In this document: positions 1 to 64,000 of the stretch, one piece after another
Layout of the letters: every line of letters starts with the position of its first letter
Numbering within the stretch: position 1 is the first letter of the stretch
Source of the DNA: Escherichia coli
Lineage (GTDB): Bacteria > Pseudomonadota > Gammaproteobacteria > Enterobacterales > Enterobacteriaceae
DNA length: 64,000 nucleotides
Assembly (NCBI RefSeq): GCF_013122565.1
Contig: NZ_CP053258.1
Direction: 5' to 3' (one strand)
Made by a program: the position numbers and the translations under genes
The notes under the pieces: generated by a model
The model's database searches: none
Seen by the model: the letters and a program-made list of their open reading frames with translations, nothing else
Told to the model about the DNA's origin: nothing

Positions 1-211
1 CCAACGACTTCGCTTTCTACTTCGTGCGTTTCGCTGCCGTTCTGGCGCTCAATGACACAGGTTGCGCCGAGCGGCAATTGTAATCCGGTGGCTTCCAGCA
101 CCAGCCCGGTAGCGCGAGTTAATCGCCCGTAGCGACGTACCGCAGGCAACTGCGCCATTTTGGCTTCAAAGTTATCCAGCGTGGTTAGCCAGCGAGTCAG
201 GCGCGTGGTCA

Positions 212-212
<1 letters not shown>
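1..212 (-). CDS. fliI: Flagellum-specific ATPase FliI, N-terminal part only (gene continues beyond window start)
   Basis: Reverse complement of ~150..212 reads [21 protein letters not shown]..., the FliI N-terminus as I recall it; start codon (cat on + strand) at 210..212 overlaps the fliH stop at 212..214; position after fliH matches the fliFGHI operon. Confidence 0.8.
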
Positions 213-3537
<3,325 letters not shown>

Positions 3538-3751
3538 CGCGCACCTCGTGGCTGATTATGGACGGCGTTATTGGCAAAGTGGAACAAGACTCACTCCCGG
3601 GTCAGCAAACTCGAAAAATTGACGCTCCCATTATTTGTGCTTTCGTTTTTTTCTATCCGCCAATAAACCCGTTTTTTTGTTGCTATTTAGCGCCTTTGTC
3701 TTATTGACTTACTGGTAGGCTTTGCTACCAGAAATTATCCGGGAGATGAAA
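3538..3751. promoter_or_regulatory. Divergent fliE / fliFGHI class 2 (FlhD4C2-dependent) promoter region
   Basis: 214-bp AT-rich spacer between divergent fliF (-) and fliE (+) starts; assigned from known flagellar regulon organisation, no motif explicitly matched. Confidence 0.5.
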
Positions 3752-4066
3752 ATGTCAGCGATACAGGGGATTGAAGGGGTTATCAGCCAGTTACAGGCTA
3801 CGGCGATGAGTGCGCGTGCACAGGAGTCCCTGCCACAACCGACCATTAGTTTTGCCGGGCAGCTGCACGCCGCGCTCGATCGCATAAGCGATACACAAAC
3901 AGCCGCCCGCACGCAGGCAGAAAAATTCACTCTCGGTGAACCCGGCGTGGCGTTAAACGATGTGATGACCGATATGCAAAAAGCCTCAGTTTCTATGCAA
4001 ATGGGGATTCAGGTGCGTAATAAGCTGGTGGCGGCGTATCAGGAAGTGATGAGCATGCAGGTATAG
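3752..4066 (+). CDS. fliE: Flagellar hook-basal body protein FliE
   Basis: ORF 3722..4066 trimmed to ATG at 3752 ([22 protein letters not shown]...), 104 aa; RBS gggag upstream. Confidence 0.9.
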
Positions 4067-4456
4067 GTTGTGTAACCTGTTGTTAATTACATCCGATCTC
4101 ACAGCGTGGGGCATGGATGGGGCAAACTCACTCTATTTCTGGTTTAAAATGGATACCTGATCATGAACGTTTTCTGCCATCCACGCTCCGTAACGCGATA
4201 ACCCCCTGAATATCAGAGTGTCTCATTTGACACATCACCACGTCGGATGTTGTTACGACCACAGACGCAACAGTAACCTCTGGATAATTTAATCTTTGTT
4301 GATGTTTTTATTCATATTCCGGGCTAGGGAAATAATCAGGCATAATTGTGTCACTGGAATAGAGGTTTCTTGTGGCGCATGTGGAAGGAGCGTCTACTAT
4401 TGTCTAATAGAGATTTCTTATTACGCAGTTTTGTTCATCACTAATCTCCAGGTTTA

Positions 4457-5125
4457 TCAAACAGGTTGAATTAACTCCGCGCCCTGGTTTTTAACATTAC
4501 CCACCGCGCGCGATACCGGGTGCCAGGTGAACTGGTTTGCTGACACACAACCACTGGTAGCGATTTCTGAGGCTTCTTTACCGCCAATATCTTGCCGCAT
4601 CCATTCCCGCGCAGCTTCTGGCGACAGAACCAGAGGGCGGCGGTCATGAATATCTACCAGACCCTGGTCTGCTGCTGCAGTGACGATCAAAAATCCTTCG
4701 GCTTCGTCACCACGCTCGAACGGTGTGCTACCTATCGCGGCCATAAAAATAGGTTGTCCATCAGCACGATAGATAAAAAAAGGCTGTTTTTTGTCGCCTT
4801 CTTTTTTCCACTCAAACCAGCCATCGGCAAAACAGATTGCCCGACCATGTTGCCAGAGCGGCTTAAACATGCGACTGGTTGCGGCAGTTTCTACGCGGGC
4901 GTTAATCAGCGGCGGTTTATCCCACCATCCGGGAGCATATCCCCAGAAAACCGGATCCAGATGAAGGTGTTCGTCACGTTCACTGAGCAGAAGGACTTTG
5001 GTTCCCGGCGCGACGTTGTATCTGCCAATGGGTTCGGGATCATAGGGAATATCGCGTTCAATATCTTCCGCGAGAAGCGCAAGGTAATCTTCACGCGTTT
5101 GGGATTGGGCAAAGCGTCCACACAT
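4457..5125 (-). CDS. yedK: SOS-response associated peptidase (SRAP/HMCES family, abasic-site processing) YedK
   Basis: ORF 4457..5218 trimmed to the MCGRFAQSQTREDYLALL... start at 5123..5125, 222 aa; N-terminal Cys2 is the hallmark of SRAP proteins. Confidence 0.88.
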   Translation of the reverse strand: MCGRFAQSQTREDYLALLAEDIERDIPYDPEPIGRYNVAPGTKVLLLSERDEHLHLDPVFWGYAPGWWDKPPLINARVETAATSRMFKPLWQHGRAICFADGWFEWKKEGDKKQPFFIYRADGQPIFMAAIGSTPFERGDEAEGFLIVTAAADQGLVDIHDRRPLVLSPEAAREWMRQDIGGKEASEIATSGCVSANQFTWHPVSRAVGNVKNQGAELIQPV

Positions 5126-5233
5126 AGAAACCTCCTGAGAGCACACTGAAAAGAATAGGAGAGGGGGCGGGTAAAATCTATGTGGTACAGAGGCAACGAT
5201 ATTCCCGCTGTGGGCCACAGCGGGAATGAGGGA

Positions 5234-5467
5234 TTACTTCTGAATTAAATAACGAATGGTCGGCCCGTCTTGCTGAATATCCAGCACCGTATAGCCGTGA
5301 TTACGCGCATCCAGTGGAATATTATTGATCGACTGCGGACAGTCGCTCACCACTTCCAGGATTTCCCCTTTTTTTAACTGCGGCATCGCCTCAAGAGTTG
5401 CGACTGCCGGATAAGGGCAGGGTTCACCCACCATATCAAGGCGGTAATCAGGAACGATATTTTTCAT
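5234..5467 (-). CDS. yedF: TusA-like sulfurtransferase-fold protein YedF
   Basis: ORF 5234..5467, 77 aa, contains the CPxP motif (EPCPYPAV) typical of TusA-like proteins; overlaps yedE start by 4 nt. Confidence 0.88.
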   Translation of the reverse strand: MKNIVPDYRLDMVGEPCPYPAVATLEAMPQLKKGEILEVVSDCPQSINNIPLDARNHGYTVLDIQQDGPTIRYLIQK

Positions 5468-6669
5468 GCGATCTCCTTAGCAGTCTGCGGTGCCGCACGG
5501 CGGAAGAAGCGTTTTTCCCAGCCGATAATCAACATCAGCGCAGCAAACAACAGCAAATATGTCACCAGCAGGCCACCCATCGGGCCAAAGGTTTTCAGCA
5601 GGTTAATTTTGTCCCAGTCGGTGGCCAGCGCCGGAGCGAAATCATCCCAGTAATACGCCAGAATCGTTGAGCCGATCACGTTGCCCAGACCGACCCACCA
5701 GTAGTGCACCTGGCCTTCTACCGCGCGGTACATCCAGCCGGTTTCGCAGCCGCCTGCCAGCACGATGCCAAAACCAAACAGTAAACCACCAATTACCGCG
5801 TTTGGTCCTGCCCACATGATTTTGGGTTCAACACCTAACTGTACGTAACTGAAGATCCCGATGGCACTCACCGCCATACCGATAATGATTGCTTTCGCCA
5901 TATGGGTACGTCCGGTGATCCACATATCGCGGAACGCCGAAGTAAAGCAGATTTGCGCACGTTCAATCAGTAAACCAAAGCCGACGCCAAACAGCATTGC
6001 CAGCCCCAGTTTTGGTTGGTTCATCGCCGTGAGCAGCGCCCAGCCCTGCATACCGAAAAAGACCAGCATCCCGAGACGAAAACGACGCCGCGCCTGATCC
6101 GGTTTTTGCGTCAGCGGTGAGGCGGCAGAAACTTTCTGCATTTTCACGGGAATACGGAAGATGGGCAGCAGGGTAAAGCGCGCGCCAAACCATGAACCAA
6201 TGGCAGTGGCGATGGCAAAGAACCAGGCATGCAGCGAGAACTGAGGAATACCGGTAAAGAACGCCGCCAGGTTACAGCCCATTGCCAGACGCGCGCCAAA
6301 ACCAGCGATAATACCGCCAATGATGGCCTGCATAATGCGGATACGGCTGCGTGGCATGCGCAGTTTGACATTGTTGGCCCACAGCGCTGCGGCAAAGCAG
6401 CCGCCAAACATACCGAGGATCATCATCCCGTCGATGCGGGTTAATGGCGATCCTTCCAGATGGATAATTTTAAAGTAACCCCACTCTTCAGCATGGACGC
6501 CGAACAGCTGCAGGAGCTGGCCGCCCCAACGGGTAAATTCACCCGTGACAGCCCAAAAGGTGCCAGTGATGCCAAAATAGTAAGTGGAGAGAATACCCGC
6601 CGCGATGACCGCGGGGATGGGCGCCCAGAATTTAATCAACCAGGCGTGTTTGAATTGCTGCCATGACAT
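5464..6669 (-). CDS. yedE: YedE/YeeE-family inner membrane transporter (selenium/sulfur-related)
   Basis: ORF 5464..6669, 401 aa, highly hydrophobic multi-TM protein; matches YedE in length and N-terminus; co-operonic with yedF. Confidence 0.88.
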   Translation of the reverse strand: MSWQQFKHAWLIKFWAPIPAVIAAGILSTYYFGITGTFWAVTGEFTRWGGQLLQLFGVHAEEWGYFKIIHLEGSPLTRIDGMMILGMFGGCFAAALWANNVKLRMPRSRIRIMQAIIGGIIAGFGARLAMGCNLAAFFTGIPQFSLHAWFFAIATAIGSWFGARFTLLPIFRIPVKMQKVSAASPLTQKPDQARRRFRLGMLVFFGMQGWALLTAMNQPKLGLAMLFGVGFGLLIERAQICFTSAFRDMWITGRTHMAKAIIIGMAVSAIGIFSYVQLGVEPKIMWAGPNAVIGGLLFGFGIVLAGGCETGWMYRAVEGQVHYWWVGLGNVIGSTILAYYWDDFAPALATDWDKINLLKTFGPMGGLLVTYLLLFAALMLIIGWEKRFFRRAAPQTAKEIA

Positions 6670-6855
6670 GAATGTAGCCTCTGAACTCAGAAGGTTTGAA
6701 ACAAGAGTCGCGAATCATACATCAAGCAAATTTATTTTCGGGGTAATAATTCACAAAAATAATAGTTAGATCAAATTTCTCGCTGAACCTGGAAAGGCTG
6801 GCGACATCAGGGCTTTAATGCCACAATCCTCTTTTCTTCTCATGCAGGACGAATG

Positions 6856-7269
6856 ATGAAAAAACTCGCAATTGCAGGCGCGCTCATGTTGCTGGCGGGC
6901 TGTGCCGAAGTCGAAAACTATAACAATGTCGTGAAAACCCCCGCGCCGGACTGGCTGGCGGGCTACTGGCAGACCAAAGGGCCGCAACGTGCGCTGGTCA
7001 GTCCGGAAGCGATAGGCAGCCTGATTGTCACTAAAGCGGGCGATACCCTGGATTGCCGTCAGTGGCAGCGGGTGATTGCCGTGCCGGGTAAGTTGACATT
7101 GATGTCTGATGATCTCACTAACGTTACCGTAAAACGTGAGCTGTACGAGGTTGAGCGTGACGGTAACACCATTGAGTACGATGGTATGACGATGGAGCGT
7201 GTGGATCGCCCGACAGCAGAGTGTGCCGCCGCGCTGGATAAAGCGCCGTTACCGACGCCACTGCCGTAA
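6856..7269 (+). CDS. yedD: Predicted lipoprotein YedD
   Basis: ORF 6853..7269 (MMKKLAIAGALMLLAGCAEV...), signal peptide plus LAGC lipobox; K-12 YedD is 137 aa, so start at the second ATG (6856) is likely. Confidence 0.85.
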   Translation: MKKLAIAGALMLLAGCAEVENYNNVVKTPAPDWLAGYWQTKGPQRALVSPEAIGSLIVTKAGDTLDCRQWQRVIAVPGKLTLMSDDLTNVTVKRELYEVERDGNTIEYDGMTMERVDRPTAECAAALDKAPLPTPLP

Positions 7270-7302
7270 TGAAATCTCCCCGGCTTGCTGCCGGGGATGA
7301 AT

Positions 7303-8790
7303 TTAAATCACCTCTTCGATAACCCACACGCTAACGCTGCCGCCGTTGCAAAAGAAGGTCGCTTCGCCGTTTTCGTCGGTTACTACACTCTCTTGCCGGT
7401 TCCCAAGAAAATCACGCCAGGTTTTATTGCCGTAATTCTCTCCTAAATGAATGGTTTTTTCGCCATCATCTCCGTTCGACATGACCACCACGCAGCCGGG
7501 ATATTCGTCGGTGCCACTGCGGCTAAAGGCAATGCAGTTCGGATGGTCGAAAAATAACGTCTGTACACCGTGGGCGAAACGCTGACGGGCGAGAATTAAC
7601 TCATCAAGTTGTTCGATTATTGGCATATCTATCGGATAGGTTTGCCCGTCACCGCCGACATCTTCGTAATGTGCACCGTAGAGATCCGGATAGAACACCG
7701 AAGGAACGCCATTTTCCCGCAACAAAATTAAGGCATATGCCAGCGGTTTAAACCACGGTTCGACCGGCGCTTCGAGGGCTTGCAACGGTTGGGTGTCGTG
7801 GTTGGCAACGAGCGTCACGGCGTGGAAAGGATCGGCTTCCACTAATGTACCCGTGAAAATCTGCGTCATGTCGTAGTCGCGCCCCATGCGCGATGCTTCA
7901 TGGAATTTCATCTGCAGCGGTGCATCGAACAGCATGGTTTTGCCTTCCACCTGATCAATATACGTTTGCAGTTTATCGACTTCATGCGACCAGTACTCTG
8001 CCACAATAAACAGCGGCTTTGGCGCAACTTCCTGTACGTGTTCGATCCACTCTTTATAAAACCACGCCGGTATATGTTTGACCGCATCAAGACGAAAACC
8101 GTCGCATTGTGTTTGTTCCATCACCCAGCGCGCCCAGTATTTAATCTCTTCCGTCACGGCATGATTGCGGAAATCGATATTCTCACCCATCAGATAATCG
8201 AAATTACCGAGTTCATCATCAACCTGATCGTTCCAGCCTTCGCCGGTGTAGTCGTTAACAATTTTAAATATGCCATCTTCATCAGGATTTTCGATATGGT
8301 CGATACCGCTAAAACATTTGAAATCCCAGATAAACTGCGAGTATTGCCCGGCACGAGCGGGGAAGGTGTAACGCGTCCAGCCTTCGCACTCAATGATTTC
8401 TTCGTCAATTTGCGTACGGTCATCAGCATTTACACGCTGCACGCGAATAGCTTCTTTTTCATCCGCGCCCATTTTGTGGTTGACTACCACATCCAACAGC
8501 ACCGCAATGTCATTACGTTTCAGAGCGTCAATGGCGGCCAGCAGTTGTGCTTTATCGCCATATTTAGTAGGGATGCTGCCTTTCTGATCAAACTCGCCTA
8601 AATCAAATAAATCATAGGAGTCGTAGCCGACCGAATACCCGCCCGATGCGCCTTTATAGGCGGGCGGCAACCAGACCATATTGATACCAATATCATTAAA
8701 ACCGTCGGCGCGCTCGGCCAGTTCAGGCCAGAGCTTACCGCCTTCCGGGTAATACCAGTGAAAACATTGTAACAGCGTGGGATTACGCAT
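7303..8790 (-). CDS. amyA: Cytoplasmic alpha-amylase AmyA
   Basis: ORF 7303..8790, 495 aa, [21 protein letters not shown]...; GH13 motifs (e.g. GFRLDAVKH) visible; length matches AmyA. Confidence 0.95.
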
Positions 8791-8867
8791 TCTTCGACTC
8801 CATTCAAGGGGAACATTAGAAGCGTAGCCGTAATCAGATTATTCGCGAGCCATTAGCTCGTTAAGAT

Positions 8868-9233
8868 TCACGAGAAGTTATCTTGCGGAGCCAGCACAAA
8901 GCCGCCCTGATCGCCATAGGCACTTAACACCGATTTTTGCACCGATGACTGACCGACCAGTTTCGCCAGTTCATTCATCCGAATCTGTAATAACTGCTTT
9001 ACCTTGCTTTCGTTATCGAGAATCAGGCGCAGCATCGGGCGGAGCTGCTCCTGCATCGTGGTGGACGGGTCAATCTCATCAGTCAGATGTGCAATCTCCT
9101 GCACCGCATTCACATACGCCATTTCGCTGGCGATGAGTTCGTCCCATTGTTCTTCCGTTGCCAGGCGTAACATGAGCTGGCTTTTTTCGACGAGTTGTTG
9201 CCAGGCGAAATACAAATGCGGTGCGTGGTTCAT
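8868..9233 (-). CDS. fliT: Flagellar chaperone / anti-FlhDC factor FliT
   Basis: ORF 8868..9233, 121 aa; last gene of the fliD-fliS-fliT operon; matches FliT. Confidence 0.9.
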
Positions 9234-9643
9234 CAGACTGGGTCCTGAATCAAAGAAGGGGAGAGTAACGACTCTTTCCAGGCATCGGCAATATTGCGCA
9301 TTAATGCTTCCACTTCTTCGACTGCGGAGACATCGTTGCGTAAATTGGCTTGCAGCAAACGCCTGACCATATAGCTATAAAGAGCAATCAAGTTTTGGGT
9401 TAATTCGTCTTTGCTCTCTTCATCAAGACTCACCCGAAGTCCGTTCTCAATGATGTTGATCGCTTTTGACAAAGAGACGCCTTTGCCTTGCTGATTGTTG
9501 TCCTGCATAAACAGGCGCGCTCTAACCAGTGCGCTCAGCACTCCATCAAATAGCATGGTGACCAGCTGCTGCTGGCTGGCGCTCATTACGGCGCTTTCGA
9601 CGCCAATTTGTGCATAGGCCTGGGTGCCTTTTGCCGCGTACAT
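9233..9643 (-). CDS. fliS: Flagellin-specific chaperone FliS
   Basis: ORF 9233..9643, 136 aa, [34 protein letters not shown]...; matches FliS. Confidence 0.92.
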
Positions 9644-9658
9644 AGTTTCTCCTGAAGA

Positions 9659-11074
9659 TTATTTCGAGTTGCTATTTGAGGTGTCGAACTGCTGTGTCAG
9701 ATAGCTACTGGTGGAGTTAAGCGAGTTCATTAACACATCTAATTGGGTGAACTGGGCTTTATAGCGCGTCATTAAGGTATCGATACGCTCACTGGCTGCG
9801 TTGTACTGGTCGGTCAAATTATTAAGCGTTTTGCTGACGCCATCTTTTGCGGCCTGGATTATCCCGGTGGAAGAGAGCCAACTGGTCAGGTTGCTACTAA
9901 TGCCGGTGGTTACCCCTGTACTTTTACCGTCACCTATAAACATTTCACCGATGCCAGCGGCATCTTTTTTTAGCGCCGTTTGCAGTTTGTCAGTCGCGAT
10001 TTCCAGCTTGCCGGTACTGGCATCGCTGGTAATGCCAATCTGTGCCAGCGTTTTATAGTTTGAACTGCTGTGAGTATTGGCGAGCAAGGTTTTAAGCTGA
10101 GTCTGGATGGTACGCAGTGTGGAGTCACCGAGTAATGCGCCATTACTGGAGTCCTGACTTTCTGCTCCGGCATCGACAGCGGTGTATTTGGTTAAGCTAC
10201 TGAATGTATCCTGCAATGTGTTATAGGCATCCACCCATGCTTTGACCGCATTTTCAGCTTTGGATGTGTCTTTATTGATGGTCAGTGTCTGATTACCGGT
10301 GGTGACGTCATTCAGGTTGAGTGTGATATCTTCCAGCGCGTCGCTGATAGTGTTACTGCTGTTTTCAATCTCAACGTTATTGACTGTCAGTTTGGCGTTT
10401 TGCGCGGTGACGCTTTCAATCATGCCATTGCTGCTATCACCCGACGTTCCGTTGTAACCCATAAAACTTTCCAGGGCGCTGTCGCCGCTGACGCTAAGTT
10501 TCATAGCGTTATCGTTGCCCGTATCGTTAGCGGTGATGGACAGACGATATTCGCCGTTTCTCACATTGATGATACTGGCGCTGACACCAGCTTTGGCGTT
10601 GTTAATGGCATCGCGAATGCCGGAAAGTGACGAGTTAGCTGCGCTGATATCAATCGTGACCGGATCTTTACCGCCGCCTTGCTGGATGGTCAGTACGCTA
10701 TCGCTGGTGGCGATGGCAGCTTTACTGTCTTTTTGACTAATTTTTGTGGTCAGCGTTTGTGCCTGCGCCAGTTGGCTAACGCTAATGGTGTATTTCCCGG
10801 CAATCGCGCTGCCCGTGGTGGTGGCGCTGAAAGCCGATGAACTGCTGGTGGTTGAAGTGGCGGTAAATAAATCGGCTTTATTCAGTGCTGTGTTGGCTGT
10901 CTGGAAACTCTCTAGTGCACTTTTCAGCGTCCCGTAGGCGCTCAGTTTCGCGGTGTAAGAGCTTTGCTGTTTTGATATCGGCGTCAGGGTAGATTTTTCT
11001 GCCGCCTCCAGACTGTCAAGGATGCTGCTTAAATCCAGCCCCGACCCAACCCCAAGCGTTGAAATACTAGCCAT
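9659..11074 (-). CDS. fliD: Flagellar filament cap protein FliD (variant allele, 471 aa)
   Basis: ORF 9659..11074, MASISTLGVGSGLDLSSILDS...; conserved termini, divergent in the middle relative to K-12 FliD (468 aa by recollection). Confidence 0.9.
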   Translation of the reverse strand: MASISTLGVGSGLDLSSILDSLEAAEKSTLTPISKQQSSYTAKLSAYGTLKSALESFQTANTALNKADLFTATSTTSSSSAFSATTTGSAIAGKYTISVSQLAQAQTLTTKISQKDSKAAIATSDSVLTIQQGGGKDPVTIDISAANSSLSGIRDAINNAKAGVSASIINVRNGEYRLSITANDTGNDNAMKLSVSGDSALESFMGYNGTSGDSSNGMIESVTAQNAKLTVNNVEIENSSNTISDALEDITLNLNDVTTGNQTLTINKDTSKAENAVKAWVDAYNTLQDTFSSLTKYTAVDAGAESQDSSNGALLGDSTLRTIQTQLKTLLANTHSSSNYKTLAQIGITSDASTGKLEIATDKLQTALKKDAAGIGEMFIGDGKSTGVTTGISSNLTSWLSSTGIIQAAKDGVSKTLNNLTDQYNAASERIDTLMTRYKAQFTQLDVLMNSLNSTSSYLTQQFDTSNSNSK

Positions 11075-11116
11075 ATAAATTCCTTAATCATGCGACGTAT
11101 AGAACGAATACCGGGG

Positions 11117-11143
11117 TTATCGGCGTAAGCGGGGCAAAGTTTA
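11117..11143 (-). promoter_or_regulatory. sigma-28 (FliA) class 3 promoter for fliDST
   Basis: + strand reads ttatcggc-N11-aaagttta, i.e. on the minus strand TAAACTTT-N11-GCCGATAA, a near-perfect match to the sigma-28 consensus TAAAGTTT-N11-GCCGATAA. Confidence 0.7.
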
Positions 11144-11216
11144 CGATTTATTTTTTGGCTTAATGACACGAACAGCAACGAGGAAGGGGAGTATTTCGAC
11201 CGCTAGAAAAAAATTC

Positions 11217-11243
11217 TAAAGGTTGTGAGTGACCAGACGATAA
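11217..11243 (+). promoter_or_regulatory. sigma-28 (FliA) class 3 promoter for fliC
   Basis: taaaggtt-N11-gacgataa upstream of fliC; close to the sigma-28 consensus. Confidence 0.65.
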
Positions 11244-11319
11244 CAGGGTTGACGGCGACGAAGCCGAAGGGTGGAAGCCCAATACTTAAACCGTAGACTT
11301 GAAAACAGGAAAATGAATC

Positions 11320-12663
11320 ATGGCACAAGTCATTAATACCAACAGCCTCTCGCTGATCACTCAGAACAACATCAACAAAAACCAGTCTGCGCTGTCGACT
11401 TCTATCGAGCGCCTCTCTTCTGGTCTGCGCATTAACAGCGCTAAAGATGACGCTGCGGGCCAGGCGATTGCTAACCGCTTCACTTCTAACATCAAAGGTC
11501 TGACTCAGGCCGCACGTAACGCCAACGACGGTATCTCTCTGGCGCAGACCACTGAAGGCGCACTGTCTGAAATCAACAACAACTTGCAGCGTGTTCGTGA
11601 ACTGACCGTTCAGGCCACTACCGGTACTAACTCTGATTCTGACCTGTCTTCAATCCAGGACGAAATCAAATCCCGTCTCGATGAAATTGACCGCGTATCC
11701 GGTCAGACTCAGTTCAACGGCGTGAACGTACTGGCAAAAGATGGCTCGATGAAAATTCAGGTCGGTGCAAATGATGGTCAGACAATCAGCATTGATTTGC
11801 AGAAGATTGATTCTTCTACTTTAGGGTTAAATGGTTTTTCTGTTTCCAAAAATGCAGTATCTGTTGGTGATGCTATTACTCAATTGCCTGGCGAGACGGC
11901 AGCCGATGCACCAGTAACCATCAAGTTTGATGATTCAGTAAAAACTGATTTAAAACTGACCGATGCTTCAGGGTTAAGTCTGCATAACCTCAAAGATGAA
12001 AATGGTAATTTAACTAACCAGTATGTTGTACAGAATGGCGGAAAATCTTACGCTGCTACAGTCGCTGCCAATGGTAATGTTACGCTGAACAAAGCAAATG
12101 TAACCTACAGCGATGTCGCAAACGGTATTGATACCGCAACGCAGTCAGGCCAGTTAGTTCAGGTTGGTGCAGATTCTACCGGTACGCCAAAAGCATTCGT
12201 GTCTGTCCAAGGTAAAAGCTTTGGCATTGATGACGCCGCCTTGAAGAATAACACTGGTGATGCTACCGCTACTCCACCGGGAGCATCTGGGACAACAGTT
12301 GTCGCAGCGTCAATTCATCTGAGTACGGGCAAAAACTCTGTAGACGCTGATGTAACGGCTTCCACTGAATTCACAGGTGCTTCAACCAACGATCCACTGA
12401 CTCTGCTGGACAAAGCTATCGCATCTGTTGATAAATTCCGTTCTTCTTTGGGGGCGGTACAGAACCGTCTGAGCTCCGCTGTAACCAACCTGAACAACAC
12501 CACCACCAACCTGTCTGAAGCGCAGTCCCGTATTCAGGACGCCGACTATGCGACCGAAGTGTCCAACATGTCGAAAGCGCAGATTATCCAGCAGGCAGGT
12601 AACTCCGTGCTGTCCAAAGCTAACCAGGTACCGCAGCAGGTTCTGTCTCTGCTGCAGGGTTAA
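11320..12663 (+). CDS. fliC: Flagellin FliC (H-antigen), 447 aa, non-K-12 serotype
   Basis: ORF 11320..12663; conserved N-terminal (MAQVINTNSLSLITQNNINKNQSALSTSIERLSSGLRINSAKDDAAGQAIANRF...) and C-terminal (...QNRLSSAVTNLNNTTTNLSEAQSRIQDADYATEVSNMSKAQIIQQAGNSVLSKANQVPQQVLSLLQG) flagellin domains flank a distinct central region; K-12 FliC is 498 aa by recollection. Confidence 0.92.
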   Translation: MAQVINTNSLSLITQNNINKNQSALSTSIERLSSGLRINSAKDDAAGQAIANRFTSNIKGLTQAARNANDGISLAQTTEGALSEINNNLQRVRELTVQATTGTNSDSDLSSIQDEIKSRLDEIDRVSGQTQFNGVNVLAKDGSMKIQVGANDGQTISIDLQKIDSSTLGLNGFSVSKNAVSVGDAITQLPGETAADAPVTIKFDDSVKTDLKLTDASGLSLHNLKDENGNLTNQYVVQNGGKSYAATVAANGNVTLNKANVTYSDVANGIDTATQSGQLVQVGADSTGTPKAFVSVQGKSFGIDDAALKNNTGDATATPPGASGTTVVAASIHLSTGKNSVDADVTASTEFTGASTNDPLTLLDKAIASVDKFRSSLGAVQNRLSSAVTNLNNTTTNLSEAQSRIQDADYATEVSNMSKAQIIQQAGNSVLSKANQVPQQVLSLLQG

Positions 12664-12706
12664 TCGTCGTAACCTGATTAACTGAGACTGACGGCAACGC
12701 CAAATT

Positions 12707-12806
<100 letters not shown>

Positions 12807-12835
12807 ACATCAAGCGCAATTTGTCAGCAACGTGC

Positions 12836-12861
12836 TCCCCCGCCACCGGCGGGGTTTTTTC
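12836..12861 (+). terminator. Rho-independent terminator downstream of fliC
   Basis: GC-rich hairpin ccccgccaccggcgggg followed by a T run. Confidence 0.7.
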
Positions 12862-12930
12862 TGTCCGCAATTTACCGGTAACCCCCAAATAACCCCTCAT
12901 TTCACCCACTAATCGTCCGATTAAAAACCC

Positions 12931-12957
12931 TGCAGAAACGGATAATCATGCCGATAA
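12931..12957 (+). promoter_or_regulatory. Putative fliA promoter element (sigma-28 -10-like GCCGATAA at 12950..12957)
   Basis: Exact GCCGATAA 26 nt upstream of the fliA GTG; the -35 match is poor, so the assignment is tentative. Confidence 0.35.
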
Positions 12958-12982
12958 CTCATATAACGCAGGGCTGTTTATC

Positions 12983-13702
12983 GTGAATTCACTCTATACC
13001 GCTGAAGGTGTAATGGATAAACACTCGCTGTGGCAGCGTTATGTCCCGCTGGTGCGTCACGAAGCATTGCGCCTGCAGGTTCGACTGCCCGCGAGCGTGG
13101 AACTTGACGATCTGCTACAGGCGGGCGGCATTGGGTTACTTAATGCCGTCGAACGCTATGACGCCCTACAAGGAACGGCATTTACAACTTACGCAGTGCA
13201 GCGTATCCGTGGCGCTATGTTGGATGAACTTCGCAGCCGTGACTGGGTGCCGCGCAGCGTGCGACGCAACGCGCGTGAAGTGGCACAGGCAATAGGGCAA
13301 CTGGAGCAGGAACTTGGCCGCAACGCCACGGAAACTGAGGTAGCGGAACGTTTAGGGATCGATATTGCCGATTATCGCCAAATGTTGCTCGACACCAATA
13401 ACAGCCAGCTCTTCTCCTACGATGAGTGGCGCGAAGAGCACGGCGATAGCATCGAACTGGTTACTGATGATCATCAGCGAGAAAACCCGCTACAACAACT
13501 GCTGGACAGTAATCTGCGTCAGCGGGTGATGGAAGCCATCGAAACGTTGCCGGAGCGCGAAAAACTGGTATTAACCCTCTATTACCAGGAAGAGCTGAAT
13601 CTCAAAGAGATTGGCGCGGTGCTGGAGGTCGGGGAATCGCGGGTCAGTCAGTTACACAGCCAGGCTATTAAACGGTTACGCACTAAACTGGGTAAGTTAT
13701 AA
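12983..13702 (+). CDS. fliA: Flagellar sigma factor sigma-28 (FliA)
   Basis: ORF 12983..13702 (GTG start), 239 aa, ...NSLYTAEGVMDKHSLWQRYVPLVRHEALRL...; full-length match to FliA. Confidence 0.95.
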   Translation: MNSLYTAEGVMDKHSLWQRYVPLVRHEALRLQVRLPASVELDDLLQAGGIGLLNAVERYDALQGTAFTTYAVQRIRGAMLDELRSRDWVPRSVRRNAREVAQAIGQLEQELGRNATETEVAERLGIDIADYRQMLLDTNNSQLFSYDEWREEHGDSIELVTDDHQRENPLQQLLDSNLRQRVMEAIETLPEREKLVLTLYYQEELNLKEIGAVLEVGESRVSQLHSQAIKRLRTKLGKL

Positions 13703-13747
13703 CGTCAGTAAATGCCGCACTTTAACTTTGACTACCAGGAGTTCTTA

Positions 13748-14299
13748 ATGATGGTGCAGCACCTGAAAAGACGGCCATTAAGCCGCTATCTTAAAGACTT
13801 TAAACACAGCCAGACCCATTGCGCGCATTGCCGTAAATTACTCGATCGCATTACCTTAGTTCGCGACGGCAAAATAGTGAATAAAATCGAGATTTCCCGC
13901 CTGGACACGCTGCTTGATGAAAATGGCTGGCAAACGGAACAAAAATCATGGGCGGCATTGTGCCGATTTTGCGGTGATTTACATTGCAAAACGCAGAGTG
14001 ATTTTTTCGATATTATCGGCTTTAAGCAATTTCTTTTTGAGCAAACTGAAATGAGCCCTGGTACGGTGCGTGAATATGTCGTTCGTCTGCGCCGTTTGGG
14101 GAATCATCTACATGAGCAAAATATTTCCCTCGATCAGCTGCAGGACGGTTTCCTTGATGAAATCCTCGCCCCGTGGCTGCCCACCACCAGCACCAACAAT
14201 TACCGCATCGCATTACGGAAGTATCAACACTATCAGCGTCAAACGTGTACCGGACTTGTGCAGAAATCCTCCAGCCTGCCTGCTTCTGATATATATTAA
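13748..14299 (+). CDS. fliZ: Flagellar regulatory protein FliZ
   Basis: ORF 13712..14299 trimmed to MMVQHLKRRPLSRYLKDF... at 13748, 183 aa. Confidence 0.9.
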   Translation: MMVQHLKRRPLSRYLKDFKHSQTHCAHCRKLLDRITLVRDGKIVNKIEISRLDTLLDENGWQTEQKSWAALCRFCGDLHCKTQSDFFDIIGFKQFLFEQTEMSPGTVREYVVRLRRLGNHLHEQNISLDQLQDGFLDEILAPWLPTTSTNNYRIALRKYQHYQRQTCTGLVQKSSSLPASDIY

Positions 14300-14386
14300 A
14301 TAAGAATAAGATGTAGCGGAGTTGTTTTTGTGTTTACAAACAATGGCTCTACACTGCAAACAGACATAACAACATTCGGGGTGAAT

Positions 14387-16278
<1,892 letters not shown>

Positions 16279-16292
16279 CTCCGGAAACGCTC

Positions 16293-16961
16293 ATGCAAGA
16301 AAGTATACAACTGGTTATTGATTCCTTGCCGTTCCTGCTGAAAGGGGCTGGGTATACGCTGCAACTCAGTATCGGCGGCATGTTTTTTGGCTTACTGCTA
16401 GGGTTTATTCTCGCGCTGATGCGCCTGTCGCCAATCTGGCCCGTGCGCTGGCTGGCGCGTTTTTATATCTCTATTTTTCGTGGTACACCGCTCATCGCAC
16501 AACTGTTTATGATCTATTACGGCTTGCCGCAGTTTGGCATCGAATTAGATCCCATTCCGTCAGCAATGATTGGTCTGTCGCTGAACACTGCCGCCTATGC
16601 CGCCGAAACACTGCGCGCCGCCATTTCTTCTATTGATAAAGGTCAGTGGGAAGCGGCAGCCAGTATTGGTATGACGCCGTGGCAGACCATGCGTCGCGCG
16701 ATTTTGCCACAGGCGGCGCGTGTGGCGTTGCCGCCGCTGTCGAACAGCTTTATCAGCCTGGTAAAAGATACGTCGCTGGCCGCGACAATCCAGGTGCCGG
16801 AGCTGTTCCGTCAGGCACAGTTGATTACCTCGCGTACGCTGGAGGTGTTCACCATGTATCTGGCGGCTTCGCTCATCTACTGGATCATGGCGACTGTGTT
16901 ATCGACGTTGCAGAACCATTTTGAGAATCAACTTAATCGCCAGGAGAGAGAACCAAAATGA
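16293..16961 (+). CDS. tcyL: L-cystine ABC transporter permease TcyL (YecS)
   Basis: ORF 16293..16961, 222 aa, polar amino-acid ABC permease; overlaps tcyN start. Confidence 0.9.
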   Translation: MQESIQLVIDSLPFLLKGAGYTLQLSIGGMFFGLLLGFILALMRLSPIWPVRWLARFYISIFRGTPLIAQLFMIYYGLPQFGIELDPIPSAMIGLSLNTAAYAAETLRAAISSIDKGQWEAAASIGMTPWQTMRRAILPQAARVALPPLSNSFISLVKDTSLAATIQVPELFRQAQLITSRTLEVFTMYLAASLIYWIMATVLSTLQNHFENQLNRQEREPK

Positions 16962-17710
16962 GTGCCATTGAAGTTAAGAACCTGGTGAAAAAATTCCACG
17001 GTCAGACGGTGCTGCACGGTATCGACCTCGAGGTAAAGCCTGGCGAAGTGGTGGCAATTATCGGTCCGAGTGGTTCCGGCAAAACCACGTTGCTACGCAG
17101 CATAAATCTGCTGGAACAACCGGAAGCGGGAACCATCACCGTTGGCGATATCACTATTGATACTGCACGTTCATTAAGTCAGCAAAAATCGCTGATTCGC
17201 CAGTTGCGTCAGCACGTCGGGTTTGTCTTCCAGAACTTTAATTTGTTTCCGCATCGTACGGTGCTGGAGAACATTATTGAAGGGCCGGTGATCGTCAAAG
17301 GCGAACCGAAAGAAGAGGCCACGGCGCGCGCTCGCGAGCTGTTGGCGAAAGTTGGGCTGGCCGGTAAAGAAACCAGCTATCCACGTCGTTTGTCTGGCGG
17401 TCAACAGCAGCGTGTTGCGATCGCGCGTGCGCTGGCAATGCGTCCTGAGGTGATTTTGTTTGACGAGCCAACGTCGGCGCTGGATCCAGAGCTGGTGGGC
17501 GAAGTCCTGAACACCATCCGTCAGCTGGCGCAGGAAAAGCGCACGATGGTGATTGTGACGCACGAAATGAGCTTTGCGCGGGATGTTGCGGACCGGGCGA
17601 TCTTTATGGACCAGGGGCGGATAGTCGAGCAGGGGGCCGCAAAAGCGTTATTTGCCGATCCCGAGCAGCCTCGCACCCGCCAGTTCCTCGAGAAGTTTCT
17701 GCTGCAATAA
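16958..17710 (+). CDS. tcyN: L-cystine ABC transporter ATP-binding protein TcyN (YecC)
   Basis: ORF 16958..17710, 250 aa; Walker A GPSGSGKTT, ABC signature LSGGQQQR, Walker B ILFDEPTSALD. Confidence 0.92.
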   Translation: MSAIEVKNLVKKFHGQTVLHGIDLEVKPGEVVAIIGPSGSGKTTLLRSINLLEQPEAGTITVGDITIDTARSLSQQKSLIRQLRQHVGFVFQNFNLFPHRTVLENIIEGPVIVKGEPKEEATARARELLAKVGLAGKETSYPRRLSGGQQQRVAIARALAMRPEVILFDEPTSALDPELVGEVLNTIRQLAQEKRTMVIVTHEMSFARDVADRAIFMDQGRIVEQGAAKALFADPEQPRTRQFLEKFLLQ

Positions 17711-17721
17711 TAAGAAAAAAT

Positions 17722-17750
17722 CCGCCCCGACGATTCGACAGTCGGGGCGG
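17722..17750 (+). terminator. Possible terminator hairpin after tcyN
   Basis: Inverted repeat ccgccccgac...gtcggggcgg directly after the tcyN stop; no clear T-run on the + strand, so weak. Confidence 0.35.
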
Positions 17751-17939
17751 AACGCCATTTCAAGCGTGATAAAACTGTTTAACAAATCAGCATAACTCAT
17801 TAATAACATAAGAGAATGCGATGGCTTGCAAAAGTAATTCATTGTCTGAATAATATAAATTATATATAAATCTTATTTATGTGATAGTTTGAATTATCAT
17901 TATAAATGATACTCACTCTCAGGGGCGTTGCGGTTTACT

Positions 17940-18662
17940 ATGCAGGATACGGATTTTTTCAGCTGGCGTCGCACGATGCTGTTGCATTTTCAGAGGATGG
18001 AGGCCGCAGAAGAGGTCTACCATGAAATAGAGCTTCAGGCTCAGCTGCTGGAGTACGATTACTATTCGTTATGTGTTCGCCACCCGGTACCATTCACGCG
18101 ACCTAAAGTGGCTTTCTACACCAATTACCCTGAGGCGTGGGTTAGTTATTATCAGGCAAAAAACTTTCTCGCAATTGATCCGGTGCTGAACCCTGAAAAC
18201 TTTAGTCAGGGCCATTTAATGTGGAATGATGACTTATTCAGCGAAGCACAGCCGTTATGGGAAGCCGCGCGCGCACATGGTTTACGCCGCGGTGTCACTC
18301 AGTATTTAATGCTGCCAAACCGGGCGCTGGGCTTTTTGTCCTTTTCCCGTTGCAGCGCGCGCGAAATACCCATTCTTAGTGATGAACTGCAATTAAAAAT
18401 GCAGTTACTGGTGCGCGAAAGTCTGATGGCTCTGATGCGTTTAAATGATGAAATAGTGATGACGCCAGAGATGAATTTCAGCAAGCGCGAAAAAGAAATT
18501 CTGAGGTGGACGGCGGAAGGGAAGACATCAGCAGAGATAGCGATGATTTTGTCAATCTCTGAGAATACGGTCAATTTCCACCAGAAAAACATGCAGAAAA
18601 AAATTAATGCACCAAATAAGACCCAGGTTGCCTGTTACGCGGCCGCTACTGGCTTAATTTGA
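17940..18662 (+). CDS. sdiA: LuxR-family quorum-sensing regulator SdiA
   Basis: ORF 17928..18662 trimmed to MQDTDFFSWRRTMLL... at 17940, 240 aa; C-terminal HTH (EKEILRWTAEGKTSAEIAMILSISENTVNFHQKNM). Confidence 0.92.
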   Translation: MQDTDFFSWRRTMLLHFQRMEAAEEVYHEIELQAQLLEYDYYSLCVRHPVPFTRPKVAFYTNYPEAWVSYYQAKNFLAIDPVLNPENFSQGHLMWNDDLFSEAQPLWEAARAHGLRRGVTQYLMLPNRALGFLSFSRCSAREIPILSDELQLKMQLLVRESLMALMRLNDEIVMTPEMNFSKREKEILRWTAEGKTSAEIAMILSISENTVNFHQKNMQKKINAPNKTQVACYAAATGLI

Positions 18663-18690
18663 TCTCTTTTCTGTCCTGCGTGCCAGATGC

Positions 18691-18727
18691 AAAAACCGGC
18701 TGAAAGGCACGCTATCAGCCGGTTTTA
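18691..18727. terminator. Bidirectional terminator between convergent sdiA and yecF
   Basis: Hairpin ccggctga...tcagccgg flanked by an A-run upstream and a T-run downstream. Confidence 0.6.
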
Positions 18728-18729
18728 TA

Positions 18730-18954
18730 TTACTGACGGTAGGCTTGTTTAATTTGCTTAACCGTTTTGGAAAATACTGCAGCCTGGGTTTCGTCTTCGA
18801 TCAGCGCAAGCTGTTTTTCCATCTTTAACATCACGCGGCCCGCGTCAGCTTGTCCCATCGCCTGCAGCATCAGCGTCAGCATCGCTTTCAGGCAGGAGAC
18901 TTCATTTGCCAGTTCTTGATTATTCTCGGCAGTAGAAAAATCAGGCGTACTCAT
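18730..18954 (-). CDS. yecF: Small protein YecF (DUF2594)
   Basis: ORF 18730..18954, 74 aa, [20 protein letters not shown]...; position between sdiA and uvrY. Confidence 0.85.
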
Positions 18955-19411
18955 TTATTTTCCTCGTCATGTTGCAATGAAAATTTGCGGTGAAAAATGT
19001 TAAGGCGGCGGAGTATACCATAAGCTTTGCTAAAAATAGCAGTGGTTGTTTTTTGAGCGTGCCGTCAACGGTGCTATTAAATGCGTTAATATAATGACCA
19101 ATAAATATTTTTATCATGAATGTTTTTGCCCGTATTGTTCGGGTTAATTAATGTTACATATTCAGCGGGCTGATTTTCATTTTTGCTGAATAAAGGTAAT
19201 TTTTGTCACATTTCGTCGCAGGGCTTACTGTGAAACGATCCGGTAAGCCGTTGGTGACGGGCGTGACCATAACTGTGGACAATCGAATTGACAAAAACGA
19301 GAGAAAAATCGAATACCCACCATTTTTAACGTTTCAAAGTTGCAATAAAAACCGCTAATATACGAATGACTAACTATCAGTAGCGTTATCCCTATTTCTG
19401 GAGATATTCCT

Positions 19412-20068
19412 TTGATCAACGTTCTACTTGTTGATGACCACGAACTGGTGCGCGCAGGGATACGACGCATTCTGGAAGATATAAAGGGTATAAAAGTCGT
19501 CGGTGAGGCATCGTGCGGTGAAGACGCCGTTAAGTGGTGCCGGGCAAATGCCGTTGACGTGGTGCTAATGGACATGAGTATGCCGGGCATTGGCGGTCTT
19601 GAGGCGACGCGTAAAATCGCGCGTTCCACAGCTGATGTAAAAATCATCATGCTTACCGTCCATACAGAAAACCCTTTACCAGCGAAAGTCATGCAGGCCG
19701 GTGCTGCGGGCTACCTCAGCAAAGGCGCGGCTCCGCAGGAAGTCGTGAGTGCGATTCGTTCTGTCTATTCTGGGCAGCGTTACATTGCTTCTGACATCGC
19801 TCAACAAATGGCATTAAGCCAGATCGAACCAGAAAAAACAGAAAGCCCATTTGCCAGTTTGTCTGAACGTGAATTGCAGATTATGCTGATGATCACTAAG
19901 GGCCAGAAGGTCAATGAGATCTCAGAACAGCTCAATCTCAGTCCGAAAACGGTGAACAGCTACCGCTATCGAATGTTCAGTAAACTAAACATTCATGGCG
20001 ATGTTGAGCTGACTCACCTGGCAATTCGCCATGGTCTGTGTAATGCGGAGACATTATCAAGTCAGTGA
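19412..20068 (+). CDS. uvrY: Response regulator UvrY (BarA/UvrY two-component system)
   Basis: ORF 19412..20068, 218 aa, [23 protein letters not shown]...; receiver plus LuxR-type HTH domains. Confidence 0.95.
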
Positions 20069-21897
20069 GTGATCAGTTTGACGCAAAAGCGTTTTTAAAA
20101 ACCGTAACCAGCCAGCCAGGCGTTTATCGCATGTACGATGCTGGTGGTACGGTTATCTATGTCGGCAAAGCGAAAGACCTGAAAAAACGGCTTTCCAGCT
20201 ATTTCCGTAGCAACCTCGCTTCGCGCAAAACCGAAGCGCTGGTCGCCCAGATCCAGCAAATTGATGTAACGGTTACTCATACAGAAACCGAAGCGCTGTT
20301 GCTGGAACACAACTACATCAAACTCTATCAGCCGCGTTACAACGTTTTGCTACGCGATGATAAATCATATCCTTTTATCTTCCTGAGTGGTGATACCCAC
20401 CCGCGTCTGGCGATGCATCGTGGTGCAAAGCATGCCAAAGGTGAATATTTCGGCCCGTTCCCGAATGGCTATGCCGTACGTGAAACACTGGCGCTACTGC
20501 AAAAGATTTTCCCCATTCGCCAGTGCGAAAACAGTGTTTATCGCAATCGCTCGCGTCCGTGTCTGCAATATCAGATAGGGCGCTGTCTGGGGCCGTGCGT
20601 TGAAGGACTGGTGAGTGAAGAAGAATACGCTCAGCAGGTCGAGTATGTGCGCCTGTTTTTGTCTGGCAAAGATGATCAGGTGCTTACGCAACTGATTAGC
20701 CGTATGGAAACTGCCAGCCAGAATCTGGAGTTTGAAGAAGCGGCACGTATTCGCGACCAAATTCAGGCGGTGCGACGCGTCACCGAAAAACAGTTTGTTT
20801 CCAATACCGGCGACGACCTTGACGTTATTGGTGTGGCGTTCGATGCGGGCATGGCTTGTGTCCACGTATTGTTCATTCGTCAGGGCAAAGTGCTCGGCAG
20901 CCGCAGCTATTTCCCGAAAGTGCCTGGCGGTACGGAACTGAGCGAGGTGGTGGAAACCTTCGTAGGTCAGTTCTATTTACAAGGCAGCCAGATGCGCACC
21001 TTACCGGGTGAGATCCTGCTCGATTTTAATCTTAGCGATAAAACGCTGCTCGCCGATTCCCTTTCAGAACTGGCGGGACGCAAGATTAATGTTCAAACCA
21101 AACCTCGCGGCGATCGGGCGCGTTATCTGAAACTCGCGCGCACCAATGCGGCGACGGCCTTAACCAGCAAACTTTCGCAGCAATCTACCGTTCACCAGCG
21201 GCTGACAGCGCTTGCCAGCGTGTTAAAATTGCCGGAAGTGAAGCGGATGGAGTGCTTTGACATCAGCCATACCATGGGGGAACAAACCGTCGCTTCCTGT
21301 GTGGTGTTTGATGCTAACGGCCCGCTGCGTGCGGAGTATCGGCGCTATAACATTACTGGCATCACGCCGGGCGATGATTATGCGGCGATGAATCAGGTGC
21401 TGCGTCGGCGTTATGGTAAAGCCATCGACGACAGTAAGATGCCGGATGTGATCCTTATCGACGGCGGCAAAGGCCAGCTTGCGCAGGCGAAAAATGTCTT
21501 CGCCGAACTGGATGTCTCATGGGATAAAAATCATCCGCTGCTACTTGGCGTTGCCAAAGGAGCAGATCGTAAGGCTGGGCTGGAAACGCTGTTCTTTGAG
21601 CCGGAAGGTGAGGGATTCAGTTTGCCGCCAGATTCTCCCGCGCTGCATGTTATCCAGCATATTCGCGATGAATCACATGATCACGCGATTGGCGGGCACC
21701 GTAAAAAACGGGCGAAGGTCAAAAATACCAGTTCCCTGGAAACCATTGAAGGCGTCGGGCCAAAACGCCGGCAAATGTTGTTGAAATATATGGGTGGTTT
21801 GCAAGGTTTACGTAACGCCAGCGTCGAGGAAATTGCAAAAGTGCCGGGTATTTCGCAAGGTCTGGCAGAAAAGATCTTCTGGTCGTTGAAACATTGA
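20065..21897 (+). CDS. uvrC: Excinuclease ABC subunit C (UvrC)
   Basis: ORF 20065..21897 (GTG start overlapping uvrY stop), 610 aa; GIY-YIG motif region ([24 protein letters not shown]). Confidence 0.95.
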
Positions 21898-21953
21898 TGT
21901 CTCTGTAGCAACATAGGGGTAATCTTACTGACAACAGATAGTTACCCGTCATT

Positions 21954-22502
21954 ATGCAATTTAATATCCCTACGTTGCTTACACTGTTCCGTGTCATCCT
22001 TATCCCATTCTTTGTATTGGTCTTTTATCTGCCTGTCACCTGGTCGCCGTTTGCCGCCGCGCTCATTTTCTGCGTCGCGGCGGTGACTGACTGGTTCGAT
22101 GGTTTTCTGGCACGCCGCTGGAACCAGAGTACCCGGTTTGGTGCTTTCCTTGACCCTGTCGCAGATAAAGTTCTCGTGGCTATCGCCATGGTGCTGGTAA
22201 CCGAGCATTATCACAGCTGGTGGGTGACCTTACCGGCGGCAACGATGATCGCCCGTGAGATTATTATTTCTGCGCTACGCGAATGGATGGCGGAGTTGGG
22301 TAAACGCAGTAGCGTGGCTGTCTCCTGGATTGGGAAAGTGAAAACTACTGCCCAGATGGTGGCGTTGGCCTGGCTGCTGTGGCGTCCGAACATTTGGGTT
22401 GAGTACGCCGGTATTGCACTTTTCTTTGTGGCTGCGGTACTGACTCTGTGGTCAATGTTGCAATATTTGAGCGCTGCGCGTGCAGATTTGCTTGATCAGT
22501 GA
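21954..22502 (+). CDS. pgsA: CDP-diacylglycerol--glycerol-3-phosphate 3-phosphatidyltransferase PgsA
   Basis: ORF 21954..22502, 182 aa; CDP-alcohol phosphotransferase motif region ([27 protein letters not shown]). Confidence 0.95.
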
Positions 22503-22653
22503 TCGTTTCGACGCAATTTTCAGCAAACGATCAAAAGTGGTGAAAAATATCGTTGACTCATCGCGCCAGGTAAGTAGAATGCAACGCATCGAACGGCGGC
22601 ACTGATTGCCAGACGATAATAAAATCAAGTGATTAACTGATTGCTTGATGAAT

Positions 22654-22729
<76 letters not shown>

Positions 22730-22782
22730 GTTTAAAAGACATCGGCGTCAGCGGATGTCTGGCTGAAAGGCCTGAAGAATTT

Positions 22783-22856
22783 GGCGCGTTAACAAAGCGG
22801 TTATGTAGCGGATTGCAAATCCGTCTAGTCCGGTTCGACTCCGGAACGCGCCTCCA
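22783..22856 (+). tRNA. cysT: tRNA-Cys (anticodon GCA)
   Basis: ggcgcgttaacaaagcggttatgtagcggattGCAaatccgtctagtccggttcgactccggaacgcgcctcca. Confidence 0.95.
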
Positions 22857-22868
22857 CTTTCTTCCCGA

Positions 22869-22955
22869 GCCCGGATGGTGGAATCGGTAGACACAAGGGA
22901 TTTAAAATCCCTCGGCGTTCGCGCTGTGCGGGTTCAAGTCCCGCTCCGGGTACCA
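22869..22955 (+). tRNA. leuZ: tRNA-Leu (anticodon TAA), long variable arm
   Basis: gcccggatggtggaatcggtagacacaagggattTAAaatccctcggcgttcgcgctgtgcgggttcaagtcccgctccgggtacca. Confidence 0.95.
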
Positions 22956-22997
22956 TGGGAAAGATAAGAATAAAATCAAAGCAATAAGCAGTGTCGT

Positions 22998-23023
22998 GAA
23001 ACCACCTTCGGGTGGTTTTTTTG
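22998..23023 (+). terminator. Rho-independent terminator of the glyW-cysT-leuZ operon
   Basis: Hairpin aaaccaccttcgggtggttt followed by ttttttt. Confidence 0.7.
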
Positions 23024-23150
23024 TGCCTGCAACTTGTCGTTACACCCTCCTTAATTTTTAATCACCGGCAAAGCCACTCAAAAAGTATCTCTGATACGGA
23101 CCGACATGTAAGATAGGTGCTGGCGAGTTGAGATCCACAAGGAAAAGCGT

Positions 23151-23816
23151 ATGAAAACGGGACCGTTAAACGAAAGTGAGTTGGAATGGCTGGACGATAT
23201 TCTGACCAAATACAACACTGACCACGCCATTCTTGATGTGGCGGAGCTGGACGGTTTATTGACGGCGGTGTTGAGTTCTCCGCAAGAGATTGAACCGGCA
23301 CAGTGGCTGGTTGCCGTATGGGGTGGGGCTGACTATGTGCCACGCTGGGCGTCAGAGAAAGAGATGACGCGCTTTATGAACCTGGCTTTTCAGCATATGG
23401 CCGATACCGCAGAGCGTCTGAACGAATTCCCGGAGCAGTTTGAGCCGTTATTCGGCTTGCGAGAAGTCGATGGCAGCGAGCTGACGATTGTTGAGGAGTG
23501 GTGCTTTGGCTATATGCGGGGCGTGGCACTTTCTGACTGGTCAACGTTGCCCGATTCGTTAAAACCAGCGCTGGAGGCGATTGCGCTGCACGGTACTGAG
23601 GAAAACTTCGAGCGGGTAGAGAAGATGTCGCCAGAAGCGTTTGAAGAGAGCGTAGATGCCATTCGACTGGCGGCGCTTGATTTACATGCGTACTGGATGG
23701 CCCATCCGCAGGAAAAAGCTGTTCAGCAACCGATCAAAGCAGAAGAGAAACCTGGGCGCAACGATCCTTGTCCGTGCGGCAGTGGTAAGAAATTTAAGCA
23801 GTGCTGCCTGCATTAA
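23151..23816 (+). CDS. yecA: YecA (UPF0149 protein with C-terminal SEC-C zinc-binding motif)
   Basis: ORF 23151..23816, 221 aa; C-terminal [13 protein letters not shown] metal-binding motif. Confidence 0.9.
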
Positions 23817-23825
23817 GAGGTCACA

Positions 23826-23860
23826 TTGGGTGTCAGCGTTAATTCTGGCACCCAATAAGG
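23826..23860. terminator. Hairpin between convergent yecA and tyrP
   Basis: Inverted repeat attgggtg...cacccaat in the 61-bp convergent spacer. Confidence 0.4.
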
Positions 23861-23877
23861 AATTTGAGGCTATCTGA

Positions 23878-25089
23878 TCACCCCACTTCTGGTAACAACC
23901 CTGCCGCAATCAAAAATTGCACGCTAATCACAGCAATACCACAGAGAAACACCACCACCAGCGCCGGACGACCACCTTTGACCCGGTAACCCGCCTGAGG
24001 ATTGTGCTTTCTGCTTTGCCAGGTCAACAGCGAAGGGATAATCAATGCCAGTACCGCCAGCGCCACACCGGCGTAACCCAGCGCCATCACAAATCCTCGT
24101 GGATAAAACAGTGCAAACGCCAACGGCGGCAGAAAGGTAATTGCACCAGTTTGCAATCGTCCACCAACGGTATTTGAACGCTGAAACAAATCAGCCAGAT
24201 AATCAAATAAGCCTAACGCAACGCCGAGAAATGACGTGGCGAGCGCTAAATCAGCAAATAAATGCACTGCCAGCTCAACATGCGGAGAGGCCACCATTTC
24301 GCGTAACGCCTGTAACAGCCCGTTTAATCCAGCATGATTAGCCAGCAATCCCATAAAGGTTGTTGAATCAATGCTGCCAAGCGTCGCCACCTGCCAGAAA
24401 ATATATGCCACCAGGGGGATCGCACTACCAGTTATAAACACCCAGCGTAGCTTACGAATGTTGCCATCCATATAACTGACAATGCTCGGCACGCTGCCGT
24501 GAAAACCAAACGACGTAAAAATCACCGGGATTGCAGACAGTGCCAGCCCCTGTTGCAATGGCAGGGTTAAAAGATTCACCTTGTGAATATGTGGAAGCAG
24601 CAGTACCAGCATTACCACCAGAAAAATAATTTTGGCGCTGAACAGAAAACGGTTAAATAAATCGACCAGCGAAGTTCCAACACAAACCACGCCACCGGCA
24701 ACAAAAGTGAACAACAGCACGCCAGCGGTTGCCGACATTGAAATACCTGTCCAGTCGCTGATGCTGGAGGCCAACAATTCACCGGCACCGCTGATGTATG
24801 CCGCAGTCAGAGCATACATTAAGAACATCATACTGAAGCCCGTCAGCCACTGACCGTAGCGTCCCAGATAGCGTTTTGCCAGCGTGCCCAAGCCGGTATC
24901 TGCCGGGACATGCTGGTACACCTCCAGCAGTAATAGCGCCGTGTAGCACATCAACGCCCAAAGCCCAATCAACAATATTAACGTGACGCTAAAACCAACA
25001 CCTGCCGCAGCCAGCGGCATTGCCAGCATACCTGCGCCAATTGTGGTTCCCGCCACGATAAAAACACTTCCCAGAGTTCTGTTTTTCAC
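23878..25089 (-). CDS. tyrP: Tyrosine-specific transport protein TyrP
   Basis: ORF 23878..25089, 403 aa, [30 protein letters not shown]...; multi-TM aromatic amino-acid permease. Confidence 0.95.
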
Positions 25090-25277
25090 GCTTTCTTCTG
25101 TCCTGACGATCTTTATGAGTGATATCTGCGGCGCAGGTTAAGGCATTACGTCTGATTCGTCAAACCGACGTTACATATGATGTAAAGATAAATGTACAAT
25201 AAAAACATTCAGTCCTGCGCTGGCGCAAAGTCTTCATAAGCGGCAATCGGTACGCTAGGCTTTTTTGAGGAGGAACG

Positions 25278-25517
25278 ATGGACTCTATTCACGGTCACGA
25301 AGTGTTAAATATGATGATTGAATCAGGCGAGCAATATACGCATGCGAGTCTGGAAGCAGCGATTAAAGCGCGTTTCGGTGAACAGGCACGTTTTCACACC
25401 TGCTCGGCAGAAGGGATGACAGCGGGAGAGCTGGTAGCGTTTCTGGCAGCAAAAGGCAAATTTATACCTTCAGAAGAAGGTTTTTCGACCGATCAGAGTA
25501 AGATTTGCCGTCACTGA
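25278..25517 (+). CDS. yecH: Small protein YecH (DUF2492)
   Basis: ORF 25278..25517, 79 aa; conserved position between tyrP and ftnA. Confidence 0.85.
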   Translation: MDSIHGHEVLNMMIESGEQYTHASLEAAIKARFGEQARFHTCSAEGMTAGELVAFLAAKGKFIPSEEGFSTDQSKICRH

Positions 25518-25553
25518 TTTGAAACGGCGGCAGAAACCTGCCGCCGGAGAGCA

Positions 25554-26051
25554 TTAGTTTTGTGTGTCGAGGGTAGAGAGTTCTTTGTCGATAAAATACA
25601 GACCTTCGCCGCTTTTGCCTGCCAGGCTTAATTTATCAATAATCGATTTGAACAGTTTCTCTTCTTCGTGCTGCTCAGAAACATACCATTGCAAGAAATT
25701 AAATGTTGGATAGTCCTGATTGGTCATTGCAGCATGAGCCAGTTCGTTAATTTTCTGCGTGATTAATTGTTCGTGTTTATAGGTTTCCTGGAATAATTCA
25801 TCAAGTGAGGAATATTCAGCAAACGGAGATTCAACGGTATTAATACGCGGTAAATTGCCGGTATCAGTCAGGTAATCAAACAGACGCTGCATATGTGTCA
25901 TCTCTTCCTGGGCGTGGCGGCGCAGGAACGCGGCAGCACCTTCGAAGGTATGATAGCTGCACCAGGCGCTCATTTGCTGATAAAGCAGTGAAGAGTACAG
26001 TTCCAGGTTCATCTGCTCATTAAGTTTTTCAATCATTTCTGGTTTCAGCAT
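25554..26051 (-). CDS. ftnA: Ferritin FtnA
   Basis: ORF 25554..26066 trimmed to [30 protein letters not shown]... at 26049..26051, 165 aa. Confidence 0.9.
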
Positions 26052-26222
26052 GATAGTGCTCCACAAAGGTTATATTTGTTGCTGTGGCGTCACTATAATT
26101 TGTTATTTTATTATTTGCAAAAGGTAAAATATAAACTTCAATTATTAAAAATACGAATGGGAATAAAACGCATTACCGCTATTTATTTAATCAGCGAAGA
26201 TCCCCCTCGCTGATTAAAACAT

Positions 26223-26546
26223 TTAGAGAAAGACAGGGAAGGCGGAATGATGGCACTGATATGACAAAGTGAATTCCGTATTCAAACATAAGGAACCCGC
26301 AAAGAGGCTACAGTTGCCTACTGGCTGACCAAAGGGGATAGCGTGGGTATAGCCTTCCTGCTGGCATGCGCGATCGGCGATCCCGCGACTGACATAACGA
26401 TCGGTATGGGCATGCTGCAAAAAAGCCTGGTCATAAACCAACCGTACAATACCTGTTGCCGCGTCAACTTCGCTCACATGGGCCTGGCGAGTAACCGTAC
26501 ACCCCGCCAGCGTTATTAATGAAAGAGTCAGAATCAGAAGTCTCAT
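26223..26546 (-). CDS. yecR: Lipoprotein YecR
   Basis: ORF 26223..26546, 107 aa, MRLLILTLSLITLAGCTV...; signal peptide plus lipobox LAGC. Confidence 0.85.
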   Translation of the reverse strand: MRLLILTLSLITLAGCTVTRQAHVSEVDAATGIVRLVYDQAFLQHAHTDRYVSRGIADRACQQEGYTHAIPFGQPVGNCSLFAGSLCLNTEFTLSYQCHHSAFPVFL

Positions 26547-26711
26547 GGTCCAGCCAGAAGAGTAAGAGAAAGCACTATTTTACGCGTTACAGCGCTGCGA
26601 CAATGGCCGGAAAAGACGCCTGGCAGGCGCTATTTCTTGCCATCTGTAGGTGTCAGAAATAGGGGGGCTGTTTTTTTGATTATCATTTTTATAACATTAA
26701 AGGGGTATTTA

Positions 26712-26727
26712 TGTGATTTGTATCACA
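26712..26727. promoter_or_regulatory. CRP binding site upstream of azuC
   Basis: tgtgatttgtatcaca is a perfect TGTGA-N6-TCACA CRP consensus; a second, weaker site tgtgatggttgtcata lies at 26742..26757. Confidence 0.6.
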
Positions 26728-26809
26728 TAAAGATTGATTTTTGTGATGGTTGTCATATTATAAGCGCAAAGACAATAACACCTGTATAACAAATGGTCGG
26801 AGTGCCGCG

Positions 26810-26896
26810 ATGAAACTGCGCAAGATCCTGAAAAGTATGTTCAATAACTATTGCAAGACGTTCAAAGACGTACCGCCTGGCAATATGTTCCGATAA
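26810..26896 (+). CDS. azuC: Small membrane-associated protein AzuC (28 aa)
   Basis: Hand translation of atgaaactgcgcaag...atgttccgataa gives MKLRKILKSMFNNYCKTFKDVPPGNMFR; below the 60-aa cutoff of the ORF track; followed by a terminator. Confidence 0.8.
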   Translation: MKLRKILKSMFNNYCKTFKDVPPGNMFR

Positions 26897-26898
26897 CA

Positions 26899-26927
26899 AA
26901 AAACCTGCTCCGGCAGGTTTTTTTGTG
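26899..26927 (+). terminator. Rho-independent terminator after azuC
   Basis: aaaaaacctgctccggcaggttttttt: hairpin flanked by an A-run and a T-run. Confidence 0.7.
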
Positions 26928-27010
26928 TCCTGATGATGGTGGATGTGACTATCGCTGAAGATGTGAAGCCGCTACTATAACGGCTTTCAAAATGCTATCA
27001 GGAGTTTACG

Positions 27011-27262
27011 ATGTCCCAGCCGCTGAATGCCGATCAGGAACTGGTTTCTGATGTGGTTGCTTGCCAGTTGGTTATCAAACAAATTCTGGATGTTCTCGAT
27101 GTAATCGCGCCCGTTGAAGTTCGCGAAAAAATGTCCAGCCAGCTGAAGAATATCGACTTTACTCACCATCCCGCCGCCGCAGACCCGGTCACCATGCGGG
27201 CAATCCAAAAAGCCATCGCGCTGATTGAACTCAAGTTTACCCCACAGGGCGAATCCCATTAA
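27011..27262 (+). CDS. yecJ: Small protein YecJ (DUF2766)
   Basis: ORF 27011..27262, 83 aa, [21 protein letters not shown]... Confidence 0.85.
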
Positions 27263-27340
27263 AAAACCGCTGCTTCAAAAAGATGAGGCAGCGGTTTCTC
27301 AAAAACTTCATCGGCGCAATGCATTAGCGCCGATGTATGA

Positions 27341-27844
27341 TCAATGCAGCTGATGCGACACGACATTCAGAACATGTTGGTCGGTCTGCACAGGGCACAT
27401 ACCCGCAAGTTTCGCACTGCGCACCTCTTCAAGAATGGTTTGCAGCAACAGGCCATCATGCTGCTGTTCTTTTTCCAGATCGCGCAGGAAATTGACGGTT
27501 GAATCATCATTCAGTTCTTTCGCTTCATCGGCTAACTGCGCCAGCGTGCTTGAACGTTGCTCGTATTCTTCCATCGTTTTTTGGAACAGTTCTTCCAGAG
27601 AGTTCAGTTTTTCACCGGGAACATCAATGGCTTTAACGATGGGGGTAGCGCCGACACTCTTCATAAAGTTAAACATGCGCATCATTTGGGTCACATTACT
27701 CTGTGCCTGGGCGCGTAGGAAAGTGGCGGTGCCGTTCAGACTCTGTTCAGAACACCAGTTACTCAGGTGAAGGTAGAGATTGGATGCGTAAAACTCGCGG
27801 TTCATTTGAGAGTTGAGTTTGAGAAGCATTCCAGCGGTTGCCAT
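27341..27844 (-). CDS. ftnB: Ferritin-like protein FtnB
   Basis: ORF 27341..27844, 167 aa, [30 protein letters not shown]...; ferritin-like paralogue of ftnA. Confidence 0.9.
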
Positions 27845-28640
27845 ACCTAATATCCTTATATCCAGAAGTGGAGAGGTGCAAGATAAATCAAAGCACCATA
27901 ATTACTGTTTGCAGAATAATTCCTTTCTGCCGGTCCGAAATGTGATCGTGGAGTCAATTCTGACGATGATCTGAAATAAGAATAACGTGTGTACGGGTAT
28001 AAGAAAATCCTTAAATCATCAAGTTTATATTTTTTTACATTTCATTGATGAAATCAATGTAACTGCAATGAATTTTAATGATAGTGCTTTTTGTATCTTG
28101 TTGATATCAATCGATAGATTTAAATTCATGATGAAGCAATGATTTTATAAAACGTTTTTTCATTTTTGCGAGATGGCTCGCATTATATGTGTTCTGTTAA
28201 TTAATGAGCCCAGTGATAATTAATGGCGAAATGAATGACGCGCATTTCCCACATCTTTGAGTTGCGGTTATTACGCCATTTCAAAAGCTCAACGTCAGGT
28301 AATGCGGCCTATTGACTGGTTAAAAAGAAGACATCCCGCATGGGTACCAAAGACAACAAGGACTTCCAGGCTAATCTTATGGATTAATCTGCTGTGCACT
28401 CGACAATTTGTCTGACAAATAAGTATTTCCTTATGTCTTTTCCCGCTAAATTTATGCACGTTCTCACTGTAATTCTGCGATGTGATATTGCTCTCCTATG
28501 GAGAATTAATTTCTCGCTAAAACTATGTCAACACGGTCACTTATCTTTTAGTTAAAAGGTAATGCTTTGTTTTCCGATTAATTTAACGAAAGTCATTCGT
28601 TTTTGCCCTACACAAAACGACACTAAAGCTGGAGAGAACC

Positions 28641-29630
28641 ATGCACAAATTTACTAAAGCCCTGGCAGCCATTGGTCTGGCAGCCGTTATGTCACAATCC
28701 GCTATGGCGGAGAACCTGAAGCTCGGTTTCCTGGTGAAGCAACCGGAAGAGCCGTGGTTCCAGACCGAATGGAAGTTTGCCGATAAAGCCGGGAAGGATA
28801 TAGGGTTTGAGGTTATTAAGATTGCCGTGCCGGATGGCGAAAAAACATTGAACGCGATCGACAGCCTGGCTGCCAGTGGCGCAAAAGGTTTCGTTATTTG
28901 TACTCCGGACCCGAAACTCGGCTCTGCCATCGTGGCGAAAGCGCGTGGCTACGATATGAAAGTCATTGCCGTGGATGACCAGTTTGTTAACGCCAAAGGT
29001 AAGCCAATGGATACCGTTCCGTTGGTGATGATGGCTGCGACCAAAATTGGCGAACGTCAGGGCCAGGAACTGTATAAAGAGATGCAGAAACGGGGCTGGG
29101 ATGTCAAAGAAAGCGCGGTGATGGCGATTACCTCCAACGAACTGGATACGGCTCGTCGCCGTACTACGGGGTCTATGGATGCGCTGAAAGCTGCCGGATT
29201 CCCGGAAAAACAAATTTATCAGGTACCTACCAAATCTAACGACATCCCGGGGGCATTTGACGCTGCCAACTCAATGCTGGTTCAACATCCGGAAGTTAAA
29301 CATTGGCTGATCGTCGGTATGAACGACAGCACCGTACTGGGCGGCGTACGTGCAACCGAAGGTCAGGGCTTTAAAGCGGCCGATATCATCGGTATCGGTA
29401 TTAACGGTGTGGACGCAGTAAGCGAACTGTCTAAGGCACAGGCAACCGGCTTCTACGGTTCCCTGCTGCCAAGCCCGGATGTACATGGTTATAAGTCCAG
29501 CGAAATGCTTTACAACTGGGTAGCAAAAGGTGTTGAACCGACCAAATTCACCGAAGTTACCGACGTGGTGCTGATCACGCGTGACAACTTTAAAGAAGAA
29601 CTGGAGAAAAAAGGTTTAGGCGGTAAGTAA
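28641..29630 (+). CDS. araF: L-arabinose ABC transporter periplasmic binding protein AraF
   Basis: ORF 28641..29630, 329 aa, MHKFTKALAAIGLAAVMSQSAMAENLKLGFLVKQPEEPWF... Confidence 0.95.
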   Translation: MHKFTKALAAIGLAAVMSQSAMAENLKLGFLVKQPEEPWFQTEWKFADKAGKDIGFEVIKIAVPDGEKTLNAIDSLAASGAKGFVICTPDPKLGSAIVAKARGYDMKVIAVDDQFVNAKGKPMDTVPLVMMAATKIGERQGQELYKEMQKRGWDVKESAVMAITSNELDTARRRTTGSMDALKAAGFPEKQIYQVPTKSNDIPGAFDAANSMLVQHPEVKHWLIVGMNDSTVLGGVRATEGQGFKAADIIGIGINGVDAVSELSKAQATGFYGSLLPSPDVHGYKSSEMLYNWVAKGVEPTKFTEVTDVVLITRDNFKEELEKKGLGGK

Positions 29631-29645
29631 TTTGCCGGAAAAATT

Positions 29646-29668
29646 CCCCTCTGCATGATGCAGAGGGG
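29646..29668 (+). other. Intercistronic palindromic hairpin between araF and araG
   Basis: cccctctgcatgatgcagagggg is a near-perfect palindrome right after the araF stop; likely mRNA stability or partial termination element. Confidence 0.45.
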
Positions 29669-29699
29669 GTGTGAACGACCAGTGATTCACGGAGACGTT

Positions 29700-31214
29700 A
29701 TGCAACAGTCTACCCCGTATCTCTCATTTCGCGGCATCGGTAAAACGTTTCCCGGCGTTAAGGCGCTGACGGATATTAGTTTTGACTGCTATGCCGGTCA
29801 GGTTCATGCGTTGATGGGTGAAAATGGCGCAGGAAAATCAACTCTCTTAAAAATCCTCAGCGGCAACTATGCGCCAACCACGGGTTCTGTAGTGATTAAT
29901 GGGCAGGAAATGTCCTTTTCCGACACGACCGCAGCACTTAACGCGGGCGTGGCGATTATTTACCAGGAACTGCATCTCGTGCCGGAAATGACCGTCGCGG
30001 AAAACATCTATCTCGGCCAGCTGCCGCATAAAGGCGGCATTGTGAATCGCTCATTGCTGAATTATGAGGCGGGTTTACAACTTAAACATCTTGGTATGGA
30101 TATTGACCCGGACACGCCGCTGAAATATCTCTCCATTGGTCAGTGGCAGATGGTTGAAATCGCCAAAGCGCTGGCGCGTAACGCCAAAATTATCGCCTTT
30201 GATGAGCCAACCAGCTCCCTCTCTGCCCGTGAAATCGACAATCTTTTCCGCGTTATTCGTGAACTGCGAAAAGAGGGGCGGGTGATCTTATACGTTTCTC
30301 ACCGTATGGAAGAAATATTTGCCCTCAGCGATGCCATCACTGTCTTTAAAGATGGACGTTATGTCAAAACCTTTACCGATATGCAGCAGGTTGACCACGA
30401 CGCGCTGGTGCAGGCGATGGTCGGGCGCGACATTGGCGATATCTACGGCTGGCAACCGCGTAGTTATGGCGAGGAGCGCCTGCGTCTTGATGCTGTGAAA
30501 GCACCAGGCGTGCGTACGCCAATAAGTCTGGCGGTTCGCAGTGGTGAAATTGTTGGGCTGTTTGGTCTGGTAGGGGCGGGGCGTAGCGAATTAATGAAAG
30601 GCATGTTTGGCGGGACGCAAATAACCGCCGGTCAGGTTTATATCGACCAACAGCCGATCGATATTCGTAAACCGAGCCACGCCATTGCCGCAGGCATGAT
30701 GCTCTGCCCGGAAGATCGCAAAGCGGAAGGCATTATTCCCGTGCACTCCGTTCGCGACAATATCAACATCAGTGCCAGACGTAAACATGTGCTCGGCGGT
30801 TGTGTAATCAACAACGGTTGGGAAGAAAACAATGCCGATCACCACATTCGTTCTCTCAACATCAAAACGCCGGGCGCTGAGCAACTGATCATGAATCTCT
30901 CAGGCGGAAATCAGCAAAAAGCCATTCTGGGCCGCTGGTTATCGGAAGAGATGAAGGTCATTTTGCTGGATGAACCTACGCGCGGCATTGATGTTGGTGC
31001 TAAGCATGAAATTTACAACGTGATTTATGCGCTGGCGGCGCAGGGTGTGGCGGTGCTGTTTGCCTCCAGCGACTTACCTGAAGTCCTCGGCGTTGCCGAC
31101 CGGATTGTGGTGATGCGGGAAGGTGAAATCGCCGGTGAATTGTTACACGAGCAGGCAGATGAGCGTCAGGCACTGAGCCTTGCGATGCCTAAAGTCAGCC
31201 AGGCAGTTGCCTGA
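29700..31214 (+). CDS. araG: L-arabinose ABC transporter ATP-binding protein AraG
   Basis: ORF 29655..31214 trimmed to [23 protein letters not shown]... at 29700, 504 aa; duplicated ABC cassette (GENGAGKST ... LSGGNQQK). Confidence 0.9.
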
Positions 31215-31228
31215 GTAAGGAGAGTATG

Positions 31229-34581
<3,353 letters not shown>

Positions 34582-34587
34582 GAGCGG

Positions 34588-35016
34588 TTAATCTCCCGTA
34601 AGTGGAACTAACAGCACATCGACCTCACTTGAGGCAATCACTCTTTTCGCCGAGCAGGATGCTCGCGAAAAGAAACTGTGATTGTGATTACCGCAAATCA
34701 CCAAATCGAAATGATATTTGCGACAAACTTCCAGAATATGTTCGCTTAACTCACCGTAGGCAATAAACGTCTTGTCAACGGGATACCCCGCATCCTGAAT
34801 TAACTTATCAAGAAAGCTTTGCGTTTCTTCTTGCATCACGCTGCGTAAATCTTCAAGCATCGGCGCGGCTAATTGATTGTACATTTCCGGATCGGAAGCG
34901 AGAGTAATTAAACTGATGTGTCCCTTTACTGGCCTGGCGATAGATACCGCTTTTGCCAGCAGTTGCTGACTTTCCGGTGTAACCGCAACAGCGACAAGAA
35001 TATTGCTATAGCTCAT
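34588..35016 (-). CDS. uspC: Universal stress protein UspC
   Basis: ORF 34588..35016, 142 aa, MSYSNILVAVAVTPESQQLLAKAVSIARP... Confidence 0.9.
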   Translation of the reverse strand: MSYSNILVAVAVTPESQQLLAKAVSIARPVKGHISLITLASDPEMYNQLAAPMLEDLRSVMQEETQSFLDKLIQDAGYPVDKTFIAYGELSEHILEVCRKYHFDLVICGNHNHSFFSRASCSAKRVIASSEVDVLLVPLTGD

Positions 35017-35518
35017 AACCTGTTCCTTATTCTGTGAACTTCAGGTGACATTAAAGCTTTACTCCTAATGGAGAAACGACGCAATCCCAACTCAGTCAAA
35101 CAGGTAAATATTAGTCTGATTATTAGTAAAGACAATTAAACAATTGCTTCCGGTGATCATATGATTTCAAATGTAATTATAAGAAAATAGTGTACTGATT
35201 CTCCGCATTAAACAAGTGGTTAATATATGTAAAACATTTTATTAACATTAAGTTGATTGTTGCCTTTCTTTGTATTTAATCAGTTTGTTGTGCGGTAAGT
35301 GTCTGTTTAAAAATAGCTTATCTGGTATTGCATGAAAGTGATTATTTATAGCAGATGATTATTTACGGTGAGTTATTTTAACTGTGCGCAACATCCCATT
35401 TCGATTATTCCTGTTTCATTTTTGCTTGCTAGCGTTGCGAAAAACTTTTTAACAGATTGAAATACACCCAAAACAAAAGTATGACTTATACATTTATGTT
35501 AATTAATTGAGTGTTTTG

Positions 35519-35534
35519 TGTGATCTACATCACA
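35519..35534. promoter_or_regulatory. CRP binding site in the flhDC promoter region
   Basis: tgtgatctacatcaca is a perfect TGTGA-N6-TCACA; it lies ~270 bp upstream of the flhD start, consistent with the known CRP-activated flhDC promoter and its long 5'UTR. Confidence 0.65.
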
Positions 35535-35795
35535 CATTATTGAAAATCGGAGCCCCCCTCCGTTGTATGTGCGTGTAGTGACGAGTACAGTTGCGTCGAT
35601 TTAGGAAAAATCTTAGATAAGTGTAAAGACCCCTTTCTATTTGTAAGGACTTATTAAACCAAAAAGGTGGTTCTGCTTATTGCAGCTTATCGCAACTATT
35701 CTAATGCTAATTATTTTTTACCGGGGCTTCCCGGCGACATCACGGGGTGCGGTTAGACCGCATAAAAATAAAGTTGGTTATTCTGGGTGGGAATA

Positions 35796-36146
35796 ATGCA
35801 TACCTCCGAGTTGCTGAAACACATTTATGACATCAACTTGTCATATTTACTACTTGCACAGCGTCTGATTGTTCAGGACAAAGCGTCCGCTATGTTTCGT
35901 CTCGGCATAAATGAAGAAATGGCGACAACGTTAGCGGCACTGACTCTTCCGCAAATGGTTAAGCTGGCAGAAACCAATCAACTGGTTTGTCACTTCCGTT
36001 TTGACAGCCACCAGGCGATTACTCAGTTGACGCAAGATTCCCGCGTTGACGATCTCCAGCAAATTCATACCGGCATCATGCTCTCAACACGCTTGCTGAA
36101 TGATGTTAATCAGCCTGAAGAAGCGCTGCGCAAGAAAAGGGCCTGA
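35796..36146 (+). CDS. flhD: Flagellar master regulator subunit FlhD
   Basis: ORF 35787..36146 (GTG at 35787; ATG at 35796 gives [30 protein letters not shown]..., 116 aa). Confidence 0.9.
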
Positions 36147-36148
36147 TC

Positions 36149-36727
36149 ATGAGTGAAAAAAGCATTGTTCAGGAAGCGCGGGATATTCAGCTGGCAATGG
36201 AATTGATCACCCTGGGCGCTCGTTTGCAGATGCTGGAAAGCGAAACACAGTTAAGTCGCGGACGCCTGATAAAACTCTATAAAGAACTGCGCGGAAGCCC
36301 ACCGCCGAAAGGCATGCTGCCATTCTCAACCGACTGGTTTATGACCTGGGAACAAAACGTTCATGCTTCGATGTTCTGTAACGCATGGCAGTTTTTACTG
36401 AAAACAGGCTTGTGTAATGGCGTCGATGCAGTGATCAAAGCCTACCGTTTATACCTTGAACAGTGCCCGCAAGCAGAAGACGGACCGCTGCTGGCATTAA
36501 CCCGTGCCTGGACATTGGTGCGGTTTGTTGAAAGTGGATTACTGCAACTTTCCAGCTGCAACTGCTGCGGCGGCAATTTTATTACCCACGCTCACCAGCC
36601 TGTTGGCAGCTTTGCCTGCAGCTTATGTCAACCGCCATCCCGGGCAGTAAAAAGACGTAAACTTTCCCAGAATCCTGCCGATATTATCCCACAACTGCTG
36701 GATGAACAGAGAGTACAGGCTGTTTAA
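36149..36727 (+). CDS. flhC: Flagellar master regulator subunit FlhC
   Basis: ORF 36149..36727, 192 aa, [27 protein letters not shown]...; zinc-binding cysteines near the C-terminus. Confidence 0.95.
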
Positions 36728-36751
36728 CTGATACGGTGTGGCGCAACATTC

Positions 36752-36786
36752 CAGCAGCGGTAACGACGTACCGCTGCTTTTTTTTG
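36752..36786 (+). terminator. Rho-independent terminator after flhC
   Basis: Hairpin cagcagcggtaacgacgtaccgctgc followed by tttttttt. Confidence 0.65.
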
Positions 36787-36853
36787 CCCCAATCGCGCGT
36801 TAACGCCTGACGACTGAACATCCTGTCATGGTCAACAGTGGAAGGATGATGTC

Positions 36854-37737
36854 GTGCTTATCTTATTAGGTTACCTGGTTGTTCTCGGTACAGTTTTCGG
36901 CGGTTATTTGATGACCGGTGGAAGCCTTGGAGCACTCTATCAACCCGCTGAACTGGTGATTATTGCCGGTGCAGGGATTGGGTCGTTTATCGTCGGCAAT
37001 AATGGCAAAGCGATTAAAGGCACGCTGAAGACGCTGCCGTTGCTGTTTCGTCGCTCCAAATACACCAAAGCAATGTATATGGATCTGCTGGCTCTGCTTT
37101 ATCGGTTGATGGCGAAATCGCGGCAGATGGGGATGTTTTCGCTGGAACGTGATATTGAAAATCCCCGTGAGAGCGAGATCTTCGCCAGCTACCCACGCAT
37201 CCTTGCGGATAGCGTCATGCTTGATTTTATCGTCGATTATCTGCGTCTGATTATCAGCGGTCACATGAACACCTTCGAAATCGAAGCCCTGATGGATGAA
37301 GAGATTGAGACGCACGAAAGCGAGGCAGAAGTCCCGGCGAACAGTCTGGCGCTGGTCGGGGACTCACTTCCGGCGTTTGGTATTGTCGCGGCTGTAATGG
37401 GGGTCGTTCACGCGTTAGGTTCAGCCGATCGTCCTGCCGCCGAGCTGGGGGCGCTTATCGCACATGCGATGGTGGGGACTTTCCTCGGCATTTTATTGGC
37501 TTACGGATTTATTTCCCCATTAGCAAGTGTTTTACGTCAGAAAAGCGCCGAAACCAGCAAAATGATGCAGTGCGTCAAAGTCACACTGCTTTCTAATCTG
37601 AACGGTTACGCACCGCCTATCGCCGTTGAGTTTGGTCGCAAAACGCTCTATTCCAGCGAACGTCCGTCGTTTATTGAACTGGAAGAGCATGTGCGTGCGG
37701 TGAAAAATCCGCAACAACAGACGACAACCGAGGAAGC

Positions 37738-37741
<4 letters not shown>
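36854..37741 (+). CDS. motA: Flagellar motor stator protein MotA
   Basis: ORF 36854..37741, 295 aa, [30 protein letters not shown]... Confidence 0.95.
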
Positions 37742-40633
<2,892 letters not shown>

Positions 40634-40653
40634 ATGAGTAAAAAGGTAACAAT

Positions 40654-41157
40654 ATGACCGGTATGACGAATGTAACAAAGCTGGCCAGCGAGCCGTCAGG
40701 CCAGGAATTTCTGGTATTTACCCTTGGTGATGAAGAGTACGGTATTGATATCCTGAAAGTGCAGGAGATCCGTGGCTACGATCAGGTAACACGGATTGCG
40801 AACACGCCAGCGTTTATCAAAGGCGTCACGAATCTGCGCGGCGTTATTGTGCCGATTGTTGACTTACGAATTAAGTTCAGCCAGGTGGATGTGGACTATA
40901 ACGACAACACGGTAGTTATCGTCCTGAATCTCGGACAGCGGGTGGTCGGCATCGTGGTTGACGGCGTTTCAGACGTGCTTTCATTGACGGCGGAGCAAAT
41001 TCGTCCGGCACCAGAGTTTGCCGTGACGCTTTCAACAGAATATCTCACTGGACTGGGCGCACTGGGCGACCGGATGTTGATTCTGGTGAACATCGAAAAA
41101 CTGCTGAACAGCGAAGAGATGGCGCTGTTAGATAGCGCGGCGTCAGAAGTGGCGTAA
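40654..41157 (+). CDS. cheW: Chemotaxis coupling protein CheW
   Basis: ORF 40654..41157, 167 aa, [33 protein letters not shown]... Confidence 0.95.
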
Positions 41158-41183
41158 TTCTCCCGATTTCCTCAATTGAAATG

Positions 41184-41213
41184 AACCCGATGATCTGCGC
41201 ATCGGGTTTTTTA
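41184..41213 (+). terminator. Rho-independent terminator after cheW
   Basis: Hairpin cccgatgatctgcgcatcggg followed by ttttttatttc. Confidence 0.65.
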
Positions 41214-41243
41214 TTTCAATTTCGCGGCGGGTGGCATCAGCAA

Positions 41244-41270
41244 TAAAGTTTCCCCCCTTCTTGCCGATAA
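41244..41270 (+). promoter_or_regulatory. sigma-28 class 3 promoter of the tar-tap-cheRBYZ operon
   Basis: taaagttt-N11-gccgataa: exact match to both halves of the sigma-28 consensus with 11-nt spacer, ~30 nt upstream of tar. Confidence 0.78.
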
Positions 41271-41301
41271 CGAGATTAACTTGTTTTCAGGAAGGTGCCT
41301 T

Positions 41302-42963
41302 ATGATTAACCGTATCCGCGTAGTCACGCTGTTGGTAATGGTGCTGGGGGTATTCGCACTGTTACAGCTTATTTCCGGCAGTCTGTTTTTTTCTTCCCTT
41401 CACCATAGCCAGAAGAGCTTTGTGGTTTCCAATCAATTACGGGAACAGCAGGGCGAGCTGACGTCAACCTGGGATTTAATGCTGCAAACGCGCATTAACC
41501 TGAGTCGTTCAGCGGTGCGGATGATGATGGATTCCTCCAATCAACAAAGTAACGCCAAAGTTGAATTGCTCGATAGCGCCAGGAAAACATTGGCCCAGGC
41601 CGCGACTCATTATAAAAAATTCAAAAGCATGGCACCGTTACCTGAAATGGTCGCTACCAGTCGTAATATTGATGAAAAATATAAAAACTATCACACAGCG
41701 TTAACTGAACTGATTGATTATCTTGATTATGGCAATACTGGAGCTTATTTCGCTCAGCCAACCCAGGGAATGCAAAATGCAATGGGCGAAGCGTTTGCTC
41801 AGTACGCCCTCAGCAGTGAAAAACTGTATCGCGATATCGTCACTGACAACGCAGATGATTACCGATTTGCCCAGTGGCAACTGGCGGTTATCGCGCTGGT
41901 GGTGGTATTGATTCTGCTGGTGGCGTGGTACGGCATTCGTCGTATGTTGCTTACACCGCTGGCAAAAATTATTGCGCATATTCGCGAAATCGCCGGTGGT
42001 AACCTGGCGAATACTCTGACCATTGACGGACGCAGTGAAATGGGCGACCTGGCGCAGAGCGTTTCACATATGCAACGCTCTTTGACTGACACCGTCACTC
42101 ATGTGCGTGAAGGTTCAGATGCCATCTATGCCGGTACCCGTGAAATTGCGGCGGGCAACACCGATCTTTCCTCCCGTACGGAACAGCAGGCATCGGCGCT
42201 GGAAGAAACTGCCGCCAGCATGGAGCAGCTCACCGCAACAGTGAAGCAAAACGCCGATAACGCCCGCCAGGCCTCGCAACTGGCGCAAAGTGCCTCCGAC
42301 ACCGCCCAGCATGGCGGCAAAGTAGTGGATGGCGTAGTGAAAACGATGCATGAGATCGCCGATAGTTCGAAGAAAATCGCCGACATTATCAGCGTTATCG
42401 ACGGTATTGCCTTCCAGACTAATATCCTCGCGCTGAATGCCGCTGTTGAAGCCGCGCGAGCGGGTGAACAGGGCCGTGGTTTTGCCGTGGTGGCGGGCGA
42501 AGTGCGTAATCTTGCCAGCCGCAGCGCCCAGGCGGCAAAAGAGATCAAAGCCCTCATTGAAGACTCCGTCTCGCGCGTTGATACCGGTTCGGTGCTGGTC
42601 GAAAGCGCCGGGGAAACAATGAACAATATCGTCAATGCTGTCACTCGCGTGACTGACATTATGGGCGAGATTGCATCGGCATCGGATGAACAGAGCCGTG
42701 GCATCGATCAAGTCGCATTGGCGGTTTCGGAAATGGATCGCGTCACGCAACAGAACGCATCGCTGGTGCAGGAATCAGCTGCCGCCGCAGCTGCGCTGGA
42801 AGAACAGGCCAGTCGTTTAACGCAAGCGGTTTCCGCGTTTCGTCTGGCAGCCAGCCCACTCACCAATAAACCGCAAACACCATCCCGTCCTGCCAGTGAG
42901 CAACCACCGGCACAGCCACGACTGCGAATTGCTGAACAAGATCCAAACTGGGAAACATTTTGA
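41302..42963 (+). CDS. tar: Methyl-accepting chemotaxis protein II, Tar (aspartate/maltose)
   Basis: ORF 41281..42963 trimmed to [22 protein letters not shown]... at 41302, 553 aa; C-terminal NWETF pentapeptide (CheR/CheB tether). Confidence 0.92.
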
Positions 42964-43008
42964 TGAGTATTTACTAACGCGGTCATTGCCGCCTGATGGG
43001 GAGCGTTG

Positions 43009-44610
43009 ATGTTTAATCGTATTCGAATTTCGACCACGCTGTTTTTAATTTTGATTCTCTGCGGGATCTTGCAGATTGGCAGTAACGGCATGTCTTTTTG
43101 GGCATTTCGCGACGATTTGCAACGACTGAATCAGGTCGAGCAGAGCAATCAGCAACGTGCGGCATTAGCGCAAACTCGGGCGGTAATGTTACAGGCCAGT
43201 ACCGCGCTGAACAAAGCGGGCACTCTGACGGCACTTAGCTATCCGGCGGATGACATTAAAACGTTGATGACGACGGCGCGCGCCAGTCTGACGCAATCCA
43301 CTACGCTGTTTAAAAGTTTTATGGCGATGACTGCGGGCAACGAGCACGTCAGGGCGTTGCAAAAAGAGACGGAGAAAAGTTTTGCCCGCTGGCACAACGA
43401 TCTCGAACATCAGGCGACCTGGCTTGAAAGTAATCAACTTTCGGATTTCCTCACTGCGCCGGTGCAGGAATCACAGAATGCGTTTGACGTTAACTTTGAG
43501 GCCTGGCAGCTGGAGATCAACCATGTGCTGGAAGCCGCCAGTGCGCAAAGCCAGCGTAACTATCAGATTTCGGCGCTGGTGTTTATCAGCATGATTATTG
43601 TTGCGGCGATCTACATCAGCAGTGCGCTGTGGTGGACGCGCAAGATGATTGTTCAACCACTGGCCATTATCGGTAGCCATTTTGACAGCATTGCTGCGGG
43701 TAATCTGGCGCGTCCGATTGCGGTATATGGTCGCAACGAGATCACCGCCATTTTTGCCAGCCTGAAGACCATGCAGCAGGCTTTGCGTGGGACGGTAAGT
43801 GATGTGCGTAAGGGAAGCCAGGAGATGCACATTGGTATCGCGGAGATTGTCGCAGGCAATAACGATCTCTCAAGTCGTACCGAACAGCAGGCGGCATCGC
43901 TGGCACAAACGGCCGCCAGTATGGAGCAATTAACCGCCACGGTAGGGCAAAACGCCGATAACGCACGACAGGCGTCGGAACTGGCAAAAAATGCCGCGAC
44001 AACGGCGCAGGCGGGCGGTGTTCAGGTCAGTACCATGACTCACACCATGCAGGAGATCGCCACCAGCTCGCAAAAAATTGGCGACATTATCAGCGTTATC
44101 GACGGAATTGCTTTCCAGACCAATATTCTGGCCCTGAATGCGGCAGTGGAAGCGGCTCGCGCCGGAGAGCAGGGGCGTGGTTTTGCGGTAGTGGCAGGTG
44201 AAGTGCGCAATCTTGCCAGCCGTAGCGCGCAGGCAGCAAAAGAGATCAAAGGGCTGATCGAAGAGTCAGTCAATCGTGTCCAGCAGGGTTCGAAACTGGT
44301 GAATAACGCCGCCGCGACCATGACCGATATTGTCAGTTCGGTGACCCGCGTGAACGACATTATGGGAGAAATTGCTTCGGCCTCGGAAGAACAACGGCGG
44401 GGGATTGAGCAGGTTGCGCAGGCTGTCAGCCAGATGGATCAGGTGACACAGCAGAACGCCTCCTTGGTAGAAGAAGCGGCGGTGGCAACGGAACAACTGG
44501 CGAATCAGGCCGACCATCTTTCGTCGCGTGTGGCGGTATTTACCCTTGAAGAACATGAAGTAGCACGACATGAGTCGGCGCAGTTACAAATTGCGCCAGT
44601 GGTATCCTGA
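43009..44610 (+). CDS. tap: Methyl-accepting chemotaxis protein IV, Tap (dipeptide/pyrimidine)
   Basis: ORF 43006..44610; ATG at 43009 gives MFNRIRISTTLFLILILCGILQ..., 533 aa; lacks the NWETF tail, as expected for Tap. Confidence 0.92.
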   Translation: MFNRIRISTTLFLILILCGILQIGSNGMSFWAFRDDLQRLNQVEQSNQQRAALAQTRAVMLQASTALNKAGTLTALSYPADDIKTLMTTARASLTQSTTLFKSFMAMTAGNEHVRALQKETEKSFARWHNDLEHQATWLESNQLSDFLTAPVQESQNAFDVNFEAWQLEINHVLEAASAQSQRNYQISALVFISMIIVAAIYISSALWWTRKMIVQPLAIIGSHFDSIAAGNLARPIAVYGRNEITAIFASLKTMQQALRGTVSDVRKGSQEMHIGIAEIVAGNNDLSSRTEQQAASLAQTAASMEQLTATVGQNADNARQASELAKNAATTAQAGGVQVSTMTHTMQEIATSSQKIGDIISVIDGIAFQTNILALNAAVEAARAGEQGRGFAVVAGEVRNLASRSAQAAKEIKGLIEESVNRVQQGSKLVNNAAATMTDIVSSVTRVNDIMGEIASASEEQRRGIEQVAQAVSQMDQVTQQNASLVEEAAVATEQLANQADHLSSRVAVFTLEEHEVARHESAQLQIAPVVS

Positions 44611-44628
44611 AGTGATTGAGAAGGCGCT

Positions 44629-45489
44629 ATGACTTCATCTCTGCCCTGTGGGCAAACGTCTTTATTGTTACAGATGACCGAGCGCCTGGCGCTTTCCGAC
44701 GCGCATTTTCGGCGGATAAGTCAATTGATCTATCAACGAGCCGGGATCGTCCTTGCCGACCATAAACGCGACATGGTTTACAACCGACTGGTTCGTCGTT
44801 TGCGTTCGCTGGGACTGACGGATTTCGGTCATTATCTGAACTTGCTGGAATCTAATCAGCACAGCGGTGAGTGGCAGGCGTTTATCAATTCGCTGACCAC
44901 GAATCTGACGGCATTTTTCCGTGAGGCACACCATTTCCCTCTGCTCGCGGATCATGCACGTCGCCGTTCTGGCGAGTATCGCGTATGGAGCGCGGCGGCT
45001 TCAACCGGCGAAGAGCCATACAGCATTGCGATGACGCTGGCTGACACATTGGGCACCGCGCCCGGACGCTGGAAAGTGTTTGCCAGCGATATCGACACCG
45101 AAGTGCTGGAAAAAGCCAGAAGCGGTATTTATCGCCATGAAGAGTTGAAAAACCTGACGCCGCAGCAACTGCAACGGTATTTCATGCGAGGGACGGGACC
45201 GCATGAAGGGCTGGTACGCGTGCGTCAGGAGCTGGGGAACTATGTTGATTTTGCCCCGCTGAATTTACTGGCGAAACAGTACACCGTGCCGGGGCCGTTT
45301 GATGCGATCTTCTGTCGTAACGTCATGATCTACTTCGATCAAACTACTCAGCAGGAGATTTTGCGCCGCTTTGTTCCGCTCCTTAAACCCGACGGATTGC
45401 TGTTTGCGGGTCACTCTGAAAACTTTAGCCACCTTGAGCGCCGCTTCACGCTGCGTGGTCAGACGGTGTATGCGCTAAGTAAGGATTAA
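44629..45489 (+). CDS. cheR: Chemotaxis methyltransferase CheR
   Basis: ORF 44629..45489, 286 aa, [32 protein letters not shown]... Confidence 0.95.
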
Positions 45490-45491
45490 CG

Positions 45492-46945
<1,454 letters not shown>

Positions 46946-46955
46946 GGATGCGACT

Positions 46956-47600
46956 ATGATGCAACCATCAATCAAACCTGCTGACGAGCATTCAGCTGGC
47001 GATATCATTGCGCGCATCGGTAGCCTGACGCGTATGCTGCGCGACAGTTTGCGGGAACTGGGACTGGATCAGGCCATTGCCGAAGCGGCGGAAGCCATCC
47101 CCGATGCGCGCGATCGTTTGTACTATGTTGTGCAGATGACCGCCCAGGCTGCGGAGCGGGCGCTGAACAGTGTTGAGGCGTCACAACCGCATCAGGATCA
47201 AATGGAGAAATCAGCAAAAGCGTTAACCCAACGTTGGGATGACTGGTTTGCCGATCCGATTGACCTTGCCGACGCCCGTGAACTGGTAACAGATACGCGG
47301 CAATTTCTGGCAGATGTACCCGGACATACCAGCTTTACTAACGCGCAACTGCTGGAAATCATGATGGCACAGGATTTTCAGGATCTCACCGGGCAGGTTA
47401 TTAAGCGGATGATGGATGTCATTCAGGAGATCGAACGTCAGTTGCTGATGGTGTTGTTGGAAAACATCCCGGAACAGGAGTCGCGTCCAAAACGTGAAAA
47501 CCAGAGTTTGCTTAATGGACCTCAGGTCGATACCAGCAAAGCTGGTGTGGTAGCCAGTCAGGATCAGGTGGACGATTTGTTGGATAGTCTTGGATTTTGA
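46956..47600 (+). CDS. cheZ: CheY-P phosphatase CheZ
   Basis: ORF 46926..47600 trimmed to [24 protein letters not shown]... at 46956, 214 aa. Confidence 0.92.
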
Positions 47601-47618
47601 TTTGTATTGCCTGAACTT

Positions 47619-47643
47619 CGGCCTGCGCGATGATGCCAGGCCG
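47619..47643. terminator. Hairpin between convergent cheZ and the inserted nucleotidyltransferase gene
   Basis: Inverted repeat cggcctg...caggccg 19 nt after the cheZ stop; no strong T-run, so weak. Confidence 0.35.
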
Positions 47644-47687
47644 ATAGCAGGGTGGCGAGTATCGTTCAGGGAGTACGTGGAGGATGG

Positions 47688-48440
47688 TTATTTGTAGTTT
47701 GATAATTTTAGATCAGCGAAGCGTGTTTGTTGCGCCAGTAAATTTATCAACGCATTAAATTGTGAACGAGAAAATGACGATGACTGGTAGTGCAGTACAT
47801 CGTAATGATGCCAAACTTCATAACGTTTTTTCGTCAGTTCATGGTGCAAGAAATGACAGAGTTCCGGACCTAAACTCTTTACCTGCTTAGTAAAAATAGT
47901 GCGTAAAATCTTCGTTACCGAACCGCTTGGATTGGGGTTAGTATGAAGAACAAGTTCAAGATGTCTGCGATTTAAGTCGGTCAAATAATTATCTTTACTG
48001 ATAATTTTTTCACTACGTAGATCATAGAGCACGGCATCCCAACTCATTAGCGTAGTGTTTAACAGACTTGATTCATCCTCACAAAATATAAGTTTTTCCC
48101 GAAATGCCCATGTCTCATTGAGGTTCCAGATATCAAATTCGAAGTCGTGATAACGAAAACGGATCCCACCGAACTTATTAAAACGCAGTTGTTTAACGGG
48201 CAATTCAGCCAATGTCCGGAAGAGTTCCTCACGGGAGCGACCGATGACGATATCAAGGTCTGAAGAAAATCCTTCGACGCCAAACAAGCCTAAGTCACGC
48301 ACCATCCCGCCAAAAATCCAGGCCGGACAGGAACAGGCCAGAGTATCAAGTAATACTCTGGCTTTCTTATGCTCATCACTAAGCGTAAAAAAATCGGCGA
48401 TACGCTGTTCAAGCTGTTGGGTGTTTGAGACCACATTCAT
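47688..48440 (-). CDS. Pol-beta-superfamily nucleotidyltransferase (CCA/MNT/SMODS-like fold), function unknown; downstream gene of inserted operon
   Basis: ORF 47688..48440, 250 aa; nucleotidyltransferase signature ...AWIFGGMVRDLGLFGVEGFSSDLDIVIG... (hG[GS]-x9-13-DhDh) with a third acidic residue in ...HDFEFDIWNL...; start overlaps upstream gene by 32 nt; no equivalent gene between cheZ and flhB in K-12 as I recall; AT-rich. Confidence 0.7.
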   Translation of the reverse strand: MNVVSNTQQLEQRIADFFTLSDEHKKARVLLDTLACSCPAWIFGGMVRDLGLFGVEGFSSDLDIVIGRSREELFRTLAELPVKQLRFNKFGGIRFRYHDFEFDIWNLNETWAFREKLIFCEDESSLLNTTLMSWDAVLYDLRSEKIISKDNYLTDLNRRHLELVLHTNPNPSGSVTKILRTIFTKQVKSLGPELCHFLHHELTKKRYEVWHHYDVLHYQSSSFSRSQFNALINLLAQQTRFADLKLSNYK

Positions 48441-49917
48441 ACAGTGATTTTAGCTCATCGTGAAGGCGCATTAAATAACTATCCGTCATGCCTGAGATTG
48501 CGTCGGTAAGCAACTGCGCTTCTTTATAAAGAATAGGGAGTGTATTGGCGGGATCTTCAAACACACGGCGATAATTTTCAGAGATTGTCCCGTAAGCATA
48601 GCGACCAAAGGGAGTATCCGATAGGTATTCTTCACGAGAAACAAAAAGGTTATCTGCAGACGCGGACTCGCGTTCTCCGTCTCGTTCTTTCTTTGTTTTG
48701 TGTCCATGGATGCCAATCCAGAGCATATCCATCAAGTTAGTAATGTAATTAGACCCCCTAAGTTCCAGTTGCAAGACTGAACGATGAAGGTAGCCTCGTG
48801 TTCGGTCGAACATTTTCAGGGCAGTGCAGAGAGCGTGACCTTTGCTTTGCGAGATTAAATCTTTGAACGGGCAGTCACGCTGCATCAGCGTGGGTAATTG
48901 TTCGCGAAAGGCTTCAACTACGGCATTAATCAATGCACTGGTGGCATACACTCTGAACATTTGCATACTGAGTTCATTAATTTCTGCCGGTGAAAGTGCA
49001 TTTCTTTGCTCTTTCCAGGCGTCATTTTTGGCCTCTACAGCTTTAATAACATTTTCAATTACATCGTTCGACTCGGATTGTGACATCAAAAAATCACGCA
49101 AATCCTGGTATGAGGCAAATCCTTTCTTGATGGTATCTTCTGCGTCAAGCACAGAGTAGGCAATATCGTCGCAAGCTTCCATTATCCAGGTAAATGGGTG
49201 GCGGCAACCGGCATCATTACCTGGTACGCCAAGGCCCGTTTGCTGCCAGACATCCATGACAACCTCATGCTCAGAATAGAAAAAACCGTGTTTTTTCCAA
49301 TGTTTGTCCGATGAATATGAAGCTCGGGGATATTTGATCAGTGCAGCCAGCGTGGCATAGGTCAGATTCAGACCAAAGTTATCGTTAATAATTTGTAATT
49401 TGGTAACCAGGCGCAGGGTTTGTGAGTTTCCATCAAATTGCAGAAAGTCGTTATATATTTCGCTGTTTACTTCTTTATCAAGAAGGCCTGGAAGATTTTT
49501 ATTAAACCATGCGCGCATCGCTGCTTCACCTTGATGCCCAAATGGTGGATTACCGAGATCGTGTGCCAGTCCGATCGCTGCTAACAGAGCAGGAACGTCG
49601 CGTTCAACGACAATCCCCGTGGGTATTTCGCCAAAGATGTGTTCCTTCATCTCGAAAGCGAGCCTCATTCCTATTCCGCGAGCAAAGTTTGCTACTTCGT
49701 GAGAATGAGTCAGCCTCGTCCGTATACTGTCATTTTGATCTAACGGGAAAACTTGTGTTTTATCCGCCAGCCGACGAGTTGGCGCAGCAAAAAGTAATCG
49801 GTCGTAATCCCGCTCGATCTCTTGTCTTCCGCGAGCAAGGGGATGTAAAAATTCTATGCTGGTTTTTTTTAGATTATCTTTTCGACGGTTGCAGTTAAGC
49901 AATTGTTGCCATTCCAT
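48409..49917 (-). CDS. Dgt-family dNTP (dGTP) triphosphohydrolase paralogue (HD domain); upstream gene of inserted operon
   Basis: ORF 48409..49917, 502 aa; Dgt hallmark motifs: DKTQVFPLDQNDSIRTRLTHSHEV (HD histidine), GLAHDLGNPPFGHQGE (HD aspartate), FDGNSQTLRLV, HPFTWIMEACDDIAYSVLDAEDTIKKG, LTDAISGMTDSYL; RBS aagg 7-8 nt before ATG; AT-rich. Confidence 0.82.
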   Translation of the reverse strand: MEWQQLLNCNRRKDNLKKTSIEFLHPLARGRQEIERDYDRLLFAAPTRRLADKTQVFPLDQNDSIRTRLTHSHEVANFARGIGMRLAFEMKEHIFGEIPTGIVVERDVPALLAAIGLAHDLGNPPFGHQGEAAMRAWFNKNLPGLLDKEVNSEIYNDFLQFDGNSQTLRLVTKLQIINDNFGLNLTYATLAALIKYPRASYSSDKHWKKHGFFYSEHEVVMDVWQQTGLGVPGNDAGCRHPFTWIMEACDDIAYSVLDAEDTIKKGFASYQDLRDFLMSQSESNDVIENVIKAVEAKNDAWKEQRNALSPAEINELSMQMFRVYATSALINAVVEAFREQLPTLMQRDCPFKDLISQSKGHALCTALKMFDRTRGYLHRSVLQLELRGSNYITNLMDMLWIGIHGHKTKKERDGERESASADNLFVSREEYLSDTPFGRYAYGTISENYRRVFEDPANTLPILYKEAQLLTDAISGMTDSYLMRLHDELKSLYECGLKHPTA

Positions 49918-50153
49918 TTGATCGCCTTTGTAATAATTTAATTATTAGCAAACTAACAGAGAGACGGTGGGCGATTCTATAGGCTAAATGGCTAAATATC
50001 AGAACTGGAAAATGGTTCGCAAAACGTTCTGCAACTGAACCTATTTTTTGCATAAACGTCCTAAATCCCGCCTGTTTTGCCCCTTACTCAAACCATTGAA
50101 CGCTTTGCGCTCTGGCATCATTTACGCTTAATACTCTTTCCAGGATTGGCGAC

Positions 50154-51302
50154 GTGTCTGACGAGAGCGACGACAAAACAGAAGCCCCCACACCTCACCG
50201 ACTAGAAAAAGCGCGGGAAGAGGGGCAAATCCCGCGTTCCCGTGAACTGACCTCGCTGCTGATTTTGCTGGTGGGCGTGTGTGTTATCTGGTTTGGCGGT
50301 GTGTCGCTGGCCCGTAGATTGTCGGGCATGCTCTCCGCTGGGCTGCATTTTGATCACAGTATTATCAATGACCCGAATCTGATCCTCGGGCAAATTATTC
50401 TGCTGATCAGAGAAGCCATGCTGGCGCTGCTGCCGCTGATTAGCGGCGTGGTGCTGGTGGCGCTCATTTCTCCGGTCATGCTGGGAGGGCTGGTATTTAG
50501 CGGAAAATCCTTGCAGCCGAAGTTTTCCAAACTCAACCCGCTACCGGGCATAAAACGGATGTTCTCGGCACAGACTGGCGCGGAGTTGCTTAAAGCAATT
50601 TTGAAAACCATCCTGGTTGGCAGCGTGACGGGGTTTTTTCTCTGGCATCACTGGCCGCAGATGATGCGCTTAATGGCCGAGTCTCCGATTACCGCCATGG
50701 GTAATGCGATGGATTTGGTAGGGCTATGCGCACTGCTGGTGGTGCTTGGTGTCATTCCAATGGTGGGATTTGACGTCTTTTTCCAAATCTTCAGCCACCT
50801 GAAAAAGCTGCGAATGTCGCGGCAGGATATTCGTGATGAGTTCAAACAAAGCGAAGGCGACCCCCATGTTAAAGGACGGATCCGTCAGATGCAGCGAGCT
50901 GCCGCACGGCGTCGGATGATGGCCGATGTGCCGAAAGCGGATGTCATTGTCAATAACCCGACCCACTATTCGGTAGCGTTGCAGTATGACGAAAACAAAA
51001 TGAGCGCACCGAAAGTGGTCGCTAAAGGTGCAGGGCTGGTCGCGCTGCGCATTCGTGAAATTGGCGCTGAAAATAACGTCCCGACGCTTGAAGCGCCGCC
51101 GCTGGCGCGAGCGCTGTATCGACATGCGGAGATTGGTCAACAAATCCCGGGTCAACTGTACGCCGCGGTGGCGGAAGTGCTGGCCTGGGTCTGGCAACTG
51201 AAACGCTGGCGTCTGGCTGGTGGACAGCGTCCTGTACAACCTACTCATCTTCCGGTGCCGGAAGCCCTGGATTTTATTAACGAGAAACCGACCCATGAGT
51301 AA
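50154..51302 (+). CDS. flhB: Flagellar type III export apparatus protein FlhB
   Basis: ORF 50154..51302 (GTG start), 382 aa, ..SDESDDKTEAPTPHRLEKAREEGQIPRSREL...; NPTH autocleavage motif present (VIVNNPTHYSVAL). Confidence 0.92.
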   Translation: MSDESDDKTEAPTPHRLEKAREEGQIPRSRELTSLLILLVGVCVIWFGGVSLARRLSGMLSAGLHFDHSIINDPNLILGQIILLIREAMLALLPLISGVVLVALISPVMLGGLVFSGKSLQPKFSKLNPLPGIKRMFSAQTGAELLKAILKTILVGSVTGFFLWHHWPQMMRLMAESPITAMGNAMDLVGLCALLVVLGVIPMVGFDVFFQIFSHLKKLRMSRQDIRDEFKQSEGDPHVKGRIRQMQRAAARRRMMADVPKADVIVNNPTHYSVALQYDENKMSAPKVVAKGAGLVALRIREIGAENNVPTLEAPPLARALYRHAEIGQQIPGQLYAAVAEVLAWVWQLKRWRLAGGQRPVQPTHLPVPEALDFINEKPTHE

Positions 51303-53373
51303 TCTGGCCGCGATGCTGCGCCTGCCCGCAAACCTGAAATCGACACAATGGCAGATCCTTGCCGGACCGATTTTGATCCTGTTGATCTTGTCGATGATGG
51401 TGCTGCCACTGCCCGCATTCATACTCGACCTGCTGTTTACCTTCAATATTGCCTTGTCGATCATGGTGTTGCTGGTGGCGATGTTTACCCAGCGCACGCT
51501 TGAGTTTGCTGCGTTTCCGACCATTCTGTTGTTTACCACGCTGTTGCGTCTGGCACTTAACGTGGCTTCAACCCGTATCATTTTGATGGAAGGGCATACC
51601 GGCGCGGCGGCGGCAGGGAAGGTGGTCGAAGCGTTCGGTCACTTCCTCGTTGGTGGCAATTTCGCTATCGGTATCGTGGTGTTCGTCATTCTCGTGATCA
51701 TCAACTTTATGGTCATTACCAAAGGTGCCGGGCGTATCGCAGAAGTGGGTGCGCGTTTTGTTCTCGATGGTATGCCGGGTAAGCAGATGGCGATTGACGC
51801 CGACCTTAACGCCGGATTGATTGGTGAAGATGAGGCGAAAAAACGCCGCTCCGAAGTGACTCAGGAAGCCGATTTTTACGGCTCAATGGACGGGGCAAGT
51901 AAGTTTGTCCGCGGCGATGCCATCGCCGGGATCCTCATCATGGTCATTAACGTTGTCGGCGGGTTGCTGGTCGGTGTGCTGCAACATGGCATGAGCATGG
52001 GACACGCGGCGGAAAGTTATACGCTCTTGACCATTGGCGACGGTCTGGTGGCACAAATCCCGGCGCTGGTGATTTCTACCGCCGCGGGGGTCATTGTTAC
52101 GCGTGTCAGCACCGATCAGGATGTTGGCGAGCAGATGGTGAATCAGCTTTTCAGTAACCCAAGCGTTATGTTGTTAAGCGCTGCCGTGCTCGGTTTACTC
52201 GGCCTGGTGCCTGGAATGCCGAACCTGGTATTTTTGCTGTTCACTGCCGGATTGCTCGGGCTGGCCTGGTGGATCCGTGGACGCGAACAAAAAGCGCCTG
52301 CCGAACCAAAACCGGTAAAAATGGCAGAGAATAATGCCGTTGTCGAAGCGACGTGGAACGATGTACAACTGGAAGATTCTCTGGGAATGGAAGTGGGTTA
52401 TCGACTGATCCCGATGGTCGATTTCCAGCAGGATGGTGAGTTGTTGGGCCGTATACGCAGTATCCGCAAGAAATTTGCCCAGGAGATGGGATTTCTGCCG
52501 CCAGTGGTGCACATTCGCGACAATATGGATCTGCAACCTGCCCGCTATCGCATTTTGATGAAAGGCGTGGAGATAGGCAGTGGTGATGCTTATCCGGGGC
52601 GCTGGCTGGCGATTAACCCTGGTACCGCTGCCGGGACGTTACCTGGTGAGGCGACCGTCGATCCGGCATTTGGCCTGAATGCTATCTGGATTGAAAGTGC
52701 GCTAAAAGAACAGGCGCAGATTCAGGGGTACACAGTGGTTGAGGCCAGCACGGTGGTAGCAACGCATCTTAACCACCTCATTAGCCAGCATGCCGCAGAG
52801 CTGTTTGGTCGTCAGGAGGCGCAACAGCTGTTGGATCGCGTCGCCCAGGAGATGCCAAAGCTGACGGAAGATCTCGTTCCTGGCGTCGTCACGCTCACCA
52901 CACTGCATAAAGTGCTGCAAAATCTCCTCGATGAAAAAGTACCGATTCGCGATATGCGCACCATTCTCGAAACGCTGGCGGAACATGCGCCCATCCAAAG
53001 CGATCCACATGAATTAACCGCCGTCGTGCGCGTGGCGTTGGGACGGGCGATTACCCAGCAGTGGTTTCCTGGCAAAGATGAAGTCCATGTTATTGGCCTC
53101 GATACACCGCTGGAACGTTTGTTACTACAGGCGCTGCAGGGCGGGGGCGGACTGGAGCCAGGGTTGGCGGATCGTTTACTGGCGCAAACTCAGGAAGCGC
53201 TATCCCGTCAGGAGATGTTGGGTGCGCCGCCAGTATTGTTGGTGAACCACGCGCTACGACCATTATTGTCTCGCTTTCTGCGCCGCAGCTTGCCGCAGTT
53301 AGTGGTGCTGTCGAATCTGGAACTATCAGATAACCGACATATCCGTATGACGGCGACGATTGGCGGCAAATAA
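51295..53373 (+). CDS. flhA: Flagellar type III export apparatus protein FlhA
   Basis: ORF 51220..53373 trimmed to MSNLAAMLRLPANLKSTQWQILAGP... at 51295, 692 aa; overlaps flhB stop. Confidence 0.92.
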   Translation: MSNLAAMLRLPANLKSTQWQILAGPILILLILSMMVLPLPAFILDLLFTFNIALSIMVLLVAMFTQRTLEFAAFPTILLFTTLLRLALNVASTRIILMEGHTGAAAAGKVVEAFGHFLVGGNFAIGIVVFVILVIINFMVITKGAGRIAEVGARFVLDGMPGKQMAIDADLNAGLIGEDEAKKRRSEVTQEADFYGSMDGASKFVRGDAIAGILIMVINVVGGLLVGVLQHGMSMGHAAESYTLLTIGDGLVAQIPALVISTAAGVIVTRVSTDQDVGEQMVNQLFSNPSVMLLSAAVLGLLGLVPGMPNLVFLLFTAGLLGLAWWIRGREQKAPAEPKPVKMAENNAVVEATWNDVQLEDSLGMEVGYRLIPMVDFQQDGELLGRIRSIRKKFAQEMGFLPPVVHIRDNMDLQPARYRILMKGVEIGSGDAYPGRWLAINPGTAAGTLPGEATVDPAFGLNAIWIESALKEQAQIQGYTVVEASTVVATHLNHLISQHAAELFGRQEAQQLLDRVAQEMPKLTEDLVPGVVTLTTLHKVLQNLLDEKVPIRDMRTILETLAEHAPIQSDPHELTAVVRVALGRAITQQWFPGKDEVHVIGLDTPLERLLLQALQGGGGLEPGLADRLLAQTQEALSRQEMLGAPPVLLVNHALRPLLSRFLRRSLPQLVVLSNLELSDNRHIRMTATIGGK

Positions 53374-53765
53374 TGAGAGCCTTATTAGCAATATTATTGT
53401 TTCCGCTGCTAGTGCAAGCCGCCGGGGAGGGGATGTGGCAGGCAAGTAGTGTCGGAATTACGCTAAATCATCGCGGTGAGTCGATGTCGTCAGCGCCTCT
53501 TTCTACTCGACAACCTGCTTCAGGATTGATGACGCTGGTGGCGTGGCGTTATCAGCTTATCGGCCCGACACCTGCAGGACTGCGGGTTCGCTTGTGTTCG
53601 CAATCTCGTTGTGTCGAATTAGAGGGGCAGAGCGGAACCACCGTGGCCTTTTCCGGTATAGCGGCAGCAGAACCGTTGCGCTTTATCTGGGAAGTGCCTG
53701 GCGGTGGGCGGTTAATTCCACCACTAAAGGTACAACGGAATGAAGTGATTGTGAATTATCGCTGA
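53373..53765 (+). CDS. flhE: Flagellar protein FlhE
   Basis: ORF 53373..53765, 130 aa, signal peptide MRALLAILLFPLLVQAAGEG...; last gene of flhBAE. Confidence 0.9.
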   Translation: MRALLAILLFPLLVQAAGEGMWQASSVGITLNHRGESMSSAPLSTRQPASGLMTLVAWRYQLIGPTPAGLRVRLCSQSRCVELEGQSGTTVAFSGIAAAEPLRFIWEVPGGGRLIPPLKVQRNEVIVNYR

Positions 53766-53886
53766 AGGACAAATAAAAATTACGCGCTCGCGAGCATGTT
53801 TAATAACTCAGCGAAAAAGACTCGATGTTTTGTTGCAATTATTTATCAGGAATAGCTTGCAACAAAACATGCCAAAAAGATGTGAA

Positions 53887-54375
53887 TTATCCTCTTGTTA
53901 AAGGGCTTGGATAAAAATCTTCAGAGTTACGGTATAGCTGCAACTGGCGAGTTCGCGTATTGGTCTGTATGATCATACATGATAGCCATTCTGATTCAGA
54001 ATAAGGGTCACTTAAATCCTGAACATCCTCATTTGAAAGGATTAATTCACATTCTTTGTCCCTAAAATCCAGCCAGGCTCGCTGTGATTTTTTAAGCAAG
54101 TTAAGTTGTTCAGTATCAGGTTTTTTTGCACCTGTGCGTGGCACTTGTTCTATATAACGATAAGCTTCACCATAAGCTTTATTTAATTGCGCATCGACGA
54201 GATTGTATTCTTGTCGCAGACATGATTTGATCACGTTAATGTCAGTATCATCATCTGAATTTTTTTGCCAACAATCTTTGATGGCTGAAATGTCATGATC
54301 ATTTACTATAACCGTATCTTCTGCGTAAGCCTGGCAAGAGATAATGCCTAATGTTAATACAAGAAATTTAAACAC
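53887..54375 (-). CDS. yecT: YecT (DUF1311, LprI-like lysozyme-inhibitor fold, secreted)
   Basis: ORF 53887..54375, 162 aa, MFKFLVLTLGIISCQAYAEDT...; K-12 positional equivalent between flhE and argS. Confidence 0.82.
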   Translation of the reverse strand: MFKFLVLTLGIISCQAYAEDTVIVNDHDISAIKDCWQKNSDDDTDINVIKSCLRQEYNLVDAQLNKAYGEAYRYIEQVPRTGAKKPDTEQLNLLKKSQRAWLDFRDKECELILSNEDVQDLSDPYSESEWLSCMIIQTNTRTRQLQLYRNSEDFYPSPLTRG

Positions 54376-54498
54376 TGCGGTATTCCTTAAATTGAACCGT
54401 TATCGTTTTCCTGGGCCTGGATATTACGCTTCTGGCCTCTTACTCAACAGTGAGAAAACGATGGCATGTCCGTTTTCAGAATACATTTAGATGGCAAT

Positions 54499-54530
54499 AA
54501 AAAAGCCTGATCGGCTAACCCTGATCAGGC
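54499..54530 (-). terminator. Rho-independent terminator of argS
   Basis: On the minus strand: hairpin gcctgatcagggttagccgatcaggc followed by tttttt; sits 22 nt downstream of the argS stop. Confidence 0.65.
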
Positions 54531-54551
54531 TTCACTCTCACGAAAAATCGA

Positions 54552-56285
54552 TTACATACGCTCTACAGTCTCAATACCCAGCGTATCCAGACCCAGCTTC
54601 AGCGTCTTCGCTGTCAGTTGTGCCAGTTTCAGACGGCTGTTACGCACTTCTTCGTTTTCTGCGCTGAGGATCGGGCAGTGCTCGTAGAAGCCAGAGAACA
54701 GACCGGCCAGATCGTACAGGTAAGCACACATTACATGCGGCGTGCCTTCACGGGCAACCACGGTGAGGGTTTCTTCAAACTGCAGCAGGCGAGCTGCCAG
54801 TTGCGCTTCACGATCTTCACGGATGATAACCGGAGCTGCAGCCAGTTGCTCTTCGTCAATTTCTGCTTTACGGAACACGGACAATACACGCGTGTATGCA
54901 TACTGCATGTATGGCGCGGTATTACCCTCAAACGCCAGCATGTTGTCCCAGTCGAAGATGTAGTCCGTGGTGCGGTTTTTGGAGAGATCCGCATATTTCA
55001 CCGCACCAATACCAACCGCGTTAGCCAGTTTTTCCAGCTCGTCGGCTGGCATATCCGGGTTCTTTTCTGCCACCAGACGACGTGCACGTTCCAGGGCTTC
55101 ATCCAGCAGGTCTGCCAGTTTCACTGTACCACCCGCGCGGGTTTTGAACGGTTTGCCGTCTTTACCCAGCATCATGCCGAACATGTGGTGTTCCAGCGGT
55201 ACGGATTCCGGTACATAGCCTGCTTTACGGACGATCGCCCATGCCTGCATCAGGTGTTGATGCTGACGGGAGTCGATGTAATACAGCACGCGATCGGCAT
55301 GCAGTGTTTCATAACGATATTTCGCACAGGCGATATCAGTGGTGGTGTAGAGATAGCCGCCATCTTTCTTCTGAATGATCACGCCCATCGGTTCGCCTTC
55401 CTTGTTTTTAAACTCATCAAGGAATACGACGGTCGCCCCTTCGCTTTCTACTGCCAGACCTTTGGCTTTGAGATCCGCCACAATTCCTGGCAGCATTGGG
55501 TTGTAGAGGCTTTCGCCCATCACGTCATCACGGGTCAGCGTCACGTTGAGACGATCGTAAGTGATCTGGTTCTGCGTCATGGTGATGTCGACCAGTTTGC
55601 GCCACATCTCGCGGAAATATTCGTCACCGCTTTGCAGTTTTACCACGTAGTTACGTGCACGCTCGGCAAACTCTTCATCTTCGTCGTAATGCTTTTTCGC
55701 ATCGCGGTAGAAACCTTCAAGGTCAGCCAGCTCCATTTCACCGGCGTTTTCCTGCTGCTGCTTTTCCAGCCATGCAATCAGCATACCGAACTGAGTGCCC
55801 CAGTCGCCGACGTGGTTTGCGCGAATCACTTTGTGACCGAGGAACTCCAGAGTACGCACTGCTGCGTCACCAATAATGGTAGAGCGCAGGTGACCGACGT
55901 GCATCTCTTTCGCCACGTTTGGCGCAGAGTAGTCAACCACAATGGTCTGTTTTTCTGGCGTAGCAACACCGAGACGATCGGACGCCAGCGCCTGCTGAAC
56001 ATGTTCAGCCAGGAATGCCGGATCAAGGAAAATGTTGATAAAGCCTGGACCGGCGATCTCAACTTTGCTGGCGATACCGTTAAGATCCAGATGAGTCAGC
56101 ACCTGCTCTGCTAATTGTCGCGGTGCCATACCCAGTTTTTTAGCAACTGCCATCATGCCGTTAGCCTGATAGTCGCCGAACTGAACTTTTGCTGACTGAC
56201 GAACCTGCGGTTCGCAATCCGCAGGCGCGCCTGCCGCAATCATGGCCTGACGGACTTTTTCTGAGAGAAGAGCCTGAATATTCAC
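54552..56285 (-). CDS. argS: Arginine--tRNA ligase ArgS
   Basis: ORF 54552..56285, 577 aa, [43 protein letters not shown]...; HIGH-type motif HVGH present. Confidence 0.96.
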
Positions 56286-56500
56286 CGGAATACCTTACAT
56301 TGATGAAGCGAGCAAAAATTGCCCGCACCAGTTAAAGAAATTAGGGCGGGAGTATACTGCAAATGGCTGTTTTCGTCAGCAACGTGCGCGTGGCGTATTG
56401 CCGTTTTCACTATTGCATCAGAAGCGGCGTGAAATCAGCGGTTGGTTGGCACAGGGCAACAGGGTAAATTAACGCTTTTACTGAAAGACGAAGAGTGATT

Positions 56501-57067
56501 ATGGCGAACTGGCAATCTATCGACGAGCTGCAGGATATTGCATCGGATTTACCGCGATTTACCCACGCATTAGATGAACTTTCCCGCCGTCTGGGGTTGA
56601 ATATCACTCCGCTGACTGCCGATCACATTTCTTTGCGTTGCCATCAAAACGCCACTGCTGAACGCTGGCGTCGCGGGTTTGAACAGTGTGGCGAGCTTTT
56701 GTCAGAAAATATGATCAATGGCAGACCGATTTGTCTGTTTAAATTGCATGAACCGGTACAGGTTGCGCACTGGCAGTTTTCTATTGTGGAGCTACCGTGG
56801 CCCGGGGAAAAACGTTACCCACACGAAGGTTGGGAACATATTGAAATCGTTCTGCCGGGTGATCCAGAAACGCTGAATGCCCGTGCGCTGGCATTGCTTT
56901 CTGATGAAGGACTCAGCCTACCGGGGATCTCAGTGAAAACCAGTTCGCCAAAAGGTGAGCATGAGCGATTACCGAATCCGACGCTGGCGGTCACCGATGG
57001 CAAAACAACTATTAAGTTTCATCCGTGGTCCATTGAAGAGATCGTTGCCAGCGAGCAGTCGGCGTAA
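56501..57067 (+). CDS. yecM: YecM (VOC/glyoxalase-fold protein)
   Basis: ORF 56495..57067 (GTG) ; ATG at 56501 gives MANWQSIDELQDIASDLPRF..., 188 aa. Confidence 0.85.
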   Translation: MANWQSIDELQDIASDLPRFTHALDELSRRLGLNITPLTADHISLRCHQNATAERWRRGFEQCGELLSENMINGRPICLFKLHEPVQVAHWQFSIVELPWPGEKRYPHEGWEHIEIVLPGDPETLNARALALLSDEGLSLPGISVKTSSPKGEHERLPNPTLAVTDGKTTIKFHPWSIEEIVASEQSA

Positions 57068-57071
57068 TTAA

Positions 57072-57827
<756 letters not shown>

Positions 57828-57873
57828 TTTTTACCGTTGCATCATGTCGCCCAATATGATGCTTGCTCGTACC

Positions 57874-57907
57874 AGGCCCCTGCAATTTCAACAGGGGCCT
57901 TTTTTTA
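57874..57907 (+). terminator. Rho-independent terminator after cutC
   Basis: Hairpin aggcccctgcaatttcaacaggggcct followed by ttttttt. Confidence 0.72.
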
Positions 57908-58214
57908 TCCCTGAATAGTATAAAAAATGAACGATTACCGCGATCTGTTGAGCGGGTGACAGTGCACATAGCGTTGTGCTAAAAATATTTTATATATTCA
58001 CATTAATTATGTGATTTAAATTGCTAAAACTTACAAATATATATTCTAAATAACAACTGGATTATTCCTTAGCAATTAATGATTACATTGTAATAAATCA
58101 TATTCTTTAGCGATTATTTCAGGCAGTGTTGTGCCGGATTATGCAAGCGGTTAATTCGTTGTATATTTAATTATACAATGATTTCGGTGTTCTGGAATTT
58201 AATTAGAGGAATCT

Positions 58215-59315
58215 ATGCGAGGGAAAAAACGCATTGGGTTATTGTTTTTGCTGATAGCGGTTGTGGTTGGTGGCGGCGGGTTATTGCTGGCGCAAAAAGC
58301 CTTACATAAAACGTCGGATACAGCATTTTGCCTTTCCTGCCACTCGATGAGTAAACCTTTTGAGGAATATCAGGGAACTGTCCACTTTTCGAACCAGAAA
58401 GGGATACGTGCGGAATGTGCCGATTGCCATATTCCAAAGTCAGGGATGGATTATTTATTTGCTAAATTAAAGGCATCTAAAGATATTTATCATGAATTTG
58501 TTAGCGGCAAAATAGACAGTGACGATAAGTTCGAAACTCATCGCCAGGAAATGGCCGAAACAGTATGGAAAGAATTAAAAGCAACTGACTCTGCAACGTG
58601 CCGTAGTTGCCATTCTTTTGATGCCATGGATATTGCCTCGCAAAGTGAATCTGCGCAGAAAATGCATAACAAAGCACAAAAGGGCGGCGAAACCTGTATC
58701 GATTGTCATAAAGGCATTGCCCATTTTCCGCCAGAAATAAAAATGGATGACAACGCGGCGCATGAGCTGGAAAGTCAGGCCGCTACTTCAGTGACTAATG
58801 GCGCACATATTTATCCTTTCAAAACTTCTCGCATAGGCGAGCTGGCTACCGTGAATCCTGGTACCGATCTCACCGTCGTTGATGCCAGTGGCAAACAGCC
58901 GATCGTTCTGTTGCAGGGTTATCAAATGCAGGGCAGTGAAAACACGCTCTACCTGGCGGCAGGTCAACGGCTGGCGCTAGCCACATTAAGTGAAGAAGGT
59001 ATCAAGGCGCTCACGGTAAACGGGGAATGGCAGGCTGACGAATACGGCAATCAATGGCGTCAGGCGTCTTTACAGGGTGCGCTTACCGATCCCGCATTAG
59101 CGGACCGTAAACCGCTATGGCAATACGCTGAAAAACTTGACGATACCTATTGCGCTGGTTGTCATGCCCCTATTGCCGCCGACCATTACACCGTCAATGC
59201 GTGGCCGTCCATTGCCAAAGGAATGGGGGCACGAACCAGCATGAGCGAAAACGAACTGGACATTTTAACGCGGTATTTCCAGTACAACGCCAAAGATATT
59301 ACCGAGAAACAGTGA
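58215..59315 (+). CDS. torY: Pentahaem c-type cytochrome TorY (NapC/NirT family)
   Basis: ORF 58215..59315, 366 aa; N-terminal TM anchor and five CxxCH haem motifs (CLSCH, CADCH, CRSCH, CIDCH, CAGCH). Confidence 0.92.
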
Positions 59316-59339
59316 TCCTCGTTGATCAGGGAGGAAGTT

Positions 59340-61769
59340 ATGACATTAACAAGACGTGAATTTATTAAACACAGCGGTATTGCCGCTGGAGCGCTGGTGG
59401 TGACATCGGCAGCACCGCTACCCGCATGGGCAGAAGAGAAGGGCGGTAAAATCCTCACCGCGGGACGTTGGGGAGCGATGAACGTAGAAGTGAAGGACGG
59501 CAAGATTGTTTCTTCGACAGGCGCGCTGGCGAAAACCATACCGAACTCCTTACAGTCTACGGCGGCGGATCAGGTACACACCACGGCGCGTATTCAGCAT
59601 CCGATGGTGAGAAAAAGCTATCTCGACAATCCACTGCAACCGGCGAAAGGTCGTGGCGAAGATACCTATGTACAGGTGAGCTGGGAACAGGCATTAAAAC
59701 TGATTCATGAGCAACATGAGCGTATTCGTAAAGCTAACGGACCATCGGCCATTTTTGCCGGATCTTACGGCTGGCGCTCTTCTGGCGTGTTGCATAAAGC
59801 GCAAACCTTACTGCAACGTTATATGAACCTGGCGGGCGGTTATTCCGGGCATAGCGGCGATTATTCAACCGGGGCAGCACAGGTGATCATGCCGCATGTG
59901 GTCGGTTCTGTAGAGGTGTATGAACAGCAGACCTCCTGGCCGCTGATTCTGGAAAACAGCCAGGTTGTGGTGCTGTGGGGGATGAACCCGCTGAATACCT
60001 TAAAAATTGCCTGGAGCAGTACCGATGAGCAAGGGCTGGAATACTTCCATCAGCTGAAAAAATCTGGCAAACCAGTGATTGCCATTGATCCTATCCGCTC
60101 CGAAACCATCGAATTCTTTGGCGATAATGCCACCTGGATCGCGCCGAATATGGGCACCGACGTGGCGTTGATGTTAGGGATTGCGCATACCCTGATGACA
60201 CAAGGCAAACACGATAAAGTGTTCCTTGAAAAATACACCACCGGGTATCCGCAGTTTGAAGAGTATCTGACAGGTAAGAGCGATAATACGCCGAAGAGCG
60301 CGGCCTGGGCGGCGGAAATTTCTGGCGTACCGGAAGCGCAGATAGTCAAACTCGCTGAACTGATGGCGGCGAATCGCACAATGCTGATGGCTGGCTGGGG
60401 AATTCAGCGCCAGCAATATGGTGAACAGAAACACTGGATGCTGGTGACGCTGGCGGCGATGTTAGGGCAGATTGGTACACCGGGTGGCGGTTTTGGTTTC
60501 TCTTATCATTACTCCAACGGTGGCAATCCGACGCGTGTTGGCGGCGTGCTGCCGGAAATGTCTGCGGCGATTGCCGGACAGGCCAGCGAGGCCGCTGATG
60601 ATGGCGGAATGACGGCGATTCCTGTTGCCCGTATCGTCGATGCGCTGGAAAATCCTGGTGGCAAATATCAGCATAACGGTAAAGAACAAACGTATCCGAA
60701 TATCAAAATGATCTGGTGGGCGGGTGGCGGTAACTTTACCCATCACCAGGATACTAATCGTCTGATCAAAGCATGGCAGAAACCGGAGATGATCGTCGTT
60801 TCTGAATGCTACTGGACTGCAGCTGCTAAACATGCAGATATCGTATTACCGATCACCACATCGTTTGAGCGCAATGACTTGACGATGACCGGTGATTACA
60901 GCAACCAGCATATTGTGCCGATGAAGCAGGCTGTCGCTCCGCAATTTGAAGCGCGTAACGATTTTGACGTGTTTGCCGATCTTGCGGAATTACTCAAACC
61001 TGGCGGAAAAGAGATCTATACCGAAGGTAAAGATGAAATGGCGTGGCTGAAATTTTTCTATGATGCCGCTCAGAAAGGTGCCCGTGCGCAACGCGTCACT
61101 ATGCCAATGTTTAATGCCTTCTGGCAGCAAAATAAACTGATCGAAATGCGCCGCAGCGAGAAGAACGAACAGTATGTTCGTTATGGTGATTTCCGCGCCG
61201 ATCCGGTGAAAAATGCGCTGGGTACGCCAAGCGGCAAAATTGAGATTTACTCCAAAACGCTGGAAAAATTTGGCTATAAGGATTGCCCGGCACACCCAAC
61301 CTGGCTTGCGCCTGATGAGTGGAAGGGTACCGCCGACGAGAAGCAGTTGCAGCTTCTGACCGCACATCCGGCACACCGTTTACACAGTCAGCTTAACTAT
61401 GCGGAACTGCGTAAAAAATATGCGGTTGCCGATCGTGAACCAATCACTATTCACACCGAAGATGCTGCTCGCTTTGGTATTGCGAATGGCGATCTGGTGC
61501 GTGTCTGGAACAAACGTGGTCAGATCCTGACAGGCGCTGTGGTGACTGACGGGATCAAAAAAGGCGTGGTATGCGTGCATGAAGGTGCATGGCCAGATCT
61601 GGAAAATGGCTTGTGTAAAAACGGCAGTGCGAACGTGTTAACGGCGGATATCCCCAGCTCGCAGCTGGCAAATGCCTGTGCCGGTAACTCTGCGCTGGTG
61701 TATATCGAAAAATATACGGGCAATGCACCGAAGTTAACGGCGTTTGATCAGCCAGCTGTTCAGGCGTAA
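59340..61769 (+). CDS. torZ: Periplasmic molybdoenzyme TMAO/N-oxide/S-oxide reductase TorZ (BisZ)
   Basis: ORF 59322..61769 trimmed to [31 protein letters not shown] at 59340 (twin-arginine signal), 809 aa; strong RBS gggaggaag. Confidence 0.92.
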
Positions 61770-61778
61770 GACGTGAAT

Positions 61779-61798
61779 AGCGCCCGGAAACGGGCGCT
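61779..61798 (+). other. Hairpin immediately after torZ
   Basis: agcgcccg-gaaa-cgggcgct: 8-bp stem with GNRA-like tetraloop, 10 nt after the torZ stop. Confidence 0.4.
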
Positions 61799-61820
61799 GA
61801 GGTTATGCAAACGTAAAGCT

Positions 61821-61919
61821 GCCTGATGCGCTATGCTTATCAGGCCTACATAGTCCCTGCAATATATTGAATTAGCAAGGTTTTGTAGGCCGGATAAGGC
61901 GTTCACGCCGCATCCGGCA
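61821..61919. repeat. BIME: two inverted REP units
   Basis: gcctgatgcgctatgcttatcaggcctaca (61821..61850) and tgtaggccggataaggcgttcacgccgcatccggca (61884..61919); near-identical to the pair downstream of fliC. Confidence 0.8.
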
Positions 61920-61933
61920 GTAATACCAGACCT

Positions 61934-64000
<2,067 letters not shown>

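Follow-up and report, generated by a model that had tools for sequence, protein, structure and literature searches.

Clover, a pair of genes for a dGTPase (CloA) and a nucleotidyltransferase (CloB), was described in 2025 by Yamaguchi et al. (PMC12265719), who named it and solved its mechanism. Clover homologues protect more than 10,000-fold against T5-like phages, and inactivation of CloB leads to a fitness loss of more than 10,000-fold (PMC12265719). The CloB protein of Salmonella enterica SA20044414 (SeCloB) synthesizes a dinucleotide and does not elongate tRNA, and a distant CloB from Xanthomonas still makes p3diT (5'-triphosphothymidyl-3'5'-thymidine) (PMC12265719). For its partner SeCloA, the EC50 of dTTP is about 15 uM and the IC50 of p3diT about 7.6 uM. 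A nucleotidyltransferase signal that keeps an effector off until infection is also known from Hailong (HalB oligodeoxyadenylate) and Panoptes/MISS (2'3'-c-di-AMP) (PMC12265719); the effectors and signals of these systems differ from those of Clover, and we set them apart by their descriptions. The stand-alone defensive dGTPases (Tal et al. 2022; SpdGTPase, PDB 9p8w) have, like Clover, an HD-domain dGTPase effector that depletes dGTP and thereby blocks the replication of phages. SpdGTPase of Shewanella putrefaciens is encoded by a single gene, is constitutively active in vitro and hexameric, and acts strongly on T7 and weakly on T5 (PMC12265719). The housekeeping Dgt of E. coli (PDB 4x9e/6oiy) shares superfamily and chemistry (dGTP to dG and PPPi) with CloA.

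Here we analysed a stretch of 64,000 nt from Escherichia coli (contig NZ_CP053258.1, referred to as the window), in which two genes are inserted between cheZ and flhB. We consider it highly probable that this locus is a Clover anti-phage system, acting by homology through the published mechanism. Judged by its sequence, it is a divergent copy of Clover, and thus of a kind of system that is already known.

The insert between cheZ and flhB

According to the ORF listing of the window, the last base of cheZ is 47600 and flhB begins at 50154 with a GTG codon. Between them, on the minus strand, cloA (48409..49917) encodes the putative effector, an HD-domain dGTPase of 502 aa, and is followed by cloB (47688..48440), which encodes a 250-aa nucleotidyltransferase of the Pol-beta superfamily, the putative regulator and by homology a p3diT synthase. 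The 3' end of cloA and the 5' end of cloB overlap by 32 nt (48409..48440, minus strand), suggesting an operon or translational coupling. Coordinates, strands, sizes, overlap and the cheZ and flhB limits had all been given in a preliminary description of this DNA and agree with the ORF listing. In the RefSeq annotation the pair appears as 'dgt' (the 502-aa gene) and 'hypothetical protein'.

Alignments to K-12 delimit the whole insert to 47615..50059 (no strand; 2,445 bp), with the left edge at 47615 and an uncertain right edge somewhere in 50050-50059. The K-12 counterpart is a REP-like sequence of about 85-95 bp, which is replaced here, in line with the earlier statement that this site is empty in K-12. 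Conserved DNA upstream of flhB amounts to about 95-105 bp. The insert has a GC content of 43.8% versus 52.5% in the flanks (cloA 45.0%, cloB 41.3%), and GC3 is 0.41-0.42 in cloA and cloB versus 0.55-0.61 in cheZ and flhB. The low G+C of the insert had been noted before from hand-counted samples; the direction was right, but the 35-42% counted was somewhat low for cloA.

The flanks were matched in 5,386 of 5,426 complete E. coli genomes and the insert in only 106 (about 2%), which bears out the suspected presence/absence polymorphism at this junction. Since the empty sites listed for complete E. coli genomes all span about 636-656 bp, this species seems to have either nothing or Clover at the junction. 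A general defence hotspot with varied cargo is not supported for E. coli, the listed empty sites all being about 650 bp long and only 2 of 5,388 places being split.

A candidate sigma-70 promoter of cloAB (CTGATA-17-TAGAAT, 9/12 matches; 49974..50002, minus strand) is located 57 nt upstream of the cloA start; it is listed as a candidate only, as sigma-70-like sites in the region are no more numerous than in shuffles. Between the convergent stops of cheZ and cloB, the sequence from 47598 to 47690 folds at −38 kcal/mol (z=−3.6) and contains a GC-rich hairpin (47618..47644, no strand). This hairpin has no U-tract and is a possible bidirectional terminator. Promoter and terminator scans of the region gave nothing above chance.

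CloA and CloB compared to their published counterparts

The assignment of cloA is based on its match to solved structures, on residue mapping and on the dGTPase models of PADLOC and NCBIfam. Compared to the PDB, CloA matched the chains of the Salmonella CloA octamer (9p8s-9p8v) with E=4.5e-190 and 636 bits, whereas other solved dGTPases reached at most 184 bits (E. coli Dgt 133, SpdGTPase 89). Identity to SeCloA is 66%. By these matches CloA is orthologous to SeCloA rather than to other dGTPase clades. The earlier placement of the 502-aa protein in the Dgt family is supported by the PADLOC dGTPase match (E=5e-71) and by TIGR01353 (285 bits, above the cut-off of 152). Its scores are below the cut-offs of the NCBIfam model antiphage_dGTPase NF041026 (182 versus 400 bits) and of the housekeeping Dgt equivalogs NF003429 and NF002205 (271 versus 405 and 358 versus 439 bits, respectively).

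All six metal and catalytic residues are kept: H71, H119, D120, D250, H128 and E131 correspond to SeCloA H69, H117, D118, D242, H126 and E129. The codons of the HD motif (H119-D120) are found at 49558..49563 and those of H128-Q-G-E131, with the catalytic HE dyad, at 49525..49536, both on the minus strand. The dTTP pocket is conserved in nine of nine positions (R49, D63, Q175, K264, S446, N448, A473, T478, Y481); Y481 is the counterpart of SeCloA Y452, and mutation of Y452 abolishes defence (PMC12265719). In the p3diT pocket, nine of ten residues are kept (R31, R36, D39, R40, F43, N77, N184, Q319, R322), the single change being T25 of SeCloA to L27. The base-reading contacts Q319, D39 and N77 and the three arginines of the 3RA mutant are among the conserved positions. 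The arginine-rich part of this pocket, R31 to R40 (RQEIERDYDR), is encoded at 49798..49827 (minus strand) and includes the equivalents of SeCloA R29, R34, D37 and R38, the roles of which are taken from PMC12265719.

CloA differs from SeCloA in two further positions, Q427 to D455 (partner of the N175 switch) and H263 to Q271 (stacking at the tetramer interface), and has an extra helix/loop of about 20-24 aa and a 5-aa insertion. The extra element falls in a charged segment, residues 410-433 (KERDGERESASADNLFVSREEYLS; 48619..48690, minus strand), which varies in length across the family, is missing from the solved SeCloA, and is predicted to form a helix and a loop 13 residues before the dTTP-contacting S446/N448. 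Because T25, Q427 and H263 are substituted and this helix/loop lies near the dTTP sensor, the activation threshold, oligomeric state or cue of CloA could differ from those of SeCloA. An AlphaFold model of the monomer has a pLDDT of 84 and is confident except for residues 46-66 and 177-179; the two equivalent loops switch upon ligand binding (PMC12265719).

For CloB, no sequence match was obtained in PADLOC, NCBIfam or the PDB, and the only match in Pfam was to the PolyA_pol head domain (PF01743), sub-threshold at E=0.099. PADLOC 2023 and NCBIfam include no CloB model, and we identified CloB via the gene neighbouring Salmonella CloA. This neighbour carries D71/D73 exactly as published for SeCloB. 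The two proteins align end to end over 249 residues with 35% identity (E=9e-55), the window protein being 27 aa shorter (250 versus 277), and share the DxD...D motif, with D61/D63 in register with D71/D73 (D61-L-D63 codons at 48252..48260, minus strand). Across 35 CloB homologues, G44-G45, R48-D49, D61-x-D63 and D103 are invariant, which substantiates the Pol-beta signature noticed before in the 250-aa protein. D103 (codon 48132-48134, minus strand) provides the third carboxylate of the motif [D/E]h[D/E]...h[D/E]h.

CloB shares the fold of its head domain and the GGxxRD...DxD signature with class-II CCA-adding enzymes and poly(A) polymerase (PF01743), and aligns to about 200 residues of targets of 344-517 aa with 12-17% identity. 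The class-II CCA-/A-adding enzymes and poly(A) polymerase I (PDB 3h37, 4wby, 3aql) have body/tail tRNA-binding domains that are absent in CloB. CloB thus resembles the class-II CCA enzyme fold, but its identity as a tRNA enzyme is rejected. A test for CBASS CD-NTases showed that the cGAS/DncV-like fold is not the closest structural relative of CloB. Since identity to SeCloB is only 35%, p3diT is a product that we infer for CloB.

The order of the genes, cloA followed by cloB on one strand with overlap, is that of Clover and of the Salmonella pair; the operons of Salmonella and E. coli H6 overlap as well, at locus coordinates 9370-9416. Of 38 loci from species-representative genomes, 36 have a CloA-type gene directly upstream of cloB; in the other two, the DNA on that side is missing or very short, or holds a fragment only. 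The preliminary description had seen an accessory defence module of a Dgt-family dNTPase effector and a nucleotidyltransferase, and the homology to CloA and CloB agrees with this view. Its suspicion that the pairing might be novel fails, because the pairing was named and mechanistically solved as Clover in 2025 (PMC12265719); therefore no new kind of system is described here.

Alleles, distribution and history of the locus

A second Clover allele is present in E. coli H6 (NZ_CP010170.1): the same species and type of system, but another allele at another locus, an integrase island at tRNA-Sec (selC) with PfkB, QueC, Ogg and Dam neighbours that is found in 8 complete E. coli genomes. It is 64% (CloA) and 41% (CloB) identical to the window pair and 85%/85% identical to the Salmonella pair. 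The latter lies in an integrase/IS island, in contrast to the window pair at cheZ-flhB without mobility genes. The H6 operon has exactly the length of 2,200 bp published for the Clover operon of E. coli H5, which was tested in PMC12265719. From operon length and strain naming, the tested H5 system is very probably the H6-type allele of the tRNA-Sec island. The window allele was rejected as the H5 system, its CDS pair being 2,230 bp long as opposed to 2,200 bp. Metagenome contig L048, also with a 2,200-bp operon, was rejected as the H5 allele: its gene neighbourhood does not resemble that of E. coli, and its matches in complete E. coli genomes do not exceed 72%.

Members of the window's Clover clade are found next to cheZ in eight or more enterobacterial genera or lineages. 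On its opposite side the locus has a non-flagellar neighbour in Atlantibacter and Pluralibacter, and in Buttiauxella izardii it is pseudogenised in place. Across genera, near-identical flanks accompany Clover proteins that are 72-84% identical, and the Clover genes diverge far faster than the flanks. Between E. coli carriers the divergence of the insert (1.1%) is similar to that of the flanks (1.4-1.6%). In every host the locus has a lower GC3 than its flanks. At the ends of the insert neither direct nor inverted repeats were found, the ORF listing has no integrase or transposase ORF within it, and the only tRNA genes of the window are about 25 kb away from it. A recently imported recombination tract was rejected, as mismatches are evenly dense right up to the two junctions. 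Carriage on plasmids was limited to eight, none of them enterobacterial, and no phage record was found.

The locus had been described as a horizontally acquired island. It is indeed accessory and low in GC, but the lack of mobility genes and repeats and the uniform divergence of the flanks speak against a recent island. Considering also that the insert diverges about as much as the flanks and that the same junction is used in other genera, the locus looks like an old, stationary accessory locus. We can imagine, although we regard this as rather doubtful, that a stationary, non-mobile Clover lineage settled at the che operon's 3' end before the enterobacterial genera split and has stayed there, evolving by rapid diversification in place or by flank-mediated allele replacement, and that the extra CloA helix and the strongly diverged CloB give it an activation threshold or a signal tuned differently from those of the island alleles that were tested. 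The non-selC allele and the cheZ-side clade, with its lack of mobility genes, fast divergence and decay in place, appear to be absent from the main text of PMC12265719, which gives CloB homologues in its Supplementary Table 1.

Proposed mechanism and alternative readings

By analogy to the published system, CloA would be a dGTP triphosphohydrolase that is inactive alone. CloB would continuously synthesize p3diT; by binding to the arginine-rich pocket where two CloA subunits of a dimer meet, p3diT would keep CloA inactive as long as the cell is healthy. A phage that expands the dNTP pool, as T5-like phages do by means of Dmp and NrdAB, would raise dTTP; binding of dTTP to the adjacent allosteric pocket would then exclude p3diT, order the alpha3-alpha4 loop and complete the active site. 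The resulting destruction of dGTP would stall phage DNA replication. For the window allele we infer enzymatic activities, identity of the signal, oligomeric state and phage spectrum from homology; T5-like phages are the expected targets, and protection against T7 is expected to be weak. Decayed copies exist among the E. coli carriers: in strain M25631H cloA is split and cloB is intact, and in strain E17 an IS1 truncates cloA and everything from there through cloB to otsA is missing. This pattern fits CloA being the toxic partner.

It is unlikely, though conceivable, that the same two-enzyme architecture works with other chemistry, i.e., with a CloB signal other than p3diT or a CloA cue or threshold other than dTTP. 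CloB has no more than 35-41% identity to the CloB proteins that were tested, the extra helix/loop and the changed T25, Q427 and H263 are found in CloA, and the fast divergence of the Clover genes would fit retuning in an arms race. Conservation of all nine dTTP contacts and of the base-specific p3diT contacts argues against such a change, as does p3diT synthesis by the distant Xanthomonas CloB (PMC12265719). A module that serves primarily addiction, in a toxin-antitoxin-like manner, with loss of cloB unleashing CloA and phage defence being incidental, we regard as very unlikely. The large fitness loss on CloB inactivation would agree with it, and so would the decayed copies, which in the few cases inspected lack cloA or both genes and never cloB alone. 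Addiction does not exclude defence, however, the homologues are strongly protective against T5-like phages (PMC12265719), and a chromosomal non-mobile locus gains little from post-segregational killing.

The conserved position beside cheZ and the RefSeq name 'dgt' could also point to a housekeeping or regulon-linked module for the dNTP pool, a dgt paralogue and its partner serving flagellar or chemotaxis physiology. Carriage by only 2% of E. coli, different from the core gene dgt, makes this highly unlikely, as do the scores below the Dgt equivalog cut-offs, the low GC3 in every host, the pseudogenes in Buttiauxella izardii and some E. coli, the non-flagellar neighbours in Atlantibacter and Pluralibacter, and the close homologues in integrase islands, for which a defence function was demonstrated. 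A defensive dGTPase acting alone, as described by Tal et al. 2022, next to a functionally unrelated downstream gene, would account for the PADLOC dGTPase match, but is extremely unlikely given the low antiphage_dGTPase score and the 89 bits with SpdGTPase against 636 for CloA. The 32-nt overlap, the adjacency of cloA and cloB in nearly all loci and the conserved p3diT pocket likewise link the two genes. This reading implies that CloA alone is non-toxic and fully protective without CloB, and the opposite was seen for the published homologues (PMC12265719).

With the locus read as Clover, E. coli has two very different Clover alleles, one in 106 genomes (cheZ-flhB) and one in 8 (tRNA-Sec island), and tests seem to have been made on the rarer one only. 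Of the pair, the 2023 PADLOC library recognises just the dGTPase, and defence inventories based on such annotation would overlook the system or give it a wrong label. As a defence locus that is fixed at a single housekeeping junction in many genera without mobility genes, it offers a useful natural series. With near-identical flanks, diverged Clover proteins and one or more copies pseudogenised in place, this series suits the study of how an immune enzyme under allosteric control evolves together with the synthase of its signal. For structure-function analysis, the variable helix next to the dTTP sensor is an obvious target.

The cheZ-flhB junction in Escherichia coli

An ORF scan gave the same values as the preliminary description for both genes and their flanks: cheZ ends at 47600, flhB starts at 50154 with a GTG codon, and between them the large ORF (cloA, 48409..49917, 502 aa) and the small ORF (cloB, 47688..48440, 250 aa) lie on the minus strand with an overlap of 32 nt. 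Alignment to the K-12-type empty site and a K-12 comparison of the whole window placed the extra DNA (2,445 bp) from 47615 to about 50050–50059, where it displaces about 85–95 bp of REP-like K-12 sequence. Since the REP-like element (…GATAAGGCGATGACGCCGCATCCGAC…) is present in the empty K-12 site (L002:1216-1310) and missing where the site is occupied, the two states are alternative sequences and do not reflect a simple insertion. Upstream of the flhB start codon, the sequence in common with K-12 extends for only about 95–105 bp (window 50050-50153), and beyond this lies the promoter region of cloA.

The GC content is 43.8% for the insert versus 52.5% for the flanks, and GC3 is 0.41–0.42 for the two genes versus 0.55–0.61 for cheZ and flhB. 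The earlier estimate of 35–42% GC was thus right in direction, but slightly too low for the large gene. The flanks were matched in 5,386 of the 5,426 complete E. coli genomes, and the insert is present in only 106 of these. Among the matches listed, all empty junctions have their flank segments about 650 bp apart. The junction appears to be either empty or filled by the pair of cloA and cloB.

Apart from the insert, the 64-kb window differs from K-12 by the variable core of fliC and a small deletion near yedL, and it contains no other extra DNA. At 4325-4399 about 1.9 kb of K-12 (yedL and a DUF5503 pseudogene) are absent, and the stretch from yedK to fliC (within 4400-12383) has just 91% identity to K-12. 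The fliC core (11812-12383) is without a counterpart in K-12, suggesting a different H antigen.

Assignment of the pair to Clover

The combination of a CloA-type dGTPase with a nucleotidyltransferase (NTase) was named Clover by Yamaguchi et al. 2025 (PMC12265719). CloA has no activity by itself; it is activated by dTTP, whose level goes up as T5-like phages alter the dNTP pool, and inhibited by p3diT (5′-triphosphothymidyl-3′5′-thymidine), the dinucleotide product of CloB (PMC12265719). Inactivation of CloB is toxic to the cell, and the α3-α4 loop and α8-α9 switch of CloA move upon ligand binding (PMC12265719). The pairing, which had been considered as possibly novel, is thus already named and mechanistically solved; what remains of interest is the apparently stationary locus across genera and the differences between alleles.

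The large protein matched the PADLOC model 'dGTPase' (5e-71) and exceeded the cut-off of TIGR01353, the general dGTP triphosphohydrolase subfamily, but stayed under those of the housekeeping Dgt equivalogs and of the NCBIfam stand-alone antiphage_dGTPase. In the PDB its best matches were four 8-chain 'dNTP triphosphohydrolase' entries, 9p8s-9p8v (E=4.5e-190). Of the other solved dGTPases, the best reached 184 bits; the score was 133 bits for E. coli Dgt and 89 bits for SpdGTPase (9p8w). Numbering rebuilt from the PDB alignment matches every residue named in the paper, and these chains are therefore CloA of Salmonella enterica SA20044414 (SeCloA), to which the window protein is 66% identical. 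The data-availability statement of PMC12265719 gives these entries as 8P9S-8P9V.

No sequence match was found for the small protein in PADLOC, NCBIfam or PDB, and the PolyA_pol head of Pfam matched only below threshold. Because no CloB structure is deposited, the SeCloB sequence was obtained from the Salmonella CloA cluster via its contig and the downstream gene, which carries the DxD motif at D71/D73, as published. The text and Fig. 1 of the paper write the CloB mutant as D71A/D73A, which is inconsistent with D61A/D63A in the legend of Fig. 3. Window CloB aligned with SeCloB over 249 residues (35% identity, E=9e-55), with D61/D63 in register. Invariant among 35 homologues are G44-G45, R48-D49, S60-D61-x-D63 and D103. 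Among species-representative genomes a CloA-type gene is located directly upstream of cloB in 36 of 38 loci; in the other two, upstream DNA is scant or absent, or just a fragment is present. As judged from sequence, the window pair shows every defining feature of Clover that can be tested at this level, and this supports its earlier interpretation as a putative defence system. RefSeq lists the proteins of carriers (e.g., L001:2289-4518) as 'dgt' (WP_022645816.1) and 'hypothetical protein' (WP_001103661.1), and the former name invites confusion with the housekeeping dgt.

Ligand pockets, expected mechanism and allelic differences

Window CloA retains all six metal and catalytic residues of SeCloA, all nine residues of the dTTP pocket, including Y481 (= Y452), and nine of ten in the p3diT pocket, where T25 is replaced by L27 and all three arginines, as well as the Q, D and N that read the bases, are unchanged. 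Eight of the nine dGTP contacts named in the paper are conserved as well; at position 377, given as Q377 in the paper, window CloA and the deposited SeCloA sequence both have E. Residues 410-433 form a charged 24-residue segment that is missing in SeCloA and whose length differs among family members (0 to about 27 residues). The CloA model predicts an extra helix here (409-421) and then a loop; S446 and N448, which contact dTTP, come 13 residues after this segment. Model confidence is low only at residues 46-66 and 177-179, the counterparts of the α3-α4 loop and the α8-α9 switch.

By homology, the published mechanism very probably applies to the window locus. CloB would make p3diT, which would hold CloA off, until a phage-driven rise in dTTP displaces p3diT and switches on dGTP hydrolysis, so that phage DNA synthesis would be starved; its principal targets are expected to be T5-like phages. 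The leading alternative, to which we give only a small chance, is that the two-enzyme architecture is the same while cue, threshold or signal have been retuned. A CloB identity of only 35–41%, the additional helix of CloA and substitutions at three of its regulatory or interface residues would fit such retuning, but the conserved ligand contacts speak against it. The data give no support to a role in housekeeping or in flagellar function, to a stand-alone dGTPase or to a pure addiction module.

A distant-mode search revealed a second allele of Clover, which is present in 8 complete E. coli genomes. In E. coli H6 this operon comprises 2,200 bp, precisely the length stated for E. coli H5 in PMC12265719, and is located in a tRNA-Sec integrase island beside PfkB, QueC, Ogg-like and Dam-like genes, which are also the neighbours in the Salmonella island. 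The H6 proteins are 85%/85% identical (CloA/CloB) to the Salmonella proteins, but just 64%/41% to those of the window. From the operon length and the strain names we infer that the H5 system is an H6-type allele. The systems assayed in PMC12265719 are thus very probably island alleles, and the window carries another one that, as far as we can tell, is new to such assays. The block shared by both islands (L049:3434-7616 in H6, L003:3489-7671 in Salmonella) encodes a PfkB kinase fused to a nucleoside 2-deoxyribosyltransferase-like domain, a QueC-like 7-cyano-7-deazaguanine synthase, two hypothetical proteins, an Ogg-like glycosylase and a Dam-like methylase. This block may travel with Clover as a module for deazaguanine-type DNA modification or for defence.

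Clover beside cheZ in other genera

In many enterobacteria this place is occupied, with the orientation unchanged, by closer relatives of the window pair: Enterobacter, Cronobacter, Pseudescherichia, 'Escherichia sp. ESNIH1', Atlantibacter, Pluralibacter, Buttiauxella and two further assemblies. A literature search for cheZ/flhB defence hotspots gave nothing relevant, and the Clover preprint (PMC12265719) does not mention cheZ, flagella or hotspots. Most of these loci are flanked by flhB and cheZ; Clover of Atlantibacter and Pluralibacter adjoins cheZ and has metabolic genes on the opposite side. What stays constant next to Clover is the 3′ end of the che operon, not the flhB promoter. On the cloA side, the neighbour is not flhB in two Atlantibacter loci (L017, L018), in Pluralibacter (L020) and in a metagenome (L048); found there instead are a sugar ABC transporter, CoA-transferase/thiolase genes with a LysR regulator, or an AraC regulator accompanied by MFS and rhamnosidase genes.

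Where genes had been called or ORFs were checked (L004-L008, L018, L020, L048), no mobility genes were found nearby, and no terminal repeats were found for the window insert. Divergence of the flanks from K-12 is flat up to both junctions, and the insert differs by 1.1% from that of one carrier strain, which is similar to the divergence of the flanks (1.4–1.6%). CloB relatives were found on plasmids in 8 of 72,556 records, none of them enterobacterial, and none were found in phage records. GC3 of Clover is below that of the flanks in every host, yet follows host composition (E. coli 0.41, Enterobacter 0.47–0.51, Cronobacter 0.61–0.63). Over 12 loci the CloA and CloB identity matrices correlate with those of CheZ and CheB (Mantel r=0.68–0.80, p=2e-4), partly driven by within-genus pairs. 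Clover diverges far faster than its surroundings: CheZ and CheB are 99–100% identical between two Atlantibacter species versus 75% for CloA and 72% for CloB, and 98–99% between two Enterobacter species versus 83–84% for the Clover proteins. Considering this fast divergence and the contribution of within-genus pairs to the correlation, we read the pattern as that of an old, stationary locus that has long resided at the cheZ junction and that probably did not descend by strictly vertical inheritance, but diversified quickly or had its alleles replaced by way of the conserved flanks.

Between flhB and cheZ of Buttiauxella izardii (L045:5740-6540) only fragments of Clover are left. Its cloA reads M-Q-W-S-Q-stop, with the stop at codon 6, internal deletions join cloA fragments to mid-cloB, and the cloB remnant is frameshifted; judged from its sequence, this remnant is evidence for loss in place. 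In the few damaged E. coli carriers cloA was affected, and cloB was never lost alone: cloA is broken into two ORFs with cloB intact in M25631H, an IS1 lies within the locus in 1532MA, and in E17 an IS1 truncates cloA and all the sequence that should follow, including cloB, che, mot and flhDC and reaching into otsA, is absent.

Follow-up and report, generated by a model that had tools for sequence, protein, structure and literature searches.

A predicted Clover anti-phage defence operon between cheZ and flhB in Escherichia coli

The region between cheZ (chemotaxis) and flhB (flagellar) in a 64,000-nucleotide stretch of Escherichia coli DNA (the window; contig NZ_CP053258.1) carries two genes, cloA and cloB. 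Judged by homology, these very probably form a Clover anti-phage defence operon that works as the characterised systems do. Clover is a two-gene anti-phage system (Yamaguchi et al., bioRxiv 2025, PMC12265719) that has been tested for Salmonella enterica SA20044414 and E. coli H5 (PMC12265719; PDB 9P8S-9P8V). Its CloA is a dGTPase turned on by dTTP, with a published activation EC50 of ~15 uM, and its CloB produces the inhibitory dinucleotide p3diT (PMC12265719). From the sequence, we call the window pair a further member of this known system, diverged from the two tested ones. The analysis itself shows the order and overlap of the genes, their homology and distribution, the conserved residues and the fold predicted for CloB; the activities, ligands, phage range and oligomeric state of the window allele are predicted by analogy.

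By this analogy, CloA would be an HD-domain enzyme that forms multimers, is specific for dGTP hydrolysis and is inactive alone. A rise in dTTP, as in cells whose dNTP pool is being remodelled by T5-like phages, would activate CloA allosterically, and the resulting depletion of dGTP would block phage DNA replication. CloB would be a short nucleotidyltransferase that has the fold of CCA-adding enzymes and links two thymidine nucleotides into p3diT (5'-triphosphothymidyl-3'5'-thymidine). This product would bind at the dimer interface of CloA, in a pocket beside the dTTP site, and raise the dTTP threshold, so that uninfected cells would be spared self-intoxication.

The cloA gene (48409..49917, minus strand) is an ATG-initiated ORF of 502 aa, as given in the initial annotation, and is predicted to encode an HD-domain dGTP triphosphohydrolase, the Clover effector. 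The cloB gene (47688..48440, minus strand) is an ORF of 250 aa for a predicted Pol-beta-superfamily nucleotidyltransferase, the putative p3diT maker. RefSeq names the two 'dgt' and 'hypothetical protein', respectively. According to the ORF coordinates and the sequence, the two genes overlap by 32 nt where cloA ends and cloB starts (48409..48440, minus strand), which implies a single operon, probably with coupled translation. The same gene order, with cloA running into cloB, is found in the Salmonella and H5 systems, and the genes overlap or adjoin at every other locus examined as well. The operons used for comparison span 2,203 bp in Salmonella and 2,200 bp in E. coli H5, equal to those cloned in PMC12265719. 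Another locus of equal length (L005/P0113) was considered as the H5 operon and dropped, its DNA being only 84.6% identical; the true H5 locus was used instead.

A blastn comparison with K-12 showed that the genes lie in an insert of 2,435 bp (47615..50049), which replaces an 85-bp REP-like stretch of the K-12 cheZ-flhB intergenic region. The GC content of the insert is 0.439, as against 0.503 for the whole window. A repeat scan and the window ORFs revealed no terminal direct or inverted repeats, integrase or transposase at the insert boundaries, and the surroundings hold no recognisable defence island or mobile element. Divergent transcription units are formed by cloA and flhB, with a 236-bp spacer between them. 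A consensus scan found a Sigma-70-like promoter match upstream of cloA (49974..50002, minus strand; 9/12 matches), which is weak evidence for a promoter because such sites are no more numerous than in shuffled sequence; overall, the promoter and terminator scans of the locus performed no better than on shuffled sequence. When the spacers of five genera were aligned, only the flhB-proximal part was conserved, in K-12 too, and no common cloA regulatory motif was found. Between the convergent cheZ and cloB, folding of 47598-47692 gave a GC-rich hairpin (47618..47644) with an energy of -38 kcal/mol (z=-3.28; none of 200 shuffles folded as well), and the hairpin is possibly a bidirectional terminator.

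The assignment of CloA to the Dgt family is clear. The translation contains DKTQVFPLDQNDSIRTRLTHSHEV, HDLGNPPFGH, HPFTWIMEACDDIAY and ISGMTDSY, the four motifs quoted in the initial annotation, whose K-12 counterparts appear in the alignment with Dgt. CloA scored 285 bits on NCBIfam TIGR01353 (dGTP_triPase), above the cutoff of 152, which places it in this subfamily, and a Pfam HD match was obtained with E=5.8e-6. A BLASTP comparison with the housekeeping Dgt of MG1655 (b0160) gave 28% identity over 492 columns (E=3e-47), so the description of CloA as a divergent, extra Dgt-family dNTPase holds. The housekeeping dgt does lie elsewhere, at the mtn-degP position in K-12. Of 5,426 complete E. coli genomes, 5,424 carry it, as against 106-107 for cloA. 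CloA is neither an orphan paralogue nor a recent duplicate of dgt.

Among solved structures, the best matches to CloA are the cryo-EM entries of Salmonella CloA (9P8S-9P8V; 636 bits, E=4.5e-190), whose protein is the same as that of the Salmonella locus used here. The next family scored 184 bits (2PGS), followed by E. coli Dgt (133 bits, 1e-37) and the Shewanella putrefaciens enzyme SpdGTPase (9P8W; 89 bits). The comparison with Dgt and with validated defensive dGTPases that the initial annotation had proposed thus shows characterised CloA to be the nearest of the dGTPase families compared. Identity is 60% to the tested H5 CloA, and 61% (BLASTP) or 65% (MAFFT) to Salmonella CloA. On the more specific NCBIfam models, CloA stayed below the cutoffs: 271 bits on PRK04926, the housekeeping Dgt equivalog (cutoff 405; K-12 Dgt 895), 182 on NF041026 antiphage_dGTPase (cutoff 400), 153 on NF003701 for the Tal-type anti-phage dGTPase (cutoff 383) and 358 on NF002205 for the PRK01096-type dGTPase (cutoff 439). 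Of these specific families, the last gave CloA its highest score; the tested CloAs reach 341-342 bits on NF002205 and match CloA in their NCBIfam score pattern.

CloA could instead be a stand-alone defensive dGTPase of the type described by Tal et al. 2022, with an unrelated gene next to it. SpdGTPase represents this type, being an HD-domain dGTPase that defends by dGTP depletion; this hexamer is active constitutively, has no partner gene and protects strongly against T7 but weakly against T5 (PMC12265719). The two enzymes share the HD-domain dGTPase character, and CloA scored 238 bits on the PADLOC dGTPase model. However, K-12 housekeeping Dgt scored 236.7 bits on the same model, which therefore does not discriminate between the two, and we dropped this match as evidence of defence; the PADLOC version used (2023) has no Clover model. 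The relation of CloA to SpdGTPase is also distant, with 89 bits as against 636 for Salmonella CloA and with the NF041026 score far below its cutoff. In addition, the neighbouring gene overlaps cloA and accompanies it consistently. CloB was located at 38 sites in species-representative genomes. One of these is cut off by a contig end, and at each of the other 37 a gene for a CloA homologue immediately precedes cloB on its strand, so the pairing occurs in 37/37 assessable loci. We consider the stand-alone reading highly improbable. The coupling to a partner nucleotidyltransferase and to defence that had been suggested initially matches the predicted Clover cloA-cloB pair.

The residues required for Clover function were compared using every residue named in PMC12265719. 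All six catalytic residues are kept in CloA, i.e., the metal ligands H71, H119, D120 and D250 and the dyad H128/E131 (H69, H117, D118, D242, H126 and E129 in Salmonella CloA), so the HD site is intact as first described, and the alignment revealed no loss of HD catalytic residues. All 11 residues of the dGTP site are identical to those of Salmonella CloA. Because Salmonella CloA is strictly dGTP-specific, the window CloA is predicted to be dGTP-specific as well; the earlier view that substrate specificity cannot be read from sequence does not stand, since it can be inferred here from the shared contacts. The dTTP pocket is identical at 9/9 positions (Salmonella R47, D61, Q172, K256, S418, N420, A444, T449 and Y452), with 5/9 in K-12 Dgt. 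The p3diT pocket is identical at 9/10 positions (Salmonella T25, R29, R34, D37, R38, F41, N75, N181, Q311 and R314), with 3/10 in K-12 Dgt, and the sole change is T25 to L27. Housekeeping Dgt (b0160; PRK04926; PDB 4X9E) shares with CloA the fold, the metal ligands, the HE dyad and most dGTP contacts, but it lacks seven of the ten p3diT-pocket residues and four of the nine dTTP-pocket residues. The pockets show almost no variation across nine CloAs, which come from seven genera.

The window CloA also differs from the tested ones. CloA of characterised Clover assembles into a clover-shaped octamer with pi-stacking of H263 (PMC12265719); this octamer residue is Q271 in the window CloA, and Q427, a stabiliser of the suppressed state, is also substituted. 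The protein has 502 aa compared with 471 in the tested CloA and contains a lineage-specific insertion of ~20 mostly charged residues (48622..48693, minus strand; roughly residues 409-432, from alignments). This loop precedes the DTPFGRY...ISENY segment, which bears the dTTP contacts S446 and N448. The loop segment is 33 residues long in the window CloA and 13 in the Salmonella, E. coli H5, Shewanella and Pseudomonas CloAs, and it reaches 28-33 residues in the copies from Pseudescherichia, Cronobacter and Cedecea.

CloB is the more diverged partner, with 35% identity to Salmonella CloB (E=9e-55) and 41% to H5 CloB (E=2e-54). It has 250 aa compared with 276-277 in the tested CloBs, and ~10 N-terminal and ~17 C-terminal residues are missing. 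It had no sequence match in NCBIfam, PADLOC or the solved structures, and Pfam gave only a sub-threshold PolyA_pol match (E=0.099); the identity of CloB therefore rests on the literature, pairwise alignment and fold prediction. The motif G-G...D61-x-D63...D103 fits [D/E]h[D/E]...h[D/E]h, and the catalytic Asp triad is shared with the Salmonella and H5 proteins. Among 36 homologues, no variation occurs at G44, G45, R48, D49, D61, D63 or D103. The motif aligns with D71/D73 of Salmonella CloB, the residues that were mutated in PMC12265719. An AlphaFold model of CloB (pLDDT 92.3) matched class II CCA-adding enzymes in their head and neck; Foldseek returned these enzymes, together with poly(A) polymerases, with E down to 1.5e-8 and TM 0.5-0.6. 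These enzymes add nucleotides to a 3'-OH without a template, and p3diT synthesis may be analogous to this chemistry. They share with CloB the predicted head and neck fold and the GGxVRD...DxD motif; in contrast, CloB is only ~250 aa long, lacks the tRNA-binding body and tail domains and has 13-18% identity to them. The CloB product is a dinucleotide signal rather than extended RNA (PMC12265719). A parallel has been drawn with Hailong (oligodeoxyadenylate) and Panoptes/MISS (2'3'-c-di-AMP), in which a nucleotidyltransferase signal restrains an effector until infection (PMC12265719); we liken these systems to Clover by description, and their effectors and signals are different.

The divergence raises the question of whether this is a Clover-like pair with different signals, in which CloB makes another product or the loop alters the activating dNTP or its level, and the phage range would then differ. 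The low identity of CloB to the tested CloBs is in line with this reading, as are the 20-residue insertion adjoining the dTTP-contacting helix and the substitutions at H263, Q427 and T25. However, the thymine contacts for p3diT (Q311, D37 and N75) and the base contacts for dTTP (D61, T449, R47 and Y452) are all identical, and a distant Xanthomonas CloB is also a p3diT maker (PMC12265719). We therefore regard different signals as improbable and retain the Clover assignment with the published ligands, in which the window pair has 60-65% (CloA) and 35-41% (CloB) identity to the tested proteins.

The insert at cheZ-flhB is present in 106 of the 5,426 complete E. coli genomes (~2%). H5-type Clover was found in 8-9 E. 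coli genomes, and the pair in strain H5 itself lies in a tRNA-Sec integrase island, unlike the window pair. At least eight further genera of Enterobacteriaceae have Clover pairs related to the window pair beside cheZ; the literature consulted makes no mention of them. A literature search on cheZ-flhB as a defence hotspot returned nothing relevant. Compared with the ST648 allele, codon differences comprise 11 synonymous and 8 non-synonymous changes in cloA and 3 and 1, respectively, in cloB; both genes look constrained.

The position inside a flagellar/chemotaxis cluster, divergent from flhB and recurring in many Enterobacteriaceae, together with the absence of a mobile-element context, could suggest that the enzyme takes no part in phage defence and instead serves metabolism as a second dGTPase or the flagellar regulon as an accessory. 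This has very little probability in our view, because CloA keeps the allosteric pockets that are specific to the defence enzyme, and close relatives elsewhere lie beside McrBC/Mrr, a type I R-M system or an integrase island. The patchy distribution and the occurrence of decayed or IS-disrupted copies are also typical of accessory immune genes. The lateral acquisition proposed in the initial annotation is plausible, because the insert occurs in few E. coli genomes and its GC content is low (0.44 vs 0.50). However, the divergence of the insert is about equal to that of its flanks and cheZ-adjacent pairs occur in many Enterobacteriaceae, so long residence with loss, or exchange via the conserved flanks, is a better fit than recent insertion of a mobile element. 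The cheZ-adjacent lineage might even be an old site-specific resident of the flagellar/chemotaxis region rather than island cargo, in which the flhB-divergent layout or the charged loop could bring new behaviour. We hold this suggestion to be speculative and rather unlikely. If it were true, expression might be tied to the motility regulon, for example, or the dTTP/p3diT threshold might be shifted and the phage range different.

With this assignment, a gene labelled 'dgt' and a 'hypothetical protein' become identifiable as a probable immune operon with a published mechanism. E. coli would hold two distinct Clover lineages at different loci, one at cheZ-flhB and the rarer H5 type. Because the PADLOC dGTPase model rates housekeeping Dgt as high as CloA, automated defence annotation can over-call Dgt and overlook the CloB partner. 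The window allele, with its loop insertion and short CloB, would be a natural variant for studying how the dTTP/p3diT threshold is set.

The 502-aa ORF at 48409–49917 on the minus strand (ATG start in the ORF listing), hereafter cloA, had been taken in the initial annotation for a divergent protein of the Dgt family. A BLASTP comparison with MG1655 Dgt, the housekeeping dGTPase of K-12, bears this out, with 28% identity over 492 columns (E = 3e-47); the four motif strings quoted for it are all found in the translation, and the motifs that had been paired with those of Dgt line up in the same alignment. In NCBIfam, the protein belongs to the dGTP triphosphohydrolase subfamily TIGR01353 (285 bits, cutoff 152) and lies below every equivalog cutoff, including those of the housekeeping PRK04926 (271 bits, cutoff 405), PRK01096 (358 bits, cutoff 439) and the anti-phage NF041026 (182 bits, cutoff 400). 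The PADLOC 'dGTPase' model PDLC02374 was rejected as evidence for defence because it scores K-12 Dgt (236.7 bits) much like the window protein (238 bits), so a match to it is no proof of a defensive protein.

The system formed by the window pair has already been described and is Clover, an operon of a dNTPase (CloA) and a nucleotidyltransferase (CloB) (Yamaguchi et al., bioRxiv 2025, PMC12265719). CloA was reported to be an octameric triphosphohydrolase strictly specific for dGTP, which is inactive alone, is activated by dTTP and is triggered by the dNTP pools that T5-like phages raise (PMC12265719). The thymidine dinucleotide p3diT produced by CloB binds beside the dTTP site and suppresses CloA, and toxicity was seen with CloB active-site mutants (PMC12265719). 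A PDB sequence search using the window CloA revealed four octameric entries, 9P8S–9P8V (636 bits, E = 4.5e-190), followed by much weaker matches to the next family (184 bits), E. coli Dgt (133 bits) and SpdGTPase 9P8W (89 bits). The Data Availability statement of PMC12265719 lists 8P9S–8P9V for Salmonella CloA and 9P8W for SpdGTPase. Because the CloA of the Salmonella enterica Clover locus L004 (P0108) matches 9P8T end to end with 1,080 bits, the codes 8P9S–8P9V are evidently transposed, and the Salmonella CloA entries are 9P8S–9P8V. In L004, the stretch that opens with the CloA start codon and closes with the stop codon of the following gene measures 2,203 bp, exactly the length of the operon cloned in that study, and the E. 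coli H5 operon (L019, 8001–10200; 2,200 bp) also agrees with the published length. The window CloA shares 60% identity with that of E. coli H5 and 61% (BLASTP) to 65% (MAFFT) with that of Salmonella; the corresponding values for CloB are 41% (E = 2e-54) and 35% (E = 9e-55).

All residues named in PMC12265719 were mapped onto the window CloA and then onto nine CloAs (Salmonella, E. coli H5, the window, Enterobacter, Pseudescherichia, Cronobacter, Cedecea, Shewanella and Pseudomonas). The window CloA keeps all six catalytic residues, in line with the intact HD site proposed earlier, together with 11 of 11 residues of the dGTP site, 9 of 9 of the dTTP pocket and 9 of 10 of the p3diT pocket, in which T25 is replaced by L27. 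K-12 Dgt likewise has the catalytic set and the greater part of the dGTP site, yet just 5 of the 9 dTTP-pocket and 3 of the 10 p3diT-pocket residues; therefore, the two regulatory pockets set the window CloA apart from the housekeeping enzyme. Three features distinguish the window protein from the tested CloAs: H263, involved in pi-stacking in the octamer, is Q271; Q427 is not kept; and an extra charged loop of about 20 residues (roughly 409–432) is present. This loop, whose length varies within the cheZ-adjacent CloA clade, immediately precedes the segment with the dTTP contacts S446 and N448.

The second gene, cloB (47688–48440, minus strand), encodes 250 aa, and its 5' end overlaps the final 32 nt of cloA. 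CloB gave no match in either sequence library or in the PDB sequence search, and Pfam yielded only a sub-threshold match to PolyA_pol. Residues G44, G45, R48, D49, D61, D63 and D103 are invariant in an alignment of 36 homologues, and D61 and D63 line up with D71 and D73 of the Salmonella protein, which were mutated in PMC12265719. In its AlphaFold model (pLDDT 92.3, pTM 0.89), the protein resembles class II CCA-adding enzymes and poly(A) polymerases in their head and neck (46 matches at E ≤ 0.001) but has no tRNA-binding body or tail. We infer that this modelled architecture would suit an enzyme that adds a single nucleotide to a free nucleotide at its 3'-OH.

The window covers the E. coli flagellar and chemotaxis region and is collinear with K-12 (fliH...fliC...flhDC-motAB-cheAW-tar-tap-cheRBYZ, the Clover insert, flhBAE-argS-...-cmoAB). 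The insert (47615–50049; 2,435 bp) takes the place of 85 bp of REP-like sequence in the cheZ–flhB intergenic region of K-12, has a GC content of 0.439 compared with 0.503 for the window, and contains exactly two genes, the dGTPase gene and the 250-aa ORF, both on the minus strand. Terminal repeats, an integrase and a transposase were looked for in and around the insert, and none was found. The convergent cheZ and cloB are separated by a GC-rich hairpin. Conservation of the cloA–flhB spacer is confined to the flhB-proximal part that is common to K-12, and we therefore make no claim of shared regulation.

Elsewhere in the window, 76 bp (4324–4400) replace about 1.9 kb of K-12 (2010546–2012440; yedL and the yedN pseudogene), and the IS1 upstream of flhD in MG1655 is missing (35491–35498), which is to be expected of a strain that is not a laboratory one. 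The yedK–fliD block (4400–12384) has only 91.4% identity to K-12, compared with about 98.5% in other parts of the window. For the central part of fliC (11811–12384) there is no megablast match, and the fliC ORF encodes 447 aa instead of the 498 aa of K-12, which suggests that the H antigen differs and that its neighbourhood has recombined. Among 5,426 complete E. coli genomes, none is more than 98.7% identical over the core at 36000–47600 (11.6 kb) and no carrier exceeds 99.0% over the insert, so the source lineage is without close representation in this set.

In every homologous locus inspected, cloA and cloB are adjacent or overlapping in unchanged order. A CloB-alignment scan of species-representative genomes found 38 loci in Gamma-, Beta- and Alphaproteobacteria, 37 of which have a CloA homologue directly upstream; the other ends at a contig edge. 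The window-type insert occurs in 106–107 of the 5,426 E. coli genomes, always as a single chromosomal copy, and lies between cheZ and flhB in all records listed for a flank-inclusive query. Housekeeping dgt is present in 5,424 of these genomes, so nearly all Clover carriers have dgt as well as cloA. H5-type Clover was found in 8–9 E. coli genomes, and the copy of strain H5, together with a block of genes preceding it, resides in an integrase island at tRNA-Sec. Without exception, the tested H5 and Salmonella-type operons follow this block (L019, 3434–7616; also L004 and L005, 1449–5671); it encodes a PfkB kinase fused to a nucleoside 2-deoxyribosyltransferase domain, a QueC-like 7-cyano-7-deazaguanine synthase, two hypothetical proteins, an OGG-like glycosylase and a Dam-like methylase, and may constitute a linked module for DNA modification or defence. 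In Pseudomonas sp. AK106 (L010, 214–11404), Clover is flanked by Mrr and McrBC restriction genes and by the ribonucleotide reductase genes of the host, nrdAB, whose proximity is noteworthy in the case of a system sensing dNTP pools. In Enterobacter hormaechei (CP056155.1; L012, 2365–5038), an IS3-family transposase within cloA leaves fragments of 396 and 87 aa beside an intact cloB, which looks like natural inactivation of a toxic effector.

Counting that of E. coli, at least nine Enterobacteriaceae genera have Clover pairs that adjoin cheZ, in most cases with flhB on the other side (window 47615–50049; L007, L013–L015, L017, L025–L030, L032, L035 and L057). The order flhB–Clover–cheZ, in the same orientation, was found in two Enterobacter species, two Pseudescherichia, Escherichia sp. 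ESNIH1, MAG UBA7338, Cronobacter and Cedecea. Two Atlantibacter species and Pluralibacter have the pair beside cheZ, with no flhB within 6 kb. Two Buttiauxella species have only partial CloA and CloB matches between flhB and cheZ (L035, 4763–6561; L057, 5740–6228), which appear to be decayed remnants. Across genera, the pair has diverged far more than its neighbours: identity to the window is 62–68% for CloA and 45–53% for CloB, compared with 75–97% for the flanking FlhA, CheY, CheZ and FlhB. In every host, cloA and cloB also have a lower GC content than their flanks. Within E. coli, insert and flanks have diverged to a similar extent, by 1.3% in cloA and 0.5% in cloB, against 1.6% each in cheZ and flhB. 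These patterns agree better with a long stay at the site and frequent loss, or with exchange by way of the conserved flanks, than with recent insertion of a mobile element. A literature search on cheZ–flhB as a defence hotspot found nothing relevant, and no description of a Clover preference for the site beside cheZ was found in the literature searched.

The overall reading of the initial annotation, a second dNTPase paired with a nucleotidyltransferase in defence, is thus supported, and the observation is real. The chief reservation is that the loop insertion and the divergent CloB may shift thresholds or signals. Judged by its sequence, the window allele belongs to a sub-lineage that includes neither of the tested operons, and by homology its operon very probably works by the Clover mechanism.

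Follow-up and report, generated by a model that had tools for sequence, protein, structure and literature searches.

Clover is a two-gene anti-phage system composed of CloA and CloB (Yamaguchi et al., bioRxiv 2025, doi 10.1101/2025.07.09.663793, PMC12265719), for which the preprint cites Nicastro et al. (2023) as the first bioinformatic report. As described there, CloA is an octameric dGTPase of four-leaf shape that is inactive alone and is activated specifically by dTTP, a nucleotide that rises in infection by T5-like phages. CloB is a nucleotidyltransferase (NTase) of the Pol-beta superfamily whose product, p3diT (pppdTpdT, 5'-triphosphothymidyl-3'5'-thymidine), occupies an allosteric pocket of CloA adjoining the dTTP site and suppresses activation (PMC12265719). 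The active-site motif of CloB is given as [D/E]h[D/E]...h[D/E]h, and its mutation (D71/D73 in Salmonella) renders the operon toxic; both defense and this toxicity upon CloB inactivation are reported for the operons of Salmonella and E. coli H5, with stated lengths of 2,203 bp and 2,200 bp, respectively (PMC12265719).

A stand-alone anti-phage dGTPase from Shewanella putrefaciens (PDB 9P8W) has in common with Clover the HD dGTPase superfamily and the logic of dNTP depletion. Such stand-alone anti-phage dGTPases are said to have been described by Tal et al. in 2022. The Shewanella enzyme is reported to be constitutively active and hexameric, and to function without an NTase partner (PMC12265719). 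The same preprint likens Clover to the negative-regulator signals of Hailong and Panoptes/MISS: in these systems too, a constitutive nucleotide (oligodeoxyadenylate made by HalB in Hailong, 2'3'-c-di-AMP in Panoptes/MISS) keeps an effector off until infection, although the effector (an ion channel or other, as opposed to a dGTPase), the signal and the tested fold class of the NTase differ from those of Clover.

The gene analyzed here, located between cheZ and flhB in Escherichia coli, is very probably cloB, encoding the regulatory NTase of a two-gene Clover system with CloA as the effector, and the pair carries every Clover feature that can be assessed at the sequence level. The chemical product, the inhibition and the defense phenotype of this particular allele we infer from its sequence.

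The overlapping gene pair between cheZ and flhB

The window, by which we mean the whole 64,000-nucleotide stretch of DNA that was analyzed (NZ_CP053258.1, assembly GCF_013122565.1), is a segment of an Escherichia chromosome in which tar, tap, cheR, cheB, cheY and cheZ (plus strand) precede flhB, flhA and flhE. Two ORFs lie on the minus strand in the cheZ-flhB interval: cloA (48409-49917), predicted to encode a 502-aa HD-domain dGTP triphosphohydrolase effector (WP_171459269.1), and cloB (47688-48440), encoding a 250-aa NTase of the Pol-beta superfamily (WP_214662951.1) that is predicted to be a p3diT synthase, together forming an operon of 2,230 bp (47688-49917). RefSeq labels the CloB protein as a hypothetical protein of E. 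coli and its CloA neighbor as 'dgt'. The arrangement is that of Clover, with an HD dGTPase first and a small Pol-beta NTase second, the two overlapping. A first-pass annotation of this DNA had named a dNTPase as the partner, and the upstream gene is indeed a member of the HD dGTPase family; it had assigned an unknown role to the NTase itself, for which a family role has since been found in the literature as CloB of Clover (PMC12265719).

The operon resides in a cassette of 2,435 nt (47615-50049); in E. coli K-12, its place is taken by a spacer of 85 nt that separates cheZ from flhB. In BLASTN comparisons with K-12, homology stops at 47614, 14 nt past the cheZ stop codon, and restarts at 50050. 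The cassette has a GC content of 0.44 as compared to 0.53-0.55 in the flanks, and copies with 98% identity or more occur in 106 of the 5,426 complete E. coli genomes (about 2%). It thus shows, in its low GC and patchy presence, the signature of horizontal acquisition, a further trait shared with the published Clover system; a search of the borders for terminal direct or inverted repeats found none.

The cloB ORF begins at the earliest available start codon past the upstream in-frame stop. Its ATG is at 48440, and the stop codon of cloA is at 48409-48411, so that the final 32 nt of cloA (48409-48440, minus strand) double as the start of cloB in a different frame; an overlap of 29-47 nt is also seen in nine of ten homologous loci examined. 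No well-placed Shine-Dalgarno sequence precedes the cloB ATG. The two genes are probably translationally coupled, as the overlap suggests, helped by the lack of such a ribosome-binding sequence; of the coupling stated in the first-pass annotation, the overlap is therefore an observation and the coupling itself a deduction from it. A true start far downstream, which would have left the NTase motif untranslated, is at odds with the N-terminus of CloB (MNVVSNTQQLEQRI), which is kept in homologues and aligns with the Salmonella protein from residue 11 of the latter on.

Signals for transcription are less distinct. A sigma-70-like promoter candidate (CTGATA-17-TAGAAT) is located 5' of cloA at 49974-50002 on the minus strand, identified by consensus match alone; it is weak evidence because sigma-70-like sites are no commoner in the region than in shuffled sequence, and the scan for promoters and terminators gave nothing above background. 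Between the convergent cheZ and cloB, folding of 47601-47690 as the minus strand gave a very stable hairpin at 47610-47670, inside the cassette border, with an energy of -28.6 kcal/mol (z = -4.4). Neither strand of the hairpin carries a T-run, and the structure could possibly be a transcript end or a REP-like element.

CloB and CloA compared with characterized relatives

The NTase signature that had been read from the 250-aa ORF consists of F43-GGMVRD-49, S60-DLDIVIG-67 and E101-FDIWNL-107, that is, a motif G44-G45-x-x-R48-D49 with D61, D63 and D103 as the predicted catalytic residues. The active-site motif published for CloB is present as D61-L-D63 and F102-D103-I104. In an alignment of 150 CloB family sequences, G45, R48, D61, D63, G92, D103, W105 and W111 are invariant, and because of this invariance the signature can be taken as a conserved active site and no chance match, in agreement with the earlier reading.

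The operon from Salmonella was recovered through its exact CloA protein at L016:6001-8203, a length of 2,203 bp as published; its CloB (L016:7370-8203) has 277 aa and carries D71 and D73, and it was by the identical operon length and the D71/D73 numbering that we recognized this locus as the one used in the preprint. The window NTase aligns with Salmonella CloB over its full length (249 aa, one gap) with 35% identity (E 9e-55), D61 and D63 falling opposite the experimentally mutated D71 and D73. At 250 aa, it is shorter than the CloB proteins of 276-277 aa in the characterized systems. A metagenome contig from JGI (P0003) was also considered as the source of the E. coli H5 or Salmonella CloB of the preprint, and was discarded: it is not Salmonella, and its flank is unlike E. 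coli. Searches of the window NTase against PADLOC (2023), NCBIfam, Pfam, PHROGs and, by sequence, the PDB returned nothing significant. Since PADLOC, Pfam and NCBIfam miss the NTase, the assignment as CloB draws on pairwise and family homology together with one preprint.

Structure prediction and structural search, as recommended in the first-pass annotation, place CloB among enzymes with a class II CCA-adding-like fold. The AlphaFold2 model calculated from the family alignment is one compact unit of 250 aa (pLDDT 96.3, pTM 0.92). All 46 Foldseek matches in the PDB at E<=0.001 belong to the class II CCA-adding or A-adding enzymes or to bacterial poly(A) polymerase (PAP), that of E. coli included, with E from 4e-8 to 3e-5 and TMq 0.43-0.58 (0.50-0.58 for the best, at E of about 4e-8) over some 180-260 alignment columns of enzymes of 340-520 residues. 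Entries without an informative title we take to be class II tRNA nucleotidyltransferases or bacterial PAP, and the aligned part of the CCA-adding enzymes is presumably their head and neck domains. Common to CloB and these enzymes (Pfam PF01743) are thus the GGxxRD...DxD head and the head-neck fold. The likeness to a CCA-adding head, noted beforehand from GGxVRD, is thereby corroborated, and the statement that CloB has no obvious extra domain was roughly right, in that the single unit corresponds to a part of a CCA-adding enzyme.

With such structural neighbors, CloB might be an RNA 3'-end enzyme (CCA-adding, A-adding or PAP-like) by which tRNA or mRNA is repaired or marked, and its association with the dNTPase would then be incidental or Cca-like (head plus HD). 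Weak sequence matches point the same way, namely to the PolyA_pol head in Pfam (i-E 0.099), to pcnB (TIGR01942, E 0.066, 12 bits against a cut-off of 306) and, by hhalign, to E. coli Cca (E 0.003, probability 10%). The last of these alignments, however, puts T129/T130, a near-invariant TT, opposite the RR of motif B and does not keep EDxxR, a point of low weight given the weak alignment and the definitions we assume for class II enzymes, with RR(D) of motif B as ribose-sensing and EDxxR of motif D as base-templating. The 250 aa of CloB are too few for the tRNA-binding body and tail of its structural matches, and the head profile of PF01743 is not significantly matched. The strict pairing with CloA and the published chemistry of CloB (PMC12265719) argue in the same direction, the likely acceptor being dTTP and not RNA, and we regard an RNA substrate as very unlikely.

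The model of CloB fits instead a trimmed, template-independent enzyme adding nucleotides to a 3'-OH, devoid of RNA-binding modules and of ribose- and base-reading residues. Enzymes of the CCA-adding, A-adding and PAP types attach a nucleotide to a 3'-OH, the chemistry that is needed for pppdT and dTTP, and a trimmed enzyme of this sort would suit a reaction in which one dTTP donates its dTMP to the 3'-OH of a second.

Other NTase families fare less well in the comparison. The first-pass annotation had seen a resemblance to MNT- and SMODS-type enzymes and had considered CBASS-like signaling, but CD-NTases (SMODS/cGAS-DncV-like) are absent from the best 50 fold matches of CloB, where MNT and resistance NTases too are absent or marginal, neither PADLOC nor the SMODS family of Pfam gives a match, and the partner is a dGTPase; furthermore, the signal in CBASS activates, whereas the published signal of Clover inhibits (PMC12265719). 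The membrane ion-channel effector of Hailong (HalA/HalB) finds no equivalent either, the sole partner in the window being a soluble HD dGTPase with cheZ and flhB as the flanking genes. A resistance gene for aminoglycosides or lincosamides (ANT/Lnu), which had been named beforehand as an example of a well-known unrelated family, has in its favor a single fold match, a marginal one with LinB at rank 47 (E 1.2e-3, TMq 0.32), to be set against the lack of any resistance family match in Pfam or NCBIfam and the conserved pairing with a dGTPase; an identity of this kind is scarcely credible.

The partner of CloB in the window matches dGTPase families in PADLOC (5.3e-71) and NCBIfam (TIGR01353 dGTP_triPase, 1.3e-84) and the HD domain of Pfam. 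It is 66% identical to Salmonella CloA in the structures 9P8S-9P8V (E 4.5e-190), and far more distant from the stand-alone dGTPase 9P8W (E 2.3e-24). Against the NCBIfam model for antiphage dGTPases (NF041026) it scores 182 bits, below the cut-off of 400, and it is paired with an NTase as opposed to the single-gene enzymes. The data section of the preprint gives the CloA coordinates as 8P9S-8P9V (PMC12265719), which looks like a transposition error, as the sequence-matched PDB entries are 9P8S-9P8V.

In window CloA, the HD motif is H119/D120 and the HE dyad H128/E131, and all catalytic residues are kept (H71, H119, D120, D250, H128 and E131, corresponding to H69, H117, D118, D242, H126 and E129 in Salmonella). 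The two ligand pockets are conserved as well. Nine of the ten residues contacting p3diT (T25, R29, R34, D37, R38, F41, N75, N181, Q311 and R314 in Salmonella) are retained, as R31, R36, D39, R40, F43, N77, N184, Q319 and R322, with T25 replaced by Leu, and the dTTP pocket (R47, D61, Q172, K256, S418, N420, A444, T449 and Y452) is complete at nine out of nine. The housekeeping Dgt of E. coli, serving as a control, has three of ten and four of nine of these positions, respectively; as Dgt is without R29, R34, D37, F41, N75 and Q311 of the first pocket and D61, Q172, K256, N420 and A444 of the second, these residues are specifically conserved.

Differences from Salmonella CloA are likewise evident. 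Besides the change of T25 to Leu, the residue stacking between tetramers, H263, is replaced by Gln and Q427 by Asp. The window protein also contains two extra elements in comparison with the solved structure: a VPGND insertion (around 230-234) and, within the C-terminal helical bundle, a charged stretch of about 25 aa (around 407-432, KTKKERDGERESASADNLFVSREEYLS), the latter being present in Cronobacter and absent in Enterobacter. Given T25 to Leu, H263 to Gln and the additional segment, the oligomeric state and thresholds of CloA could differ. One may then ask if the pair, although of the Clover family, belongs to a clade at cheZ/flhB in which CloB makes another product (a linear di- or oligo-deoxynucleotide), or in which the cue or the oligomeric architecture is another. 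The substitutions, the charged segment and the lower identity of CloB (35%) than of CloA (66%) to Salmonella would be in keeping with this. We nevertheless consider it improbable, since the p3diT contacts that read the base (D37, N75 and Q311), the arginines that bind phosphate and every dTTP contact are kept here and not in Dgt, and since p3diT is also reported for the distant CloB of Xanthomonas (PMC12265719).

How CloB would act on CloA is a separate matter. It could restrain the dNTPase directly and without a diffusible signal, by nucleotidylylation in the manner of GlnE/GlnD or MenT/AbiEii or as a stoichiometric antitoxin, and overlapping genes suit co-translated partners, while the toxicity of the operon upon inactivation of CloB (PMC12265719) is reminiscent of toxin-antitoxin pairs. 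This, too, is very improbable: CloA purified from cells co-expressing CloB bore non-covalent p3diT, synthetic p3diT alone inhibits CloA with an IC50 of about 7.6 uM (PMC12265719), and neither PADLOC nor Pfam gives an MNT or AbiEii family match for CloB. The earlier proposals of a protein- or RNA-modifying partner and of an analogy to GlnD are left without support, and the two others, a regulator of the dNTPase and a synthase of a nucleotide signal, merge into one, as the published CloB signal p3diT regulates CloA (PMC12265719).

For the window pair, we therefore favor the Clover mechanism, which would proceed as follows. CloB, through D61, D63 and D103, would join two dTTP by a 3'-5' linkage into p3diT (pppdTpdT), which would settle in an allosteric pocket where the subunits of the CloA dimer meet and raise the dTTP level required for activation. 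T5-like phages would inflate the dNTP pool, and the rise in dTTP would displace the inhibition by p3diT; the activated CloA would then hydrolyze dGTP and starve phage DNA replication. By holding CloA off through p3diT until infection, CloB would shield uninfected cells from the toxicity of CloA.

Spread of the cassette and the two Clover lineages in E. coli

A first search for CloB homologues gave 52 clusters, those with an organism name being from Enterobacteriaceae, and an exhaustive HMMER scan yielded 1,029 CloB family representatives at E<=1e-3, the best 150 of which are mostly of about 250-300 aa. Across loci in which CloB identity to the window ranges from 73% down to 28%, the NTase comes immediately after a CloA-like HD gene, usually with an overlap, in 15 of the 16 with a readable upstream neighbor. 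The sole exception (L006) is the third contig of a 32%-identical homologue (P0052), where a 564-aa gene without a Pfam record is found upstream; the other two contigs of the same homologue do show the HD gene. One further contig (L003) starts 19 nt before the NTase, has no visible upstream gene and is outside this count. The loci with a preceding CloA-like HD gene include those of three distant homologues (P0062, P0101 and P0199). On one metagenomic contig (L022:2-610), a distant CloB homologue is preceded by an ORF that aligns with residues 33-174 and 437-492 of CloA alone, which points either to an internal deletion of CloA or to an assembly artefact.

Identities of CloA and CloB to the window pair drop in parallel across the loci (L001-L020), with CloB diverging about twice as fast as CloA. 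The same cheZ/flhB site is occupied in Enterobacter, Cronobacter and two metagenomic relatives. Other relatives are surrounded by defense or integrative islands with type I R-M, DarTG, GmrSD and integrases: the Atlantibacter relative by a defense island with type I R-M and DarTG, and the 32%-identical relative by an IS-rich region with GmrSD.

Signs of the loss of one or the other gene can also be observed. In Enterobacter hormaechei (CP056155.1, L007:3365-6038), an IS3-family transposase inside cloA leaves fragments of 396 aa and 87 aa with cloB intact, so that the effector is inactivated and the regulator retained. Many of the Shigella flexneri entries in the 90% cluster to which the window NTase belongs (P0011, P0334-P0346) are fragments of 53-160 aa, a sign that cloB may have been truncated or have decayed in this species. 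The idea of a phage-borne, p3diT-making decoy was dropped, as no CloB-like gene was found by tblastn among 50,697 phage records.

A second lineage of Clover in E. coli is found in an integrative island at selC (tRNA-Sec), as in strain EcPF16 (L018:3585-5784), where the operon has exactly 2,200 bp and CloA and CloB are 85% and 76% identical to those of Salmonella. A distant partial match is seen in eight complete E. coli genomes, as opposed to the 106 with the window type. As the E. coli H5 operon is given as 2,200 bp (PMC12265719), equal to the selC type and not to the 2,230 bp of the window, the H5 system appears to be of the selC-island type. The window clade at cheZ/flhB stands apart from the Salmonella system and, judged by operon length, from that of E. 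coli H5, so that it appears not to be the E. coli lineage assayed in the preprint.

Ahead of the selC type of Clover, an identical set of five genes is always found, in Salmonella (L016:1489-5671), in Atlantibacter (L001:80-4259) and in E. coli (L018:6169-10351). The set consists of a small ORF, a fusion of a PfkB kinase with a nucleoside 2-deoxyribosyltransferase, QueC, an unknown ORF, and an Ogg-like glycosylase with a Dam-like methylase, and possibly represents a further defense module, acting by nucleotide or base modification, that travels with Clover.

That the cheZ/flhB clade is functionally distinct from the characterized systems, in its signal, the oligomeric state of CloA, the threshold or the range of phages, we consider unlikely. 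If true, expression could be linked to motility through the position between the chemotaxis and flagellar-export operons, which is conserved in Escherichia, Enterobacter and Cronobacter, for instance in defense against flagellotropic phages.

The window NTase is a divergent copy of CloB and a protein of an already explained kind and, as its mechanism class was published in 2025, no new biological question is opened by it. It provides a named function, of understood mechanism, to a RefSeq hypothetical protein (WP_214662951.1) and to a neighbor mislabeled as 'dgt', a pair present in about 2% of complete E. coli genomes as well as in Enterobacter, Cronobacter and related genera. As one of two divergent Clover lineages at different chromosomal sites in E. 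coli, the cheZ/flhB lineage is a natural second test case for the generality of p3diT signaling and dTTP sensing.

Follow-up and report, generated by a model that had tools for sequence, protein, structure and literature searches.

The 32-nt overlap that we analysed here is very probably the cloA-cloB junction of a Clover defence operon, carried by a small islet of the accessory genome that lies between cheZ and flhB. The window, by which we mean the whole stretch of 64,000 nucleotides of Escherichia coli DNA that was analysed, carries on its minus strand a gene for a dNTPase followed by one for a nucleotidyltransferase. Judging from the sequence, translational coupling of the two genes is plausible. 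The features to which the argument refers are the following.

47615..50053, no strand assigned: Clover islet of 2,439 bp between cheZ and flhB, delimited by BLASTN against the K-12 cheZ-flhB intergenic region
47688..48440, minus strand: cloB, a Pol-beta-superfamily nucleotidyltransferase of 250 aa and predicted p3diT synthase that would restrain CloA, assigned by homology to H5 CloB
48409..49917, minus strand: cloA, the probable dTTP-activated dGTPase effector of the Clover system, 502 aa, assigned by family, PDB and residue matches
48409..48440, minus strand: cloA/cloB overlap, in which CloA ends with YECGLKHPTA* and CloB begins with MNVVSNTQQL(E)
48438..48440, minus strand: most likely cloB start ATG, placed inside Tyr-Glu codons of CloA (T ATG AA) and unchanged across 11 enterobacterial loci
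48432..48434, minus strand: alternative in-frame GTG, codon 3 of cloB, which would leave an overlap of 26 nt
48450..48452, minus strand: TAA in the cloB frame, 12 nt 5' of the cloB ATG, made by the CloA Leu-Lys codons CTA AAA, which shuts the frame upstream
49925..49929, minus strand: moderate SD-like AAAGG, 7 nt 5' of the cloA ATG (-4.2 kcal/mol)
49950..49958, minus strand: candidate extended -10 promoter element TGtTAGTTT (pattern TGnTAnnnT), proposed because 7 divergent loci have the pattern at the corresponding position

The upstream protein is a dGTPase by family: it scores 285 bits against TIGR01353 dGTP_triPase (cutoff 152) and matches the PADLOC dGTPase model at 5e-71. Among the NCBIfam dGTPase models scored, only the subfamily TIGR01353 passes its cutoff; the protein stays below those of NF041026 (182 vs 400 bits), NF003701 (153 vs 383 bits), NF003429 (271 vs 405 bits) and NF002205, the PRK01096-type dGTPase (358 vs 439 bits). 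Salmonella CloA (PDB 9p8s-9p8v) is matched with 636 bits and 66% identity (9p8s), and E. coli H5 CloA with 60% identity. All six catalytic residues are kept, that is, the metal/HD residues H71, H119, D120 and D250 and the HE dyad H128/E131 (H69, H117, D118, D242, H126 and E129 in the Salmonella reference).

The same holds for the nine residues of the dTTP activator pocket, which are all identical: R49, D63, Q175, K264, S446, N448, A473, T478 and Y481, corresponding to R47, D61, Q172, K256, S418, N420, A444, T449 and Y452 in Salmonella (PMC12265719). In the p3diT inhibitor pocket, defined in Salmonella by T25, R29, R34, D37, R38, F41, N75, N181, Q311 and R314 (PMC12265719), nine of the ten positions are identical and the lone change is T25 to L27. 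The three arginines of the published 3RA mutant are all kept (R31, R36 and R40). At the residues highlighted in that paper the changes in the window protein are T25L, Q427D and H263Q, where H263, a residue of the octamer interface, corresponds to Q271. There is also an insertion of about 20 aa in the C-terminal bundle.

The nucleotidyltransferase was identified through the PDB match of its partner dGTPase together with the literature, and then by direct comparison with H5 CloB. Its sequence has no match in Pfam, PADLOC or NCBIfam (E <= 0.01), nor among PDB sequences (E <= 10). Compared directly with the experimentally tested E. coli H5 CloB, it shows 41% identity (E = 2e-54), and D61-L-D63 aligns to D71-I-D73 of H5, in the active site [D/E]h[D/E]...h[D/E]h. 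Across 32 CloB homologues G44, G45, R48, D49, D61, D63 and D103 are invariant, and R13, I14, F18, R28, A35 and W41-F43 are conserved in at least 90%. An AlphaFold model of the protein has a pLDDT of 92, and the N-terminal conserved stretch is predicted as two confident helices with a pLDDT of 93-97. The best PDB folds for this model are class II CCA-adding and A-adding enzymes.

The Clover anti-phage system (CloA/CloB) has been described by Yamaguchi et al. in a bioRxiv preprint of 2025 for Salmonella enterica SA20044414 and E. coli H5 (PMC12265719). CloA is a dTTP-activated dGTPase that assembles as an octamer, the 'four-leaf clover', and CloB is a Pol-beta nucleotidyltransferase making an inhibitory dinucleotide, p3diT, which prevents CloA toxicity; the two were expressed as separate active proteins, and CloA was purified (PMC12265719). 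Protection against T5-like phages and toxicity of CloA without active CloB have been reported for both the Salmonella and the E. coli H5 operons, and inactivation of CloB turns the operon toxic, with a fitness loss of more than 10,000-fold (PMC12265719). The H5 system was cloned as a native operon of 2,200 bp, which is non-toxic unless CloB is mutated (PMC12265719). About 650 homologues have been published for CloB. The word 'overlap' occurs 0 times in this preprint, and the junction is not remarked on.

By homology, the window pair would work in the same way. Rising dTTP in the course of infection with a T5-like phage would switch CloA on, and active CloA would deplete dGTP, which would block phage DNA replication. 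CloB would join two dTTP to pppdTpdT (p3diT). This dinucleotide would then sit in an allosteric pocket of CloA that adjoins the dTTP site and raise the activation threshold, so that uninfected cells would be spared. The synthesis of p3diT by the window subtype and its phage specificity are what we infer from the published relatives. That CloB would make p3diT, and that p3diT would inhibit CloA, is suggested by the conserved pocket of CloA and by the homology of CloB to its H5 counterpart. The initial annotation had guessed at an effector/regulator pair, and this guess is borne out, as the dNTPase and the nucleotidyltransferase are functionally linked as CloA and CloB. Its other term, a toxin/immunity pair, applies only loosely: CloB makes a small-molecule inhibitor and does not neutralise CloA as a protein. 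Since inactivation of CloB makes the operon toxic, an obligatory co-expression of cloA and cloB makes biological sense.

We then come to the geometry of the junction. Reading both ORFs on the minus strand gives an out-of-frame overlap of 32 nt (48409..48440), as had been claimed at the outset; the ORF list agrees, and the PGAP coordinates for both genes in E. coli ST648 are identical to the ORFs of the window. The cloA ORF ends in frame with ...gag cta aaa tca ctg tat gaa tgt ggt ctc aaa cac cca aca gct TGA, the stop codon occupying 48411..48409, and cloB begins with ATG aat GTG gtc tca..., the ATG occupying 48440..48438. As 32 mod 3 is 2, the two frames differ. The alternative in-frame GTG that had been pointed out is found as well, at 48434..48432. 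Upstream of the TAA in the cloB frame there is a further in-frame ATG (48458..48456), which matches the start used by the H5/Salmonella subtype.

Ahead of the L-x-x-R-I-x-x-F motif (R13, I14, F18), which is conserved in the family, the cloB ORF offers two start codons only, its ATG (codon 1) and the GTG (codon 3), and from the upstream in-frame stop to the conserved N-terminal motif codon 1 is the sole ATG. The next methionine of CloB is M46, within the catalytic GGMxRD motif. A cloB start outside the overlap is thus impossible, because the in-frame TAA lies upstream and no later start codon occurs before M46. Long gene overlaps are often annotation errors. This is also implied by the rarity of long overlaps in published work (PMC10666635, PMC12548453), and the initial annotation had itself named, as the case to look out for, a nucleotidyltransferase that initiates 3' of the overlap from its own RBS. 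We consider such a mis-annotated start extremely improbable: after codon 3 no in-frame ATG, GTG or TTG occurs until M46, which lies in the invariant GGMxRD, the residues from R13 to W41-F43, conserved in at least 90% and placed in confident helices, would be lost, and gene callers give the same start in several genomes. A downstream start was therefore rejected on the absence of start codons before M46.

That cloB starts at the GTG, so that the overlap would be 26 nt and not 32, is unlikely. A second ATG stands at the GTG position in most sister subtypes (MNMKVV...), as seen in the alignment, which speaks for this start. On the other hand, two related loci (L003 and L004) have ACG there, so a start at this codon is not universal and only the first ATG is. 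Furthermore, GTG is weaker than ATG as a start codon, neither of the two has an SD, and the first ATG is invariant, though perhaps partly due to its CloA Tyr-Glu codons. An out-of-frame overlap of this length could also let ribosomes shift frame by programmed frameshifting within the overlap and make a CloA-CloB fusion protein. This is hardly conceivable here and was rejected: there is no slippery heptamer in 48409..48452, the TAA 12 nt 5' of the ATG closes the cloB frame, the junctions of alphaproteobacterial homologues span only 0-4 nt, and the published CloA and CloB were expressed as separate active proteins (PMC12265719).

The junction was compared with those of related loci. Of the 37 genome loci that a search with a CloB profile found, practically all have a cloA homologue next to cloB on its 5' side, in the same orientation. 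In about 35 intact related loci from three proteobacterial classes, cloB always overlaps or abuts cloA, with an overlap of -1 to 50 nt. The lengths are 32, 38, 44-47 and 50 nt in Enterobacteriaceae and 11-26 nt in other Gammaproteobacteria, and in most Alphaproteobacteria the overlap is 0, 1 or 4 nt. The 32 nt of the overlap have 94-100% nucleotide identity to two relatives (L039 and L040), versus 70-80% in the flanks. Among these three sequences the overlap contains two substitutions, both synonymous in cloB and non-synonymous in cloA; a codon-level comparison in the other subgroups found the CloA tail and the CloB head to be conserved about equally. The arrangement goes beyond chance, because the ATG is invariant in 11 loci, the overlap is more conserved than its flanks, and the intact relatives all overlap or abut. 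The length of the overlap is not the conserved feature, however, since in close relatives the cloA stop moves (overlaps of 29, 32, 38 and 50 nt) while the cloB ATG stays fixed.

To compare initiation signals, we took the best anti-SD duplex energy upstream of each start. Neither the ATG nor the GTG of cloB has an effective SD: the best duplex has only -1.9 kcal/mol and lies 12-18 nt away, and the claim that the ATG lacks a recognisable Shine-Dalgarno sequence thus stands. The dNTPase, on the other hand, had been credited with a good RBS. With -4.2 kcal/mol (AAAGG, spacing of 7 nt) the cloA site is moderate and weaker than those of cheR, cheB, cheY, cheZ and flhB (-4.9 to -7.4 kcal/mol). No SD was found at gammaproteobacterial cloB starts; for most of them the anti-SD energy reaches -2.4 kcal/mol at best. 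In E. coli H5, the tested operon also has an annotated overlap (47 nt) and no SD (+0.6 kcal/mol). Because this operon is non-toxic unless CloB is mutated, such a junction gives functional CloB in E. coli.

We also looked for a hairpin that would mask the cloB start. The 120-nt fold has an MFE of -21.3, compared with a mean of -22.2 for shuffled sequences (z = 0.29). As the RNA of the junction is no more structured than shuffled RNA, a start that is masked and then unfolded by upstream ribosomes is not indicated. By sliding-window and unpaired-probability measures, the start region is slightly more open than the operon average (71st-76th percentile); its AU content is 60% over the 40 nt that surround the start codon, with a mean unpaired probability of 0.50 against a background of 0.44.

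As to transcription, a scan for consensus promoters gave a site different from the candidate extended -10 element, namely CTGATA-17-TAGAAT at 50002..49974. A scan for intrinsic terminators downstream of cloB on the minus strand found none. Between the convergent cheZ and cloB there is a GGCCTG...CAGGCC hairpin without a T-run. A 52-aa ORF (49895..50053), which begins exactly at the edge of the islet and overlaps the start of cloA, was set aside as a chance ORF; it is not conserved in L039, L040 and L008.

How, then, is cloB translated? We lean towards the reading that cloB is mainly initiated by ribosomes coming from cloA, either still engaged in its translation or just done with it. The missing SD and the conserved tight junction lend this reading indirect support. 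With both genes on one mRNA, the inhibitor synthase would be made whenever the toxic effector is made, and the output of coupled CloB would be lower, at a catalytic level. The architecture had been called typical of tightly co-expressed pairs, but 32 nt is not typical: coupling usually goes with motifs of -4, -1 and -8 nt, and of the gene pairs that overlap more than 80% do so by less than 30 bp (PMC12548453; PMC10666635). Termination-reinitiation is expected where the start codon overlaps the stop or is found about -8 to +10 nt from it (ATGA, TGATG and similar; PMC10666635). At 32 nt the window junction falls outside this range, whereas the alphaproteobacterial homologues, at 0, 1 and 4 nt, fall within it. 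In native E. coli gene pairs a distance of 14 nt costs reinitiation 40-80% of its efficiency, and at 38 nt hardly any is left (PMC10666635). A precedent for long backward reinitiation is the coat-lysis pair of phage fr with its 34-nt overlap (Adhin and van Duin 1990, as related in PMC10666635).

Alternatively, the pair may be Clover with cloB initiated independently and without real coupling. The 30S subunit would load directly, in the manner of SD-less starts that depend on ribosomal protein S1, on an AU-rich and weakly structured start that lacks an SD, and the overlap would be a by-product of an ATG that lies in conserved C-terminal codons of CloA and of the drift of the cloA stop. We hold this to be possible, though rather unlikely. 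It agrees with the lack of occluding RNA structure at the start, with the AU content and the unpaired probability given above, with overlaps that vary from 29 to 50 nt in close relatives around a fixed ATG, and with the steep published dependence of reinitiation on distance (PMC10666635). On the other hand, in about 35 of about 35 intact loci the cloA stop and the cloB start stay within the range of -1 to 50 nt, classical coupling motifs of 0, 1 and 4 nt occur in many Alphaproteobacteria, the start region is not exceptionally open, and tying CloB synthesis to that of CloA has a strong functional rationale, as the loss of CloB activity is toxic. The drift in overlap length itself can be explained equally well by neutral change in a dispensable CloA tail and by selection for coupling.

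A stronger form of coupling can be proposed only tentatively. Here, the long overlap without an SD, as conserved in gammaproteobacterial Clover operons, would be a dedicated interlock, in which the ribosomes that initiate cloB would all come from cloA translation and would reinitiate backwards over 11-50 nt, as in the phage fr pair; this would fix a low ratio of CloB to CloA, hence the level of p3diT and the dTTP threshold at which the system fires. If this were true, the drift of the cloA stop (29, 32, 38 and 50 nt) would represent an evolutionary tuning of immune sensitivity. In any case the junction, overlapping or abutting throughout and without an SD in Gammaproteobacteria, bears on the question how a toxic effector is never made without the synthase of its inhibitor.

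The islet stands where E. coli K-12 has an 87-bp REP-like stretch, and it was found in 106 of 5,426 complete E. coli genomes (about 2%). Carriers include clinical ST648 strains. The current annotation of the locus gives only 'dgt' and 'hypothetical protein'. We considered whether the window operon is the published Clover of E. coli H5 and rejected this, as H5 has a Salmonella-like subtype at selC. By the conservation of both proteins, the window locus is a member of the already published Clover system and a distinct subtype of it. It represents a second Clover subtype in E. coli, commoner than the H5 type (about 106 genomes vs 8 for the characterised type), and the cheZ-flhB junction is a recurrent home of divergent Clover alleles across Enterobacteriaceae. 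With the PADLOC models of 2023 the locus would show up as a lone dGTPase; the Clover label would close this gap in annotation and give a probable mechanism to two linked genes that about 2% of complete E. coli genomes have. A known system is refined in this way, and no new principle is established.

Compared with the Clover systems of Salmonella and H5, the window operon has the same plan of two overlapping genes on one strand, the dGTPase followed by the nucleotidyltransferase, and it likewise belongs to the accessory genome (the window type in about 2% of E. coli genomes). For CloA the identity is 60-66%, and its catalytic, dTTP and p3diT sites are conserved; CloB is homologous (41%) and keeps the catalytic DxD and the third Asp. 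The differences are in length (502 vs 471 aa for CloA, with insertions of about 5 and 20 aa, and 250 vs 276 aa for CloB) and in the junction, where Tyr-Glu codons of CloA, not His-Asp-Glu codons, contain the cloB ATG and the overlap is 32 nt as against 44-47 nt. Furthermore, the H5 copy is found in a selC/integrase island, whereas the window copy lies between cheZ and flhB with no integrase.

Among other dGTPases, the single-gene anti-phage enzyme of Shewanella putrefaciens (SpdGTPase; Tal et al. 2022, PDB 9p8w, NF041026) shares the HD-domain dGTP triphosphohydrolase fold and the depletion of dGTP, and the PADLOC 'dGTPase' model matches the window protein. However, window CloA reaches only 182 of the 400 bits that the NF041026 cutoff demands and 89 bits against 9p8w, and SpdGTPase is a constitutively active hexamer that acts without a partner nucleotidyltransferase and has T7 rather than T5 as its preferred target (PMC12265719). 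The housekeeping Dgt of E. coli (PDB 4x9e/4xds, NF003429) belongs to the same dGTPase superfamily and has a similar length (505 aa), the HD motif and the HE dyad. The window protein differs from it in score (271 bits vs the cutoff of 405, and 133 bits vs 4x9e), in being encoded by an accessory and not a core gene, and in its pairing with cloB.

For CloB, the predicted fold matches the head and neck of class II CCA-adding, A-adding and poly(A) polymerase enzymes (PolyA_pol head; PDB 3h3a, 4wby, 1vfg and 1miv; Foldseek E of 1e-8 to 1e-5, query-normalised TM of about 0.5-0.59), and the GGxxRD...DxD signature is shared. Template-independent addition of a nucleotide to a 3'-OH, as in these enzymes, fits the synthesis of linear pppdTpdT. 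On the other hand, CloB is half their size and lacks the body and tail domains that bind tRNA, the identity is 14-20% with no match to Pfam PF01743 at E <= 0.01, and the substrate of CloB is dTTP and not tRNA (PMC12265719).

The coat-lysis junction of phage fr, as far as it is related in PMC10666635, likewise has a long out-of-frame overlap (34 nt), and its downstream start needs ribosomes terminating upstream; the genes are unrelated, and the fr start is masked by RNA structure whereas the cloB start is not, so the analogy is a mechanistic one only. Finally, Hailong and Panoptes/MISS follow the same logic as Clover, in that a signal made constitutively by a Pol-beta nucleotidyltransferase keeps an effector off until infection, a comparison drawn by the authors of the Clover preprint (PMC12265719). 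Their signals (oligo-dA and 2'3'-c-di-AMP) and their effectors are different, and it is by this logic that they are likened to Clover.

The two genes of the operon, cloA and cloB, share 32 nt (48409..48440, minus strand) that are read in two different frames, as seen both in the sequence and in the ORF list. The junction consists of the following features:

49917..48409, minus strand: cloA ORF (dGTPase gene), 502 aa, 3' end ...tat gaa tgt ggt ctc aaa cac cca aca gct TGA
48440..47688, minus strand: cloB ORF (nucleotidyltransferase gene), 250 aa, 5' end ATG aat GTG gtc tca...
48434..48432, minus strand: alternative cloB start GTG, in frame, codon 3

In E. coli ST648, PGAP predicts the same two CDSs with an identical 32-nt overlap. 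The initial annotation was right in all its coordinates.

For the ATG or GTG of cloB, the best pairing with the 16S anti-Shine-Dalgarno (anti-SD) sequence in the 22 nt scanned upstream reaches -1.9 kcal/mol, with 12-18 nt of spacing. In effect, this start therefore has no SD, as had been noted from the sequence. The "good" RBS ascribed to the dNTPase does exist (AAAGG 7 nt before the ATG, -4.2 kcal/mol), but it is moderate and weaker than those of cheR, cheB, cheY, cheZ and flhB in the window (-4.9 to -7.4 kcal/mol). A cloB start outside the overlap can be excluded: a TAA closes its frame 12 nt before the ATG, and past codon 3 the frame has no ATG, GTG or TTG until M46 (within the invariant GGMxRD motif). 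In addition, the N-terminal residues R13, I14, F18, R28, A35 and W41-F43 show at least 90% conservation among 32 homologues and lie in confident helices of the structural model. The cloB frame also contains, 18 nt before the cloB ATG, a mini-ORF of two codons (ATG AGC TAA; 48450..48458, minus strand). The CloA Leu-Lys codons CTA AAA (TTA AAA in Erwinia) give rise to its TAA; Atlantibacter subterranea (locus L009) has CTT for Leu and an open cloB frame upstream.

The idea that the genes form an effector/regulator pair proved correct, and homology identifies them as CloA and CloB of Clover, an anti-phage system described by Yamaguchi et al. (bioRxiv 2025, PMC12265719). According to these authors, CloA alone is an inactive dGTPase; its specific activator is dTTP, whose level goes up when T5-like phages infect the cell. 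CloB, a Pol-beta-superfamily nucleotidyltransferase, makes 5'-triphosphothymidyl-3'5'-thymidine (p3diT), which binds an allosteric CloA pocket beside that for dTTP and increases the threshold of activation. Mutating three arginines of this pocket abolishes inhibition, and with a mutated CloB active site the operon becomes toxic (>10,000-fold fitness loss) (PMC12265719).

The window CloA matches TIGR01353 (dGTP triphosphohydrolase; 285 bits, cutoff 152) and the PADLOC dGTPase model (5e-71), and falls below the curated cutoffs for housekeeping Dgt (271 vs 405), the PRK01096 type (358 vs 439) and the single-gene anti-phage dGTPase (182 vs 400). Among PDB sequences it matches 9p8s-9p8v ("dNTP triphosphohydrolase") with 636 bits. 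It is 66% identical to the Salmonella CloA and 60% to that of E. coli H5. The residues named in PMC12265719 were mapped through the PDB-match alignment, and the numbering is valid, since H69, H117, D118, D242, H126 and E129 land on the expected residue types. All six catalytic residues (mapped from Salmonella CloA) and all nine dTTP-pocket residues are kept, as are 9 of the 10 p3diT-pocket residues, including the three inhibition-critical arginines. Compared with the Salmonella and H5 proteins there are insertions of about 5 aa (~231-235, about 49213..49227) and about 20 aa (~409-433, about 48620..48695). The longer one falls within the C-terminal helical bundle, which governs oligomerisation; we also see the substitutions H263Q (tetramer interface), T25L (p3diT pocket) and Q427D (switch).

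For the window CloB, no sequence match was found in Pfam, PADLOC, NCBIfam or the PDB. It is 41% identical to H5 CloB (E = 2e-54), and its D61/D63 align with the published catalytic D71/D73. Its AlphaFold model (pLDDT 92) resembles, by Foldseek, the head and neck of class II CCA-adding and A-adding enzymes (E about 1e-8). These enzymes add nucleotides to a 3'-OH without a template, and the predicted fold would thus fit the synthesis of a linear dinucleotide.

When 100,044 species-representative genomes were scanned with a profile, 37 CloB loci came up, spread over Gamma-, Beta- and Alphaproteobacteria and MAGs. At practically every one, the gene immediately before cloB, in the same orientation, is a cloA homologue. 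The survey of the junction covers these 37 loci, which are related by descent, and a few metagenomic ones. The overlaps listed here span the distance between the cloA stop and candidate cloB starts, which in the other loci were deduced from ORF structure and alignment:

Window type: 32 nt
Erwinia, Enterobacter, Atlantibacter hermannii: 38 (or 32) nt
Pseudescherichia: 50 (or 44) nt
Salmonella/H5 type: 44-47 nt
Aeromonas, Photobacterium, Pseudomonas, other Gammaproteobacteria: 11-26 nt
Variovorax: 17 nt
Most Alphaproteobacteria: 0, 1 or 4 nt (-1 in one locus, 17 in another)

No SD was found at the gammaproteobacterial cloB junctions (mostly no stronger than -2.4 kcal/mol), nor at the tested H5 junction (+0.6 kcal/mol); the SD-less junction is a family trait. 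The Clover publication (PMC12265719) makes no mention of the overlapped SD-less start. In 11 aligned enterobacterial loci the cloB ATG is invariant inside the CloA Tyr-Glu codons (T ATG AA), and the cloA stop shifts, giving overlaps of 29, 32, 38 and 50 nt. Among the window and loci L039 and L040, the overlap is the best-conserved stretch near the junction (94-100% identity vs 80% upstream and about 70% downstream).

Does this mean that cloB is translationally coupled to cloA? The main rival is that cloB is initiated independently, without an SD. In favour of coupling, the start has no SD, the tight junction is found throughout the family, and distant relatives carry classical coupling motifs. 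Moreover, CloA without active CloB is toxic (PMC12265719), and the native H5 and Salmonella operons, whose overlapped starts equally lack an SD, make enough CloB in E. coli to stop this toxicity. On the other hand, the overlap length is not conserved. The architecture had been called typical of coupled pairs, which is overstated: such pairs usually stand at -4, -1 or -8 nt, and more than 80% of overlapping pairs share <30 bp (PMC12548453; PMC10666635), as against 32 nt here. In native E. coli pairs reinitiation is down by 40-80% at 14 nt and nearly gone at 38 nt, and only the phage fr coat-lysis pair offers a classical precedent for stepping back about 34 nt (PMC10666635). No RNA structure masking the cloB start was found (z = 0.29), and the accessibility of this site is little above the mean for the operon. 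Weighing these points, we therefore regard coupling as plausible, with the balance tipping slightly in its favour.

The operon lies in the E. coli region tap-cheR-cheB-cheY-cheZ / flhB-flhA, on an islet (47615..50053, 2,439 bp) that takes the place of an 87-bp REP-like stretch in the K-12 cheZ-flhB spacer. The islet is found in 106 of 5,426 complete E. coli genomes, H5-type Clover in 8; since the best match is only 98.8% identical, the exact window allele is absent from this set. The cheZ-adjacent site also holds divergent Clover (CloB 37-73% identical) in Enterobacter, Pseudescherichia, Atlantibacter, Pluralibacter, Buttiauxella and metagenomic enterobacterial contigs. The cheZ(-flhB) junction carries Clover in at least six enterobacterial genera (loci L005-L010, L012, L015, L036, L039, L040) and only the 87-bp spacer in 98% of E. 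coli. This points either to an integrase-less integration/replacement hotspot or to an ancient locus that is frequently lost.

Some Clover copies are decayed (loci L022, L015 and L036; protein P0011). In a gammaproteobacterial MAG (L022, 814..1843), about 52 N-terminal CloA residues are joined to the C-terminal tail "...SLYDELKQYY" in an 89-aa ORF that retains a 32-nt overlap with an intact cloB; here the effector has thus been deleted and the regulator kept. Buttiauxella loci have cloA as fragments, and Shigella flexneri entries a partial CloB (160 aa).

Further features of the operon flanks and the window, with Rfam matches taken at the gathering threshold, are:

49958..49950, minus strand: candidate extended -10 (TGnTAnnnT; tgtTAGTTT), about 35 nt upstream of the cloA ATG
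49895..50053, minus strand: 52-aa ORF, AGGA 5 nt before its ATG, starting exactly at the islet boundary and ending 20 nt inside cloA
57599..57906: MicL sRNA (Rfam)
41177..41254: C0465 RNA (Rfam)
22654..22952: three-tRNA cluster (Rfam)
61842..61884: ES036 (CssrF) sRNA (Rfam)

The four Rfam features are ordinary for E. coli. The TGnTAnnnT motif is conserved in 7 divergent loci and may be the promoter element of the operon; a consensus promoter scan gave another site (CTGATA-17-TAGAAT, 50002..49974). The 52-aa ORF is not kept as an ORF in loci L039, L040 and L008 and is therefore probably due to chance. In the region of 47615..47687, the convergent cheZ and cloB are 87 nt apart and have between them a hairpin (GGCCTG-N11-CAGGCC) that lacks a T-run whichever strand is read; a terminator scan found no intrinsic terminator for cloB.

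The H5 operon of PMC12265719 was found at NZ_CP010169, in a selC/integrase island, with an annotated CloA of 471 aa, CloB of 276 aa and a 47-nt overlap. Its neighbours (L045, 1434..9633; tRNA-Sec/selC) include a 7-cyano-7-deazaguanine synthase-like gene, a PfkB kinase, an 8-oxoguanine DNA glycosylase and a DNA adenine methylase, which may be another DNA-modification or defence module.

In summary, the window pair is a member of the Clover system, which was already known from its 2025 description. The assignment follows from the homology of both proteins, the kept CloA residues and the catalytic aspartates and fold of CloB, and by sequence comparison the subtype is other than the two assayed. 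Compared with the tested versions, CloA (502 aa) is longer and has the two insertions given above, CloB (250 aa vs 276 aa in H5) is shorter, and the genomic site (cheZ-flhB) is a different one. The cloB start also differs in position: in H5 and Salmonella it lies 18 nt further upstream, in His-Asp-Glu codons, and the corresponding ATG in the window is in frame, but closed by the TAA from the Leu-Lys codons.

Follow-up and report, generated by a model that had tools for sequence, protein, structure and literature searches.

Clover is a two-gene anti-phage system that has been characterised in Salmonella SA20044414 and in E. coli H5, and its protection is directed mainly against T5-like phages (Yamaguchi et al., bioRxiv 2025, PMC12265719). 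CloB makes the inhibitory dinucleotide p3diT, which holds the effector CloA (an octamer in Salmonella) off, and the phage-driven rise of dTTP activates CloA, which leads to dGTP depletion (PMC12265719). On its own, CloA shows no activity, and its control lies with dTTP and p3diT; SpdGTPase, in contrast, is always active (PMC12265719). Besides, the loss of CloB activity is toxic (PMC12265719), as is, reportedly, the presence of CloA without CloB. The system has been characterised from plasmid-borne, arabinose-induced constructs, and the preprint makes no mention of flagella or promoters (PMC12265719). Nothing had been reported before on the native promoter of Clover or on the place of the system in E. 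coli genomes. Single-gene anti-phage dGTPases (Tal et al. 2022; dGTPase model of PADLOC; equivalog NF041026 of NCBIfam) are also related to the effector. From the regulatory point of view, the closest comparison is the divergent pair flgAMN/flgBCDEFGHIJ, in which one FlhD4C2 site activates both sigma-70 promoters, those of flgA and flgB (PMC12781870).

The window analysed here is a stretch of 64,000 nucleotides of Escherichia coli (contig NZ_CP053258.1), and the region under study is the spacer at positions 49918-50153. In this spacer, flhB (start codon GTG at 50154, plus strand) and a dNTPase gene, named here cloA (start at 49917, minus strand), diverge from each other over 236 bp. The original prediction, made from the sequence alone, described an inserted island with a dNTPase-based defence module, the promoter of which would share or abut the DNA of the flhB promoter. 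Its coordinates hold, both for the divergent starts and for the convergent end (cheZ stop at 47600, cloB at 47688, gap of 87 bp), and the defence module has turned out to be Clover. The spacer is read here as a divergent control region of composite nature, in which two independent modules stand back to back: the right 99 bp (50055-50153) would be the ordinary class 2 promoter of flhBAE, unchanged with respect to E. coli without the cassette, and the left 137 bp (49918-50054) would be Clover's own sigma-70-type promoter and leader. This account, with two modules, independent promoters and an old, site-faithful cassette, is considered likely. The features of the locus are collected in Table 1, which provides a map of the native control region separating the bases of flhB from those of cloA.

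Table 1. Features of the cheZ-cloBA-flhB locus (positions of the window)
Feature	Position	Strand	Evidence and remarks
cheZ	46956..47600	+	ORF; cheZ annotation in homologous loci; terminal gene of the sigma-28-dependent tar-tap-cheRBYZ operon
Convergent spacer, cassette side	47615..47687		GC-rich stem-loop ~47618-47645, without U-tracts; alignment to empty sites
cloB	47688..48440	-	250-aa ORF; Pol-beta-type nucleotidyltransferase of Clover
cloA	48409..49917	-	502-aa ORF; HD-domain dGTPase effector of Clover
cloA leader and putative sigma-70 promoter	49918..50054	-	Cassette-intrinsic; blocks conserved across genera
FlhDC-box-like second match, weak	50011..50054		19/28; probably fortuitous
FlhD4C2 box of the flhBAE class 2 promoter	50055..50097	+	AACGTCCTAAATCCCG-N11-CCTTACTCAAACCATT; 20/28 with respect to the published consensus
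flhB core promoter and leader	50096..50153	+	Blocks kept in all genera of the spacer alignment
flhB, leading gene of flhBAE	50154..51302	+	ORF; annotation of homologous loci

CloA from the window aligns end to end with the eight-chain dNTP triphosphohydrolase entries PDB 9p8s-9p8v (E = 4.5e-190 for 9p8s, residues 1-495; 61% identity), which are taken to be the Salmonella CloA of Clover. The protein contains the HD motif at 119/120 and H128 and E131 as the H..E catalytic dyad, it matches the dGTPase model of PADLOC (5e-71) and it passes the cut-off of TIGR01353. It shares with the single-gene anti-phage dGTPases the HD-domain dGTPase effector; however, it differs from them in having an obligatory nucleotidyltransferase partner and in its score against NF041026 (182.4 bits, below the cut-off of 400). 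This partner, CloB, gave no matches in PADLOC, NCBIfam or the PDB sequence search, and its best family match is a marginal one to the PolyA_pol head (Pfam). Residues G44, G45, R48, D49, S60, D61, D63 and D103 are invariant in 12 homologues, and the combination of GGxxR at 44-48, S60-D61-L-D63 and D103 constitutes the signature of Pol-beta nucleotidyltransferases. The protein thus displays the active site described for CloB of Clover, [D/E]h[D/E]...h[D/E]h, and its D61 and D63 match the numbering of one published catalytic mutant.

The organisation of the genes is also that of Clover, in which the two genes form an operon and cloA precedes cloB and overlaps it (PMC12265719). In all the loci traced, cloB is located directly downstream of a CloA homologue and overlaps it, the overlap being of ~30-50 nt in E. 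coli, Enterobacter, Cronobacter, Atlantibacter, Pseudomonas and a Bradyrhizobiaceae MAG. The distant CloA partners from Pseudomonas fluorescens and from the Bradyrhizobiaceae MAG are 47% and 45% identical, respectively, and a scan of genome contigs with one CloB sequence recovered three distant loci only. On these sequence grounds, cloAB belongs to the Clover anti-phage systems and represents a diverged subtype. The window CloB is only 36% identical to the CloB of Atlantibacter, whose CloA is 82% identical to SeCloA.

The Clover of Atlantibacter hermannii (L015/L016:1-10831) is located in a defence island, and its neighbours there are a type I HsdR, a YgjP-like protein, a Macro-domain protein, a D12-class methyltransferase, an Ogg-like glycosylase, QueC and a nucleoside deoxyribosyltransferase-like protein. 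In contrast with that location, the window cassette has a fixed address in the core genome, between cheZ and flhB.

The function of cloAB in the window is taken from the literature on the published systems: CloB would make p3diT and keep CloA off, and the rise of dTTP caused by the phage would turn CloA on, with the depletion of dGTP and protection against T5-like phages as the expected outcome. Related to this, the original prediction had offered as a rationale that flagella are receptors for flagellotropic phages, and no link exists between this idea and the published specificity of Clover.

The boundaries of the cassette were established by alignment to empty sites from Clover-less E. coli, namely the K-12-like L001 (cheZ-flhB spacer of 201 bp) and CREC-544 (L003, 188 bp). 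Homology to these strains stops at 47614, 14 bp past the cheZ stop codon (left junction 47614/47615), and restarts at 50055-50060, only ~99 bp of the DNA upstream of flhB being common to both. The REP-like spacer of K-12, ~105 bp with palindromes, is absent from the Clover-bearing region. With respect to Clover-less E. coli, the cassette region is a replacement of this REP-like spacer and not a simple insertion. The alignment with K-12, proposed from the beginning as the way to find the insertion boundaries and a target-site duplication, has defined the former; as for the latter, no repeat is visible at the two junction sequences when inspected against the empty sites. The ORF list contains no integrase or transposase in the cassette, which is filled by the two Clover ORFs, and none of the attributes of an integrative genomic island (integrase or transposase, target-site duplication, tRNA or att site) is visible in it.

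A 52-aa ORF in another frame (49895..50053, minus strand), which runs over the cloA start, was rejected because the T-run indel present in E. coli carriers would frameshift it. The proposal that the K-12 spacer is a leftover of the cassette promoter was also rejected, the similarity being by eye no better than random. An Rfam scan of 47000-50600 at a permissive threshold yielded only two snoRNA-like chance matches.

The Clover cassette was found in 106 of 5,426 complete E. coli genomes (2%), always in the chromosome and always at the cheZ-flhB site; among the matches listed for 5,386 E. coli genomes, this site contains only Clover or the short REP spacer. The context of the CloB family was traced in ten enterobacterial lineages besides E. 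coli, and the same site and orientation are found in eight of them: Enterobacter hormaechei, Cronobacter dublinensis, Pseudescherichia, Pseudenterobacter timonensis, and the lineages of loci L017, L020, L030 and L031. In the remaining two, the cassette adjoins cheZ only (L014) or is located elsewhere (Atlantibacter). The recurrence of the cheZ/cloAB/flhB arrangement in E. coli and in eight other lineages means that it is not a chance juxtaposition.

Identity to the window proteins in these lineages is 65-80% for CloA, 43-71% for CloB, 76-88% for FlhB, 85-92% for CheZ and 94-98% for CheY. The GC content of the cassette is 6-15 points under that of its flanks in every host (43.8% against 53-55% in the E. 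coli window), and the identity matrices of CloA and CloB disagree with those of FlhB and CheZ. Taking into account these discordant matrices and the low GC content, vertical descent alone is not the whole story, and some exchange of alleles through the conserved flanks has probably taken place. Within E. coli, five diverse carriers show cassettes that are 98.1-99.3% identical, with flanks that are 97.3-99.1% identical; this equal diversity among carriers indicates that the cassette is as old as its flanks in the species. No plasmid or phage copies of the window Clover subtype were found in searches of plasmids and phages.

These data bear on the proposal of a recently inserted mobile island that disturbs the expression of flhB or the termination of cheZ. 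The low GC content of the cassette and its presence in just 2% of the complete genomes are what such an insertion would leave behind, and the right boundary of the cassette touches the distal arm of the FlhDC box. However, neither mobility genes nor a visible duplication at the junctions accompany it, its diversity equals that of the flanks, the address and orientation are the same in at least eight other lineages whose CloB has diverged down to 43-71% identity, mobile copies were not encountered, and the FlhDC box and core promoter of flhB are intact and at the canonical distance. A recent and disruptive insertion is thus considered extremely improbable, and the "inserted island" of the original prediction gives way to an old syntenic resident, both across genera and in E. 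coli. Judging from these comparisons, the cassette is a long-standing, site-faithful accessory resident that has been lost in most E. coli lineages. It would be an old occupant of the cheZ-flhB site in Enterobacteriaceae, now subject in E. coli to a presence/absence polymorphism in which the alternative allele carries REP-like repeats.

The traits of typical defence hotspots were used for comparison with the cheZ-flhB site. As in the core-gene-flanked defence hotspots of E. coli, a low-GC accessory cassette shows presence/absence polymorphism; unlike them, the site contains one cargo (Clover) or an empty REP spacer, the same cargo is found in several genera, and there is no integrase. The literature search found no mention of the cheZ-flhB site as a Clover address or as a defence hotspot, so the conserved chromosomal address appears to be unreported and is a new, although modest, observation. 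For a defence system, the fidelity of this Clover subtype to its site is unusual, the same core address being kept in several genera. The description of the site could be of use in studies on the native regulation of Clover, and the cheZ-flhB spacer could serve as a marker; it overturns nothing.

Several copies of the cassette are interrupted. In one Enterobacter hormaechei genome (L007:2365-5038), cloA is interrupted by a transposase of the IS3 family, an IS1 lies within the cassette of one E. coli carrier (NZ_CM149886.1), and cloA from Pseudenterobacter (L019) is split into two ORFs. The cassette is therefore sometimes inactivated and, CloA without CloB being reportedly toxic, the order of decay may be informative.

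On the flhB side, the spacer was scanned with the FlhDC-box consensus AAYGSSNNAAATAGCG-N10-12-CGCTATTTNNSSCRTT (PMC9962212). The best box in the spacer, which is also the second best in the 64-kb window, matches at 20/28 positions (13/16 core positions), and 77.5 bp separate its centre from the flhB start codon. In all ten spacer versions compared (the window, the eight other lineages and K-12), the top-scoring box is found at 75-78 bp from flhB. The same scan in K-12 places the boxes of the class 2 genes at 75 and 79 bp (flgA/flgB) and at 76.5 bp (fliE), and the agreement with these distances (75-79 bp) makes the geometry of the flhB box that of a canonical class 2 promoter. In K-12, the expression of flhBAE drops from 137 to 0 when flhD or flhC is deleted (PMC4183435). 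The FlhDC ChIP-seq peak of K-12 flhBAE (PMC4183435), placed after calibrating the conversion of coordinates from NC_000913.2 to.3 by means of the tar sigma-28 motif, falls within the segment shared with the window, at 63.5 bp upstream of flhB.

The proximal arm of the box overlaps a -35-like TTGAAC (50096-50101), followed by a -10-like CATCAT (50116-50121) inside the conserved GGCATnAT and by the Shine-Dalgarno sequence AGGA (50142-50145). From these elements, transcription of flhB would start near 50128, leaving a leader of ~25 nt. Across 50060-50153 there is a single base of difference from K-12 and none from CREC-544. The transition to the K-12 allele lies within the first five bases of the distal arm, which reads AACGT (AACGC in some carriers) against AAAGC in K-12; box positions 1, 2 and 4 are alike, and the fit of the Clover-linked version to the consensus is at least equal to that of K-12. 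Near-identity to the Clover-less alleles, together with a distal arm that fits the consensus, indicates that the class 2 promoter of flhB is intact in the carrier. By homology to K-12, one base apart, the window flhB promoter is probably an FlhDC-dependent class 2 promoter. The suggested perturbation of flhB is contradicted by this near-identity to K-12 and full identity to another Clover-less strain, and carriage of the cassette leaves the promoter intact.

Elsewhere in the window, FlhDC-box-like matches equal to or better than the flhB box are found at 26602-26643 and 3655-3696 (21/28 and 20/28, respectively), and the known FlhDC site of fliA is recovered at 12879 (19/28), beside the fliA sigma-28 promoter at 12931. 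In the Clover-bearing E. coli FDAARGOS_944, flhB is annotated as a pseudogene with an internal stop (L028:5539-6687).

The pairing site of the EHEC small RNA EsrF on the "flhB 5' UTR" has been described as AGCCUAAAUCCCGCC, at -82 to -97 (PMC8092317). This site corresponds to window positions 50057-50072 (flhB -97 to -82) and thus to the distal arm of the FlhDC box. It is located ~55-70 bp upstream of the class 2 start proposed above, so the class 2 transcript should exclude it. In Clover-bearing strains the first bases of the site are CGT, not AGC, and there is no co-directional upstream gene to supply a read-through transcript.

On the cloA side, the alignment of the 150 nt upstream of cloA revealed several conserved blocks on the cloA strand: a near-invariant -35-like TTGCGA (50022-50017), an A/T-rich -10-like GATATT/TATTTA (50000-49993) located 16-18 bp downstream of it, a TAGAAT/TAGAAA block in which TAGAAT (49979-49974) is an alternative -10, also chosen by the consensus scan as CTGATA/TAGAAT, and the leader block CTCTGTTAGT (49961-49952), which reads CTTTGyTAGC across lineages. 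The generic sigma-70 promoter scan as a whole was not above chance (3 found against 5.0 expected). According to the spacer alignments, the blocks upstream of cloA are conserved in seven flhB-linked lineages and in L014, and the eighth lineage, L030, has a variant of the TTGCGA block. In L014 the cassette is still next to cheZ; its other neighbour is an AraC-family gene instead of flhB. The presence of the blocks in L014, where flhB is not next door, indicates that they belong to the cassette. We infer from this conservation and from the consensus a putative sigma-70-type promoter with a leader of ~50-70 nt, which would place the start of cloA transcription near 49967-49986; the exact start sites of cloA and flhB, like the regulatory independence of the two genes, are likewise deduced.

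Across genera, the -35 block keeps the same spacing from the cloA ATG (97-104 bp). On the other side, the linker between this block and the FlhDC box measures 23, 32, 32, 33, 35, 45 and 271 bp in seven lineages. Two fixed modules joined by a variable linker are unlike a shared, phase-dependent regulatory element. Of the proposal that the two promoters would share or abut the same DNA, the second part stands: they abut, and no DNA is shared, the flhB promoter occupying 50055-50153 and the cloA blocks lying at least 32 bp away, in cassette DNA. Since the cassette would carry its own sigma-70-type promoter and leader, cloAB is most likely transcribed independently of FlhDC and FliA. As a separate observation, the L017 spacer (472 bp; L017:3079-3550) has ~236 bp extra between the cloA promoter blocks and the FlhDC box.

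The co-regulation of cloAB with motility, also put forward in the original prediction, was analysed for both flagellar regulators. For FliA, a sigma-28 matrix was built from 26 strong sites (PMC4183435), the weakest of which scores 7.7 bits. The matrix recovers the controls in the window (tar, 30.1 bits at 41244-41271; motA, 24.0 bits; fliD, fliA and fliC, 16-22 bits), and no sigma-28 promoter of the TAAAGTTT-N11-GCCGATAA type was found in the spacer, where the best score is 1.3 bits in the window and does not exceed 7.1 bits in any genus. As these scores are below the weakest training site, the idea that cloA has a sigma-28 promoter was rejected.

For FlhD4C2, it may be proposed that cloAB is co-regulated through a bidirectional action of the flhB box, or through the adjacent second box, and that the expression of Clover tracks the motile state. 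The flgA/flgB pair gives a precedent, with which the locus shares the divergent orientation, the FlhD4C2 box in the spacer and one gene, flhB, at the canonical distance. The second FlhDC-like match (50011-50054) is beside the real flhB box and, at 19/28, it is among the top nine in the 64 kb; the background frequency of such matches is 8e-5 per position, so that chance alone would give an estimated ~0.035 of them in 140 bp. Besides, the adjacency of cloAB and flhB is conserved across genera, and this synteny could reflect a functional link and not history. On the other hand, the flgA/flgB spacer is of 154 bp, with a symmetric box at 75 and 79 bp from the two genes, whereas the spacer of the window is longer, its linker is variable, and the cloA start is located 158.5 bp from the centre of the flhB box and 115 bp from the second match. 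Neither arrangement of a class 2 operon, a box ~75-79 bp from the start or abutting the -35, is found for cloAB. The distance to the start codon is an imperfect criterion, as fliF is 137.5 bp from the best fliE/fliF box. However, linkers ranging from 23 to 271 bp do not keep helical phasing, and the same cloA promoter blocks exist in L014 without a neighbouring flhB. The second match has no counterpart at the same position in other genera and is polymorphic among the E. coli carriers (the T-run indel and an A/G change in one arm), and the ChIP study noted that the presence of an FlhDC motif is not enough to predict binding (PMC4183435). Control of cloAB by FlhD4C2 is thus regarded as unlikely.

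As far as the sequence is concerned, co-regulation with motility finds no support: a sigma-28 promoter is missing, cloA is far from the flhB box, and the second box is weak, specific to E. coli and polymorphic. A broader version of the same idea is that the Clover address has been kept across Enterobacteriaceae by functional coupling with the flagellar and chemotaxis genes, either through FlhD4C2 at the flhB box or through convergent che transcription. We consider it quite unlikely; if it were true, nucleotide-depletion immunity would be set by the motile state and che transcription may tune the CloB:CloA ratio. Transcription of cloAB from a promoter of its own remains the preferred reading.

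At the convergent end, the hairpin described as weak (47619..47643) is indeed present, as a stem-loop at ~47618-47645, and its fold is in fact strong: the folding energy of the 100-nt region is -38 kcal/mol (z -3.2) for the plus strand and -28.6 kcal/mol (z -4.7) for the minus strand. Both strands are devoid of a U-tract, so the stem-loop does not qualify as a canonical intrinsic terminator, and the terminator scan, which overall was not above chance, gave no site in the cheZ-cloB gap. In other genera, the cheZ-cloB gaps, of 24-64 bp, contain compact bidirectional terminators made of A-tract, stem and T-tract. The stem-loop, a bidirectional terminator in those genera, would separate cloB from the convergent che operon, and some read-through at the E. 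coli end is conceivable from its sequence.

Such read-through would give rise to another kind of coupling, in which the strong class 3 transcript of che runs antisense into cloB, or that of cloAB into cheZ, and the interference links the motility genes to the CloB:CloA balance. The short gap of 87 bp, the stem devoid of U-tracts, the empty terminator scan and the difference from other genera with clear intrinsic terminators are in line with it, and the toxicity of losing CloB activity (PMC12265719) implies that the balance matters. Nevertheless, the stem is thermodynamically strong on both strands, Rho-dependent termination past the stop codons is plausible, and selection would act against a toxic imbalance, whereas the arrangement has a long history in E. 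coli. K-12 offers an analogue: the REP hairpin that follows cheZ is likewise without a U-tract, yet no cheZ-flhB co-transcript has been detected by RNA-seq or RT-PCR (PMC4183435). Coupling through the convergent end is therefore held to be rather improbable, and the separation of cloB from the che operon by the stem-loop is preferred.

Finally, the cheZ-cloB gap of L030 (L030:4772-4952) is of 181 bp and contains REP-like palindromes together with a clear intrinsic terminator, which indicates that REP elements also colonise Clover-bearing versions of the locus.
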